Source: an uncultured virus (IMG/VR IMGVR_UViG_3300037397_000012) (lineage: Duplodnaviria > Heunggongvirae > Uroviricota > Caudoviricetes). From it: DNA of 64,000 nucleotides. The notes beneath the pieces were generated by a model. It had not been told where the DNA came from. It was given only the letters and a program-made list of their open reading frames with translations, and did not search any database. Made by a program: the position numbers and the translations under genes. Location: IMG/VR virus record IMGVR_UViG_3300037397_000012; one strand, written 5' to 3'. Below, one piece after another: positions 1 to 64,000 of the stretch (its first letter is position 1; every line of letters starts with the position of its first letter).

Positions 1-331
1 TATCTTATCAACTTTTCAGTCTAATGCTGTTGCTACTGCTAATTCTGTTGGATATAATGTATCATTAGCTAATGATGAATCTCTTACTGTTGTTGTCTTA
101 TTTGCTAACTCTTCATATAAATCTCAACTTAAATCAAGACTAAGTAGATAATCTAATCAAGTTTTATATGTATTTGTAAAGTCATTAGTACTTAATCATT
201 TACCAGTTATCTTATCAACTTTTCAGTCTAATGCTGTTGCTACTGCTAATTCTGTTGGATATAATGTATCATTAGCTAATGATGAATCTCTTACTGTTGT
301 TGTCTTATTTGCTAACTCTTCATATAAATCT
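1..331. repeat. ~124-bp exact direct repeat (1-124 and 208-331) inside the tail gene
   Basis: Identical text tatcttatcaacttttcagtc...ctcttcatataaatct twice; period 207 bp = 69 codons. Confidence 0.9.
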
Positions 332-954
332 GTATTTATATTTTCAAGTTTTTCTTTTAATTCAGCTGATAATCAATTAGAAATATTTTTAGTCTTTACT
401 GTATCTATTCAAGATATATTACCAGACAACTCTACAAATATCTCTCATATATAAAATTTATCTGTAAGTTCATCTGTTGTTACTATAAATTCTTTATTAT
501 CTAAATCTATATAAACATTATTATCTTGTCATAAAACAAGTACTCATTCTGTTTCTGTGTCATAATCTGGTATCTCTACCATTTCTCAATTTATAAAAAA
601 GTGTCATCATTTAATAATACAATTTTGATTTGATTTTTGAAATATGAAATCTTGTTCACTTAAATTGTCTAGTATATAATTCATACTAGCTATTGGATCT
701 AATACTACTTGTGCTCATATATCATGAACAACAGGTAGACTTCTATTTACTCAATAAACATAAACAGTATTAGCTTCTTTTCTGTGATAGAAAAGTCTTT
801 CTTCTTTTAAGTCTATATTTTTGTCTATGATTATAAATCACATAGGACTATCCAATTCAACAGAAAGCAATATAGGTATTTCACCAGTAGCTGTTGATGG
901 AACAGTTGCTAATAATTGTGATAAATATTCATATTGTAAATTATGGTTATTCAT
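1..954 (-). CDS. Tail/minor structural protein (runs off left window edge)
   Basis: ATG at 954; with TGA=Gly reads DGKVDKITGKGLSTNDFTNTYKTGLD, a common phage tail/head-fibre motif; internal 207-bp-period repeat. Confidence 0.7.
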
Positions 955-961
955 TTTAGTT

Positions 962-1249
962 TTATATTACAGAGGTAAGTAGTCACTCATTGAAAGTCAA
1001 TGTTTTTCAATCTACTATAAAAGTTCATGTATATCAAGCTGAAAATTTAGAAAATATATTTGATACATCAATTTGTAAATTTCATACATCTGTTTGTATT
1101 CAAGAAACTGTTATTTCTAAATTATCTAAATTATCATTAATCTCAGATATAATATTGTCTCTTTCATTAAATTCTTCATTCAATCATTCATTATCAAATC
1201 AATCAATATCTCATGTCATAGAGTTATAAACATCTCTTCTTTTAGCCAT
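962..1249 (-). CDS. Hypothetical virion protein, 95 aa
   Basis: ATG GCT AAA...TAA open with TGA=Gly; C-terminus AGYTGTFIVDGKTLTFNEGLLTSVI is tail-protein-like. Confidence 0.65.
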
Positions 1250-1254
1250 AATAA

Positions 1255-2700
1255 TTATTTTACATTATAAACCTTTTTTAATGCATCTGATCTTTTTTTA
1301 GCTATAGCTTGATAATCTTCTTTTGATAAGTCTCATGATTTATATTTATTATAATCATTTATTGTTGTCTCTTTTATAAGATTATAAAAGTCAGAACGAG
1401 ATATATCTGTTTTTCATCATCATGTCTTTACTTTATTTAATGCTCAAGAGATATCATCCCTTACTGTTCTTGATAATATATTTCTATCTGTCGCTAACCT
1501 ATCTTCTGTTCTATCTATATTATCAGGATCTCTTATATCAGATACTGGCTCTTTGTATATAGATTTTCATGCTATTGTGTTAGCTTGTATTTGCCTACTG
1601 GTTTCAGTATTTAAATCACTTCTTTCTTCGGTTTGTCTTCATCTTTTAAGTGCTTCATCATAACTTTCTTTTTCTCTATCAGATAATTCATCATAAAGTT
1701 TCTGTGATGCTGTTCATGTCAATATGCTTTCATCCATAGCATATTGTCATTCTTTTCTTACTTTAGCAACTAAATCATCTAATGTTGCATTAGGATATTT
1801 AGCTACTAATTGCTCATATTGTTTATCTAAATATGTTGCTCATTTTTCTCATTTAGTTAAATCTCTTAGGAATGCAATCTTTGTTTCTAGATCATAAGAT
1901 GCAAATTCCTTATTTCTATCTTGTATTCTCTCAGAAATCATTCATCTCATATCCTCTTCTGATGCTTTTTGTTTTACAAATCATTGATAAAATGTTTCAA
2001 CATCTTTGATTGCTTTTTCGTCTCAAGCTTGTGCTTTATCTATTGCATCAAATATATATGAGTTTTCTTTATCTAATAATGCATCTTTAAATGCATCTCT
2101 CATATTTTTGTCTTCTAGTTCTTTTATTCCAACATTAAGCAAATCTTTATCAAGTTCTCTTTTGTTTTCTAATTCATATTGTTCTGCTGATAATATATTA
2201 GTTGCATATTTTCAAATAATATCATTTTTTATGTTTGCTCTTTGTCATTCATCATAAACATCTCAGTATCTTCAAGCTTTTGCTTCTGTTATGTTAGCCT
2301 CTCTAGCTGCTATTCTTCTTTGTTCATCTGTTATATCATCTAGAGTATCATATCTTTCATCTGATCTATCTCTAAACTTATTTGTTTCATTTAAGAATTC
2401 TTCTCTTGTTTCATCTGACCTTGCTATTTTTTCGTCACTAGCCGCTGACTCTATATCAACTTTTTGTTTAGCTCTATCAAAATACATCTTCTCTAAGTTT
2501 CAAGCTGTTGCTAATGCATTCTTCTCATACTCTTTACCTGTTTCTCATAACTTCTCTAAGTTATAGTTAGGGTTGCTAGATGTTACAGATAATCATAATT
2601 GTCATGATTTGTTAAATTCTTGCAAATCTTCATTAGTTAATTCTCATGCTTTATATTTATCCTCTATCTGTGTGAATAAATTTTGTACTGCTTCTAGCAT
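1255..2700 (-). CDS. Coiled-coil putative ejected/internal virion protein, 481 aa
   Basis: Both ends read in one code-25 frame that contains track ORF 2272-2487; charged helical composition; follows the tail genes. Confidence 0.6.
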
Positions 2701-2734
2701 TTTTTAAATATTTTATGAATTAAATTTAAATATT

Positions 2735-4540
2735 TTATGAAATGAAATTCCTTTCATTTAAGAATATATTACTTGTTTTGTATAGTAAGTAAGAATATCA
2801 ATAGATAAATCTATTATATCAATTGAAATCAAATTTTATATATCTTCAAGCTCTCATTACTGGCTTCTGTATTGAAGCTATATTTCAATTATGTGTATTC
2901 TTATATCAAGGTATTGAAAAGAAAGCATCCATACTTAATTCATGATCAGCTGGTAATGTATCAAATGTCATATCCCTTATTTCTCTTTTTATTTCTTTTA
3001 TAGAATGTGTAGATTCAATCTTTATATCTATATCTAATTCTAATCGTTCTTCTTTTAAAAGTCAAAATATAGTTCTTATCAATCATATCTGTATTGAATG
3101 TCATTTAACTCATAGAGTGAAATTTATTGATTGTTTATATTTTTTTCATAAATCTGTAAATCATCATATATTACTAACATGTCACAAACATAAAAATTGA
3201 TCTGTTTTTTTATTCACTATATTTCATTCATATGTATGAATTAACCAATGATTATACTCTTTGTCATATTCATAATTTATTGTATTTCAATCTTTTTGAT
3301 ATAAGAAATTTATAAATCTATTTGACTTTGAATCATTGCAAAATACTTTTCATTCTCAGTAATCAGCTACATCTTCAAACATTCATCTAACAGATGTTAC
3401 AATAGATTTTGCTCATAATTCAAATGCTGTATTGTTTAATGAATTTAAACTTATTTCCATTAACTGTTTATCTTTTTGTAAAATATATAACATACTATCA
3501 GTAAATATATAACTATATTTGCTATATAAATCACTATTGTAATTCAATGGATACCAAGTATATCATAAAGATGTATCTATATTATTTGCTTCAACTATAA
3601 GCCTATTATCTTGTCACATGGCTATTAGATGTTTTCACTTACTTATTAACTTATAACATCAAGGCAATCTTTTCCTATCCAAGGCTGAATAGAATTGTAC
3701 ATTATCATCAAATGTTGCTTGTGAAAAATATACAACTTCATTCTTTAATGCAAACATTACATTACCATATTGTACTATATCTTCTATATCTCATGGTAAA
3801 ACATTACTATAGCCGCAAGTATTTTGTCAGTTTATATGAATACATATAACTCAATCAACTGTTCATATAACTGGTATCATTCAAGTTTCACTATATATAT
3901 CTATATGTTCTCAATTAAGAGGAAGACTACCTCTTGAGTTTGTTCATAAGATATATATTTTTCAATCTTGATATAACTCAATTTCTACTGTTCATCAAGT
4001 AAGTATTCAATCTTTAAATAACACATAATCTCAAGCTGATATATTATATCAAGTTCAAACTTCAATTACTATGTAAGCTCCATCATATATGCTTAACTCA
4101 TTTCTTATTGTAGCATCTTCATCTAATTCTAATCAGCTAACTATTTCTAAATTAGATTCTAATATTTGTCATCTAGCTCACTTTCATACAGCAAATCTTA
4201 TAGGATTTATATCATTATAATTAAATGGTCAACATATATTATTTATTCCTGTATTTGTTTTAACTCATACAAACCATTGTGTATTAGAATGAAATAGATA
4301 ATATTTTTCTCAATATAATTCTATATCGTCTGTGTAATTTAATGTTTTATCTATTACAAATTCAGACATTCAAAACCTTTTATCAAGAAAAAATTCAGTT
4401 CAATATATTCATTTATTAGTTCATAATAATCATTCTTGATCTTCGTAAGTAGGCTTAACAACTCTACAATTATATATCTTATCATATATTGTATTTGTCT
4501 TTCATACTTGTAAATCAACTATAGCCTCACTTACTTGCAT
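2735..4540 (-). CDS. Tail tube/stabilisation-type protein (P22 gp10-like by size and position), 601 aa
   Basis: Both ends read in one code-25 frame; beta-rich; C-terminal MRAGRYIKFDF; downstream of the neck gene. Confidence 0.55.
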
Positions 4541-4545
4541 TGTTT

Positions 4546-4938
4546 TTATATTAAGTCAGATAAATATATTTCTTTATTTCATTTGTATTTATTTATAGCA
4601 TTTATAACACATAATAATCATAGACAAAATGACATCTTTTTTCTTGTCTTCCTTATATTTAGCTTTAGATAATCATCCATTACCTTATAATTTATTTTCA
4701 ATACATCATTTATATCTCATCATAAAACCTCTGATCATACAATTGAGAATCAAGCATTAACATACATAGATGTATCTCAACTAAATCATAATTCTTTTAC
4801 TTTATTATCTTCTATCTTCATAAAACAAGATAATTTATTTCAGCAACTTCAATCGTTTCAAGAGTAAGTTATATTGTATTCTTTTAATCATCATGCAAAG
4901 CTAGGATACATTGCATGATGTTTAATTAATTCATTCAT
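4546..4938 (-). CDS. IscU/SufU (NifU_N)-like Fe-S scaffold homologue, 130 aa
   Basis: MNELIKHHAMYPSFAGGLKEYNITYSGNDGSCGNKLSCFMKIEDNKVKELGFSG...GLLCVINAINKY follows the NifU_N pattern (H..P..G, SCG, KIED.K, F.G). Confidence 0.7.
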
Positions 4939-4939
4939 A

Positions 4940-5584
4940 TTATTGTATATTAACTTGTTGATTTGAAGAGAATATATCTCTTCTTTCTAATTCTTTAAGT
5001 CTTGACTTTCCATGCTCAAAGAAGTTATATGCATTACCATCTCATTGGAAGAAAAATAATGGAGATGCTGTATCATATATCAACTTTATTAAAGCAGGTA
5101 TATAAGCGAATGGTACTGGTACCTCTCTCTTCCTATCTTCATCTGTAAGCATTTTATTTCTTATATAATCCCTATTATAATTAACAGATAATGTTTCAAA
5201 TGATCAATCTTCTACATTTGTAGCAAATATAGTATTTGTTCATTTCTTATAATGAAATTCCATAACATTTGTATGTGGCATTGTGTTAACAAGATTAATA
5301 CTCATATCATCTCATTCATCATTTATTAATAACTCATGTATTAAGTTTATTGGTTTTTTTGTTTTAAACATTAAATACTTTCAGTTATATAGATCGCTTT
5401 CAGCTTGTATACTTTCATATTCTGCTGTAAATGATAAGTCACTATTATTAAACATATCCTGTATTGATAGATTAATTATATGTGATATTTCTGTTGGTGA
5501 CATATAATCCTCTCATCAATTTGCTAGGAAATAAGGATGTAACATTCATAATAATTCAGCATATGTTATATATGTATTATTCAT
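4940..5584 (-). CDS. Head-tail connector/neck protein, 214 aa
   Basis: Code-25 frame directly after the major capsid gene; N-terminal IINLSIQD helix typical of adaptors. Confidence 0.55.
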
Positions 5585-5603
5585 ATTCTTTTTTATAATA
5601 AAT

Positions 5604-5629
5604 AAAGAGGTCTAATAATAGACCTCTTT
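5604..5629 (-). terminator. Intrinsic terminator-like hairpin after the capsid gene
   Basis: aaagaggtcta-ataa-tagacctcttt perfect inverted repeat. Confidence 0.7.
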
Positions 5630-5682
5630 TACTAATTTTACTAGAATCTCTAGTATAGAGACTATCATTATTTTAATCAATA

Positions 5683-7077
5683 CTAGAAATCAAAGTTCTC
5701 TAATCTGAAATATGTATCTCTAAATGAGAATCATCCATATATATAACCAAGTGTCATATACTTTTGGTAACTTGAACATCCTATTTTATCCTTAGGAAGT
5801 TTTTCAGTTACTATCTTACCTAGTTGATTATCCCATGTTTTAACCTTTCAGTTAAATTCTACATTAATAACTGGTGGTATAAATAATGCAATCATATCTT
5901 TAGGTAAGATATATGCTATTGGTGTATCAGGATTATCAGTACTTAGTGATTCAGATAAGTAAATTGTAGGAACTGCAAAATCATCACTTTGTGGTGCATA
6001 CTTATGTAAACCACTATAAAGACTATTTTCTTTAATAAGTGATACAACTCTTGGGAATTCAATTTTCCTTAGCTCATCATGCATTTTTAGATAAGATTTA
6101 TAGAATGAGTTGTTGATTAACATCACCCATTCAGTATCTACTGGAGCCATCTTCACTCTAGACCATACATCTATTAGTCTTGCATTAAACTCTTCTGCTG
6201 TTGTGTCAGCTGTAAAGTCTATAACTGAATCTAATCCATTAGCATCTCTAAGTGAAATTAATGTATCATATCCCATAGGTTCTGATTCAGATCCTGATAT
6301 ATTTCTACCATATCTAAACTTATCCGCTGCCTCTTGCCAGATTTGTCTATCTGCAGCATACATTGTTCTAAAGTAAAAGTCTTCTGCTTGTTGACTATTT
6401 TTCATAAAACATTTGTTCATATCTTCTATCTTTACATCAAATGTTCTAGCGAATATACCATAATAGAAAGTAAATTCTTTACCATTACCGTATTCATCAC
6501 TAACTCATTTAAGTACAGTATTACACCATGCTTGTTTAGATCCTATAAATCTTATATAGTCACCATCAGCTATTGTTACATTTTGATCAAATACAACTTC
6601 ATTTGTTCATGCATTTACTGATGTTACTGAAACTGTAGCTGGTACTGTAATATTTGTAGAATCAGACTTAATTATTCTTATAGTATCTCATGCTATTAAG
6701 TTACCTACACTAGTAAATGTACCAGTATTTGATGCACTTATATCTCATACAGCTGCCATCATTACTGCCTCGTTACTAAGCTCAGTAAGTTGTATTCATT
6801 TTTCTACTGGTGAATATTCTTTATAAAGCCTACCAAGACTTTTAACTTCTGCCATCTTCTCTTGAGTGTTTCTCCTTGGCATATTCATTTCAATCTTACC
6901 TGATTCTTCAAATAGAGGTAGGTTAACATCTAATGCTAACATCATTAGTTCTCATAGTTTTTTATCTGTCATTGCAGTTAAATACAACATAGGCTCTTCA
7001 CAACATCTTTGTAGTAAATCTTTTACTACAATATCTGTTCCTATTGTTGAGTTTGGTTGTGTTGATTGGAATCACAT
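5683..7077 (-). CDS. Major capsid protein, 464 aa
   Basis: Contains track ORF 5848-6420, extended through TGA=Gly; lies after portal and scaffold; includes a beta-rich inserted segment. Confidence 0.7.
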
Positions 7078-7096
7078 AATTAATTATAATTAAATT

Positions 7097-7807
7097 TTAA
7101 AATACCATTGTTCATTCTAAAGCTCACTTAGGTTCACTAGTATCTAGTGATCAAGCTATAGAATCAGACAAAGTTGTTTGTGCTATATTTGATAGTCACA
7201 ATCATAAATCTCTTTTTATAAGTTCTTTTATTTTATCTAAAGCTGCCTGATCTCATTTTTTAGCTTTAGGATAGTTATGTTTAAGTATGACTATTTCAGG
7301 ATCAAGACTAGCATCTTGTCCAAACTTCATATACTCAGCATTTTCTAACTCCAATTTCTCTAACTTACTTTGTAGAGTCTTTATTGTTTTTAATGCTTTT
7401 TCAAGTCATTCTTTACTTCTATTACTTCAATCTCAATCTGATGTTTGACTATTTCATTCTTCTTCAGTTCATTCTATTTCTACATTTATTAAGTCCTCTA
7501 TCTCTTTAAGATCATCCGTTAAATCCTCTGTGACTTCAGACACCAGTCTTTCATCTTTCATTTTTTCTGCTACAGTATCTTCATCAATCTTTTCTGATTC
7601 TTCCTGAGTTTCTTGTTTATCCAACTCAGATCATGTAGTTTCTTCTTTGACTGTATCTAATGTATTATCTTCTCACTCTACTGATGTTGATGTATTTTGA
7701 TCTTCATTAGTTCATTGTACCCCAACTTCAACAGAAGTAGTTTCTTCTACTAATGTTCAGTCATCATTAATTGGATCTCAAAATACTGTGTACTTAGTCA
7801 TTACCAT
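7097..7807 (-). CDS. Capsid scaffolding protein, 236 aa
   Basis: Acidic low-complexity N-half plus coiled coil, immediately upstream of the capsid gene. Confidence 0.65.
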
Positions 7808-8138
7808 TTAACTTATCAAATAAAATAGCTGACATACTATCAAGAATATCTGTAATATATCATAACTTAGGAATATTTTCATAATCCTGTTCTTGCATTA
7901 TTTTTTGAATTCTTGAGTAATACTCAACATTTATTATGTCAAATAACTCCTTTAGAATTTCAACTCAATGCCTCTTTGTGAATAACTCTAGGTCATCATT
8001 TAGTTCAACTATATTTCAATAGTTATCTATTTTAGGTAGGGTATGTCTATTAATACCTCTACTTAAACTATTCTCATTATATAATTTGCGATAAATTTTG
8101 TCAAGGAAAACAATTATAGCTTTAAGCATTCTTTTCAT
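7794..8138 (-). CDS. Hypothetical protein, 114 aa
   Basis: Open code-25 frame between portal and scaffold. Confidence 0.6.
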
Positions 8139-10070
8139 TTATAATAAATTATCTAATAAATTATCTGTTTGTTCTTGTACTATTGGTTCTCATGTTTCTA
8201 TATCTATATCTTTTGATTCAACTAAATCTTCTACATCCTCTATTGTTCATCATGCTCACTCTGTTCATTCTTCAATATTAACTAATTCACTAATCTCTTC
8301 AATTCATTCATCTTGTTTTTGTGGATATATATTTAAAACATCTTCTGGTGTAACATCCATATCTCATGCTAACATTCTTCATAATGCATCTACATTAATT
8401 TTATCTTCTCATTGTTTTTTGTATTGTTCTAATATTTGAACAACATCCATTATTATTTTCTTCTGTGATTCTTTTTTAAGATTAAACATAGAATCAAATT
8501 TAAATGATATATTGTTTTCGTTTATTATTTCTTTTATTGATATTCAATCAACCTTTATGTCTGTCACAACTCATTTAGTTTTTATCTTCTCTATATCTAT
8601 TCAATATAATTTATTTAATTCTTCTTCGTCATAATAGTTTAAATACTGCAATACCCATCATTTAACTATCTTTGACATAGCTAGATCAATTGAATCAGTA
8701 AATGGTGTTAATCTAGATTTGTATTGACTAAAAGCAAAATCAAATGCTCATGCTATTCTTTGAACTCTTGAGTCTCATCATATAATCATTTGATTCACTC
8801 AGGTTAAACTTTGTGCTATTGATTGTAATGATTGTATTCAATTCATTGAACTAAAGTCTGCTCATCATAAATCTAGTCTTTGTAATTTTCAATTTATAAT
8901 TCTTCAATTCTCTATATCAACTTTATTATTTTTATTTTTATTTAACATTCATTCTTCTGCAAACATAATTGTATTTGATAGTTTTAAGCTATCTAAAAAC
9001 ATATTAAGCATTCATGTTACAGTATCTTGCATCTTTCATAATATATCCGACATTCATAAGCTTGTACCAGCTCATGGCATTTCATTATATTTACATGATA
9101 CAATATTAAACATTCAGCTTTTTATTTGTTGTGTGTAAATGTATTCTCAATTAACAAACACATGCTTATCTTGTCATATTAAAATTTCAACTACCTCATT
9201 CTTTAAATCAAAATCATTTAAGTATGGAGAATTTAATAAGCTTTCTTTTATCTTATCTGATTGACATAAATTAGCATTCAATGATGAATCCTTTTTTATA
9301 TATTGTAAAGATGTTGTATAATTCTTTTCCTGTTTATTGTTATCATTTTTTTCTCATCAAATCATTTCAGCAAATTTATGTGAAAACATAAGTCATTTAA
9401 TTGCTTCATAATTAAGATAAGAGAATGCTCTGTTATCATCTCATTTAAGTGTTTCTATTTTATCTCTTGCTTTTTCTAAGTCTGACTTTCATCATCATTC
9501 TGGTTTTACATTACTTAATCATGATTTTTTCAATACATCATCTGTGCTTAAAAATTGTCTAATTATAACATAGTCAGAATCTTCTAATCATCTAAGTCTA
9601 TCATACATTACATTGAATATAGATATATATTCCATTGTTGGATTCTTTTCGTTTACTTCAATTTTATCATCTAATATATCGTAATTAGTTTTCTTATTAT
9701 ACATAAAGTCTCTGAATATTCACTGTCCTGTAATTATTCATTCTTTAGAAACTAATCATAAAACTTTTTTTCATCTTCATTTATAATCAAAAGCATCTAT
9801 ACATGCTTTAGTTAAATTCTCAGATATTAATTTTAATTGATAATCAAAATCAAATATAGTTGAGAATATTGTATCAACCATCATTGCTGTTAATGGATAT
9901 GATACATTCATTTGCCAGTTTTTTATTTTTGTAGATCTTTCTCTGACATCTCATATATATTTCTTATAAGACTCAATATGTCTTGAGTATTCATAATTAT
10001 GAAAATCTAAAATATTATCACTTATAAGATTATAATATTTAGATATCTCTTCCTTTTTTAAATTTCACAT
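8139..10070 (-). CDS. Portal protein, 643 aa
   Basis: Follows terminase; N-terminal YKKYIG...NWQMNVSYPLTAMMVDT resembles P22-like portals; acidic C-terminal tail. Confidence 0.75.
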
Positions 10071-10075
10071 ATTTT

Positions 10076-12289
10076 TTAATAATTAAATGATCAATGTGTA
10101 TTATTTTCATTATAGTTGTCATCATAATAAATGTCCAGTATTTTATCTGATGAGTTAGCTTCTGAGTATTCTTTTATATCATCTTTTGTTTTTAATGACA
10201 TTAATATTCTTATTAATGCATTTATATTTACATAAGAATGAACTATATCATCATCTTTCTTTCAGTCTTTCTTTTTTCATTTATAAAATATAGTTGTACT
10301 TCTTTCTGATTTCTTTGCTTCTATTCTTCAAAATTGCTCAATTAAATCTGTACATGAATGATTTATTTTAAATATATTACTTAATGCATCTGATGCACTA
10401 AGAAAGCATGTTCATTTATTTATAGTAAAATATTCTTTTCATGTTCAGTCTATTTTTCTATTAGCTCAGTTTTGATTACTAGTCATTTTTATCCAATAAT
10501 CTATGAGTAGATTATCATCATTCATTGCTACTGTTTCTCATATAGGTCATCATCTATCTCATACTATTACACAATTTTCATATTTATTCTTCATTTTCTC
10601 TACATCCTTAAGTATTGATTTATAATCTAATGGTCATAATTTCTTTCATTCCTCTATTGTTAAAGTTCTTCAATTTATTATAACTCTTCATACTGAATCA
10701 CTTAATGAAGCCATGTCATATCATATAAATCTATAGTCACTATCCGCTGACATTCATCATTCTGCTGTTATCCTTCATGTTACATCAAATACTTTTTTAC
10801 TAGAAAAGAAAGCACAAAATAATCTTTTTAATACATACTTCTCATCTTTTCTTTCTAATGTATCGTTTATTCTTGATTCTATATCTTTATCAAATCTACT
10901 TCTTATATTCTTAAATAAATCATTATCATAAACAGCTGATGTGTTAGCTCTATATTTATCATACATATCTTTATCTCTCATGCTTCAATCTTTATTCATA
11001 AAGCGAGGAAGTATATGATTATTATAAAATACTATTGAATCTTCTGTTGCTGATGATCTTATAGAGTTATATCTTTCAAATCATCATGCTTCTCATTTTA
11101 TAAATTCATCATACATCCAATGATCTATTATTGTTTCCTCATTCATTGTTGATAATATAAGTATCCACTCAGATTCATCCAATGCTCTATCGGTAAATGA
11201 ATTCCAGAATCTCTGTGGCATCCTAAATCATTCATCTATTATTCAGCAGTCACAAGCTAATCAGTCACCATCAGATAAATCAGTATCTCATCACCTAAGA
11301 CTTCTAACTGATGTAACCTCAAATTTATTTCATGTTAGATTACAAAGTATTGTCTGATTATTTTTATTTATTCTAAATAATGGTTTTCATTTATTCTTTC
11401 ATACTTCTATTTCTTTATTTACTAAGTCTCATAAATAATCTTCTATATAATCCATTACTTGTCCTCATATTGATTTAGCATTATCAGTAAAGAATCTAAT
11501 CATTCTATATCTTCTCATACCATATCACTTTTTTTCTGCTAGTAATTCTTTACTTATTATCTCTCAAGCCGTAGATGTTTTACCTTGTTTTCTTGATGTT
11601 ACTCACATGTTTATCTGAGACCATCAAAATAAAAGTTTCATAGACCATACTGGTACAGCCATTGAGTCTCACATGTTTCACCTTAATAAATGTCAGTATG
11701 CATAATTTCTATGTGGATCTCATATAGTTTTATTGACATATCATAACTCTATTTCTTTTTCTAATATCTTCTCTTTAGATATTTGATTATAATAATCAAA
11801 CTCAAAAGCATTATAATATTGTATTTTATAATATGGATTTGGATCTTTGTTAAAGAACATATTCAATTTTCAATCTATAAATTGAACTCATATATTCTTA
11901 AATAATTCATACCATAAATGCAATATATGATCCGAAACAGTTCTCTTATCTTTAAAGAATTGATACAAGTACTTCGTATGTAAAAAGTTATGAACCTTTT
12001 TATATCTTTGTTTTTTTCATATTCATGGTAATACTATTCTTATTTCATCTCACATCATAAAGTTAGCTAGTCATCTTGTTTGTATATTAAATGAGTTATC
12101 TCACAAGATAATATTTCTTCATAACTTTCTATCTAATACTTTATATTCGCTTTCTTTATAATCAAATAATCACTTAGTCTTTTGTATTCATATTGAATCA
12201 ACTATAAGATTTCACATAAAACTAAGTATTTGCATGTGTTCCTTTTCAGATATTCCATCTGGTTTATCTATGTTTAATAATCAAATCAT
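10076..12289 (-). CDS. terL: Terminase large subunit, 737 aa
   Basis: Walker A VTSRKQGKTS (~11575-11605), Walker B IIDEG, coupling motif ILLST, nuclease-domain GYD; includes track ORF 10775-10981. Confidence 0.9.
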
Positions 12290-12291
12290 AT

Positions 12292-12645
12292 TTAATATTT
12301 AAGTACATCATCTGGTCATGGTGGATTTTTCCAGATGTTATTATTTTGTGTATTAAAATTTATTACAGGTCATTTATTACCTCATAATGTTCATGTCATT
12401 ATTTTTAATAATTTATCTGCTGCTTTTAATCTAGCATCATTATCAGGTATAGTTTCTCATTGTAAGTCACTTTTAACTGCCCCCTTCATCATATCAACAT
12501 AAAAGGTAGCGATAGCCTGTGTGTCTACTCACAATCCATCTATTGCCTTTAATAATTTAGATTCATTTAATATTCATCTTTCTTTTAAATCAGTCCTAAC
12601 TTCGTTGACTAATTGTGATCTATCTGTTGTTGTTAGTTCATTCAT
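12292..12645 (-). CDS. terS: Terminase small subunit, 117 aa
   Basis: PDNDARLKAADKLLK motif; directly upstream of terL. Confidence 0.7.
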
Positions 12646-15600
12646 TTATTCTGTATAATTAAATGGTAAATCAGATATAAGATTAGTTCTAGCTCTTCAA
12701 TATTTAACTTTAGGTCTATATTTTATTTTCTCTATCTTTGGTGCTTTTTTCTCTTTAAATTTATATTTCATTGTTTCTAGTTTCTCCTGTTTCCTTGTTT
12801 GTGTTAATCAAGCCTCTTTTATTCATCAGAACTCATTTTTATTTACTTCATCTACTGCTCTTTGTAATACATATTTTCAATATTCCTTCATAGGTCAAAA
12901 TCTAAATGGGTTTATATTAAACAAATTTTCTTTAACATAATTTTGAACTCTATTAGTATATGCTATTGGATCTCTATCTAATAAGTCTTCATTATCTTTT
13001 ATAAATTGTTTAAGTGGTTCTGTTGTTTTAGAAAAATTAGGTCTTCATCCTGCTCAATATGAGGTCTTTCTTCAATTATTATATTTAGGTTTAAAATAAC
13101 TACTTCACTTCCGTTTTCAACTTTTATTTGTTTTTTTTCAATATGCAGCATTTCAAAATTGATTAGCTAATGTTCAAGAATCAAAATCATATGCGGTTTT
13201 ATCAAGCGAATAAGCCAAGTTAACAACTGCTCTATTAAAAGGATATATGCTATTCATAAATTTTTCATCATCTCTTAACCTATTAAAATTCTTGTCAGAT
13301 ATAAAATTAACTGAAGCTGTTAACATTGTTACTTTATCTTTATTAGACATTCAAGAAAACATCATAGCTTTAAAAGCATTCTTCAATACTAATGCTCACT
13401 TATCTGAATCTACAACATATCTTGTTGCTTCTGCTAATTTATTTCTATAATATTTAGCTGTATCTTTTCAAGCTTTTACATCATCTGTCATTATCTTATA
13501 TATCTCTCATTCTTGTTTAATACTGTTTATTATTTTATTCTTATCATCATTATCAAGATTACTATATGAATCAATTACATCTTTATGATTAGCTCTTACT
13601 TCTCATCATAATATAATTCACATTAATCAAGCATCATTATTGAAAAGATCTTTATGTTTAATTAATGATTCTCTTTTTAATTGTAAATTTATTTCTGGTT
13701 CTAATTCATATGGATCTGGTTTACTGTTTTCATTTGCATAATCAATTTTTCTCTGTTTTAAATCTTCTGTATATAAAAAGTTAAGAACTTCTGATGTTGT
13801 TATTCAAGATTCATGTGATCTAAATAATAAATTTTTATATGACGACTTAGACCTTTCTCATTTTAAATCATTCCGTTTTTTATTTATATATCTTCTAAAT
13901 TCTGCTTCTTTCATCTTTCATTTAGTAAATCACTTATTTACTCATTCTCATTCAATATTAGCTAATGATCTAAGTATGTCTGCCCTTATCTTGTCTATCT
14001 TTCAAAAATAAGCTGGTTCTCATTTTATTGTTTTAACTTTTCATCAATCATCAGCTACCTCTGTTTCTCAAGAAAGTCATATATATTTATCTAATTCCTC
14101 TATATTTAATTTTTGTTCTTCTGTTATTTTATCTCATATTTTTCAAGTATATCTAGTGAAATCATATTGATTTTCCAAATCTCATATTCAATTACTTTCA
14201 AGTTTTTTTACATTTTCATCTTCTCTAACTTTATTAATAATATCAAAGAAGGCTCTATTTTCTCAAATAATTGTTCTATCTCTTATATTAAAAAAATCAA
14301 TTAATGTTTTTACAAATCATTTAGATTCATAAGTAGCTGCAGATCTTTGTCATGCAAATTCATCTTCTAATCTTTCATATTCTGTAAATGATCATAATCA
14401 TAACATTGATATTCACATACTATTTCAATATTTATTTCATATATCTTCTGAAAATTCTAGTCACGAATTTACAGCAAATACCGCAGAAAAATTATGCAAT
14501 ACTTGATCTATTGATTCCCACCACTTATTTCATTCATAATCATCTGGTAAATAATCATGGTATTTAATTATCTCATTTCCTACATCTATCATCTGTAATG
14601 TTCTAAAATATCTTGTTATAGCTTTAGATGATACATATCATATTGTATCTCAAGTTCATAAATCTAATGCTTGTGCATCTTTAAAACTATCAATATATAC
14701 TCAAGTTAATATATCAAATCATACTAATGTATTATGCATTGATCTTACAAAATCTGATATGTTTGTTTTATCATCTACATCTTTATTGTATTGTTCTATC
14801 TTTAGTCACAATGCTGTAATTGTTGTTAATAATCTTGCTTGATAAGTAAATGACCTATAAACATCTTTGAAATTATTCATTGCCTGTTCTAGGCTTCTTT
14901 CTTTTGTTATTCATAATAAATAATTTAATCAAGTGAATACTTGTCAAGCATCTTCTATTCTTGATAATACTTTATTTATTCACCAGTTTCATAAAAATCA
15001 AACTCAACTATTCCAAGTCTGAAATAAATATCTAGTCATTCATCACTCATTTCAATAAGCATTATTAAATGTTAATTTATTAGCTTTATATAATGCATCC
15101 TTAGAAGATACTCATCATCATAAATCATTGTATACTATTCTTGCTTCACTAGAAAATCTTGCTAAAAATTCTTCTCTTCATACTTTTCATAATGACTCTG
15201 CTCTTATTACAAAGTCTTCGTATGATTTAATTCATAATCTTTCCATTACAGAAGCTGTTGATGCTATTCTTCTACTATGATCCATTGGAGCATCAAATGC
15301 GGCTAACGAGTTATTTATTACTTGATTTATAGCATTAAGTGTAGTTACTGTATTTTCTAAATTTTTATCACTAAATATTTTATTTATAATATCATATTGT
15401 CATAATTTTCATTCTCTTATTCTTCTAGCAAACATTGGTAATTTTTCTTGATAAAGTAATCAAACATGTTTTGCTATTGCATTTTCTGTACTTTCTAATC
15501 AAGATATTTCAAATCATAAAGTATTTTCCATACTTAATAATCAAAATCTTTTATTCACAGCTTCTGCTTCAACTGCCAATCATGTGTTTGCAATTAATGT

Positions 15601-18600
15601 TCTTGTTTCTAATAATTGTCATGTTACTTGTGTCATTCAAGCCATTATTCATCAAGCTCATAAAAATAAACTTGGTAAAGTATATCTAGCTGAATAATAA
15701 AGATTATGAAAAAATCATAAGAAGTTTCATACTTTATCATTCTCTTTTCTTACCATTAAAGAATATAATGTTTGTCATCTTGATAAATCAATTTTATCTC
15801 ATATCTTAGCAAAATAATCAACTACTTTTTCTTTTGTATTTAATCAAAAAGAATTTAATAATAGACTATGATCTCATTTAATTGAATTAAGTATATCTTC
15901 TATCAAGGAAGTTCTAGCTGTTTTATCTTTCTCTTTATAATATTTTCCTTTTCATTTATATTCTCTTAAAAAATTTATCTCTCAAGGAAATTTATCTTGT
16001 GTTACATTCATTATATTAACAATCTTTGTTAATGAATCATCATAGTATTCCTTCAGTCTACTATTAAATAAATCATCGTTAAATATTGGTAAATCACTTC
16101 AATAAGCCCTTACTTCTTCATTCATTCTATCTATCATTCCTTTTTTTATATCTTCTATGCTTGGTAATACATATTTTCATTCTTCTATTCAGATTCAATC
16201 TTGCACTACAGAATTAATCATATCAATTATATAATCAGCTCTATTACTATTTCAAAATAAATTTCAAAACCTCTTTCATGATAAAACTTTATCTACCCTA
16301 CTTCATATCGCTCATTGATAAACTAAACTCTTTCTTCTAAGTTCTACTACTCACATTTGCATATATAAATTTTCTATTTTACTTAATCTTTGTATTATTT
16401 CTGGATTTGTTCTTTTTACATCTGTTATCCATTTTCTTGCTATACATTTGTCTCTAGTTGTTTGTAAATAATTACTAACTCACATTATTTCAGTTAATAT
16501 CTCCTCATTAAATTCAGGTTTAAAAAATGATAAATAAATTCATTTTGGTTCTTGAATTGATGTATTCTTTTGTAATATATTAAATAGATCTAATGTTTTT
16601 TTCTCTGCCGCAAATTCTGGTATTTTTATTTTTTCTAATCTTTTGTTTATCTCTTCATTCAATATTTGTATTTCATTATCTAATAATTCTTTTTCCTTTT
16701 CTAAAGCTGGCTCAAAATTTTTACTATGCTCTATTGCTTCTTTATACATTGTCTCAATATCTTGTTCTGTTTTTCATTCTAGTATTTTAGAATCTATAAC
16801 TCTTTTAGATCTTTTCTCTTCTGCATATTTTATATATTCTACTAAGTCACTATCATTTAAGTAGTCTGCCATTCATAGTATTTTGTCACCATGTAATTTC
16901 TTAAACTCTTGTCACTGGTCTTTTGTTAGTGTCTTTGAATATAATGCTAACTTATACCTTTGTTCTTTTTTTAAATTTCAAGATTTTAATAACTTTTCAA
17001 TTCATCATTTTTTTGTTACAGCACTTTTAACTATAGGATCTTTTAATAATACATCTTGTATCCATTCTTTTTGTCATTTAGATAAATATATTAAATCATC
17101 TATATAGTTATCTCAACTACTGTATGAATTAAAATATCACCCTCTTAACCCATATTCTGCTACAAATCTTTCTTTTAATTGACTTACTGTTGATTTCTTT
17201 CAAGCCATATTTCATTCAAGTAATCTATTTAATAGAAACTTTTCAGAACTAGTAAACATTATTGAATCATGTATTGGTCTATACATAGATTCTAAATGAT
17301 TATATAATTCTTTTTTATTTCAACTAAGATTTCATAATGCATCTCTAAGTTGTCGTGAGTTGTTTGCTTTTGGTATTGATCATAAGAATTCAGTATTATA
17401 AGATGTTGATATTGTTCATACTTTATTCATTATATCTGCTTTTTTTTCTACGTCTGTTGTTTTAAATAATCTCTCAACTAATGGATTATACCAATCTTTA
17501 TCAAATGAATCTTTTCATGAGTTTCAAAAATCAATTGTTAATTGAGTTATAGATGCTGAATCTCTATGGAAATCATCATCAAATCTATTTATAAACTCTC
17601 TTAGATTCTTTCTATTTATTTCTCATCATGTTCAAATATTAAGAAGTGATTTTATATTTGGATTTATTGTATCCAAGTATCTTTTTAGTTTTATATTATC
17701 TGTTATTGTGTTTATCTTTTCTGCATGATATCTAAGTATATTAAATGTTCTTATTGTAGCTTGTACAACTCATATATTATACTTAGCTTCTAAAGCTGCA
17801 TTTCTTGAATCTACTATTGAAGCCTTAGATGCCTTTTTAAGTTTTCACTTTTCTACTTGATCAACCATTATAAATCTACTTGGTTTTTCTTTTATACTTT
17901 CAACTAAAGCCTTATGAGTTCATGGTGTTATTATTTCAGGATTAAAAAACTTATCATACTTTGATGTTAGATCTATTTGTTGTTTTGATAAAGGTATATT
18001 TTCTAATGCTCTAGCTATTATATTTGTATATTTATCATGTATTCAAGATACAAATATATGGTCTCAGTCACTATCAGATTCTAATTTTAAATAAGCCGTT
18101 TCAGGATTTGTTATAATTGCATGATCACTTATGTTATCAAATATTCTTATCTGGAATGTTCATGGATTATATTTATTTGATACTGGATATCTAATTGCAA
18201 CAACTTGATAGTCTGATTCTTTTAAGACTCTCTCAGCTTCTATTAATTGTTCTTGTAATTTTTTTACTGATTTATTTTGTGACTTCAATTCTTCTATTCA
18301 TAAATTCAAATCTTTTATAATTTTCTTCTGATTATTTTCTAGTTGTTTAAATAATTTTGAATTCTTATTTATTCCTATTTCATTTGGTGTTACATCATGA
18401 GAACATTTATAATGATAGAATGATTGTCATTCTCATCTATTCTTGTTTATTATTTGACTAGCTTCTGATAAAAATGTATCTACTTTAGATTGAATAACTT
18501 CATCAGAAAATTTACCTATTCAAGTTCATGATGTTACATTTTGTATGAAAGCATTTAAATCTCAATATCATAATTGCCCTATTTCTTTTTCTGTTAATTT

Positions 18601-21600
18601 TGTTTTAAATGTTTCAAATAGATTCTCTAATTCTTGCATTTGTACAGCCTTAAAAGAATCTTGATACTCTGGTCAATATTTAATAATAACAGAATCATTT
18701 ATTGTTATATCCTCATAAGAATCTCATTCTTCTGCTGCATTCTTAAACCATGATTTATTTGCATTATCTACTTTTCATAATACTTGATATTTATCATATT
18801 GTTTTGTTTCAGGATTATATCTTTCTATTATCTTTTGTTCTTTTTCTTTATATGGCTTATATCATCCATTAAGTTTAGCTGAACTTTCTCAAATTAATAC
18901 TGTATCTTTTAATACTTTGTCTCATTCTTTTAAATCTCAAAAGTTTATAAGATTCTTTCATAAAAAGTTTTCTCAGTTAGAACTTCAAGCTATATGAGTT
19001 TTAATCTCATTTAATTTATCTTTTCAATTAATTATAGCTAATTCATCTCATAAATTCTGTGATGCATGTGATGTTCAATCTTCTAAATCAGTTCAGTATT
19101 TTTTTCTTAATGCATCATAATAGTTTAATAATGCTGATCTATTATCATCTACATCTGGATTGTATCATGCATTATTAAGAACCATAGTGTATTCAATTCA
19201 TTCTGGTGTATCTACTCAATATCTTTCTAAGTCTACTGATGATAATTCATTATATCTATCTTTTGCTAGTAAGTATTCTGGATTTGTCTCATATTTAGAT
19301 ATTGACTTAAATTCATTTAAAGATGTTAATAATTCATCTTTATTCTTTATCCATTCTTTTCTTTTATATAAGTTGTCATTAATCGCATTATCAATAAGCA
19401 TGTCTGTAACATCTATCTTATTTCAATATATTGTTGAGTATATTTTATTATCTCATATTGATTTCTTTAATATCTTATTTAATTCATTTTTTACTTTATC
19501 AAAGTTTCTTAATTCAGTTAATCAAAATTGTGTCTCATCTATTATTTCTTTAACCACATAAAGATCTACATCTCATTTAACATCATCAAACAATGAATGC
19601 GTTGATGTATATGATGCTTCTCTTTTTCTTATATTTGCTATTGCTTGAGCTAGTCACCATTCGTCAGCTTTATTTTTTCAGTATACAATTTTATCTCATT
19701 CCCATTTAGGTAACCCTCATTGTTGAAGTCATAAAGGTATTTCTAATTCTATAACTTTCTTTCTGAAATCATCATAAGAACTAAATGTATTTTTCAATAA
19801 ATCATCAACATTGTTTTTTAATAGATCATTATTTTTAAATCATGCTGAAATGGCATAATCAATAAATCATAAGTCTTCAATTATCTTTCAATAATTCTCT
19901 GGTGTTATTTTTTTAGATCAAGTTGTTACTTCTTTTTTTATCTCTTTCTTGATTATTTCTGGCTCTATTCAGAAACGATCTAAAAAACTTTTATCTTTTC
20001 TATTTTGATTTAATCTAAATATTATTTGTTCTTTTATTAATCCCTTATTTTTATTTGATATCTTACTTACATCATTTCATATATTATTAATTTTTTCAAT
20101 TAACTCTGTTCAGTTTTCAGTAATCCCTATTATTAATCCATTAACTCAATCTGAAACTATTCAAATTTCTGCTCATATTTTATTACTCTTGATTTCTAAT
20201 CATTCTACTTCAATCTCTTTTCAGTCACTAGTTAATAAGTTATATTTCTTTTTTTTGTTTTTTATTCTTAAATCTTTTTTATCTATATTAATTTTGACAT
20301 CAAGACTAGTTTCAATTATTTCCTTTTTTCTTTCTTTTCATAATTTTAATTTCTTATTTGAATATATAAGTCAAAACCCTGACTTATCTCAGAAACCTCA
20401 CATGTATATTTCTCACTTACCAAGTCCTAACTTTTTCCTTATTGTATCTCTTAATTCTTTATTATTTCTCTTTCAGTTTATTGTATCAATAATAAATCTA
20501 TATTTTTCTATTTCATCAAGAACTCAAAAACATTCTTTTCTTATATCTTTATTTCAATTAAATACTTTTATTTTATTCTCATTACTTAAATCTTTTCATA
20601 GCAAAAGATTTACTCTCTGTTTCATTTTTAATTTACTATCAATATCTCATGTATAATATATAAGTTTATCCATTGAAGATATTTTTTCAACTGCACTAAA
20701 TCATTGTCACTTATCTATTATTCAATCATTTACTAGTTTCTTACCAACCTGTTTTCTGTGTAATCTCTTATGTAACTTACTTACTTCTCATCATGTCAAT
20801 AGTTTACTGACATTCTTAGTGTCAGCTCACGTTATATATTTAAAGTTTCAATTTGAATTCTTTTTTATATCATTCCACATTATTGGAACTTCTTGAGGTC
20901 ATATGTCACTTACTTTTGTTGTATCATATTCTATATATTTTCAAGACTTATTAGAAAATCATTCTTTAGCTTTACTTAATGAAAAGCTTCACTCAGTATT
21001 AAGCCTTTTAATTCTTTTAAATTGCTTTCTTAATTTTCAATCTTTAAGTATATCATCAATAAGCTCATCTGTTATGTTTGTCTTTTTTCAGTCAACCATA
21101 GCATATGTTTTCTTATCTCACATTACTTTAGTTAACATTTCTCTTAATTCCTTATCAACTTCTTTCTTAACTTCTTTTGGTGTCACCACCTTTCATTTAG
21201 AATAAGAAGACTCATTTAATATTTTGTTTAATTTCTTATCATCAAAATAAAGATTATCTATAAACTTATTTAATTTACTTCAACTCTTATTATAAGAATC
21301 TAATAATGTTTCTCACTTCTTTATTCAGAATTCTTTATTGAAATTATCTACATAAACTTTATTAGATTCATTAACATCTGATCTAATTATTCAGTCATAG
21401 AACTCTTTATAAACAGGATTGTTTTCTTTTGCTTGTTCATAATTAAATACACCATCAACTCTGTTTTGAATATTCTCTTTTAACTTATTGTAATTAATAT
21501 CAGTTAATCATGCATCTGGTTTTGCTAGATTATCAAGATAAGAAGTTATAAAATCTTTATAAGCTTGACTATAATACTTCGCATCCTTTGTTCATTTTAT

Positions 21601-24600
21601 TTCTTTTAGTATATCTAGAGTTCAGAGTTCAGCTTTCTTTTTTATATTTTCCATTCTTTTTATTAATCTCTCTCATTCATCTTTTATAATATCTCTCTTT
21701 TTTTCTTTCTCTAATAAATCTTCATAAGCTTTATATGTTTTACTTTTAGTTATCCTCTCTTCATTTAGTAATATATCTCTAGCTATTGTTTGTCTATAAT
21801 TGTTTATTCTTTTAAGATTTGTTTCATTTGTATAAAGTTGAGTTCTTGCTTTTATAAATCAATCTAATCATTCCTTCTCTATATTCTTTTTATTTTTAAC
21901 TAATAATCTTAAATCTTTTTTTAATGCTTTAAGATATTCATCCATTTCTCATCTAGATCTATATTTTCATAAATCCCTTAATTCCTTTTCTATTTTTTTT
22001 ATATCTTGTTTTCTTAATTGAATAGCTGATTCATGTTTAGATATATTATTCTCATACTCTATTCTTAGTGTTTCTTTTATTTTCTTTGAATAAGGTGATT
22101 TCACAGTTTTAGATAGTCAATCAACTATTGTATCGCTCATTAACATTCTTCATAAAACACTTTCAAATTCTTTATCTGGTATTGCTTCATCAAAGAACTT
22201 TTTAATTTTGTCTATATTTCAAAAATAATTATAAGCAAAATTCTTTAGTATGTTATCATCCACAACATCTCATTCAAATACATTATCTTTTAAAAACTTA
22301 GATACTTCATCAAATCTTTTAAATTCTTTTTCTCAAACATCTTTAAATGAATTTTTAATTACATTCATTGTTTCTTCAAATGTTTCTCATACATCTTCTA
22401 TGTTTAAATATTTAATAGCACTTTCTACATCTATATATCAATCTGCATTAAATTTTCAATAAGACTCTAGTTTTTTTATAATATTAGAACTTCATTCAAT
22501 ATATTGTTTTATTATTGATTTATCTTTAATATTAACTTTTGCCTTATTTGATAGTCATTTAATAAATGAATTGTGTTCTAATTTCTTTCATGGTAATAAA
22601 TATGCTATTTTATTTTTATATTCTTTAAAGTTCTTTTCTCATGGACTTCAAAAGGCAAAACTAAAATAAGCATCTTTATCTAATCATGTTTGGATTATCT
22701 TATCTCAAGATAAACTCTTAACTCATAAATCTATCGGTGTCTTTGCTATAAGCTCATCTCAATAATAAGCCCTCATTGCATCTTCAAATATTCATATCTC
22801 TTGCCTTGATAACTCTTCTATTTCATCTTTTGATAAATTTGTTTTACTTAATGGTGTAGTATATGCATACTCACCATTAATTGCTTTTGATAATTGTTCA
22901 TTTATATTTTTTTCAACTTTAGAAATGCTATAAAATTTATCTGATACTTTTCATTTATCATCAATGTATTTAGCTTTAGATAATCACTCTTTAAGTTTAT
23001 TAATTTTTTCAGTTATATCTGGCAAACTAACTATATCTTTTATTTGTTTATTAGATGTTTTATTGCTTGTAAAAGAATAAAGTGATCACTCTGTTGCGAC
23101 ATCTGGTACCTTAACCTCCTTTCTAACTTTATCATCTACAAATTTTAAATCAATTATTCAATCTGCTACTATCTCACTAAAATCTTTTCATTTCATTTTT
23201 TCTAAATCTTTTATTCATATTGATATCTTATTGTTTGTAACTGTATCATAAAGTATAACTTGTTCATTTTGATTTGAGAATTTTCTAATTGCTGGTACTA
23301 AATTATCCATTAACTTATCTACTTCTTTATAAAAAGCTTTTTTTCATTTGTTATTTTCTAATTGTTCTACTTGTTTAATTAAACTTGCTCTTGTTTCTGC
23401 CGCTCATTCTCATTTATAATCCATAAGTAAATCTCTCCATATTCTGTTCTCTTTTTTAATTCACTTTCAAGCAACAAAGTTTTTAATTGTTTTTATCTCA
23501 TTATCTATTATTTGAGAATATACTTTCTTATTAACATCTGATATTCATTTTTGTGTCATATTTTTATGAACTGAATATAGTAAGTCTTCTGTATCTATCT
23601 TCTTTCATAATATATCGCTAACCTCAACTCATATTCATCAGTCTATAAACTTCTTTATTTTTGTTTCATTAGCTACCCTTAATGAGTCACTAACAAAATT
23701 ATATAGTTCTCATCTTGATAAATAATCTCTTTGTGCTCTAGCTCATATAGATTTAAGTGATAATTCTCATTCTCTAAATAATTGTATTCATTGTTTTCTT
23801 GTTATTTTTAATCATGTTTTTTGATAATAATGTTTTATAAAATTATCAAGTGCAGCCGCTGATTCTGTTCATTCTTTAAATACTTTATTAAAAAAGTATG
23901 AAGATCATCATTGGTATCATTTTTTTAGTGCCCATCACTTTACAGCTCATACTGTATCAAATCAAAAATCAAATACTATATCAGTTGTCATATTAAATAA
24001 CATTTGCTCTTTACTTGCTGCATCTCATCATAATCTATCAAAGATAGGATTAGTTGTTACTCCTGATGTAACTGATTCAACAATCATACTAGATGCTTTT
24101 GTTGTTGTATCATAAAGTCATCTTCAAAAAACTGATAATCATCTAACTCAAGTATTAATTGTTCATAATAATACAGGAGCTTTTGTTGCAGCAATTGAAG
24201 ATAAAGCTTCAGTAGCCTTAGCCAAATAAGTTGCTCATCTAGGAGTTATCTCAGTTAGCTTTTCTCATCATTTAATTAATGCTGTTCACACTCATGATGA
24301 TACTCAAGAAGCTGTTCTAGTTATTCATGATCATATTGCAGATCATCAAAATGTTGTAGCTAAAATTCAAGGAATACTATTAGTGTTATAAAATAACATA
24401 GATGGAATACTTTCCCAGTATGTATCATATGTATATCTAAGAGTTCTAACTTCCCTTGCTATTTGTGCTTGTCTTTCTAATTCCTTTGCCTCTAATTCTA
24501 CTCATGGAACAATAGTCGCTCAATAAGAAGATACTTTATCTGTCGCCTTTCTTACTCAATACTCAACTGCTGTTGCTGTAGAATATATTGTTTGTAATAC

Positions 24601-26535
24601 TCACATTCAAGCATTAGAGAATGATTCTTTAAATTCTCATTCACTAAGATTTTTAAAAGACTTAGCATATTCTCTCATTGATCATTCCATTTTTAATATA
24701 CCTTGAAACTTTGTTTTAAGATCTGTTATAGATGATAATGATTCTTTTTCCTCTTCTGTTAACATTATATTAACCCTGTCATCAGCTATATTCATTAATT
24801 TATCAGCTGACATATTCCTGTATTTTTTCTGTTGTCTAAGCTCAGCCATTGTTTCATATACTCTCTTAGAATATTTTTTTCTTGCATCAAATCATTCAAG
24901 TAATTTTTTATAATCTGTTATAAGAATAGTATCATTATCTTTGTTATATCAGATTAATCATTCTATTTGATCCTTGATTCATACTGCATATGTTACATCT
25001 TCAACTGACATATCTACTATTTTTTCAAATAGTTTTTCTCATTCTTTAGATGTAGCAAATCATGGGTTCTTAGCTTTCATTTCTTTTAGTCACTTATCTT
25101 CTTCTATAGATGTTTTAATTACTCTTCCTATTTTATTTAAATTATTACTAAGGTATTCTAATTCTTTTTCTTTTCTTTTTTCTTCCATAAATTCCTCTCA
25201 AGTTTGTCATTCTTTAACATTAAATACTTTTGTTGTAAAATCTTCATATTCTTTTATCTGTTCTTCTTTCACTTTACTTAATTCATTTAATCTATTAAAT
25301 GACTCATTTGTATTTAGATTAGTTGATACATTTTTTATTATGTCTTCTGTAGTTCATATCTTTCTTAATATTTTATCCTGTAATTTCTTTTGTTCTTGCT
25401 GATTATTTAAGTCTCATTTAAAATTCTGTGTCTCTTTATAATATTCACTTATATATTTATTATAAGTTTCATAATCTTTATTTCATTGAAGATTATTTAA
25501 TTGAGTCTTAATTTTTGATTCTGTATCATTTACATTATTTTGTAAATCATAAATCTTATCTGTGATTACTCTTTTATATGCTCATCAAGTAGTTTCAAAA
25601 AATCATGGATCTACAATATTACTTATATCATCCATCTTTTTTAACTCATCTACTGGTTTAATATAGTCATCAAACTCTCACTTTCATGTTACATAATCTT
25701 TTCAAGCAATAGCTCAAGCTTTAACTAAATCTCAAAATTGATCATAGTAATCTCATGTAGATACATTTTCAAACTCTTTTCTTATTTGTTTTGTATCCTT
25801 AGTTTCTAATGGAGTATATAAACTAACTAAATTATCTAGTTCTTTTAGTTTGTCTTTTCAATAAATTGAATTTTTATTTACATTACTTTCTGATCAAAAT
25901 GTTCAAAGTCACAACCTAAAATACTCTGGCATTTTTCCTGCAGTATAGAACATATCTTTACCAAGTTGAGAAACTACTCATAATTTTTCTGTAATAGAAT
26001 CTTTTATAACTGGTGCAACCTCTTTAGTTGTATCAATAGGATTTGAAACAAATCAAGATATATTTCAAGCTATATTCTGAGCAATTGATTTTTCTATTCA
26101 AGACCCTGAATAATCTTTAAGGTATTCTCATAATACATCAGTTGCCTTATCTCCTGCATCTACTGTAACTTTAATTTCAGCTGTAAGTGGATCTTTAGCT
26201 ACATCTCATAAATAAGAAACAACTTGTCCTGTAACTCATCATATCTCTTTTCACTTTTCCTCTATAGCTCTTCATCACAAGTCTGTAACTATATCTAATG
26301 TTTGACCTACTTCTTTAGCTGATTGCACTATTCATTTCTCTTTTATCTGCTCGGCTCACTCTCTAAGTTTCAATGTTTTATCATCTAACTCTTTTACCTT
26401 TTCTCAAACTATTGATGGTGTATCTTTTATTGACTGCTTAATTCATTTACTTTGTATTTGCTCAATTCATTCGCTAAGTTTTAATGTATCATCTATTGAC
26501 TCTCAAATATCTTTAAAAAAATCTTTTACTCACAT
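12646..26535 (-). CDS. Giant (~4,629 aa) predicted virion protein with two-barrel RNA polymerase domain
   Basis: Start, stop and track fragments 16540-16749 and 19216-19401 share one frame (not every codon checked); motifs EDGTSHAS, YGKNL, ESSAKL, IRYP and NPETAYLKLESDSDGDHIF (DSDGD at 18061-18075). Confidence 0.75.
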
Positions 26536-26553
26536 AATTATTTTTGTTAATTA

Positions 26554-26949
26554 TTATTTAATATATCTTACAATATCTTCTATATTTTCTATTTTTATTT
26601 TATTACACCGCATTTTTTCAAGTATATGTTTATATTTTGTGTCCTCTTTATAAAGTATAACTATATTTTTATAAATTTCAAAATATCTATTTAATCTAAA
26701 AATAGCCATTTTGTAATCTACACTAATCTTGTTATTGTTAACCATTAAGTCTAATACATAAAAAAGTGAATTGAAAAAAACTCAATTATTATAATATAAT
26801 TGAGCAAATAACAATCCAAATCTTTCCATACAGCTATTTCTATCTAGTCCATTGTATTCTTCTATAACATCATAATACATAATATCTTCATCAATAACTT
26901 CAATCAAATCTTCTCTGGTGTATCATAGAACTATTATTTTATTTTTCAT
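26554..26949 (-). CDS. Hypothetical protein, 131 aa
   Basis: Track ORF 26554-26745 extended upstream through TGA to ATG at 26949. Confidence 0.6.
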
Positions 26950-27421
26950 TTATTGTTTTTTTATAAATTTCCTCAAAAGCTTTATATTCTTTTGTTTCAT
27001 TATATTTTAACATTAACTTTAATGTCAATGTTGTTGTCATCATTTCTTCGTATACTAATATATGATTCCACATTGAATCATAAGCTGATCATGATAAAGA
27101 AATCTCTAATGAATTTTTATATTCTTCCATATATCAACTTCATGCTCAACAAAATATATGAAGTATTTCATGTAATATTGTTTGAAATATTTCTTCAAAA
27201 TCTTTATTTAATTCTGTAATAAAATACTTTCAATTAACTTTGATCTTAGCTATCATATGGTTATAATCACATACAGATAATTGTCACATTGAATTATTTC
27301 ACTCAATATTTTCTGGTGTTAGTGATATTCTCCACATATTAAATCATAAATCATTTTTTATAAAATCTTTTATATTCCGATATAAATCAACTAGATCCTC
27401 AGTTTTTTTATATTTATCCAT
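26939..27421 (-). CDS. HEXXH zinc metallopeptidase-like protein, 160 aa
   Basis: TILHEILHIF at ~27152-27181 with downstream YEEMM. Confidence 0.6.
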
Positions 27422-27741
27422 TACTTTTTTATTTATTAATATAAACTATTTTTATTAATTTAATTCATCAAACTTAAAACTATCAGGTTTATATCATCTA
27501 AATTTATTATCATTATTTAAACAACATGGTTTTCAATTTATATGTAACCTAAATCTTTTTCTATATTTATATATTTTAAGCATTTTTATTATGTTAAAAA
27601 AATATTGTCTAATTTAAATAATATATAAGGGCGTCTTTCTTTGATTTAGGATATAAACTTCATTATTAATCTAAAGCTTCTCAAATCTTCAAAAAACACC
27701 CTTATTTTTAATTTACTTATTTTTGTATAACTTTTCTCTTA

Positions 27742-28425
27742 TTATATAAGAGAAAGTATCTTTTTTTCTTCCATTGGGTTTCATCATCATGCAAATTTAA
27801 ATTTAGCAGCTTCAAATATAACTTTCCTCTTTTTAGGAAACTTATGTTTCTTAGTTGCATATTCTAAATCTATTTTTTCATTCTCATCAAATATTCATGA
27901 TTCCATTAATTCATTTAACTTCTCTTTATTTAATCAGTTACAATAACTATCAGTTGTAACCTCTACCATATCTCACTGTTTATTTTCATAAACAAGTAGA
28001 GCGTCTTTATTCTTTGTACAACTCTTTACACTAAAAACTAAATCCATTTTCTCCATATTTCATCTAGCAAAAGCTTGGAAATATTTAAATTGTGGATTAT
28101 CATCTTTTTTATGTAACTTAGTTGCAAGATACGAAGCTGTATAAGCTGTAGCCTTTTTAAGTGCTGATATAACAAATGCTGTATCTCTAGACATTACTCA
28201 TAGTTTCAATAAGTGTGAATCAAATTTATTCTTATTAAACTTATCCACCTTGTATTGTTCTATACACATAACTCAATGATATTTCAACATGGCAACACAT
28301 CTACAAAATAACTCTAGTATATTATCAAAATTATTAGTTTTGAATACAATTAAGTCATTTACTATTTTTGCAGGTTGTATATTTATCATAGGAATATACG
28401 GTCTAGACTCTTCAAATAAATTCAT
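27742..28425 (-). CDS. Hypothetical protein, ~227 aa
   Basis: Open code-25 frame from ATG AAT TTA TTT GAA. Confidence 0.55.
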
Positions 28426-28441
28426 ATATAAATGTTAAGAA

Positions 28442-28882
28442 TTATTTAACTTTCACTTCTTTAATTTTTCAAGATTCAACTTTAGAAGTCATATTGATCT
28501 TAAATCTATATTCTTTTACTTTCTTAGATGTAGTCACTACTACCTCCTCAGTTTCTCTATCCTCATATTGTTTTATTGATAAACCGTTATCATTAAGGTA
28601 TTTTACAACCTTTGATGCAAATAAGTTATTTGTATCAATAGTAATAGCATCCTTATTCAGATCTTTAGATTTTATTTTCTCATTATTCTTTTTATCTTTA
28701 TTCATCTTCTCAAGATGAGCTTTAGTAACCTCTTTTTCACACTCTTTATATGAAACACCTGAAATCATTTCATAGATTTCATTTTGTTTCTTTACTAATT
28801 CCTCATCTAGATTCTTTTTGTATGCATGTATCTTCATATCATGCACCCCAAGTTGCTGCCCTTGCTGACTTTGATTATTCAT
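28442..28882 (-). CDS. Hypothetical protein, 146 aa, first gene of the leftward structural operon
   Basis: Track ORF 28469-28882 read through TGA to TAA; a TTGCAA -35-like box lies at 28938-28943. Confidence 0.7.
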
Positions 28883-28899
28883 AAATCATAAGTTATTAA

Positions 28900-30850
<1,951 letters not shown>

Positions 30851-30886
30851 TGAATTAAGAAAAAAGCCGACTATGCGGCTTCTTTC

Positions 30887-31465
30887 TTAATAATTGTCTC
30901 TTATGAACTGCTCTCACTTTTGTGAGATTTTTTCTTTTATTGCAGGGAAAACTCTGCAATAACAATCTCTTTCTGTCTCCCCTCAGCATTCTCAACAGTC
31001 ACAAGTTCTTCTAATCTCTTCATGCTCTATGAAATATAGAAAGCATTCTTTACTAAATAGTTTTCATTCTTTTATAACATTAACTCTCTTAAGCGAGTTA
31101 ATTGTTCTTATTATGTTTCTCCTACTACCTTGACTTATTCAGTCAAATATAACAAGAGCTGAATCGCAATCATTAGTCATTGCTTCATCTTTCTTTGTTT
31201 GTCACTTTCTGCCTTTTAGTCACTGACAGTCTATTTTCTTAGAATAGAATCATTTGTTATTTCTTGGTTGTTCACCTATATGGTAAACAACGACTCTTTC
31301 ATATCATTTGCTTTTTAGATACTCTTGCACAAGAGTGTCTATTCAATAGCAATCTCATATGATAACATCATGTCACTGATGTATTAATTGATCTAATACT
31401 TTCTTATCTGTATTAGATAACTTCTTGATACTCATTGATCAAGAAATAAAAATCTTTTTTTTCAT
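30887..31465 (-). CDS. SLOG-superfamily (YspA-like) protein with Cys-rich C-terminus, 192 aa
   Basis: KIFISGS, IIGDCYGIDTLVQEYL, KDEAMTNDCDSALVIFDGISQGS. Confidence 0.75.
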
Positions 31466-31666
31466 AATTATAAAATTATAAAATTAAAATAATGAATTAA
31501 AATAATTCAATAAAATTACTCTTCTTAATTATGTGTCACAATCCGCCGAGCCGAGCGAGTGGAGGTGATAGCAAAAATATAAAAAGAGTAATTAAGTATA
31601 ATGCTTAATTACTCTTTATGGAGGCTAACTTAGTTATGCACTAATAACTAGAGTTAAGGCTTTCTC

Positions 31667-31885
31667 TTACATTCTATGTAGAAGCTCTAATATAAGAGGT
31701 TCTAATTGGTACAAAGCTATTTTTATTACGAAGAATAAAATTATAAACTTTGTTTTTTTCTTTATGCTTTTTTTTCTTTCTTCTCTCTTATCTTTATTTC
31801 ATAGATAAGCTGGGATAGAAAGTATAGCTATGTTAATAAATAAGATTATTATCATAGCTATTAGTAACATATGTATTAATTGCAT
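31667..31885 (-). CDS. Small two-TM membrane protein, 72 aa
   Basis: Two hydrophobic stretches separated by a K/R-rich loop. Confidence 0.5.
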
Positions 31886-32376
31886 AGTTGTATATTATTA
31901 ATAAATAAAATGTTAGCCTCCATAAAGATTACTGTTCTAATTATCTGTTAAGATAATTTCTAATTATCTGTCACAGTACGGCGAGTAGAGTTACAAATAA
32001 TGGTTTAGAAGATTTTAATCTTCCCATTATTTGATTAACGAATACGAGCCGTGTTATTTGAGAATTCTGAAATTTTTATTTTTAGCATTAGTATTATATG
32101 AGTGTGCGAATATAATGCAATGATAAAATTAAAAATAAAGAATTTATCCTAGTTGTGTGTAAACATTACTATCTAATAATAAGATAGTAATGTTGTAATC
32201 TACAATACTGTAGGAGTATTTAATATTATTAGCAACATAGTAAGTGCTGCATAGTATAGTATAGTAGTCATAATAGTATAGTTATGTAATAATAATATTA
32301 TGACTTGTTGCTCTTTAGTTAGAGTGTTAACCACTCTATTGTGTCACCACCATATAGGTAGTAACACTAAGAATGA

Positions 32377-32610
32377 TTAAGCTATTCAGTTTATAAGGCA
32401 TCCTCATTTCTTGATTGCCTTATAAACATTTTGATAAGTCAATCTAGACTTATCATGTTCTGGTCAGTTGAATGCATCGTATGCATTCTTACTGCAATTT
32501 GATACAGGAGGTAGACTCCTGTTATCTAGTCTACTATTACCAGCAGGATTAATAGATGATTCTGTTATTGAAGATGCAATTGCATCTTCTATTCTTGTTT
32601 TTATTTTCAT
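32377..32610 (-). CDS. Hypothetical presumed-early protein, 77 aa
   Basis: Same frame as track ORF 32464-32652, using ATG at 32610 and read through TGA. Confidence 0.55.
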
Positions 32611-32953
32611 AATGTTTTTTTTATTATTTATAAATGGTGATATATATATCACCTTGGTTTTTACTGTGACTAATATTTAGTCACATAGATTCTACTTGAT
32701 CTTTTATGCGATCAAGTAATTCTTTCTTATCATATTTTAGTTTTCTAAAATATGATGATAGATTATAATCATCAAGATCATAATCTAAATCATTGATTAA
32801 TTTAACTATTCAATTAACTATATGAATAGTTAAATATTCTTCACATTGCTCTAGTGCCTTATTAAGGCTGTTATATAATGTATAATATTGTTCCATAATT
32901 TTTATATCATTAAATATATTTAGTCACCACCATATGATTGTGACTAATAATAA

Positions 32954-33310
32954 CTATAACTCTATGTTCTTAGGTAGCAGTGATTCTAATCACTCAAGTA
33001 CTACACCTCATCATCATAGAGGTCTATTGTCTATTGCTTCTTGTATCTTATCATCATCTATTGTATGATAAGCATAAGTCCCATCAGGTAATTTTTCTAC
33101 CTTAGAGGCTTTTAGTTTTACATCTTTATCATTAATAAAGATAGTGAATCTGATATATCACTTAATACTAAATACAACTGTTGCTGGTTTTCAATCCTTA
33201 GCAGGATTATAAAAACATTGATTACTTTTAGTAATTACATCCTCTTTAGGGATGTTATATTTTTTTACTACTGCTCACATAGCAGTAGTTATTATAGTGT
33301 TCTTATTCAT
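32954..33310 (-). CDS. Hypothetical presumed-early protein, 118 aa
   Basis: Open code-25 frame downstream of the repeated promoter-like motif. Confidence 0.6.
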
Positions 33311-33455
33311 AATGTAAATAAGTTATAAATATAAAATAATGAATTAAATATAATTCAATAAAATTACTTAATACTTTAATGATTAGATTAATCTGTGTAA
33401 TAGATTAATCTCTTAGTCACAATCCGTTACATCTTTACTGATATGTAGTCAGTGA

Positions 33456-33698
33456 CTAACTATTATTTCTCCTATATTCTAGTTCTAATTCTATAGGTAA
33501 TGTATCTATTTCTGATTTAAAGTATTTTTTTATATTTAATAAGTGAGATGTTTTCATCTGACTTATCTTATATAATTTTCATTTTCTATCTCTATGAAAT
33601 CATAGAGACCATAGATTATAAACTTTTTCTTTGATGCCTTCTAAGGCTCAAAAGTATAATCATGTATTAGCTTCCATATCATCTGTTGTATCTGACAT
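33456..33698 (-). CDS. Hypothetical protein, 80 aa
   Basis: Open frame containing GKLYKISQMKTSHLLNI. Confidence 0.55.
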
Positions 33699-33720
33699 AT
33701 TTTTAATAATGTTAATAAAT

Positions 33721-33753
33721 AAAAAATCCCACACTTAAATATAAGCATGGGAT
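33721..33753 (-). terminator. Intrinsic terminator of the crRNA-like unit
   Basis: Minus strand ATCCCATGCTTA-TATT-TAAGTGTGGGAT followed by TTTTT. Confidence 0.75.
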
Positions 33754-33924
33754 ACGATAGCAATCTTCTCTATCGCTAGGTAATGTCATTATCTACAAAA
33801 GTAGAAATAATAAATATATGTATTCTACACTTCCACTAATCATAATGATTATGTGAAAGTGAAAAGATTGAGTACTCTTCTAAGGTTTCCATCTACAAAA
33901 GTAGAAATGTAGAATACATATATT
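33754..33924 (-). CRISPR. Two type V-A (Cas12a) crRNA-handle repeats (mini-array or solitary repeat units); no cas genes in window
   Basis: ATTTCTACTTTTGTAGAT on the minus strand at 33891-33908 and 33791-33808; matches the Cas12a handle AATTTCTAC-TNTT-GTAGAT. Confidence 0.75.
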
Positions 33925-33944
33925 CTTATTTATACCTTTATAGT

Positions 33945-33972
33945 ATTATATTTATTTTTTTATTTTAATCAA
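33945..33972 (-). promoter_or_regulatory. Sigma70-like promoter upstream of the crRNA-like unit
   Basis: TTGATT-N16-TATAAT on the minus strand. Confidence 0.6.
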
Positions 33973-33987
33973 TTAAATTTTCTAAAT

Positions 33988-35112
33988 TTAGTTAATTCAT
34001 AAAATATTTTTAATTTTATTTTCTTCTTCTTTTAGATCTTCCATTGCGGTAAGAACTAATTCTAAATCTTTTTCATTAGTAAGATATTTATCTTTTTTAC
34101 TAATAAGATAATTCAATACTTGATATGAATACTTATATCAAGAATATGAATAAAATCATCTAGGCATCATGTAGCTCTCAAACTCTTTATCTAAGTATAT
34201 AGGCTTAGATAATCATCAAGCTATTAACCTATGTGTATTTAAATTATTTTTAATTTTCTTTATTTTCTTTTTGTATATTTTTACATCTTCTACAGATGTG
34301 TAATATACTGTCTCGTCACCATCACAATATCATGGTCTACCTAATCTACCTAGCTTCTGTTGAATTACTTCTCAGCTATCGTAAGGGTTATAATATATCA
34401 TAACTTGTTTAGCTGGGAAGTTTAATCATTGAGCTAGTACATTAGTACTAAGTATCAATGATATCTTTCATGACTCAAAATCTAATTGAGTCTGCAATCT
34501 TTCAGCTGGTTTTACTGCAGCTGAAATTATTTTAATCTTATCTTCTGGAAGTCAAGTTCTTTCACTCCATTCTTCTATATCATATTCACTAGGTGTGTAC
34601 CTAACAAATACTATAGATGACATTCAGTCATGAACATTAAATTCAAACTCACTAGAAGATATTTCTTGTTTCTTTGGAATTACCTTATAAGGTTTTAATT
34701 CCTCTGTCACGAATCAAAGTTCGTGGAGTTCATCATCTTCTAGGTTATTGGTAGCTGTTGCTCCAATAACTTGTATTCATTTTTCTTTTGCTAGTTCTAT
34801 AATATAATATAGATTAGCTCATCTATCTTCATCAGATAGAAAATGAAATTCATCTATGAATATTATATCATAGTCTTCTAGGTTTATTCACTGAACACTT
34901 TCGTATACAGCGAATATTCATTTATTATTCTTAGGTTCATGGTGAACCTCTCAATTAAGTATTGAGTAATCTTTATTTCAATACTTAATAAATGATTCAT
35001 AGCATAGTTGCCTACACGGGAATAATGCTATAAATCTTTTGTCACCATATCTATTGAAGAACTGATAAGTCTTACCAGTTCATGTACCTCAAGTTAATAA
35101 TATATTATTCAT
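33988..35112 (-). CDS. SF2 DExH (Ski2-like) helicase, 374 aa
   Basis: GGTGTGKT, IFIDEFH, ATAT, STNVLAQGLNFPA, QKLGRLGRP. Confidence 0.9.
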
Positions 35113-35177
35113 AAATAAATAATTAGATAAATAAAATAAGCCAATAAAATTACTATATCTTATTGGCTTGTTACTTA

Positions 35178-35217
35178 GTCACAATCCTTTCGCTCGTGAC
35201 TGATATGTAGTCAGTGA
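35178..35217 (-). promoter_or_regulatory. Repeated intergenic promoter-like element (copy A)
   Basis: gtcacaatcctttcgctcgtgactgatatgtagtcagtga, identical at 39653-39692; partial copies at 31535, 33416 and 48781. Confidence 0.6.
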
Positions 35218-36729
35218 CATATTAAATAAAAATATATCACTTATTTAAATAATCTTTTTTAAGACCATCTGAAAGACTATCTGGAAAAACAATTTTATCA
35301 AATGATTTTCAGTTAGCTTTCTTTTCAATAGTAAATTATTTCCTTTATCTTTTCTTTACAAAAGAATTTTATCACATTTTCTTCAGAAAACTCTTTATTA
35401 TTTTTTAAATAAAAATTTATTATTTTTTTTGTATTCATATATTATTATTTATTTTATAAATCTTTTTTCTTCTACTTTTATATTTCATTACATAATTGAA
35501 AACTTGTATCTTTTTTAGAAACTACACACTCCATTTTCTTTCAAGTCTTTTTTGAGAATCATTTTCAGAAATAATTATGATTATTCTCTGAAATAGACCA
35601 ACAAGATTCAATTTCTAAAAACATATTACACTTCTCTCTTCTGTCTTCTGTTATTTCTAATCATTCTTTATAAGCATCTTTACTACAATCATACAGTGCT
35701 AAAAAGATAAATGTAAATGAACAAAGTAAAACAAAGATCCTCAATTTAAGATGTTTTCTATTCTTTTTCATAAAATGGTTATTAATAAATAAAATAAATA
35801 TATTATTCTTCTAACTTCATTAGCTGCTCTCTATATTCTTCTAGGTTATTTTTTTTTATATATTCATCCATATCAAATGGAATACTTGTTGCTAAGCAAT
35901 TAATTCATTTTGATATTTCGTCTATTATTTCTAATGTTTTAAGTATATCTAATCATATATTATTTAAATATGCTTGATATATTTTATATATTAATTTATT
36001 AGCAAAACAATTACTTAATAAATCAACATCTAAATTATGCACTTTTTCTATTTCAATAGATCAATAATCTATATCTAATCTATTAGCTAGATCATCTATA
36101 AATTCTTGATCTGCTTTTGATATATAAATATCATCAAATGTTATCATGAGTTTTTAATTAATAATAAAATTACTTCTTTCATTTTCTTATTTTAAAAAGT
36201 AAGTTAAATTTCTATTTCACATTCAGAGTTTAATTCATATTCAAACTCTATTACTTCATATTTACCAACTGTCTCCCGTCATCATCAACTAGCTCTTTGT
36301 CTTTCTATATATAGTCATTCTTTTATTTCATCATAATTTCAATTTGAATTGTAATATCCTACAGAATGATTATATAATTTCCTTGCTAACTCATCAGCCT
36401 TATTAAATGAATCATATACTCATTTTATTGTTGTCACAGACTTACCTCTGTAATAAGAGTAATCTATTTGTGTTACTAAATATAACATAATTTATTTTTT
36501 ATTTTATTAAAATATCTTTTTCATTTTCATCACTTAAATTTTCTATACACATATAGTGTTATATCTTTATTTCATTTCTTTATTTCCCATCATAATTCTA
36601 ATAAATGATCTATGTCACGAATATAAGTATCAATAGAATGAAAAGATATTAATCTAACTACACAATCCTTAATTGTTTTTTCTTTTCATTCTAAATAGTT
36701 TCATGTTTGTGTATCTAATATTTGATACA

Positions 36730-37590
36730 TTATCTTTTATAATTAAGTAATAAGTTTTCTCTTGGTTGATTATCAAATGAGCTTTTAAATAAATATCAAG
36801 TATCTAAGTCAATATATTTACTCATTATCTCTGGTTCATATAAACTTAGATTTAGATTCTTTGATTTAGTAGATCTTAGATATGGATAGAAATTAGCACC
36901 GAATGCTATCTTTTTCATATCTAACTTTTCATACATATTTTCTAAATATGTATAATCAATATCAACCTCTTGTTTTTGTCTTCACATTTTCATTAATGGA
37001 AGTAAAACAAAGTAATCAATAACATTACTAAATTTATCATAAATTAATTTAAACATGTCTATTGATTTTTTGTCACTAATCAAAATATGTAAATTAACTT
37101 TAATTCATTCTTGTGTTAATTTCTTAATTGCATACATCCGATGTTTAACTAAATGTAAGTGACAAGTTATAGCTACTCATCAACAATATTCTTTAGTTGC
37201 TTTAATTACTTCATTAGTTAGTCACATACCGTTCGTTGTATAGTTTGGCATGATTCACATATTCTTTAAGCACTTACATAGACTTATAAAATCTGGATGC
37301 TCATTAGGGTTACCACCACCTATCGCTATCTGGAAAGGTTTCTCATTATCTGACATTCATCAGAATATATGTTTAGTCTTTCATATTATATCATCATAAT
37401 GTTTTTCTTTCTTTGATTCTTGATAACAATATTTACATCATCAAGAACAATAATTAGTTATCTTAAGATCATAAAACTCAGGATAGTCTAACTCTAGTAT
37501 AGGCTTACTAGAATCTAATGCTATCCTTATAGTCTTTCATTCATTGAATATTGCTTTATAATTTTTATCTTTAAACTTTCTTATTTTCAT
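36730..37590 (-). CDS. Radical SAM protein, 286 aa
   Basis: YPEFYDLKITNYCSGGCKYCYQ (CxxxCxxC), FQIAIGGGNPNEHP, PNYTTNG. Confidence 0.9.
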
Positions 37591-37640
37591 ATAATATTTT
37601 AAATAAATAAAAGAGAGTAGATAAACTACTCTCATAAGTA

Positions 37641-38081
37641 TTATCAAAGATGATATGAACTAGCATTGAATACATCTTCTATTTTTTCAAAATCTTCATA
37701 ATCAATACTGTTATCTGATTCTGATTCTATTATGATAGTTTTATCATTGATTTTCTTTTCATATCAATACCGTATTTCTATATAATCTTTATTTCAATTT
37801 TTTAATTTTTTTCTTTCATCATCTGTAAGCACAGATAATGGTATTCTACTTACCGTATAACCCCGTTTACTTATGTGCTCATAAATATGTTCTTTATATT
37901 TTGATATTATGAGTTCTCTTTCATATGGTCATCTTATTTCTGCTCACTCTATATTCATATATTGTAACATTTTTTTTATTTCATCTATTGTTTTATCTGT
38001 GTCACAGACAAACAATTCAGTAGAACTATTAGTGATCACATCTATGAAAGAGTGGGTATCTATTAGTAATATTTTTTTCAT
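37641..38081 (-). CDS. Hypothetical protein with SFIDVITNSSTELFVC motif, 146 aa
   Basis: Open code-25 frame adjacent to the radical SAM gene. Confidence 0.6.
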
Positions 38082-38100
38082 ACTTTATTTGTTAAAAAAA

Positions 38101-38598
38101 TTAATTATTAAATAAGTTAAGTTCAGCGTTTCTTCTTTTACTTAATCATCTATAATACTTTGTACCATGTCACCAACCATAGACTGACATTATATATCTA
38201 ATATCATTATATCTACATTGGTTAATGTGATACTTAAGGTTCATCTGGCTACCTCAAGTATTATATATATATGAAGCTATTGCTATCTTTTGATTTGCTG
38301 TATAGCAATCTTTATTAACTAGCTTATATATAGGTACTAGGTGATTATTAAATCTATTAATAGCTTCTTCTTTAGTTATTACTTCTCCTTTATTGGATTT
38401 AGTTCCGTATCATATTGACCGTCTACCATTATCCCAAAAAGCAGTTAGATGTAATGCTCATTCATATTTAATTATAAATGAAGAGATTTTATCTAATTCA
38501 CTCTTGCCATCTACAAAAACATTTTGTTTTTGTTTTTCTTTTATAGTCACATACTTTCATTCTACTTCATTAGAATTACTAGTATATGACTGTGCTAC
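38101..38598 (-). CDS. GH24 phage lysozyme domain (-1 frame relative to the upstream ORF)
   Basis: FIIKYEG...AFWD..R[CGG]SIGYGT...ITKEEA...NQKIAIASYIYNTG...GLSKRRNAE; no in-frame ATG before the catalytic region. Confidence 0.85.
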
Positions 38599-38987
38599 TT
38601 TTTTCTGTATTTCTGTATGTAATTATTATCTTCACATTGTGAAGTATTATAATCTTTTCAATTAACCTTTAAGGTTAATTGTTCTGTTAAACATCTTCAT
38701 ATAAGTAAAGATGTTTCATACTGCTTAGTTGTATCTCTTGTTAATGCTTTATATTTTTTTATATCTTCTAATTTAGAATTAGATAATTCATTTATTTGAG
38801 CTATTGATTCCTCAATCAGCTCAATTTCTGATTTCTTATTCTTTTCTTTTTCAACCTCTTCTTTAAGAGACTCAAGTCTATCCATGTGTGCTTTTTGCTG
38901 AGCATAAACATAATTTCATATAACAGCTCAAACAAATACAATAACTAGAATTATTGGAAAAACAATGTATCAAAATATCTTTTTCAT
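38595..38987 (-). CDS. N-terminal TM plus coiled-coil protein, 130 aa, ending at a slippery site
   Basis: MKKIFGYIVFPIILVIVFVGAVIG anchor plus track ORF 38697-38885; ends AGA AAA AAG TAG. Confidence 0.75.
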
Positions 38988-39652
38988 AAAAAATTATTAC
39001 AAATATAAATTAAAAATTAAATGCTACCCTTTCACTTCATCATTTTCATGAAAGAGTAAAGCATGTAATATCCACTCACTCTATTTTAATCTTATCTTTT
39101 AAAGTTCAATATTCAAGTTTTGAATCATAAAATGATTCCACTCAATAAACTTTTTTTATATATGCTTTTATTCTTTCTATAAAACATAGTTTACTAAATG
39201 TGTTATCTAATTTTTTATTTTTCTTTTCTTTGTCACTCCAAGTGAGTAACATCTTTGCGAATTTATTTCTCTTCATATTTTTTATTTAGTTTTAAAATTA
39301 AATCACAAATTTCATTATATTCTTTTTCTTCATCTTCATCTTCTCATACATAATAATTTGTATCATTATGTATAAATATAAAATCTCATTCTCTGTTCAT
39401 TATTGATTTCAAATCTTCTTTCATCCTATATCTTTCTGAAAAATTAGATGATTCATTTATCCATCTAATTAAATCATCTTCAAAATCATTTTTGTGTTGT
39501 AAGCTGTATTCCAATAAATTATATTCATTAAACACATCATAATTTATTTTTATTCAATCTATATAATAGTCTGAATCTCTATATGTTATTCTACTCATAA
39601 TTATATATTGTTAATAATAAAATAATTCAATAATATTACTGAAAGCATATCA

Positions 39653-39692
39653 GTCACAATCCTTTCGCTCGTGACTGATATGTAGTCAGTGA
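39653..39692 (-). promoter_or_regulatory. Repeated intergenic promoter-like element (copy B)
   Basis: 40-bp identity to 35178-35217; followed on the minus strand by AGTAATATTATT and a gene start. Confidence 0.6.
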
Positions 39693-39931
39693 TATATTAA
39701 CAAAATAAATCAGGACACTCTACTGGATTACATCTCTCTTTACAATTAATGCAATCAAAGTCTGATATCTTATCAATCTTATACGCATGTGGTGTTCAAC
39801 AATTATTACATGTAACTACATTTACATCAAATGTATCTCTTATTATTTCTCATATACTTAACCATAAACCTCAATCATTATTATTATTTCTAATAAAATT
39901 TATTATTTCTTTTTTTGTCATTATATTATAT

Positions 39932-40348
39932 TTAAAAAATAACTATCATTGAGTCGTGCATTCCACATTTATTATCTACCCAATCTCATTTAGTATTCCA
40001 TCAACTAAATTTAATTCTACCTTTAATAAATCTTATTTCTTTTTTATTAGGTAAAATATGTTCATGGAACAATTTTGTAGATGTAGATACAGGAAGTAAA
40101 AATACACATCTCTTTCATTTTTTACTTTCCTCAATTCACTTTAAAACAAATGCTGTTTTTAATTTTAATTCATATGGTGGATTAACATAGTTACTCTGTC
40201 ACCAATCTACTTCTAATCCATTCCACTTATCTAAGTCATGCATAAATGGACATGGATCAAAATCAAAATTAAATTCTTTATTTAATTTATCATAAAAATT
40301 ACTAGGTGTTGCCCAGTCATTTCTATGATCTAAATTTCTGTTCTTCAT
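39932..40348 (-). CDS. Phage N6-adenine DNA methyltransferase, 138 aa
   Basis: DWATP, FDFDPC, VNPPY, LLPVSTST, IRFIKGRIKF. Confidence 0.9.
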
Positions 40349-40701
40349 AAATCTTATTTATTAAATACACAATTTTTCCAAAAAAACTTTTCTGCCTTAT
40401 CTTTATCTCACATAATCATATATCATAATATCTCATTACATATTCATTTGTATCATAAAGTATCTCAAAAAAATTCCTTTGGATATTTACAACATATATC
40501 TTCTAATATATGATAAGCTGTTGATAATAATTTTATATTTCATCATCAATATAAAACTATATTTCTATTTATTATATATTTCTTTTTATCTGAACATAAT
40601 CACCGAACTCTTTCCGTCTTTATTTCACATCAATTATATTCTAATTTTCTACATAACTCCTCACTTAAATAAAAAGTTAATTTATCTTTATTCATAATTC
40701 T

Positions 40702-42186
40702 TTATTTAACTTCTAAATTTTTATTATCTATCTTAGTATAGAATACTTGTAAATCTGATAAATAATCTTTAATTACTTTCTTAATATTTTGTTCAGATAT
40801 TTCAGCATTATCTATAACTATAAAATCTATTACATTATAACTAGTAATAAATATAGAAGCTAGTATTATATCTACAACTCATCTTTCTCATCAAGATAAC
40901 TCATTATATAACTTTCATTTATATTCTATATTAAACTCTGATGAGTACATGTCACCATCAGAATTAGGTGTCTTTCTTTCCTTATAAAATATAATTTTTA
41001 AATCTCATAGAACTAATTTGTCACTAACCCATTCTATAAATTTCTTCTCTGTTTCTTTATATTTATTTATTTTATCTTCTATTTCTTTAGAATTAAAAGA
41101 TTTTATTTTTTCTTCTAATTCTTTTTTTCTTTTTTCTAAAGACTCTTTCTTAGTTTTGTATTCTATATAATCTCTAGATGAATTAGTGTACTCAATATAT
41201 TCTTCTCTATTTCATTTAACTAATTTAAATTCTTTTATTTGTTTCTCTAAATTAGTTTTCTTTTCTTCTAGTAATTTGTTAGATTCTATAATTCTTTTAT
41301 TCTCCTCAAGTCTATTGTTAAGTTTATTTATATGTTCTTTATATTCATTGTATTCATTTAAATTACTTTTAACTAATTTAAATTCTTTTATTTCTTTAAC
41401 TTTATCTTTATACTTATCTCTAAGTATTCACTTTTGTTTATCAGAATCTTTAATTTCTTGTCAACATTTATCACAAACAGTTGGTATGTTTTTTCACTCT
41501 AATACTATTTGATTAAGCTCACTCTTTAATCTTTCTAATTCTTTTTCATTTCATTCAATTAATTTTACTTCTGGAATCTCAGCAAACAAACCTTTAAGTT
41601 CTTCCTCGTTTCATAGATTACTTAATCTATCTTTAAGTAAATCTAATTCATTTTCATTTCATTCAATTAGTTTTATTTCCTTAATCTCTTTTACCTCAAC
41701 TAAATCTTTTAGTTGATTTTCAGTTTCTATAAGTTGCTCTCAATAGGCAATTTCAGTTGTATTAAGATCTCTTAACTCTTGGTTAAGTCACTTAATACTA
41801 TAATCAACCCCATGCTTTTCAAAGAATCAATCTCTATCTATTCATAATAATTCTGAGATTGTTTTCCTTTTATCTTCTTTGGTTTTATTAATTCAAACTA
41901 TTGTCTGATTACCCATAAGAAATCATGGAGTCATAAGTAACATTCTATCTGCTAATCATATTCATCAGAATAACTTTCAGTTTTTACTTATTAAAGTATT
42001 TTTGTTACTATCTATGATAGTAACTTCTCATTTCCTTATAGATGTTTTTCATCTATATAAATCTCTTATAAGTTGTACTATAGTAGATTTACCAGTTGCA
42101 TTCTTTCAGCTAATACAATTTATTTTCTTTGCTGTTATATCTAAACTAATTCATCTAACATCTTTAATGTTTATATTTTTTATCAT
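40702..42186 (-). CDS. SbcC/Rad50-like ABC ATPase, 494 aa
   Basis: Walker A GKNATGKST, zinc hook CDKC within coiled coil, signature LSGGE, Walker B IVIDNAE. Confidence 0.85.
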
Positions 42187-43710
42187 AATTATTTGTTCTT
42201 AATTTTTAAATATCAATTAATAATATCAAATGACTCTTGATCTCTAGGCATAAAAGTAATTTTATCAACTATTATTTTAAGCTTAGTTGGATGCTCTGTT
42301 ATACAGGCTTCCATATTTAATATATCCCTAGGTATACCATATACCCATCATGCATCAGATGGTGTATGTAAAGTCAATCTCTCTTTACTTAATATATCTA
42401 TGGCTTCAATCTTATATCTTGGATTTCAATTAATAGAATTATTAACTCTTTCGTTTTCTATTATTTTTATATATCTATATGTCATATTTAATATATTAAA
42501 TATTAAACTATTAAACTATTTAGTATTTATATGTTACTCAATTAGGTTTTGTTAATAATCATATTAATCATTTATTATTTAATAATAACTCATCAAATAA
42601 TAAATCAATTGTTTTACTTTCATTTTTTATGTTTTCACAAAACATAGATTTTTCATCTTGTAAATTCCATTTTGTTGTAAATTCTATTCATTTATTTACA
42701 ATTATATCTTTATATATTATTCACATTCTAATTTCAATAACTGTAAATAAATTTTTTATGAAACTTAATGCTCCTCTAACCTTATCTATGTCTTCAATAT
42801 TTTTTACTAATACAATATATTTATCATATTCTCACTGAAAGTATCATCTAACTTCAATTTCTATGGTTCTATCTTTAATATATTTTTCAATTTTTTTTCT
42901 CATTCAAAAAATGTGAGAATCAAGATTATAAAACTCTGCTTTCATTTTTCAGTCATCAAAATAAACTTCCATTTCATTTCAATATATATCTATATGTGTA
43001 TATCCTTTATATATTTTTTCAAACATTGAAGTAAAAGAATTATTACTATTTGATATAATATGTATTAAATCTAATATTCAATCTTCTTTTAATCTTTCTA
43101 ATTGTTTTTTTTCAAATGCTTCATAGCATTCAAATAAATTACAAACTACTTTGTATTCTCTTTCCATAAGTTTTTATTATATAAATTAAAATGATCTTAA
43201 TTCAATTCAAAAATATCTCATAATAGCTTGATAAATACATTCAGTATATTTATGCAACTTTATCTGATGTATTTTTCATTCAAATTCTACATTATAATTA
43301 TAATGATAATCTCATAATATTTCTCTCTGTGGATTAATGTTATTATTTATATATAACATATAAATTTCTTTTACATCATTCATATTACTCATTTCTTTAT
43401 CTTTGAAAGTTTTATCTAACTTTCAATTTTTATATATTATTATCATTTATTTTTATTTATAAATTAATATATTCTTTACCTTTTGTTGTTAATTCTGTAC
43501 ATTTTCATACATAAGGACCATAATCAGTATATCATCAATATGACACAATACAAGTAAGTCCTCTGCTCTTTGCTTCCTTTAATAATTTATTATACTTATA
43601 ATTTGTTATTTTCATTTCCATAATTATAAATCTTTTTCTATATCCAATTCTAATTAATTCTAAAAAATCATATAACTCTTTTTCTAAACCTTTTTTAATT
43701 GACATAAATT

Positions 43711-44358
43711 TTATTTAATATATAAATTATTAATTTGTCACAATTCGTAAAGCTTATTAGAATACTCAAGTAGCTGCAACCATACCTTATCATAATACTC
43801 CATATCCTCTGAATCTTTTACTGAATATTTCTTTCAGTTTAGATATAGTATTCTACTTCCACTGTATCAACTAAGCCATCTATATCATGCTAGTTGTAAT
43901 TGATATTTAACAGATTTAAAATTTCTATCAGTTCTAGATGTTTTAAAATCTATAACTGTATCATCTGTTAATCAGTCTATTGTTCCTGTAATTACTGGTA
44001 GTGACTTAAAATTCTTAGAATATAATTTTTCCGATTCTATTAAATTAATTCACTCTTTCAGTAGTGCTAATCTATATTGTATATGAATTCATTCCTTTTT
44101 AGATTTTCATCATTTAATATTTTTCTCTATATCTGAATGAATTCAAGTTCAATATTCACATGCTTCTTTCATTTTATCAGAGTAATATCTTTTACAGAAT
44201 TCCATTGTAGGGTCTATTATTAACCCTAATACTTCTGTAATAGATATTGAGTCATAGTCACGAACCTCTGACCTAGTTCATGTTCTATATGAGTTATAAC
44301 TCAATATGTTATGTAATCAATATTCGTACCTACTTATGAATTCTTTTAATTCTTTCAT
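43711..44358 (-). CDS. PD-(D/E)XK (RecB/Cas4-like) nuclease, 215 aa
   Basis: SITEVL, GTGIH, TGTID, VIDFKTS, YQLQLAGY. Confidence 0.85.
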
Positions 44359-44545
44359 AAATTATTAATTTTCAATTTGTATATGCTAACATTAGCATAT
44401 TATATAATACACTAGTATCTAAATAATGTTCACCTTCTGATTCATTGTACTTAATTAAAGCATCAGAATATTCGTTAATTATATTTTTTATATTTTCTTC
44501 CATAAAAATTACTTACTAAATTAAAAACAATTTTCTACAATCAAT

Positions 44546-45865
44546 TTATTTATATTTTTCTAAATTAGTAATCTTCTGTTTAACTTTATTAAACAGAAGA
44601 GGAACTTCACCAATAGCTCAATGTCTATTTTTCCTTACTACAAAATCTATTATATTTTTTCTCTCAGTGTATTCATCATATGCTTCTTCTCTATATAGAA
44701 ATATAATAGAATCAGCATCTTGTTCTATTGATCAAGAATCTCTTAAATCAGACATTATAGGTCTTTTATCTGGTCTATTTTCTACAGCTCTACTAAGTTG
44801 AGATAAAGCAATAATAGGAACATCAAACTCTTTAGCTAATAATTTTAGCTGTCTAGATATTTCAGAAATCTCTTGAACCCTGTTATTCTTATATCATGGT
44901 TCTTTCATTAACTGTAAATAATCTACAATAACTAAATCTAACTTACTACTCATATTCATGTTTATTAACTTCAACCTTAATGAATCAATATTTATTCAAG
45001 TATCAGTATCAACATAAAGATTACTTTCAGATACTTCGTCAATTCACTCAGCTATATTATCTAGATCTAATCTATTTATTTCTCATGTTCTTAATTTGAA
45101 TCAATTAACATCAGAATAAAATGAAATCATTCTATCTGATAATTCTCTCTCCGACATTTCTAATGAAAAGAATGCTACATTCTTTCACTTCCTTATATTA
45201 TAATCACAAATATTCAAAGCTGTAGCGGTTTTTCACATAGCAGGTCTAGCTGCTATTATAACTAAGTTACCTCAATGCATTCATCATAATAGATTATCTA
45301 ATCAAATCCATCATGTATATGATGTTCTCTTTTTTATTCATAATGGATTTTCTACCATTTCAGCTAATTCATTATATCTTTTTAAAAATAAATCATGAAC
45401 CCTTTTTACTGTACTATTTTTTCATCCTATAGTATTTATAAGTTCATTGATTCATTTTTCTAATTTGCCAATTATAAATTCTGGAGATTCATCTTTATCT
45501 ACTAATAATCATATCTCTCATCATATTCTACCTAATATTCTTAGTTTATATTTTTCTACTATTATATTAAGGTATTCTTTATAATTAGTCACAAACGGTG
45601 TAATTTCTGTTATCTCAGCTAAATAAGTCATTCATCATATTCTTTCTAGAACTCAGAACTTATCTAGTTGTTCCTTGATTGTAACTAAATCTATAGCCAT
45701 CTTTTTACTATATAAAAATGCTATAGATTTGTATATATCCCTATTCTGATCATTATAAAAATAATCAGAACTGATTGTTGATAATACTTCTGGTATTATA
45801 TCTTGATCTATTATCATAGATCATAATAATGATTGTTCAGCTAATAAACTATTTTTTGGTACCAT
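44546..45865 (-). CDS. dnaB: Replicative DNA helicase, 439 aa
   Basis: AARPAM[TGA]KT, FFSLEMS, IVDYLQL, LSQLSR, DLRDSGSIEQDAD, KNRHG. Confidence 0.95.
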
Positions 45866-45931
45866 ATATAAATTCTATATTATGATAATAATATCCTATT
45901 CTTATATATCTTTTATTTTTGTATTCTATAT

Positions 45932-46669
45932 TTACTTTCATATTATTTTTATGTTATATCATAATTTATTTTCTATTTCCTCTATTGTTAATTCTTTTAT
46001 ATCATTATAAAATACTAATTTATTTACATATTTCAATGCAACTCGATTTTGCTTTACTGCTTTTAAACATATATCTTCTGTTTGGTTATGCACATATTTC
46101 AATGCAAGTCAATCTTTCTCTATTGCTGCTAAACATATATCTTCTGTTTTGTCATGCACATATTGTAATGCAAATCAATTTTCCTCTACTGCTGCTAAAC
46201 ATATATCTTCTGTTTGGTTATGCACATATTGTAATGCTTCTCAATCTTCCTCTACTGCTGCTAAACATATATCTTCTGTTTTGTCATGCACATATTTCAA
46301 CATAAGTCAATTCTCCTCTATTGCTGCTAAACATATATCTTCTGTTTGGTTATGCACATATTGTAATGCAAATCAATTTTCCTCTACTGCTGCTAAACAT
46401 ATATCTTCTGTTTGATTATGCACATATTTCAATGCAAGTCAATCTTTCTCTACTGCTGCTAAACATATATCTTCTGTTTGATTATGCACATATTTCAATG
46501 CAAGTCAATTTTGCCTTACTGCTGCTAAACATATATCTTCTGTTTTGTTATTCACATATTTCAATTCAAGTCAATTTTGCTTTACTTTTGCTAAAGCTTC
46601 TTCTCATTTGTATGAGATAATATTTGATTCTTTTAATCAAGACTTCTCTAAAATTTTTTTTAAATTCAT
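45932..46669 (-). CDS. DUF4116-like tandem-repeat protein, 245 aa
   Basis: About nine 21-aa units QTEDICLAAVxxxGxALxYVH; C-terminal KELTIEEIENKLGYNIKII. Confidence 0.8.
46025..46590. repeat. 63-bp coding tandem repeat (~9 units)
   Basis: Recurring gctaaacatatatcttctgttt at 63-bp spacing. Confidence 0.9.
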
Positions 46670-47080
46670 TTTTTTATTGTTAATATTATAAAAATTATTT
46701 CCATATTATTCTTCATAATAATGTATTTATTAAATTACTATCTCTTAATGATTTGTTTTTCTTATTTTTTAAATAATAATATTGTATTATATTATTTTCA
46801 TTTTTTCTGTGTTCTCTTTTTAAAGTAGCCAAATCTGGAACTTCTTTAAATCAATCTCAATATTTTTTTATTTTAAATTCTATGAGATTCATATAATCTT
46901 TCCTATTCATAATATTTATTGTTAATAATATTCGTCAGAAAATTCATATCAGTTAAAGCAATGTCAATTTTCACAAATAAATCATCAAATGCTACCATCT
47001 GAAATAATTGGCAATCAACAAGTAGGGCATAATTCTAATTCATCCATAATATATAAAATATTAAATAAAATAACTTTTTA

Positions 47081-47434
47081 TTACATACAATCACAAATTC
47101 AATCAGGATGTTCAATTCAGAAACTACATATAAATGTTTTTCTTTTTATCTTTTGTATTCATTCTTTCTGAATCCATTTAATTATAGTTCTGTAATGATC
47201 TTTATATTTAACTCATCTTCTATACATGTAAGAATCTAAATCCTGTATTTTCTGAATTACTATTTTTTTTCAATAAGCATGATATAGCTTATGCTTTTCT
47301 TCATCAGATAATAATACAAGATTATTTATTCAAAGCTTTTTAGTATTATCTTCATTTAAGAATTCTTTAATCTTTTTTATTTTATCACTATCTGAAATTC
47401 TTTTTCTTAATATTGATTTAATTATATCTTTCAT
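47081..47434 (-). CDS. Replication-initiator C-terminal-like protein with Cys/His tail, 117 aa
   Basis: NLVLLSDEEKHKL...YKDHYRTIIKW resembles phage replisome-organiser C-terminal domains. Confidence 0.55.
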
Positions 47435-47639
47435 ATATTAAATTGTAATTCATATAAGCTTTAATTCCTCCCTAGCTTTCTTATATCATTTTTCCTTTAT
47501 TAGTCTATATACTCATTCTTTATTTTTTACATTTATTCACATCTATTTAATTAGTTTAAAAAATAAAAATGGGGTAATATAAAATAAATATCCCCCATAT
47601 CTTCTTTGTACTAAATTTATAAACCTTTTTAGTATACTA

Positions 47640-48533
47640 TTAAAAAGGAATATCTTCTATACCTATATCATCACCAACTTCTTGCATAACCTCTTCTGCT
47701 GTTTTCTGTACTGGTGATTGCTGAACTTGCTTAGTTTGTTGTGTATTCTGTGCCACAGGCTGCACAATCTCTACTTCTTTTACTTCTTCCTCTGGTTTTG
47801 CATACTCTTGTTGTTTTCAAACCTCTCAATATTTATTTTTATAAAACTCTCTATTTCATGGTAGGAATGCTAGTATTTCATCATTCTTCTTTCTTACTTC
47901 ATCTTTTTGTTCTTCTGTAGCCTGTACTCAAGTTCAGGTAATATTAAACATATATCTTGCTGAGTATTTTTGGGCTTCTATTCATTTAAGCTTATTTAAT
48001 TCTTCTTCTGAAATTCTTTCTTTTGTTTCTGTATTTTCAAATTCCATTACTCACTTAATTGAACATACCTCATTTGGATCTGCTTCTTTTAAGAAATCCA
48101 TTGCTGTTCAAAAATTCTTTCATGAAAGAAATATTTCTTTTAGCATTCAATCATTTAGATCTAATATTGTTATCGCTAAATGTAGTGATGCTTTTCACTT
48201 AATATTTTCTTTGATATCTGTTGTCCGATATCATTTTAATACTAAGTCACTAACCGATCATGAACTAAGAAATGTATGCTTAACAACATATAGTGGTTCA
48301 TTCCAATCTTTTATCTCATTTGATGTATAACTTGCTGTAAATTTATTAGCAGTTTTATCAAATACATTTCACTTTAATGTATATCAAATATCTACAATTA
48401 AGAAATTATCTAAATCATGTATTATGTTATCTTGTTTTTCTTTAACCCGTTCTACAAAATCTGTTTTATAAGTTTTAAGAAAAACCTGTACTGGGTTACC
48501 ACCACTTTTTTTAACTCTATCTTTCCAATTCAT
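47640..48533 (-). CDS. ssb: Single-stranded DNA-binding-like protein, 297 aa
   Basis: Acidic C-terminal tail DDIGIEDIPF; located in the replication module. Confidence 0.6.
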
Positions 48534-49058
48534 ATTATAAAAATATTAAAAATATAAAATAAAAATAATTTTGGAAAAATTAATTATTTATAATAAAAAA
48601 TTATTTATTTAAAATTTCCAAAAAAATTACTAGTAAATTCATAAGAATATTACAAAAAAATTAAAAATCAATATATCATAATTTTCGTTAGAAAATTAAA
48701 TACATCACAGTTTTCGTTAGAAAACTTTCTATACATTATATAGATAATATATTTTATATCAATCTAATATGTGTAGATATGTGACTGTTATGTAGTCGGT
48801 CACATATTATTATTTAAATTTTTCATAACACTCACTTAATGTTTTGTATTCTGTTTTTATGAAATCATACTTAGGTTTTATATTTTTAATTAAATATTTT
48901 CATTTACTTTCTGATTCTATCATTAATTTCTTATCTTCTTCTGAAATATTTTTGTATACATACACAAATGCTCATCTAGTAAAATGTGTAATTAAATCAT
49001 TACCTCTAAATATTGCATTAAACATTGAAGATTTTAATATATCTTTTTCATTCATAAT

Positions 49059-49559
49059 TTATATATGTTTATTAATAATATTTATTGCTTCTTTATATCA
49101 GTAGCAAACATAAGCTGATGCTCATTTATTTAAAAATTCTATCCATTCTATTTGTTCGTCACTAACAGAAGTTCAGTTAGCTCCTCATCTTTTTCATTTA
49201 GCTTTTTTAAGCTCAATATAGATTGGAGAGTTATTTCATTCTTTATCTTTTAAAAAGATAATATAATCTGGGAATCATTTACTTACTCAAGATGCTTTTT
49301 TCTTAGCCATCATTATTACTATATTCTTTGTTCCAGCTTGTCACGACTCATTTGGTATATGAGTGTGTCTTATTCACTTATCACTTAACCGTTTATGTAA
49401 TATTTTTCAATGTTCATATTCAGTTAATTTTGTGTATTCTTTTTCTGGTTTTATTTTTTTCTGTTTTTCCTCTTCTGGTTTTAGTCATGCTATATTATAA
49501 ATTCTATCAGCTTCATCTTTACCTAACATTGATAATAAATCTTCATAATTGTAGTTCAT
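49059..49559 (-). CDS. VRR-NUC nuclease, 166 aa
   Basis: LHK[CGG]LSDKGIRHTHIPNE, GVSKGFPDYII, IYIELK, VSDEQIEW. Confidence 0.9.
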
Positions 49560-49857
49560 AATTAAGTTAAATTATTATATCTTATTATCTTGCTCAAGAT
49601 TTCTTTTTAAGATAAACGAATAAACATATATCAATAACTACAATAATAATAAAATCTGATATTCAATTAAATATAAATATATTTAATATAGGTATAATTA
49701 CTGATACAGTTTTTTCTAATTTATTATTTCATTTAAATATCTTTTTATATCAAAATATTATTATATTACATATAACATATTTATAAAATAATTTAATTCT
49801 ATTTCTTATTACATTTACAGAAATATTATCTATAAATTTTTCTGATTTCATGGTATA

Positions 49858-50859
49858 CTAGTTAATAAATAATATATATAATATAAAAGTTAAATACATA
49901 ATCAATAAATTGAATCAATAAATCTTTTTTATTACTCATTTACTGTTTATTGAATATGTTGTTACAACATATACGATAACCGAAAATATTAAAAATGCAA
50001 ATATAGGGATTATAGAATTAAATTCAATAACTGGATTTAATCACATAAAACTAGTTCATATAAGTATAGGTACTCATAATCAAATGCAAACATCAAAAAT
50101 ATTTGATCAAACTGCATTTGATAGACTAGCATCTATATTTCATTTCCTAGAAGATTTTACTGATAATAATGTATCTGGTATAGATGTTATTGCTGCTAAT
50201 AATACTAGCGATATTACTATTGTAGATATTCAAAACATGCGTCATATAAATTCAGCACATCTTATTGATAATTCAACTCATATATAAGTTAAAAATAACA
50301 TAAATATTATTTTTATAAACTTAATATTTGGTAGCCATGTTATAGTATCATCTGTATCATCATCTTCTGATTTACTTTCCATATATAAATATATTATATA
50401 AAAGCAATATAAAGATATTAACAATATAGACATTATAAATAAGTTACCAACATACAATCATGCAAGTAATATAATTATGCTTAACATGTAAAATATAACA
50501 TCTCTGTTTACTCAGTTAATTATTTTGAATCATTTCCTACTAACTCTCTTATATAAAAGAATAGAACAAAATGGTATTATTAATATATTAAAAATAGCTG
50601 ATCATGATATTGTTCATATTCAAACTTCTAATCCTTTTTCTTTTAATAAAATCAAACTAATAATTGCCGTTAGAAATTCAGGCAATGAACTTGATATAGC
50701 ATCTAGTGTTGCTCATCTAACAGATCAAGTCATTTTAAACTTATTTCATATTATAGATAACTGATCTTCTAGTTCTCATGTAGCATAATTTATTAAAAGC
50801 ATACATCATAATAATGTAAAAATAACTCAATAAATATTTCAAACTAATATATTTAACAT
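49858..50859 (-). CDS. Cation/Ca2+ exchanger (CaCA, YrbG-like), 333 aa
   Basis: alpha1 GATLDAISSSLPE...GSAIFN; alpha2 AAITSIPD...NAVGSNIFD; many TM segments. Confidence 0.9.
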
Positions 50860-50913
50860 TCTTAATTATATATTTAAAAAATAAAAGCCAAGCAATAACT
50901 TGGCTTATTATCA

Positions 50914-51441
50914 CTATAGAGATTTAACAACCTCTTCAATGTTACCTTTAAGATAATCTCACATAGCTTTAAAACTATATCAGTCATCTTTGTCAGTTAC
51001 AACACCTACTACTATAGCAGTATTGTCACCACCATTTTCTGTCATCTTATATGATGCAAGAACCTCATCAGTCTCGTCATTGTAAACTTTACATTCAGCA
51101 TTGTTTACATCTTTCAATGTTTGTCATTTTTTATCTGCTTCATATATATTTACACATATAAAGTATTCACCATCTGCAGTTAAAACGGCATCCATTTTAG
51201 CAAATTCATCATCGCCATCTCATTCACCAGTTAGATTATCATCAGATAATTGAACTCATTTTATTGCATTCTTCTTATTGAAGTAAGCAACCTTATTACT
51301 ATCTTTATGAAATATAAATAGATCTAAATCCATAGTTTTCCCTTCAGAAACATCCCAAGATAATCATACTCTTATCTTAGATATATTAGTTCAGTCTTCT
51401 TTTTTTAGGTCTAGACTTTGACCTTTAGTTAAATCCAACAT
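50914..51441 (-). CDS. terD: TerD-family protein, 175 aa
   Basis: LDLTKGQ, VGLSWD, MDLDL, DNLTGEGDGDDE. Confidence 0.9.
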
Positions 51442-52236
51442 AATTATATATGTTAAAAAATAAAATATTGAGTAAATAAAAAAACTCAATGTGCGTGTTG
51501 AGTTTTTCCTTGTATCATAATCAATACAAATCACGCACTCATCTGTATTGATGTTTATCATATTATTATTTTTTTTATTTAAGTCAAATTATTTTTTAAA
51601 AAATTATAAATCTTTTCGTAAACTTCTTCTGTTTGTTCGTCTAGGGATTTTTTATTATTTAATTTAATTCTTAATTCTTTAAACATATAATTGAAAATTA
51701 AATTACCTCATACAAGAGATAAAAAAATTTTATTTTCTTCACAAAACCACTCTAGGTGGTGTCTATGTATAGGGTTTCAGATTATTTTTATTTCAAAATT
51801 ACCTTCTTCAAGATTTAATAATTCCATTCAAAAAATAAAATTATTATCATTCAATAAAATATATTCTTCTCAATTAGGTGTTTCTATTCAATAGTCATAT
51901 TCATTAGTATCTAATATTTTTAATATTGTTCAAAACTTCAATTCTTCCAAATCATCCTTTATCTCTGGAATTGTTTTTAATAATTCTATTAGTTTATTTT
52001 TATAGTTCATATTTTTTAATTAAATTATAAATATTATCTTTAAATTATATTATAAACTTTATTATTTTAAACTTAAATAATTATCATAAAATTCTTCTAC
52101 TAGATTTTGTATATCATGTAATTTATCTAGCATTTCTTGATCTTCTATAAAGTCTTCTTTTACTTCCTTTTCTATTCAGTCAACAAATTCAAATATTAAC
52201 ATTCATTCATTTTTAGATGGATACCATCCATATATA

Positions 52237-52626
52237 TTATCCATAAATTTTATTTAAATAATTAATACAATAACCTCTTTGGTTATCTCACCTAATTCAA
52301 TTATGTATATTATGGTGACACTGTCTACATAGTCACACTCATTTTTGTTTAGTATTTCTATCTTCTGTATACTCTGCTTGTCATCAAAAATAAACATGAT
52401 GATAATCGGTTATTTGTCACTGACATATGATACAAACCTTATCTCTATTAAATATCTTCTTTTTTGTCTCTATTGAAAATAACGCTGTTCTTCATTTATT
52501 TGATGTATCTTTTTGTATCTGTTTAGATTCTTTTTGCTTATTATAATAACACTTTATACATAAAGACATTAAAGGATTATTATGATTCTTTTTTCTTCAA
52601 CACTTTTTGCATTTGTTTTTTTTCAT
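52237..52626 (-). CDS. HNH endonuclease with CxxC motifs, 129 aa
   Basis: RDKVCIIC...DYHHVY...RN...LCRQCHHNIH. Confidence 0.75.
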
Positions 52627-54913
52627 AAAAATTATTTAATTCTATTTAAATGTATATCATATCAATAATAACTAACTCATCAATAAGTTATATTACAATA
52701 TATTTTTCTTTTTCTGTATTTCCTTCTTTGATGTTTTTTTGTTTTTATCTTTAAGATTCAAACACGACTCCATAATTCATAATTCATAATCATTAAGTTC
52801 ATAAAATAAACCACTTGGAATTTTAGATCTATTATAAGCTGTTCATGCTGATGATATTTATATATATAGAGTATGTTCATTTGTTTCCCATATTCTAATT
52901 TATTAAATAATTATAATATTATGACTCACTTATAATTTTAAAATTAATATTATCATTACAAGTATACTTATATTTTCATCATCATATTCAAAAGTGACTT
53001 CAGCAATTAGGGCAGTATTCACTCCATCTATCTATATCTGCAGAACAATATTCACAATAATATCCTTGATATTCTCTATTTATTTTATGTTTACTACATA
53101 ATAAATATTCCATTGTTCATATATGTAATATTTGTCACGGATCATCTCAAGCTTTTATTATAGAGTAATCCTTTCAACATACAACACATTTAAAATTATT
53201 CATTTTAAATTTTTTATCAAATTAAACTATAAATTGAAACTATTTTATTATTAAATGAATCATATATCTTATTCTTAAATCTACCTCGTAGATGTACGAT
53301 ATACTTTATTCATTTTAATTCAAATATTATTTTTCAATATTTCTTTTTAAAACTAAAGTTATTTTTAATATACTCAATTGTATCTATATGTTTTATGATC
53401 TTATTTGTTATTCATTTTAATTTTTCCAATATAGTCACAAACATATCTGTTACACTATAGGTATTACATCTATACTTATTATTATTACACTTAACCATTC
53501 ATTTAAATTTTATGTATCAATGAATTCTTAGGTGATTAATAAAATTAAGCATTTGTCTCTCTGATAATCAGAATCTAATTCACTCAAGTCTAGATATTCA
53601 TATTATTCAATATGTTTGAAATCTAACTTTTATTGTAAATAATATTCTATTAACTTGTTTTTCTGAAATATTTTTAAATAAGTTATTTAAATCTTCCATA
53701 ATTTATAAAACAAAAAAGAATACAGTTGCCTGAATGTATTCTTTTATAAGTTAGTTTTTTTAAAAACTCTCAGGCAAATGAGTTTCTAAAAATGTATCTC
53801 CTCAAATTTATGAGTATATAATAATAATTCTAAAAATAAAATCAAATCTTTTTTTTTATTTATTTAAAATAATCTATTGATAGCTCAAGATAAAGCTAGT
53901 TCTCATATTATAAATTTTTTCCTATCTATTAAACTTTTCTCTGTTCAATATGTAACCATTCAACAACTATAACATATTTCAACTTCTCATTCATTATAAG
54001 CTATTTCTATTCAATCTTCTCTATAATATTTATTTCACGAAAATTTAAATCAGTTTATTTTCATTATATTTGCAAATCTCATATTTTCCATTTTCTTTAT
54101 TTTAATAAATTAATAAAATTTTTTTCAACATCCATGATTTTAATCTGTTTCATTAATTTTATTTTTTCACTTTTACTCAAATTGAGATACTTAAAAAAAA
54201 TATCTCTAGTTTCTCTTTTCATTCAATCTAACTCTATTAAACTCATTTTAATAATTATTATCTAATAAATTAAACCACCTTGTATATTCAATCCTTTCAT
54301 AACTTATATTCATCAAATATGTTTTTTATAAATATGGAGGACTAAGTTTAGCCCATAACCTAGGGGTCATAACACCCTAGGATAGAAAAAGAAACCTCGT
54401 AGGTTACACGAAATTATTTATGTTGCAGTTAAATTACTATCCATGTTAGTACTATACATAAATAGCTAGAGACCTTTTATCTAGAACAAGGTTTTAACAT
54501 CTCTATGTTATATATATCTATGTATATATATATAATAAGAAGTGTTAAATTATAGCTCCACCAAATGAGCTACTCTTAGATATTTTATATAAAAAATAAT
54601 CATTAACCTTTTATCCAATTGTTGATGTACCACATCATAGTTGGTTAAACCAATTGCTTTCAGCTAAACATTAAACAATGATCAATCGTTTAATATCCTT
54701 ATCATTTTAAATAAAAGGCTACTGATTATCTTTTATAAAACAAAAAAGCTAACCAATTGGTCAGCTTTTATTACCTAAGTTTGACACCTAGATGGGTCAA
54801 CAGTACTAGGTGCTGACCAAACCTAGGTAACTGTTTTGTTACTTTACAAGAAGTAAAGACAATAGAAAATGCTTATATATATTAATATTTTTTTTTATAA
54901 TTGCAAATGTTTT

Positions 54914-55438
54914 TTATATTTTCATTAATTTATCATAACACATCTTAATTATTTTTGCATCAAATAATGCATTATGCTTTATTGTTTCTCACTTGTATCA
55001 CACAAAGTCTTCTCTTGTTATATCTGGATCTACTCACTTTACTTTCATCAATGTACATATATCAAATGGAATATAATATATATTACTAGGTAGATTAGGG
55101 TATCAATCCTTGTAATCCGCTAATAATGTATTAAACAAAACCCAGTCATAAGATAAACAATCACTCCATACTTCTATATTATCTCATTTATCTTTTATCC
55201 ATTTAAGTAATTTACTTCTAATAAATTCTTTTGTTCATGTGAATTCATTCTCATTATCGTGACTTATATCAATATTACTTATTACATTTTCTCTTATCCA
55301 GTTATTACATTTTGTCACATCATAATCTGTAAACTTTCAATAGAAAGTATCTCAGTCTTCTGATATTAATCATATACTTATTAGCTCTGTATATTGTATT
55401 AATCATGTAAACTCACAATCAAAAAATATTTTATTCAT
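54914..55438 (-). CDS. DEDDh 3'-5' exoribonuclease (Rv2179c-like), 174 aa
   Basis: IFFDCEFTG, LISIGL, WSDCLSYDWVLF, HNALFDA. Confidence 0.85.
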
Positions 55439-56045
55439 TATATATTATTAAAAATTATTGTATCTTTTTTCTTATAGTATTTAAATCTATAGCCTGTCTT
55501 ATTGTATCATCTTCTACAAATACAGCCAATGTATTAGCTAAATTTCATAATAATAAATCTAATAGTTCTTTAATTTCTGGATTAATTCATGAAGTAACTA
55601 TTACTTCTTTTTGAGATAATATTTCAGTTAAATCTCTGAGTCTTTCATTGTCACAATCCATTATTACACTTTTATCATATTTCTTATTCTGCTCTTTTTT
55701 ATCTTTATTTCATAATCAAAACATTGTATCTTTATTAAAATCTAAATTAATTTTTTATTTATCAAACAAAATAAAAACCAAAATGTATACATCATATTCT
55801 AAATAAATTTCTAAATCATTTATAAATAACTTTTCAATCTTTAATAAAAGAATCAAATATAATAATATGATTAAATTTTAAATTTAAATAACAATCTTTA
55901 TGTATTCAAAATCTTTTATATCAAATATTATTATTCAATAAAAATTTTTCTATTTTATCTATTTTATTATTTTTTCTTTTTTTCATCCTAATCAAAACAT
56001 TTTTTATATATTATTTATTAAATCAATAAGTATTTATTATAAAAA

Positions 56046-56654
56046 TTATTGATTATAAAAATCATCTATTAGCTTATATATACTTTCAAGTAATCTATCT
56101 TCCATTCTATAATTATATTCCAAACGTTCTTTTTCCTCTTTTAATAATTCATATTCTTCTTTTAACTCCATGTATTTCATTTTATAATCAATCTGTTCAT
56201 CTTCTCATTTATAATTCATAGCATACCATCATAAACACTTATTGTAACTTCTTCTATTTTCAATAACTCTATCATCTGCTCAATATCAATTACCATTACC
56301 TGTATTAGCTTCTAGTATTATTATTCAATCATTATAAGACTCTAAGACTATAGCAACATGTCACATGGTTCAATATTCCCAAAAAATAAGATCTCATATA
56401 TTAGGTTTCAATCATTTTTTATAATTTGTTTTTTTAAAAAAATAATCTCAGTTTTTCTGTCAATGTAAAAAATTTTTTTGAAACGCATTTTTTGCATTTC
56501 CATAAAAGTATATTGATGGAATTCAAAATTGATCTCTTAACCATAGTTTAGCTAAATCCACGCATTGTCCTCAAAAAGCTCAGTCTATATCTATAGATTG
56601 TCAATACTTTCAAAGCCGTTTTTCTTTGAATTCTTTAATGTTTAATTTGCTCAT
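56046..56654 (-). CDS. CHAP-domain endolysin, 202 aa
   Basis: K[CGG]LG...DIDGAFGGQCVDL...GNAK...GDLIFW...GHVAIV...LEAN. Confidence 0.9.
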
Positions 56655-56698
56655 AATTTAGTTAATAATAAAATAAAAGCAGTCTCGTGTGATTTTCT

Positions 56699-56899
56699 CT
56701 ACACTACTGTATTTTTACTGTTAATAATTCTGTCTTCTTCCTTGTGGATATTATAAAGTATTTCTTTTAATTCTTTTAACACTCTTTGTGTTGTTTCGTT
56801 CTCATCATGATATAAAATATTTTCAACTTCTAAAATAATTTTTTCTATCATCTTTTTTTCAACTTCTAGTATTTCTAAATTTTTCATAAATGCTGCCAT
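56699..56899 (-). CDS. Hypothetical protein, 66 aa
   Basis: Track ORF; TTGACA -35 box upstream on the minus strand (56971-56976). Confidence 0.55.
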   Translation of the reverse strand: MAAFMKNLEILEVEKKMIEKIILEVENILYHDENETTQRVLKELKEILYNIHKEEDRIINSKNTVV

Positions 56900-57060
56900 T
56901 AATATAATAATATATTAAGATATAATACTTTTCAATCCTCACTTATATATATTAGTGTATCACTAGTTAATGTCAAAAGATTTTATATAGTTTTTTACTT
57001 GTTTTTTATATGACTATTATTATAATAAATATGTATTTTTTATTTATTAATAATATTATT

Positions 57061-57519
57061 ATGACAAATATTAAGGTTCTAATTGATAATTTAAGAAAAG
57101 ATCTTTTTGAAAATTTAGATAAATCTAAAAAGATACTTTCTATACTTAAAGAAAATCCAGCTTTCCCATATAACCTAGAGATTGAAGCAGCAAAATGTAT
57201 ATGAGAAATAAGAACTGCTACATTAAGATATAAAAACATACTTAAATACTTAGAGAATGATAACTCTTTATTGTCTTTAGATAATATAAGAGAATTAACA
57301 AAAGACGAAAAAGATGAGTTTAAAAAACTTCGAAAAGAAAGTAAATCTCTTCCAGATGATTGACCATGAATGAATACTGATGATAGACATAGAATGCTGT
57401 CTTTAATGTTTCTTGATCAAGCCAATAAACTTAAAGATATGGCAATTAAAGAAAATGATGAAAATGCAAAGAAGCAAGCATTAAGAAATTATGAATGATA
57501 TATTAAGTATTCAAAATAA
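57061..57519 (+). CDS. Hypothetical protein, 152 aa (only clear plus-strand gene)
   Basis: Open through four TGA codons to TAA; TTGTTT...TATAAT upstream. Confidence 0.7.
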
Positions 57520-57531
57520 TTTGTAATAATT

Positions 57532-57563
57532 AAAAAAGACTATGAATTAATTCTAGTCTTTTT
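57532..57563. terminator. Bidirectional intrinsic terminator
   Basis: aaaaagacta...tagtcttttt between convergent genes. Confidence 0.7.
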
Positions 57564-57786
57564 TTGGTGTCTTAAATTTTCAGTATATTAAATTATATAT
57601 TCTTTCTTGTATTTCTGTTCTGTTACATTCCATTATACCATCTAGCTGTGACTGATCTATATCAATCTTATCTGTAAATGTACTACTGTTTACCGTATCA
57701 GAATCTCATTTTCTTAATGACATTCTTCAATCTCTATAAGTATCAATTGTAACTAATACCATAAAATAATATTTTTAAATTTTAAA

Positions 57787-58368
57787 TTATCTATTATATA
57801 ATATCTTTGCTAGTCTTCATGGTGATATTGATATAGCATCAACTCAACATAATCTTTTTATCTCCTGTAATCAAGCAGTAACTACCTGAGAACAAAACCA
57901 TGAATCTTTTTTATAAAACAAAAGTGTTTTAAATATTTGAGCAAATACTATTCAAACATAATTATATCTTTTGTTATTTTGTTTTATACAAAAATTTAAT
58001 ACATCTAAATATTGTTGCTTACTTACTTCTATATCATGATAATCCCAATTTCATTTATTATCATCTATAAATTTAAATCTTGTTCATCAGTCAACTTCTG
58101 ATGATGAAAACCGTAAGCCATATTTTAACCAATCATCAAAGCTATAACATTTCATATTTGTATTCAATACAATACTAAAGATTCTACTAAATATATCTTG
58201 TTTTGATTTTAATATAGTATTTACATAATCTCATTTAAATACCAATTCAACATGAGAATACTTACTAAACTCTCACAGTTTATCAATATTCTTTTGTTTA
58301 AACCTTATAGCTTTTCAAAAGTTGGTTTTAGAATTTTTATAAAAAGCTACTCTGATTATATAGTGCAT
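57787..58368 (-). CDS. Permuted papain-like (YiiX/YaeF-type NlpC/P60) enzyme, 193 aa
   Basis: YSHVELV precedes WFCSQ (His-before-Cys permutation); [CGG]FSSSEVDGGTRFK. Confidence 0.8.
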
Positions 58369-58758
58369 ATTATATATTTATATTTTAAGTCCATCTATAT
58401 TTGTTCTTTCATCTTCTCTTATATTCTATATACTTTTCAGCTTTAGAAGGTCAAGATTCATCTTTCCTTTTTTGTATTACTTTCATTCTATTTTTTATCA
58501 TAACCTTTTTAGGTTTTTTATCTCAACATCCCCACATATTTTATATAGTTAAAAATTATTTTACACAATTTAAATCAAATTCATTTAATGAATCATATAT
58601 ATAATCAATTTTTTCAAACCCTGTTTCAATTCTTTTTTTGTCTATTATTGTAACTGAATTTCAGTTTATTAGACTATCAATCTTACATCATAAAAATACA
58701 AGCATTGCTATTATTATTAGCAATAGTATGTTTGTTATATTCTTACTTTCTTTAATTC

Positions 58759-59139
58759 CTATTCCTTTCATCTTAATATATTAATAATTAAACTTATTTT
58801 ATCTAATATTCATTTTAGAATTTGTCACAATCCTTTAATTCAATTAGTTTCAATATAATCAAATATAATAAAAGTCAATCCTCATGATATAGATGTAATA
58901 GAGTATCGCATATCTCATATTGTTATTTTTCATATTCATTCTATATTTATATTCTCTGGTATAAAGTCTTGTATTACCATACCGAACCAACCAGATACTA
59001 TTATATAAATAATAAAATGTAATAGTTTAAACCTTTTTCAAAGTCTTATAGTATTAAGATAAACTGCTATTCATCAAAATCAAGCTAATAGAAAAAATAT
59101 TAAATTCTTATCTATATAATCTTTTATATCTTTATACAT
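58759..59139 (-). CDS. Putative holin (three TM segments), 126 aa
   Basis: LAGFGGIAVYL, IIVSGWFG, SISGG; lies next to lysis genes. Confidence 0.7.
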
Positions 59140-59201
59140 TATTTATTATTATCTATATATTATTATAAAGATTATAGCAATTAAAATACTATAAATCAAA
59201 T

Positions 59202-59666
59202 TTAACCTAATGCTTTTATTTTATTTTCTAATTCTATTTCCTTATCTGCATAAAATTGTTCAAAAGCATCTGTCTTATCTTTTATATATTGAGCAAATTC
59301 CTCTTTTTGTATTCATTTATTTTCTGCTCTGGCTTGTATATAAACACTATTTCATCAATTTAATACATCCTGTGCTAGTTTACTAATATATTGCATTTTC
59401 TTTTTTTTATGCTTTGGTGTTTTTTTGTTATCAAACAATATTATATTTTCATACTCTTCTATAGCATCATCAAATTCTTTATTGTATTGATCTATTTTAT
59501 TTTGTTTATCAACTTCAACCCAAGCAATTTCCAACTCTTCTTGTGTTGGTTCTATGTAATTTTCTGATATCCATTCTAAAATTCAACTATCTATATTATA
59601 ATCTCTTGTTTCAATAAAGTCACTATTAATTTTTAATAGTGCTTGTCTTATTTTATAATCATTCAT
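59202..59666 (-). CDS. Tail-fibre-associated protein (XkdW-like N-terminus), 154 aa
   Basis: ILEW...EPTQEELEIAW downstream of the tail fibre gene. Confidence 0.55.
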
Positions 59667-59684
59667 AAAATATATATTAATGTA

Positions 59685-62135
59685 TTAAACTACAACTTCA
59701 AATCAACTTCAAAATATTTTTTTACTTCAAAGCGTTCATCATGAATTATTATAGAACCTATAACTTATTTTATCTCAAGCTGAAAAACTAACTTCGCTAG
59801 TATCACTGAAAATTCAAGTAGTCCCAAATGTTATATTCAATGCAGTGTCAACTCAATTTTTTCTTAAAATAAAATTTCAGTTTGTTGTTCAATTAAACTC
59901 ATAGATGTATATAAATAAATTCTTAATTGTGCAATCTACTGGTACAACTGAAAAATATGCTTCTATTCATAATGAACTATCTAATCAAGGTGCTCAATAA
60001 TAACTATTAGTATCAGAAACTCATGTATTTAAAGCATGAGCATATGTGCATATAGAATTTCAACCTCCTCAACTAGGTGTTTGCCATTCTGGTGCTGTAG
60101 CTCAAGCATTCATTGTTAATACCTGGTCTGCTGTTCATTTTGCAAGTCTAACATTATCGCTTCAATTATGGTAAATTATATCTCATTGTGTTGTTGTTGG
60201 TGCAAGATTATCAAATGCAACAGTTTTTGTACTTCAACCTGTTCATCAGTCAGCTATAGCTAAATCAGTTATTCAACTTATACTTCATCCTGTTATACTA
60301 ACTGAATTACTGTTTTGTGTAGCAATGCTTCATAGTCACAATGTGGTTCTTTGAGCTGAATTATCAGCATCATCTAACAATGCTCTTCAGGCAGTTGTAC
60401 AAGTTATTTCTTCAACATCTCAAGCTCAAGCTGTACTTCTTCATAATAGTTTATCAGTTGCACTAACATTCTGCATTTTAGCATATGTTACTACATCATT
60501 ATCTATTGTCCATGTAGTTCAACTTCAAGATACTGTTATATCTCATTTGTCACCATCAGCAATTCATCCAATATTATCATCTACATATTTTTTATTTGCT
60601 ACTTGATAATCTGTTGTTGGAGATGAACTTGGTGTAATTAGAAAGCTTGAAAATGTTTTAACTCATGCTATTGTTTGATTTCATGTAGTAGCTACTGGAG
60701 TTATTTGTGTTGGATTTGTTACTATAAATTCTCAATCTTTATCTGGAAGTACATATGTATTTGCTGTAGTTGTTGGTAATAATGATACATCAAAATATGC
60801 CTTTTTAGTTGGATCTACATCATCAACTAAATAAGTTGAATTAGCATCTAGTCATTTATTTTGAAGTACCTCTGAACTTGTTGCACTAATTAATGTAATG
60901 TCACTATCTGGTATTATAATAGTTCTTGTTGTTCAAGTTGTAATTCAAGATACTTGGAAATTTATTTTTTTTGTAATATCTTCTTCATCAAATATTGTAA
61001 AATTATTATCTGCAAAACTTGTATTAAATGCATTAACTCATCAAGAGGCTGTTAATGGTGTTAAACCCCTTAGATCTGTAGTAGATACTACACCCCAAGT
61101 TCACCCTCAAGTTTTCATTTGTATTGTTACTCTTGCAATTAGAAATCAAGTTGAACTTTCTTTTGTAAAAGAATCAGGAATTGAAAAGTTATCATATCCA
61201 CTTATATCATTTTTGGCATCTGTTTCATTAGCATATATTCATCATGGTAAATTAATCATTATAGGATTATATGTTCAACTCTTATTCGCTACAGCCCAAA
61301 ATACTAAGTTAAAAAATTTATTGTTTCATATTAATGTACCTGTGCTATCAGATGTTATATCATATAAATTAGTTATTGATTTATATGGTGTTACACTATC
61401 ATTTATAACTAAAGCATTATCTCAAGTACTAGTATCTAATGCTGTTACTGTTTGCCTGTGCATTTGATAAATTATTCAAGCTGTAGACTTAAATTCTACA
61501 TTACCAGCAGTTGGTGACAAATATCAATCTGTACCATTTCAATCAATACCTGAATAATAAGTAGCAGGAAAGTGTCTTATTTTTTCTCATATATGAGATA
61601 AATGTCATTGGTTATTATCAAAAGCTAATTCATCATTCCGATTTTGATTTATATATACACCATTAGATTGTACATAAGTTGCACTAGGAACTAAGAAATA
61701 AGCTATCTTTATATGTTCTACATCTGTTGGAAATCAAGTTGTAGATTTAGTTAGTAACTTAGTGCTTTTAAGTATATATATAAAATTCTCTTGCGGTGAA
61801 CTATCTGATCCAGCTGTTAATTCTATTGTTAAAGCAGGCGTACAATCTAAAATTGTTTCTCAATCAGATAGATGTAAAGTTAAATCTCCTCATCCAGATT
61901 TCTCTATACTCATTGTTATAGTTGTTCAATTTGAGGATACTGTAGCATCAAATTTTTCAGCTATTGTTCAATTCCAAAAATCTCTAAATTCTCAAAATGA
62001 AATTCTATTTTCATTTCATGATGAATCTAGTCAATACAATAAATCATCAGATTTAAAATACAACTTATTAAATCATGTGTCTGGATTAGATGGTATATCT
62101 ATATTTTGTATCTCTAATGCTTTTAATTTTTTCAT
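59685..62135 (-). CDS. Tail fibre protein, 816 aa
   Basis: DGDKGDITVSG, VTYAKMQNV, GRALLDD...QRTTLGLG, LAIADGGTG fibre motifs. Confidence 0.8.
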
Positions 62136-62144
62136 GGTAAAAAA

Positions 62145-62549
62145 TTACTTAATATTTTTAATTTTATTTTCTCTTTCTATTTCACATTCTAGAATAAATT
62201 CTTCTGCTGCATTATATTTATCAACTATTTCTTTAGCATAAACCATTGGTGTTATTCATTTATTTTCTGCTAGTCTTTTTATAAAGTTATCATTTTTTCA
62301 ATCTAATATCTTTTTTGCTTTTTCTAACCTTTTATCAAATCTTTTCTGCATTTCAGATGGATATTCAGAAAGATACTCTTGTATCTTCCTGTCATATTCA
62401 TTATTTATTTCTTTTAATTTTTCTCATCTAATGTATTCGTTATAGGTTTCATTTGTTTCTAGGTATAGTTTTCATCTCTCATTTACCTTAAACTCAACTC
62501 AAAACTCTTCTTGTAGCTCAAGTTGTTTTTTTGTTAATCATTCAATCAT
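62145..62549 (-). CDS. Tail fibre assembly-like protein, 134 aa
   Basis: YPSEMQKRF...LAENKGIT...AKEIV pattern between fibre genes. Confidence 0.55.
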
Positions 62550-62566
62550 AATTAAATATTACTAAA

Positions 62567-64000
62567 TTAAATTATTGTTACATCCTGTATAACCTTTAAA
62601 CTTCATTGAGTTCAGTTATCTCAGTCTAATCAATTATTTCAGTTGTATGCTGTTCACACATATGGCGTAAGTGTTTGGTCTGTTGTGTTTTCTTCTTCAA
62701 CCTTTGTTCATCATGCTCATCATGATCATCATACTCATATTGATTGATTATATGAAATTGAATTTGTTCAACTATGATAAACTATAAGTATACCTCAGCT
62801 TCAACCTCATCAACCTCATCAACCTCATCATCAACCTCAACATCACATAACCATATTTGTTTGATTATCAACTATTGCATCTGATCAATTTCATCAATTA
62901 GTTCAACTAGTTCATGATGTATTAATTACTCAAACTCAAGATAAATCTTTTGCATATAGTAATACACCTAATCAACTTCATCATCTTTCTCATCATGCTC
63001 ATCATGCTCATCATGATCCTCAATAATTCCAACTTCATATTGGTGTTGTATCTCATACTAGTCACGAACCTGAATATGCATCTCATCAATCTCATCATAT
63101 TTGATTCACTCAACCTCACGCTCATCACGAAGAAGATCATCAATCTCATGAATTAACTATAATAAAATCAGCTCAATCAAAGTATGTTCAGTTTCAAGCT
63201 CATCATACTCAAGCTGGATTTCATCAATCTCATCAATCTCATCATCATCATGTTATGTTTATATATGTTGCTCATGGTGATGTTCAAAAATGAAACACTG
63301 ATCAAACTATTCATCATCAACCTCATCATCAATATCACAATGCTCATAATCATCATGTTCATCATGGATTTCATGAATTACTTCAATATCAAATTGTACT
63401 TCATCAATTTCATCCTCCTCATCAATTTCAACTAGATCAATTAATTACCGTTTCTCACCATATAAATGAATCTAATTCCTCATTTGCTGACCTATAAGTT
63501 GACTTATTTGATAGATCTATTTCTCAATTTATTGTACATGTTCATTTACATTTTAATTGTAAAAATCATGATACATCATTAGTTGATAACTTAGCTCATG
63601 CTGCTATGTTAATATTATCATATTGATATAATTGATTTGTATTTAAGTATGTAGTTCAACTTAATACATTTAAATCTCAGTCACTACCATCTCAATATAT
63701 GTATTCTGAAAATTCTGTTGTAGATGCTGTAAAATATTCTAATGCAGTTCATCATGCATTAACTCTTAATTGTTGTAATGGTGTTCATAATGTACTTAAT
63801 CATGTTCATCAATTGTCATATTGTAATACTGATGATACATTTGTTGAATTTAGATTTATTGGATTTACTATTATTATTTGTCATCATCATGATATTAAAT
63901 AACTTTCTGGACCTGCTAATACTACATCTCATGTATTTGTTCAACTTATATTATTTGCTGTTATATTTCATGGTGTATTTATATTTCATCAATCATCTAT
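62567..64000 (-). CDS. Glycine-rich tail/receptor-binding protein (5' end outside window)
   Basis: Long TGA/GGT runs reading as poly-Gly; GDGSDGDLNVLSG motif. Confidence 0.8.

Follow-up and report, generated by a model that had tools for sequence, protein, structure and literature searches.

Two Cas12a-type handles in a candidate anti-CRISPR RNA unit of a phage predicted to infect code-25 CPR bacteria

Viral solitary repeat units inhibit a type V-A CRISPR system, as reported for RacrVA1–3 (Camara-Wilpert et al. 2023, PMC10651486). The SRUFinder pipeline clusters full matches lying within 100 bp of one another into arrays and discards them (PMC10651486). CracrVA1 combines a single repeat-like handle with a spacer-like part and a terminator (Liu et al., 10.1101/2024.10.29.618823); its RNA is processed by Cas12a to 40 nt, binds without cutting and outcompetes crRNAs (10.1101/2024.10.29.618823). 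The 30 Cracr arrays in the main text of that work are of types I-C, I-E and I-F, none being of type V-A, and the hosts given there are Pseudomonadota, Bacillota and Actinomycetota, with no mention of Patescibacteria, Gracilibacteria or candidate phyla (10.1101/2024.10.29.618823). The Racr study likewise has no mention of CPR hosts (PMC10651486). Roughly half of V-A loci have been described as containing stand-alone repeats, for the most part located upstream of cas12a (PMC10120712).

The unit described here lies in a 64-kb stretch of DNA that was analysed as a whole (the window). Like Racr, it is a repeat mimic carried by a virus among phage genes, outside a cas locus, and would be expected to tie up the Cas effector; unlike a solitary Racr, it has two handles 82 nt apart. 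It resembles CracrVA1 in being phage-borne and in having a promoter-like site (weak), a handle, a spacer-like part, a rho-independent terminator as well as a short usable guide. CracrVA1 is single, whereas the phage unit is double; multiplexed units on one transcript are described among Cracr of other CRISPR types. In contrast to Cracr, the phage unit has no detected spacer match to CreR or a cas promoter, and it possesses an enclosing long stem, a feature that is not described in the Cracr main text, where the word ‘stem’ is absent (10.1101/2024.10.29.618823). Host CreR-like units also consist of a handle followed by non-spacer sequence, but they are chromosomal and adjoin cas12a, whereas the phage unit is far from any cas gene and has different guides. 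With a V-A array the unit shares an identical 18-nt repeat 3′ end and a repeat-like length of ∼36 nt; it differs in its number of units (two), 100-nt period, diverged 5′ halves, lack of a leader or cas genes and structured inter-handle sequence. The format of two V-A handles on one transcript with non-array spacing and a repeat-derived stem is absent from the published main text. Thus, the kind of element is already described, and what is new is the pair of V-A units at non-array spacing, the repeat-derived stem, the hairpin-limited guides and the setting in a phage of a code-25 CPR host. Since SRUFinder discards clustered matches, a two-handle format could be missed by detection pipelines.

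We consider the unit to be probably a viral crRNA-like anti-CRISPR RNA of the Racr/Cracr V-A kind, which would load host Cas12a and blunt V-A immunity. The identity of its handle to host repeats, the presence of Cas12a in the host clade, its strand-specific structure and the published precedent argue for this reading, as do its intergenic position, its strong fold and the recurrence of solitary handles in viral contigs. Several results count against it: the collections searched contain no relative of the unit that could reveal conserved or covarying features among phages, the base before each handle differs from the A of the host sequences inspected, the promoter call is weak, there is no full-length spacer match to the window, no acr or aca gene was found near the unit among the ORFs scanned, and the class sample contains no array with a repeat 5′ half resembling that of unit 2.

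Anatomy and phage setting of the unit

The 18-mer ATTTCTACTTTTGTAGAT (the handle) occurs in two exact copies on the minus strand, at 33908–33891 and 33808–33791 with a spacing of 100 nt, where the original prediction had placed them. The unit occupies a 290-nt intergenic gap on the minus strand that has an SF2 helicase gene on one side and a small ORF on the other, in the same orientation as the phage genes and with a terminator at its end. Its features, in the order of the presumed transcript, are as follows.

33988..35220, minus strand: SF2 DNA helicase gene, upstream flank; 410 aa under code 25
33945..33972, minus strand: promoter-like TTGATT-16-TATAAT; 10/12 consensus matches, weak evidence
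33900..33924, minus strand: long stem, 5′ arm; the innermost 9 nt are shared with handle 1, and the outer 16 nt (33924–33909) are antisense to the repeat 5′ half of unit 2
33891..33908, minus strand: handle 1, ATTTCTACTTTTGTAGAT, identical to the 3′ end of Cas12a-type repeats; preceding base C
33862..33890, minus strand: guide-like sequence 1 (GGAAACCTTAGAAGAG...); first 10 nt mostly unpaired, then a weak hairpin
33828..33861, minus strand: internal hairpin of unit 1, predicted by folding to stack on the long stem
33813..33837, minus strand: 3′ arm of the long stem, forming the 5′ half of unit 2, which is repeat-like; contains AATACATATATT
33791..33808, minus strand: handle 2, identical to handle 1; preceding base T
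33777..33790, minus strand: guide-like sequence 2, open part AATGACATTACCTA, 14 nt, from sequence and ensemble folding
33755..33776, minus strand: stable hairpin immediately 3′ of the open stretch of guide 2; 7 positions with an unpaired probability of 0.0
33716..33753, minus strand: intrinsic terminator; 12-bp stem (33753–33726), 4-nt loop and T-run
33456..33698, minus strand: small ORF, downstream flank; 80 aa when started at the ATG at 33698, without a family match

A search for the handle at up to three mismatches gave three matches in the 64-kb window, against a shuffle mean of 0.62, and the pattern TCTAC-N3-5-GTAGA also occurs three times, against 0.11 expected (0 of 100 shuffles reach three). 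A third hairpin at 53280–53292 lacks the handle prefix, lies inside an ORF and was rejected as a handle.

The sequence TTGATT-N16-TATAAT that had been taken as a promoter is present at 33972–33945 on the minus strand with 10/12 matches. Such sites are not enriched in this AT-rich (25% GC) DNA (6 against 10.4 expected locally, and 71 against 76.3 in the 27–36 kb region) and the site is therefore weak evidence for a promoter. If it is used, transcription would start near 33938; read-through transcription from the helicase gene is also possible. Among the sequencing runs listed, the sequence is contained in one DNA run, possibly that of the source sample, and in no RNA run. The terminator, likewise part of the original prediction, is found at 33753–33726 (minus strand) with a 12-bp stem and a T-run, and is the sole one in its 1-kb region, against 0.0 expected. 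Rfam yielded no matches at gathering thresholds over the whole window; around the unit there were chance-level matches alone (E of 0.85–8.3), none of them on the handles.

Under translation table 11 the ORFs of the window are short, and when TGA is read through, tightly packed minus-strand genes emerge. The encoded lysozyme, CHAP, DnaB, helicase, radical SAM, TerD, Na/Ca exchanger, head–tail adaptor-like and tail-fibre-like proteins identify the window as phage DNA. Reading TGA as Gly (code 25) outscored reading it as Trp (code 4) in all six proteins tested, with 302 versus 266 bits for DnaB_C and 127 versus 63 for Na_Ca_ex, and the lysozyme and CHAP matches were lost under code 4. As TGA encodes Gly, the host should be a code-25 bacterium belonging to the Gracilibacteria or Absconditabacteria. 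No cas gene was found among the 36 ORFs scanned against Pfam or the 22 scanned against PHROGs, in agreement with the original prediction, and no acr or aca gene was found near the unit among the ORFs scanned against these collections.

Several other regions of the window were recorded. A single 4629-aa ORF at 12646–26535 (minus strand) contains 324 TGA codons read as Gly and has no Pfam match at E ≤ 0.01; it represents a giant phage protein of unassigned function. Near-identical palindromic hairpins, ATTGGCTATTTATAGCCAAT and variants, occur at about 29764, 29929, 30156 and 30563 within 29660–30580 (plus strand), a region with few minus-strand ORFs and a change in the sign of the GC skew, and could constitute an origin or a set of operators. 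The ORF at 62567–64000 (minus strand) is extremely dense in TGA (80 of 257 codons in the shorter reading and 117 of 477 in the open-ended one) and under code 25 would encode a very glycine-rich, probably repetitive protein. At 49858–51561 (minus strand) a membrane protein of the Na/Ca exchanger family adjoins a TerD-domain protein, both unusual auxiliary genes.

RNA fold and the repeat-derived stem

The RNA from about 33940 to 33715 has a predicted folding energy of −74.5 kcal/mol compared with −38.9 ± 3.8 in shuffled sequences (z = −9.35), a stability that none of 200 shuffles equals. In the predicted transcript fold both handles adopt the 5-bp stem and 4-nt loop of a Cas12a handle, with ensemble pair probabilities of 0.75–0.87 for handle 1 and 0.81–0.96 for handle 2. 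The outer 16 bp of the long stem (0.81–1.0) coexist with both handle hairpins in the ensemble; the inner extension of the stem, the alternative that swallows handle 1, has a probability of 0.09–0.34. The 3′ strand of the internal hairpin of unit 1 (33828–33861) has a possible alternative partner in the 5′ half of handle 1. Guide 1 stays largely unpaired over its first 10 nt and guide 2 stays open over its first 14 nt, each then entering a hairpin, so that ensemble folding bears out the hairpins noted earlier behind the guides.

The perfect 17-bp inverted repeat reported in the original prediction is real and extends to 25 nt (33813–33837/33900–33924) with 92% complementarity at the DNA level. 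As minus-strand RNA all 25 positions pair, two of them as G·U, whereas the plus strand pairs 23 of 25 with two C·A mismatches. This strand-specific pairing points to selection on the RNA of the handle strand.

The two handle copies sit in a 36-nt direct repeat of 83% identity, in which both handles are intact and identical and the 5′ halves have diverged (12/18 identities). The 18–22 nt located 5′ of handle 2 align with the 5′ halves of genuine V-A repeats of CPR bacteria, with a common 12-nt core, AATACATATATT, and a 2-nt insertion before the handle in unit 2. In view of the direct repeat and the CPR-like core, the earlier statement that only the ∼18-nt handle and not a 36-nt repeat is present was too strong. 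The resemblance of unit 2 to a nearly full-length repeat is suggestive, a grading lowered because the 12-mer is not rare in the window (10 matches with at most one mismatch, against 7.66 expected); when position and orientation are taken into account, p is roughly estimated at ∼0.04. No array with a repeat 5′ half like that of unit 2 was found in 401 genomes of the class; one match to this half was a coding coincidence and was rejected as an array. The sequence 5′ of handle 1 is the reverse complement of the unit-2 repeat half. The core of the repeat is itself almost a palindrome; the copies differ twice, in each case in precisely the way that completes the pairing.

These features bear on whether the unit is an inert leftover from a host array or CreR region, gained by recombination and now functionless. 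The similarity of unit 2 to a full repeat is in keeping with such an origin, and solitary repeats have been described as remnants of lost loci (Shmakov et al., PMC10120712). However, a relic would not be expected to keep both handles intact and identical while its repeat 5′ halves diverged, to differ between these halves exactly where pairing is perfected, with the extension pairing through G·U on the handle strand only, to be framed by a terminator and a promoter-like site or to fold with a z score of −9.35. We regard this explanation as highly unlikely.

Handles and Cas12a in the host clade and in viral contigs

The exact 18-mer ends CRISPR repeats with a period of ∼62–63 nt in many CPR genomes, among at least 121 loci that have the 18-mer. 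The comparison with Gracilibacteria V-A repeats that had been suggested as a check showed the identical 18-mer at the repeat ends of at least six Gracilibacteria arrays (L062, L064, L070, L086, L102 and L137). Cas12a (TIGR04330), encoded with in-frame TGA codons, was detected in four of the five handle-bearing Gracilibacteria genomes tested and in 46 of the 401 genomes of the class sample, 40 of them over the curated cut-off. In genomes G003 and G004 the handle arrays are located on the cas12a contig, ∼2–6 kb from the gene, the handle thus forming the repeat 3′ end of arrays beside cas12a. A Cas12a with a compatible handle, on which the original prediction depended, is therefore available in candidate hosts, with Cas12a and the exact handle both occurring in Gracilibacteria. 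The base immediately 5′ of the 18-mer is C or T in the phage and A in the host repeats and solitary units inspected; the C and T before the phage handles might impair processing by Cas12a.

The identity of the handle to that of the host arrays also bears on a further reading, in which the unit provides guide RNA for a Cas12a-like effector of the phage itself, encoded outside the 64-kb window. The window covers just a portion of what may be a large genome (given the 4629-aa ORF), which leaves room for such a gene; no cas gene is present in the ORFs scanned, however, and both the host-identical handle and the non-array format speak against a separate phage system. We consider this extremely improbable.

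Repeat variants can coexist within one host. In the complete Gracilibacteria genome G002 (L182) the cas12a-adjacent array has a handle with a 5-nt loop, and a second array ∼490 kb away has the 4-nt TTTT loop of the phage handle, giving two V-A repeat variants in a single genome.

Three code-25 genomes, G270, G271 and G353, contain solitary handles of their own just upstream of cas12a. An exact handle precedes the cas12a ATG by ∼115 nt in G271. In G353 (L203, 2817–3040) two exact solitary handles lie 139 nt apart upstream of cas12a, and the second is followed 45 nt on by an inverted handle copy and a T-run, just before the cas12a start; judged by its sequence, this locus resembles a dual CreR-like unit that has an anti-handle terminator. 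In G270 (L204) a solitary handle with the loop TATT is found ∼100 nt before cas12a, with a spacer-like part starting AATAACGTT, of which a 9-nt seed with a TTTC PAM recurs in a palindrome ∼380 nt further upstream. This arrangement is consistent with autoregulation of Cas12a in a code-25 bacterium. The solitary units upstream of cas12a in these genomes indicate that a regulatory circuit that a phage could exploit exists in the clade. The spacer-like parts of the host solitary units are unlike the phage guides.

Relatives of the unit were sought with an IUPAC pattern that combined the handle with the merged guide seeds. Two viral and 14 metagenome matches lack the ATT prefix, lie in coding sequence and were rejected; no copy of either unit was found in the viral or metagenome collections searched, and no other viral contig contains a pair of handles 60–90 nt apart. 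A search for relatives of the phage through the single flanking helicase protein gave no phage relatives; 30 homologous proteins were found, the closer ones at 83% and 44–56% identity, and no handle occurs beside five distant viral helicase loci (≤33% identity). Solitary exact handles do occur in viral contigs, with 23 of 57 matches lying outside long open frames, several of them followed by a terminator. One 224-kb viral contig (L043/L046) has the exact handle at two distant places, and at L043 a second handle with the loop TTAT follows the first after ∼45 nt, forming a pair that resembles a mini-array.

Guide targets and the proposed role

The search of the guides against host cas loci proposed in the original prediction gave no PAM-flanked seed of at least 9 nt for either guide in the 28 cas12a loci examined. 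In the 401 class genomes TTTV plus 10 nt matched eight times for guide 1 and 36 times for guide 2, numbers that do not exceed those of reversed-pattern controls, and none of these sites is near a cas12a. The longest seed among all 44 sites is 12 nt, reached at four of them. No match of nine or more PAM-proximal nt to a host CreR/CreA, cas or toxin promoter was found in the 28 cas12a loci or, within the sample of the class, near cas12a. One of the four 12-nt sites is in the code-25 genome G205 (L266, 1471–1486; 25% GC), where TTTC plus 12 nt equal to guide 2 overlaps the start codon of atpB (ATP synthase a-subunit). This site is within chance expectation and is kept as a lead only, because its seed contains the ATG and no cas12a was detected in G205.

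In viral contigs guide 1 has one match of PAM plus 16 nt (L223), which lies within a structural gene of a T4-like phage that uses the standard code, does not extend past 16 nt, is at about chance level and was rejected as a target; guide 2 has no match of PAM plus 16 nt there. A TTTT plus 10-nt site at position 10194 of the window itself was judged to be due to chance. Among 1026 spacers from 68 arrays with the phage handle there were no full-length matches to the window, the best being partial matches of 18/18 at about the level expected by chance for AT-rich sequence; this search thus gave no link between such a V-A system and the phage.

The spacers and targets bear directly on the possibility that the unit is a hijacking mini-CRISPR array, whose guides would equip host Cas12a for the cleavage of rival phages, of plasmids or of host DNA. 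Two different guide-like sequences do follow intact handles, mini-arrays exploiting host Cas proteins have been described in phages (PMC10120712) and the array-like pair at L043 has the phage handle. Against this, the spacing is 100 nt rather than the ∼62–63 nt of real arrays, and the ‘spacers’ would be 82 and ∼70 nt long and strongly structured, whereas 25–29 nt is the commonest length among the 1026 array spacers. Moreover, no cleavage-grade target was found, the single 16-nt match of guide 1 in viral contigs being at chance level with none for guide 2, and no seed at any of the 44 host-class sites exceeds 12 nt. A mini-array is very unlikely.

Reprogramming of the Cracr type could instead be the main function, with one or both guides directing non-cleaving binding of Cas12a to a host promoter. 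The promoter could be that of cas12a itself, of a CRISPR-guarding toxin or of another host gene, and the unit could mimic a host CreR-like RNA. CracrVA1 works through only 10 PAM-proximal nt (10.1101/2024.10.29.618823), and the open parts of the phage guides, 10–14 nt ending in hairpins, are of suitable length. Stand-alone units occur in ∼49–56% of V-A loci (Shmakov et al., PMC10120712), solitary handles lie upstream of cas12a in G271, G270 and G353, the G270 seed has a site with a TTTC PAM, and guide 2 has its TTTC plus 12-nt match over the atpB start codon in G205. The evidence on the targets themselves is adverse: the 28 cas12a loci lack a PAM-flanked seed of at least 9 nt, the PAM plus 10-nt sites in the 401 genomes are not above control and none is near cas12a, the spacer-like parts of host solitary units differ from the phage guides, and the G205 site is within chance, with an ATG in its seed and no cas12a detected in that genome. 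As a main function, reprogramming appears unlikely, and guide-directed repression without cleavage is retained as a serious sub-hypothesis.

A more elaborate proposal is that the transcript is a nuclease-resistant ‘double docking’ RNA, in which the stem formed by the repeat 5′ half and its antisense copy joins the two handles, and hairpin clamps 10–14 nt into the guides enforce binding without cutting, turning Cas12a into a repressor of chosen host genes. A candidate target would be the start of the ATP-synthase operon, at the TTTC plus 12-nt match of guide 2 in G205. We think this quite unlikely; if true, nature would offer a structural means of achieving truncated-guide CRISPR interference, and phages of CPR bacteria would gain their first known RNA anti-defence element.

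The decoy or short-guide role put forward in the original prediction is partly supported. It agrees with the results obtained: the host clade uses the exact handle beside cas12a, and the anatomy is that of the published Racr and Cracr elements. No convincing guide target was found in the cas12a loci, class genomes and viral contigs searched.

The anti-CRISPR reading that we prefer can be outlined as follows. The unit would be a small non-coding gene of a phage infecting a code-25 CPR bacterium, with a predicted transcript of ∼220 nt comprising two crRNA-like modules. In each module an exact Cas12a 5′ handle would lead into a short guide-like stretch that stays open and then into a stable hairpin, with the terminator closing the second module. 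Both handles should be bound by host Cas12a, with cleavage probably taking place immediately upstream of each one, so that the phage RNAs would fill Cas12a in place of host crRNAs and weaken type V-A immunity against the phage. The mode would be competition, or a decoy effect, as for RacrVA1–3 and the titration component of CracrVA1. As the open guides extend for 10–14 nt before a hairpin, any DNA recognized would be bound and not cut. The 16–25-bp stem, in which the 5′ half of repeat 2 pairs with an antisense copy before handle 1, most likely stabilizes the RNA or sets its ends; a role as a processing signal is conjecture.

RNA anti-CRISPRs and viral crRNA-like regulators have been described only in 2023–2026 and for cultivable phyla. 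If the anti-CRISPR reading is correct, the unit would extend RNA anti-CRISPRs to phages of uncultivated, recoded CPR bacteria, in a host class in which Cas12a is common (46 of the 401 genomes). Its layout of a handle, a short open seed and a hairpin clamp would also offer a testable natural design for non-cleaving Cas12a guides.

Follow-up and report, generated by a model that had tools for sequence, protein, structure and literature searches.

In several genes of this phage-like genome, an in-frame CGG occupies positions where tryptophan would be expected, which raises the question of the amino acid for which the codon stands. The initial annotation proposed that the 64 kb stretch of DNA analysed here (the window) follows a doubly recoded host code, with CGG as tryptophan on top of TGA as glycine. 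The whole analysis covers one assembled contig from one sample. The window has a low GC content (25% overall, 22-29% across its length), and one strand carries 73 of its 81 ORFs; codons discussed below lie on the minus strand unless stated otherwise. Phage hallmarks were identified with Pfam and PHROG, namely a holin, two endolysins, a tail fibre, DnaB, a replisome organiser and an HNH endonuclease, together with a weak match to a head-tail adaptor. Capsid and terminase gave no match in any profile library used on the window's ORFs, and a tblastn search of GenBank phages found no match for a 737-aa protein guessed to be the terminase. Long ORFs were obtained only with table 25, the window being closed unless TGA is glycine. 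The counts of in-frame TGA (1097) and GGN (219) indicate that UGA is read as glycine, and TGA takes the glycine position in the I-G-Y-G motif of the lysozyme and in eight DUF4116 repeats. In public protein entries of the contig (P0001, P0017 and P0019), TGA is translated as Trp and CGG as Arg.

We counted the Trp and Arg codons of the window and found 93 TGG, 17 CGG, 557 AGA and 85 AGG, in agreement with the earlier remark that TGG is also used and that Arg is mostly AGA/AGG. One of the 17 in-frame CGG codons (30876..30878, plus strand) lies in ORF 30606-30890, which is unsupported as a gene, and it was excluded from the evidence. CGN usage is depressed, at 35 of ~18,800 codons (T 6, C 5, A 7, G 17), and Arg is written almost only as AGA/AGG. 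The G-ending share in the other four-fold boxes is 3.7%, so that, at 25% GC, CGG would be about 13-fold over-frequent if it served as a synonym for Arg (P = 1e-15). The ratio of AGA to CGA (557:7) differed from that of AGG to CGG (85:17; odds ratio 15.9, p = 6e-10), while TGG:CGG (93:17) showed no difference from TTR:CTR (1121:236; p = 0.69). Read as Trp, CGG would account for about 15% of Trp codons.

The residues aligned to CGG in homologues were tabulated for seven of the 17 codons, located in six genes. The alignments were built on standard-code DNA or solved chains, except for the two SSB-like columns. The four CGG positions named by the initial annotation were confirmed, the plus-strand CCG being an in-frame CGG on the minus strand. 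In the GH24 lysozyme gene (38101-38550), codon 44 (38419..38421) stands in the motif N-G-R-[CGG]-S-I-G(TGA)-Y-G(GGA), and the aligned residue was W in 5/5 solved chains. Reading CGG as W raised the scores for all five solved GH24 chains, and increased the match to Pfam PF00959 from 42.2 to 46.6 bits (+4.4) and to phrog_7 from 56.4 to 64.1 bits (+7.7). In the radical SAM gene (36730-37635), the 60 standard-code orthologues aligned at codon 166 (37138..37140), of 40-57% identity, have W in 53 cases and Y in none. Control codons of this gene aligned to Arg (AGA19, R 61/61; AGG37, R 61/61; AGA219, R 49/60). The radical SAM protein gave no match to solved structures. PHROG profiles of other radical SAM subfamilies lean slightly to R at the CGG site (-0.2 to -1.3 bits); the direct orthologues override them.

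The gene at 57787-58368 belongs to the phrog_1128 family, and its CGG codon 86 (58111..58113) lies in the context G-L-[CGG]-F-S-S-S-E-V-D-G-G. Among 73 distinct standard-code homologues, many of whose W rows are closely related to each other, the column held W 52, S 9, A 8 and C 4, with no R and no Y. The product had been described as a permuted papain, a name that we could not confirm: there is no Pfam match, and the phrog_1128 label differs. In the CHAP endolysin gene (56046-56654), codon 13 (56616..56618) had been proposed as a Trp site in K[CGG]LG. The column across 77 homologues was V 54, Y 14, K 3, H 2, W 2, I 1 and N 1, and the conserved Trp of the CHAP N-terminal helix aligned to the window's Phe, four residues upstream of CGG. 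Within the subtype that shares the window's Phe at -4 (n = 19), the column was Y 14 and W 2. The aromatic character of the site was thus borne out in its own subtype, but the case is weaker than the initial annotation had it: the site is not that of the conserved Trp and is mostly Val family-wide. With CGG as W, the match to phrog_7470 gained 4.1 bits.

In the VRR-NUC nuclease gene (49059-49559), codon 57 (49389..49391) aligned to W 25, Y 25 and Q 1 in the 51 viral and metagenome loci covering the site, with no R among them; the viral loci alone gave W 21 and Y 8 (n = 29). The control codon TGG139 aligned to W in 54/54, and the match of this protein to solved structures fell outside the CGG site. 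The SSB-like gene (47640-48533), whose product has a C-terminal tail ending DDIGIEDIPF, contains two CGG codons, codon 29 (48447..48449; W 9, Y 4) and codon 103 (48225..48227; W 10, Y 3), each compared with 13 homologues; the control AGA193 gave R 9 and K 2. The W of these homologues derives from gene calls with TGA as W and could in principle stand for Gly, but the codon 29 column is free of G, whereas TGA columns show G. The VRR-NUC and SSB-like columns thus tolerate Tyr besides Trp. The possibility that CGG encodes tyrosine, another aromatic, is suggested by the Y residues of the VRR-NUC (25/51), SSB-like (4/13 and 3/13) and CHAP subtype (14/19) columns. Y is nevertheless absent from the columns of the lysozyme (W 5/5), radical SAM (W 53/60) and 57787-58368 (W 52/73), and the log-odds summed over six columns were +35.4 bits for W and -2.0 for Y. 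In addition, the anticodon CCG is one change away from the Trp anticodon CCA, as set out in the consulted sections of PMC8629427. We give the tyrosine reading next to no probability.

A predominance of Arg in the CGG columns, which the initial annotation had named as contrary evidence, was not found: none of the 292 homologue residues over the seven columns was Arg. In columns that are otherwise W or W/Y, 'R' stands in P0148 and P0023, two related proteins that are also TGA-recoded. As a reverse control, AGG was read as W, which lowered the match of DnaB to phrog_19 (-16.0 bits for six codons) and the match to phrog_1128 (-5.3 bits for one codon). Pfam alone gave a signal at one CGG site, that of the lysozyme, and Codetta-type inference with Pfam only would therefore be underpowered on this contig. 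Taken as sequence comparisons, these results support a role of CGG as a Trp codon at all seven testable codons in six genes. An alternative is that CGG is an ordinary arginine codon, with Arg tolerated at the Trp positions of relatives and the remainder due to chance. The R-leaning PHROG profiles at the radical SAM site agree mildly with it, as does the 4629-aa ORF at 12646-26535, in which two CGG codons near the C-terminus (codon 4221, 13873-13875; codon 4475, 13111-13113) both sit in Lys/Arg-rich stretches and have an Arg-like look; moreover, the column evidence comes from only seven of 17 CGG codons. The absence of Arg from all seven columns, the summed log-odds for R (-22.5 bits, against +35.4 for W), the over-representation of CGG and the alignment of AGA/AGG codons of the same genes to R make this reading very unlikely.

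The other CGG codons were located as follows. Gene 37641-38081, from a family of ~120 members, has CGG at codon 73 (37863-37865) and codon 104 (37770-37772); both are uninformative because the aligned columns are variable or inserted. In gene 26939-27421, which encodes the HExxH protein, CGG is codon 15 (27377..27379); W is weakly supported here by phrog_6445, whose score rose from 22.8 to 24.5 bits with CGG as W, the alignment then reaching over the site. Codon 114 of gene 26554-26949 (26608..26610) and codon 31 of gene 40354-40695 (40603..40605) belong to genes with no Pfam/PHROG family match. Codon 71 of gene 36204-36488 (36276..36278) lies outside a weak DUF7336 match, and in the tail-fibre gene (59685-62135) codon 166 (61638..61640) lies outside the matched regions. 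A tblastn search of GenBank phages found no homologue of the HExxH protein, the C-terminus of the 4629-aa ORF or the N-terminus of the tail fibre.

CGA had also been considered as a possible Trp codon, in the repeat QN[CGA]V. This CGA (46043..46045) belongs to gene 45932-46669 and lies in its last DUF4116 repeat, and the aligned position is TGA (Gly) in 8/8 other repeats; the codon is therefore silent on Arg versus Trp, and the suggestion is not supported. None of the seven CGA codons of the window falls in an informative column, and their usage resembles that of the rare CGT and CGC. A CGC codon compared with a solved Na/Ca exchanger faced L in the solved chain, an uninformative alignment. 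In the structural module, CGG made up 0/19 Trp-type codons, compared with 15/74 elsewhere (p = 0.035). It is possible, though on balance doubtful, that the host code consists of UGA as Gly and CGG as Trp alone, with CGA a rare Arg codon or unassigned, and that CGG is kept from virion genes. Such a split of the CGR pair within the code-25 lineage would, if true, be a code found in no table, and the range of genes open to CGG would depend on the second recoding; phage codon usage could then serve as a map of code variants among uncultured CPR hosts.

The absence of CGG from the structural module may also be accommodated by ambiguous decoding, in which CGG is read as both Trp and Arg, or by a host in mid-reassignment, the phage placing CGG mainly where Trp is needed without relying on a single meaning throughout. 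The Arg-like contexts in the 4629-aa ORF fit this idea, and the consulted sections of PMC8629427 allow ambiguous translation and describe Gracilibacteria as varying in their reading of CGG. At the near-invariant enzyme Trp sites of the lysozyme and radical SAM protein, however, a mixed product would be costly, and the idea calls for two meanings without direct evidence; we consider it improbable. RNA editing was weighed as a further explanation, in which the DNA encodes Arg and a C-to-U change converts CGG to UGG before translation. A single C to U suffices for this, DNA alone cannot separate editing from reassignment, and C-to-U editing explained the apparent CGG as Trp in plant mitochondria. 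Pfam/PHROG matches revealed no editing enzyme in any of the 81 ORFs, however, and we know of no site-specific C-to-U editing of this kind in phages or CPR bacteria. Neither the pattern of codon usage nor the host tRNA predictions in the literature call for editing, which we regard as extremely unlikely.

Since TGA is used for Gly and CGG stands at the Trp positions of relatives, the genome appears to follow a doubly altered code. We conclude that it was very probably written for a doubly recoded host in which UGA is glycine and CGG is tryptophan. The central proposal of the initial annotation is thus upheld by CGG in Trp or aromatic columns together with clear TGA as Gly, its CGA part excepted. 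The bacterial code to which it referred has been published as a prediction: the consulted sections of Shulgina & Eddy (2021, eLife 10:e71402, PMC8629427) give CGA/CGG to Trp with UGA to Gly in Absconditabacteria (SR1), CGG to Trp in some Gracilibacteria, and a predicted Trp-type tRNA with anticodon CCG (or UCG) and the identity elements G73 and no A20. The window resembles the Absconditabacteria code in UGA as Gly, CGG at conserved Trp, low GC, rare CGN and Arg as AGA/AGG. It differs in being a phage-like genome and not a bacterium, in showing no tRNA and no CGA codon on a Trp column, and in having more CGG (17) than CGA (7), the reverse of most Absconditabacteria in the same sections of that paper. 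Gracilibacteria with CGG to Trp fit as host equally to Absconditabacteria.

No tRNA genes were found in the 64 kb window with ARAGORN and Rfam, and with about 15% of Trp written as CGG, dependence on a host tRNA is most likely. The phage CGG would be read by a tRNA of the host that has the anticodon CCG (or UCG) and is charged by tryptophanyl-tRNA synthetase. We infer this decoding tRNA, the host clade and the presence of Trp in the actual protein. Searches of viral contigs with the DnaB query, the SSB-like alignment and a degenerate motif pattern found no close code-25 relative DNA, nor did a single-protein search with 57787-58368. Host or relative genome contigs were likewise not found with the VRR-NUC alignment or the degenerate motif pattern. 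The metagenome search returned only homologues of at most 47% identity, and replacing table 11 by table 25 lengthened none of the matches.

Dense in-frame TGA, unreadable in code 11, is shared with the code-25 phages and prophages that Liu et al. (2023, mBio, PMC10746230) described for Absconditabacteria and Gracilibacteria, and the main text of that paper contains no mention of CGG, CGA, Codetta or arginine. According to the consulted sections of PMC8629427, RFN20 Bacilli phages track the AGG to Met change of their host without a decoding tRNA of their own. The present genome is alike in adopting a reassigned host arginine codon and in the absence of its own decoding tRNA, and unlike in codon, amino acid and host phylum and in that the change is added to a stop-codon reassignment. 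CGG/CGA to Trp is already predicted for bacteria; we found no literature report of it in a phage.

Bacterial sense-codon reassignments are few, and every one is a computational prediction. CGG at the invariant Trp of the phage lysozyme, radical SAM protein and nuclease provides independent support that the change is real in the host cell, and shows viruses tracking a second recoding besides the first. Standard annotation mistranslates this genome, and even under table 25 about 15% of its Trp sites would be given as Arg. Hosts with the standard code should be unable to read a doubly recoded phage, a point of relevance to host range.

The 64-kb window has a GC content of 22-29%, and translation with table 25 gave 81 ORFs (73 on the minus strand) over 88% of its sequence. 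Glycine is written mainly as TGA, with 1097 in-frame TGA versus 219 GGN codons. The ORFs included lysis and virion genes (GH24 lysozyme, CHAP endolysin, holin, tail fibre and a weakly matched head-tail adaptor), replication genes (DnaB, a second helicase and a replisome organiser), nuclease and DNA genes (VRR-NUC, PD-(D/E)XK, SbcC-like ATPase, RNase H, HNH endonuclease and Dam methylase) and a radical SAM enzyme. Three host-like accessory genes were also observed on the minus strand, encoding a NifU-like protein within the structural block (4546-4938), a Na/Ca exchanger family membrane protein (49858-50859) and a TerD-domain protein (50914-51561). The window is a phage-like genome. The window ORFs gave no capsid or terminase match in any family library searched, and the protein guessed to be the terminase had no match among GenBank phages. 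The DNA was found in one sequencing run only, a salt marsh metagenome that is probably its source. No tRNA or other Rfam family was seen within the 64 kb, and searches of genome contigs with the VRR-NUC alignment and a degenerate motif pattern did not find a host contig.

Several regions stood apart. The GC skew becomes positive at 28-32 kb, and 28900-33900, which may be a module boundary or origin region, contains no ORFs except small or plus-strand ones, none of which matched a family. ORF 12646-26535 (minus strand) encodes 4629 aa with 324 in-frame TGA codons and no Pfam match; its C-terminal 530 aa had no homologue in GenBank phages. The ORF probably encodes a giant protein of the virion, or one that is injected. 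A glycine-rich ORF (62567-64000, minus strand) runs past the window end, with 117 TGA in 477 aa, about 13 consecutive Gly and a weak Gly_rich_2 Pfam match; code 4 would turn it into poly-Trp.

CGG occurs in frame 17 times; genes on the minus strand account for 16 of these, and a plus-strand ORF of doubtful status for the other. The codons used for comparison were 7 CGA, 6 CGT, 5 CGC, 557 AGA, 85 AGG and 93 TGG. The four CGG codons cited in the initial annotation (38419-38421, 49389-49391, 56616-56618 and 58111-58113) all read CCG on the plus strand, that is, in-frame CGG on the minus strand. G-ending codons made up 17 of 35 CGN codons versus 161 of 4386 (3.7%) across the seven remaining four-fold boxes (P = 1e-15), and AGA:CGA was 557:7 versus 85:17 for AGG:CGG (odds ratio 15.9, p = 6e-10). 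The TGG:CGG ratio of 93:17 was indistinguishable from that of TTR:CTR (1121:236, p = 0.69), the yardstick formed by the only standard synonym pairs with T/C in first position. These three comparisons therefore indicate that CGG acts as a synonym of TGG and not of AGG. CGG made up 0 of 19 Trp-type codons in the structural block (3883 codons) versus 15 of 74 elsewhere, a weak signal (p = 0.035).

For column tests, CGG was entered as X and the homologue residue at the same column was tallied. With codon 44 of the lysozyme (38101-38550, minus strand) as X, Trp was on site in one of five solved GH24 chains, and HMMER shifted the other four. Entered as W, it aligned W-to-W in all five, in the motif G-x-W-T/S-I-G-Y/T-G; all five scores gained 3 to 5 bits, and the match then reached the catalytic region. 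The PF00959 score rose from 42.2 to 46.6 bits and that of phrog_7 from 56.4 to 64.1 (+7.7). Orthologues of the radical SAM enzyme (36730-37635, minus strand) were reached through the family of the neighbouring gene 37641-38081 (74 viral loci, 40-57% identity). Codon 166 aligned with W in 53 of 60, with K in two and with I, S, T, A and N once each; as controls from these alignments, codons AGA19 and AGG37 each matched R in 61/61, and AGA219 did so in 49/60. These two genes adjoin in the window (36730-38081, minus strand), the smaller carrying the invariant motif HSFIDVITNSSTELF, and radical SAM homologues lie within 3.5 kb of a 37641-38081-type gene in about 60 of the 74 loci; the pair forms a conserved phage module of two genes. 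Codon 86 of gene 57787-58368 gave W 52, S 9, A 8 and C 4 among 73 distinct standard-code homologues, a count that overstates independence because many of the W-bearing homologues are closely related.

Codon 57 of VRR-NUC (49059-49559, minus strand) aligned with W 21 and Y 8 in 29 viral loci, with W 25, Y 25 and Q 1 in the 51 viral and metagenome loci covering the site by tblastn, and with Y 9, F 2, W 2 and H 1 in the 14 rows read of 15 protein-database homologues. An exhaustive profile search for the SSB-like protein (47640-48533, minus strand) gave 13 homologues, with W 9 and Y 4 at codon 29 and W 10 and Y 3 at codon 103. W here could hide glycine, because most of these homologues were called with TGA as Trp. 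However, G was absent from both CGG columns, while the 15 TGA columns held W 65 and G 16, with Y absent among their eight commonest residues, indicating that the CGG columns act as true aromatic positions.

The CHAP site (56046-56654, minus strand; codon 13) was the weakest of the initial examples: an aromatic residue is indeed expected there, but it is not a specific Trp position. In the 77 distinct homologues aligned, the N-terminal helix has a conserved Trp (W 56, F 19) that matches the window's Phe four residues before the CGG codon, and the CGG column held V 54, Y 14, K 3, H 2, W 2, I 1 and N 1. These two helix positions covary in phage CHAP endolysins, as W+V (53/56) or F+Y/W (16/19). 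With upstream F, as in the window, the column held Y 14 and W 2 of 19; the two W rows read 'FKNRWLGK' and 'FKANWLGR', compared with 'FKEK[CGG]LGK' in the window.

The initial annotation had proposed this tabulation, with mostly Arg speaking against Trp; seven columns (of the 17 codons) in six genes contained no Arg among 292 aligned residues. Summed log-odds over six columns, CHAP excluded, were +35.4 bits for W, -2.0 for Y and -22.5 for R. Reading CGG as W changed PHROG scores by +4.1, +0.9 and +0.4 bits in three CHAP families, +0.9 for VRR-NUC, +0.3 for phrog_1128 and -0.2 to -1.3 for non-orthologous radical SAM subfamilies; one further CGG had weak profile support (phrog_6445, +1.7). As a control, AGG entered as W cost 16.0 bits in DnaB phrog_19 (six codons), 5.3 in phrog_1128 (one codon), 4.1 in phrog_77 and 2.6 in phrog_6819, with one family gaining 0.6.

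Ten CGG codons did not contribute to the column tallies, among them the one with phrog_6445 support and the one in the doubtful ORF. Both CGG codons of gene 37641-38081 fall in variable columns, and six others reached no homologues in the family libraries or, for the tail fibre and giant ORF, in GenBank phages. Of these six, the two in the 4629-aa ORF lie within Lys/Arg-rich stretches, an Arg-like context. None of the seven CGA codons fell in an informative homologue column. Gene 45932-46669 (minus strand) has nine tandem DUF4116 repeats, the ninth degenerate, in which CGA replaces the glycine TGA of all eight others. CGA is as infrequent as the rare CGT and CGC, unlike CGG, and this rarity would fit a host in which CGG alone changed.

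Public assemblies contain relatives of the VRR-NUC, SSB-like and 37641-38081 proteins in whose database translations W stands at the window's glycine (TGA) positions. The related TGA-recoded proteins P0148 and P0023 show 'R' in columns otherwise W 9, F 1, Y 1, I 1 and W 77, Y 37, respectively, the pattern expected if a gene caller had translated CGG or CGA as Arg. Public entries of the window's own proteins, which belong to a 67,120-bp contig, have Trp for TGA and Arg for CGG (P0001, P0017 and P0019), and each thus contains two kinds of wrong residue.

Shulgina and Eddy (PMC8629427) predicted CGA and CGG to Trp in Absconditabacteria and CGG to Trp in some Gracilibacteria, proposed decoding by tRNA-UCG and tRNA-CCG, and described a host AGG to Met change that two phage assemblies adopt without encoding the tRNA themselves. 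Liu et al. (PMC10746230) reported code-25 phages of Absconditabacteria/Gracilibacteria; their main text does not mention CGG, CGA or arginine. Our full-text literature search found no description of CGG to Trp in a phage. Column tests and codon usage confirm the initial observation of in-frame CGG at sites where Trp is expected, and these sequence comparisons support a phage that would follow a doubly altered host code, UGA as Gly and CGG as Trp, which is not a new code. CGG as Trp in a phage would lend independent support to a reassignment hitherto only predicted, and the CGG sites are positions at which the reading could be tested and allow annotation to be corrected.
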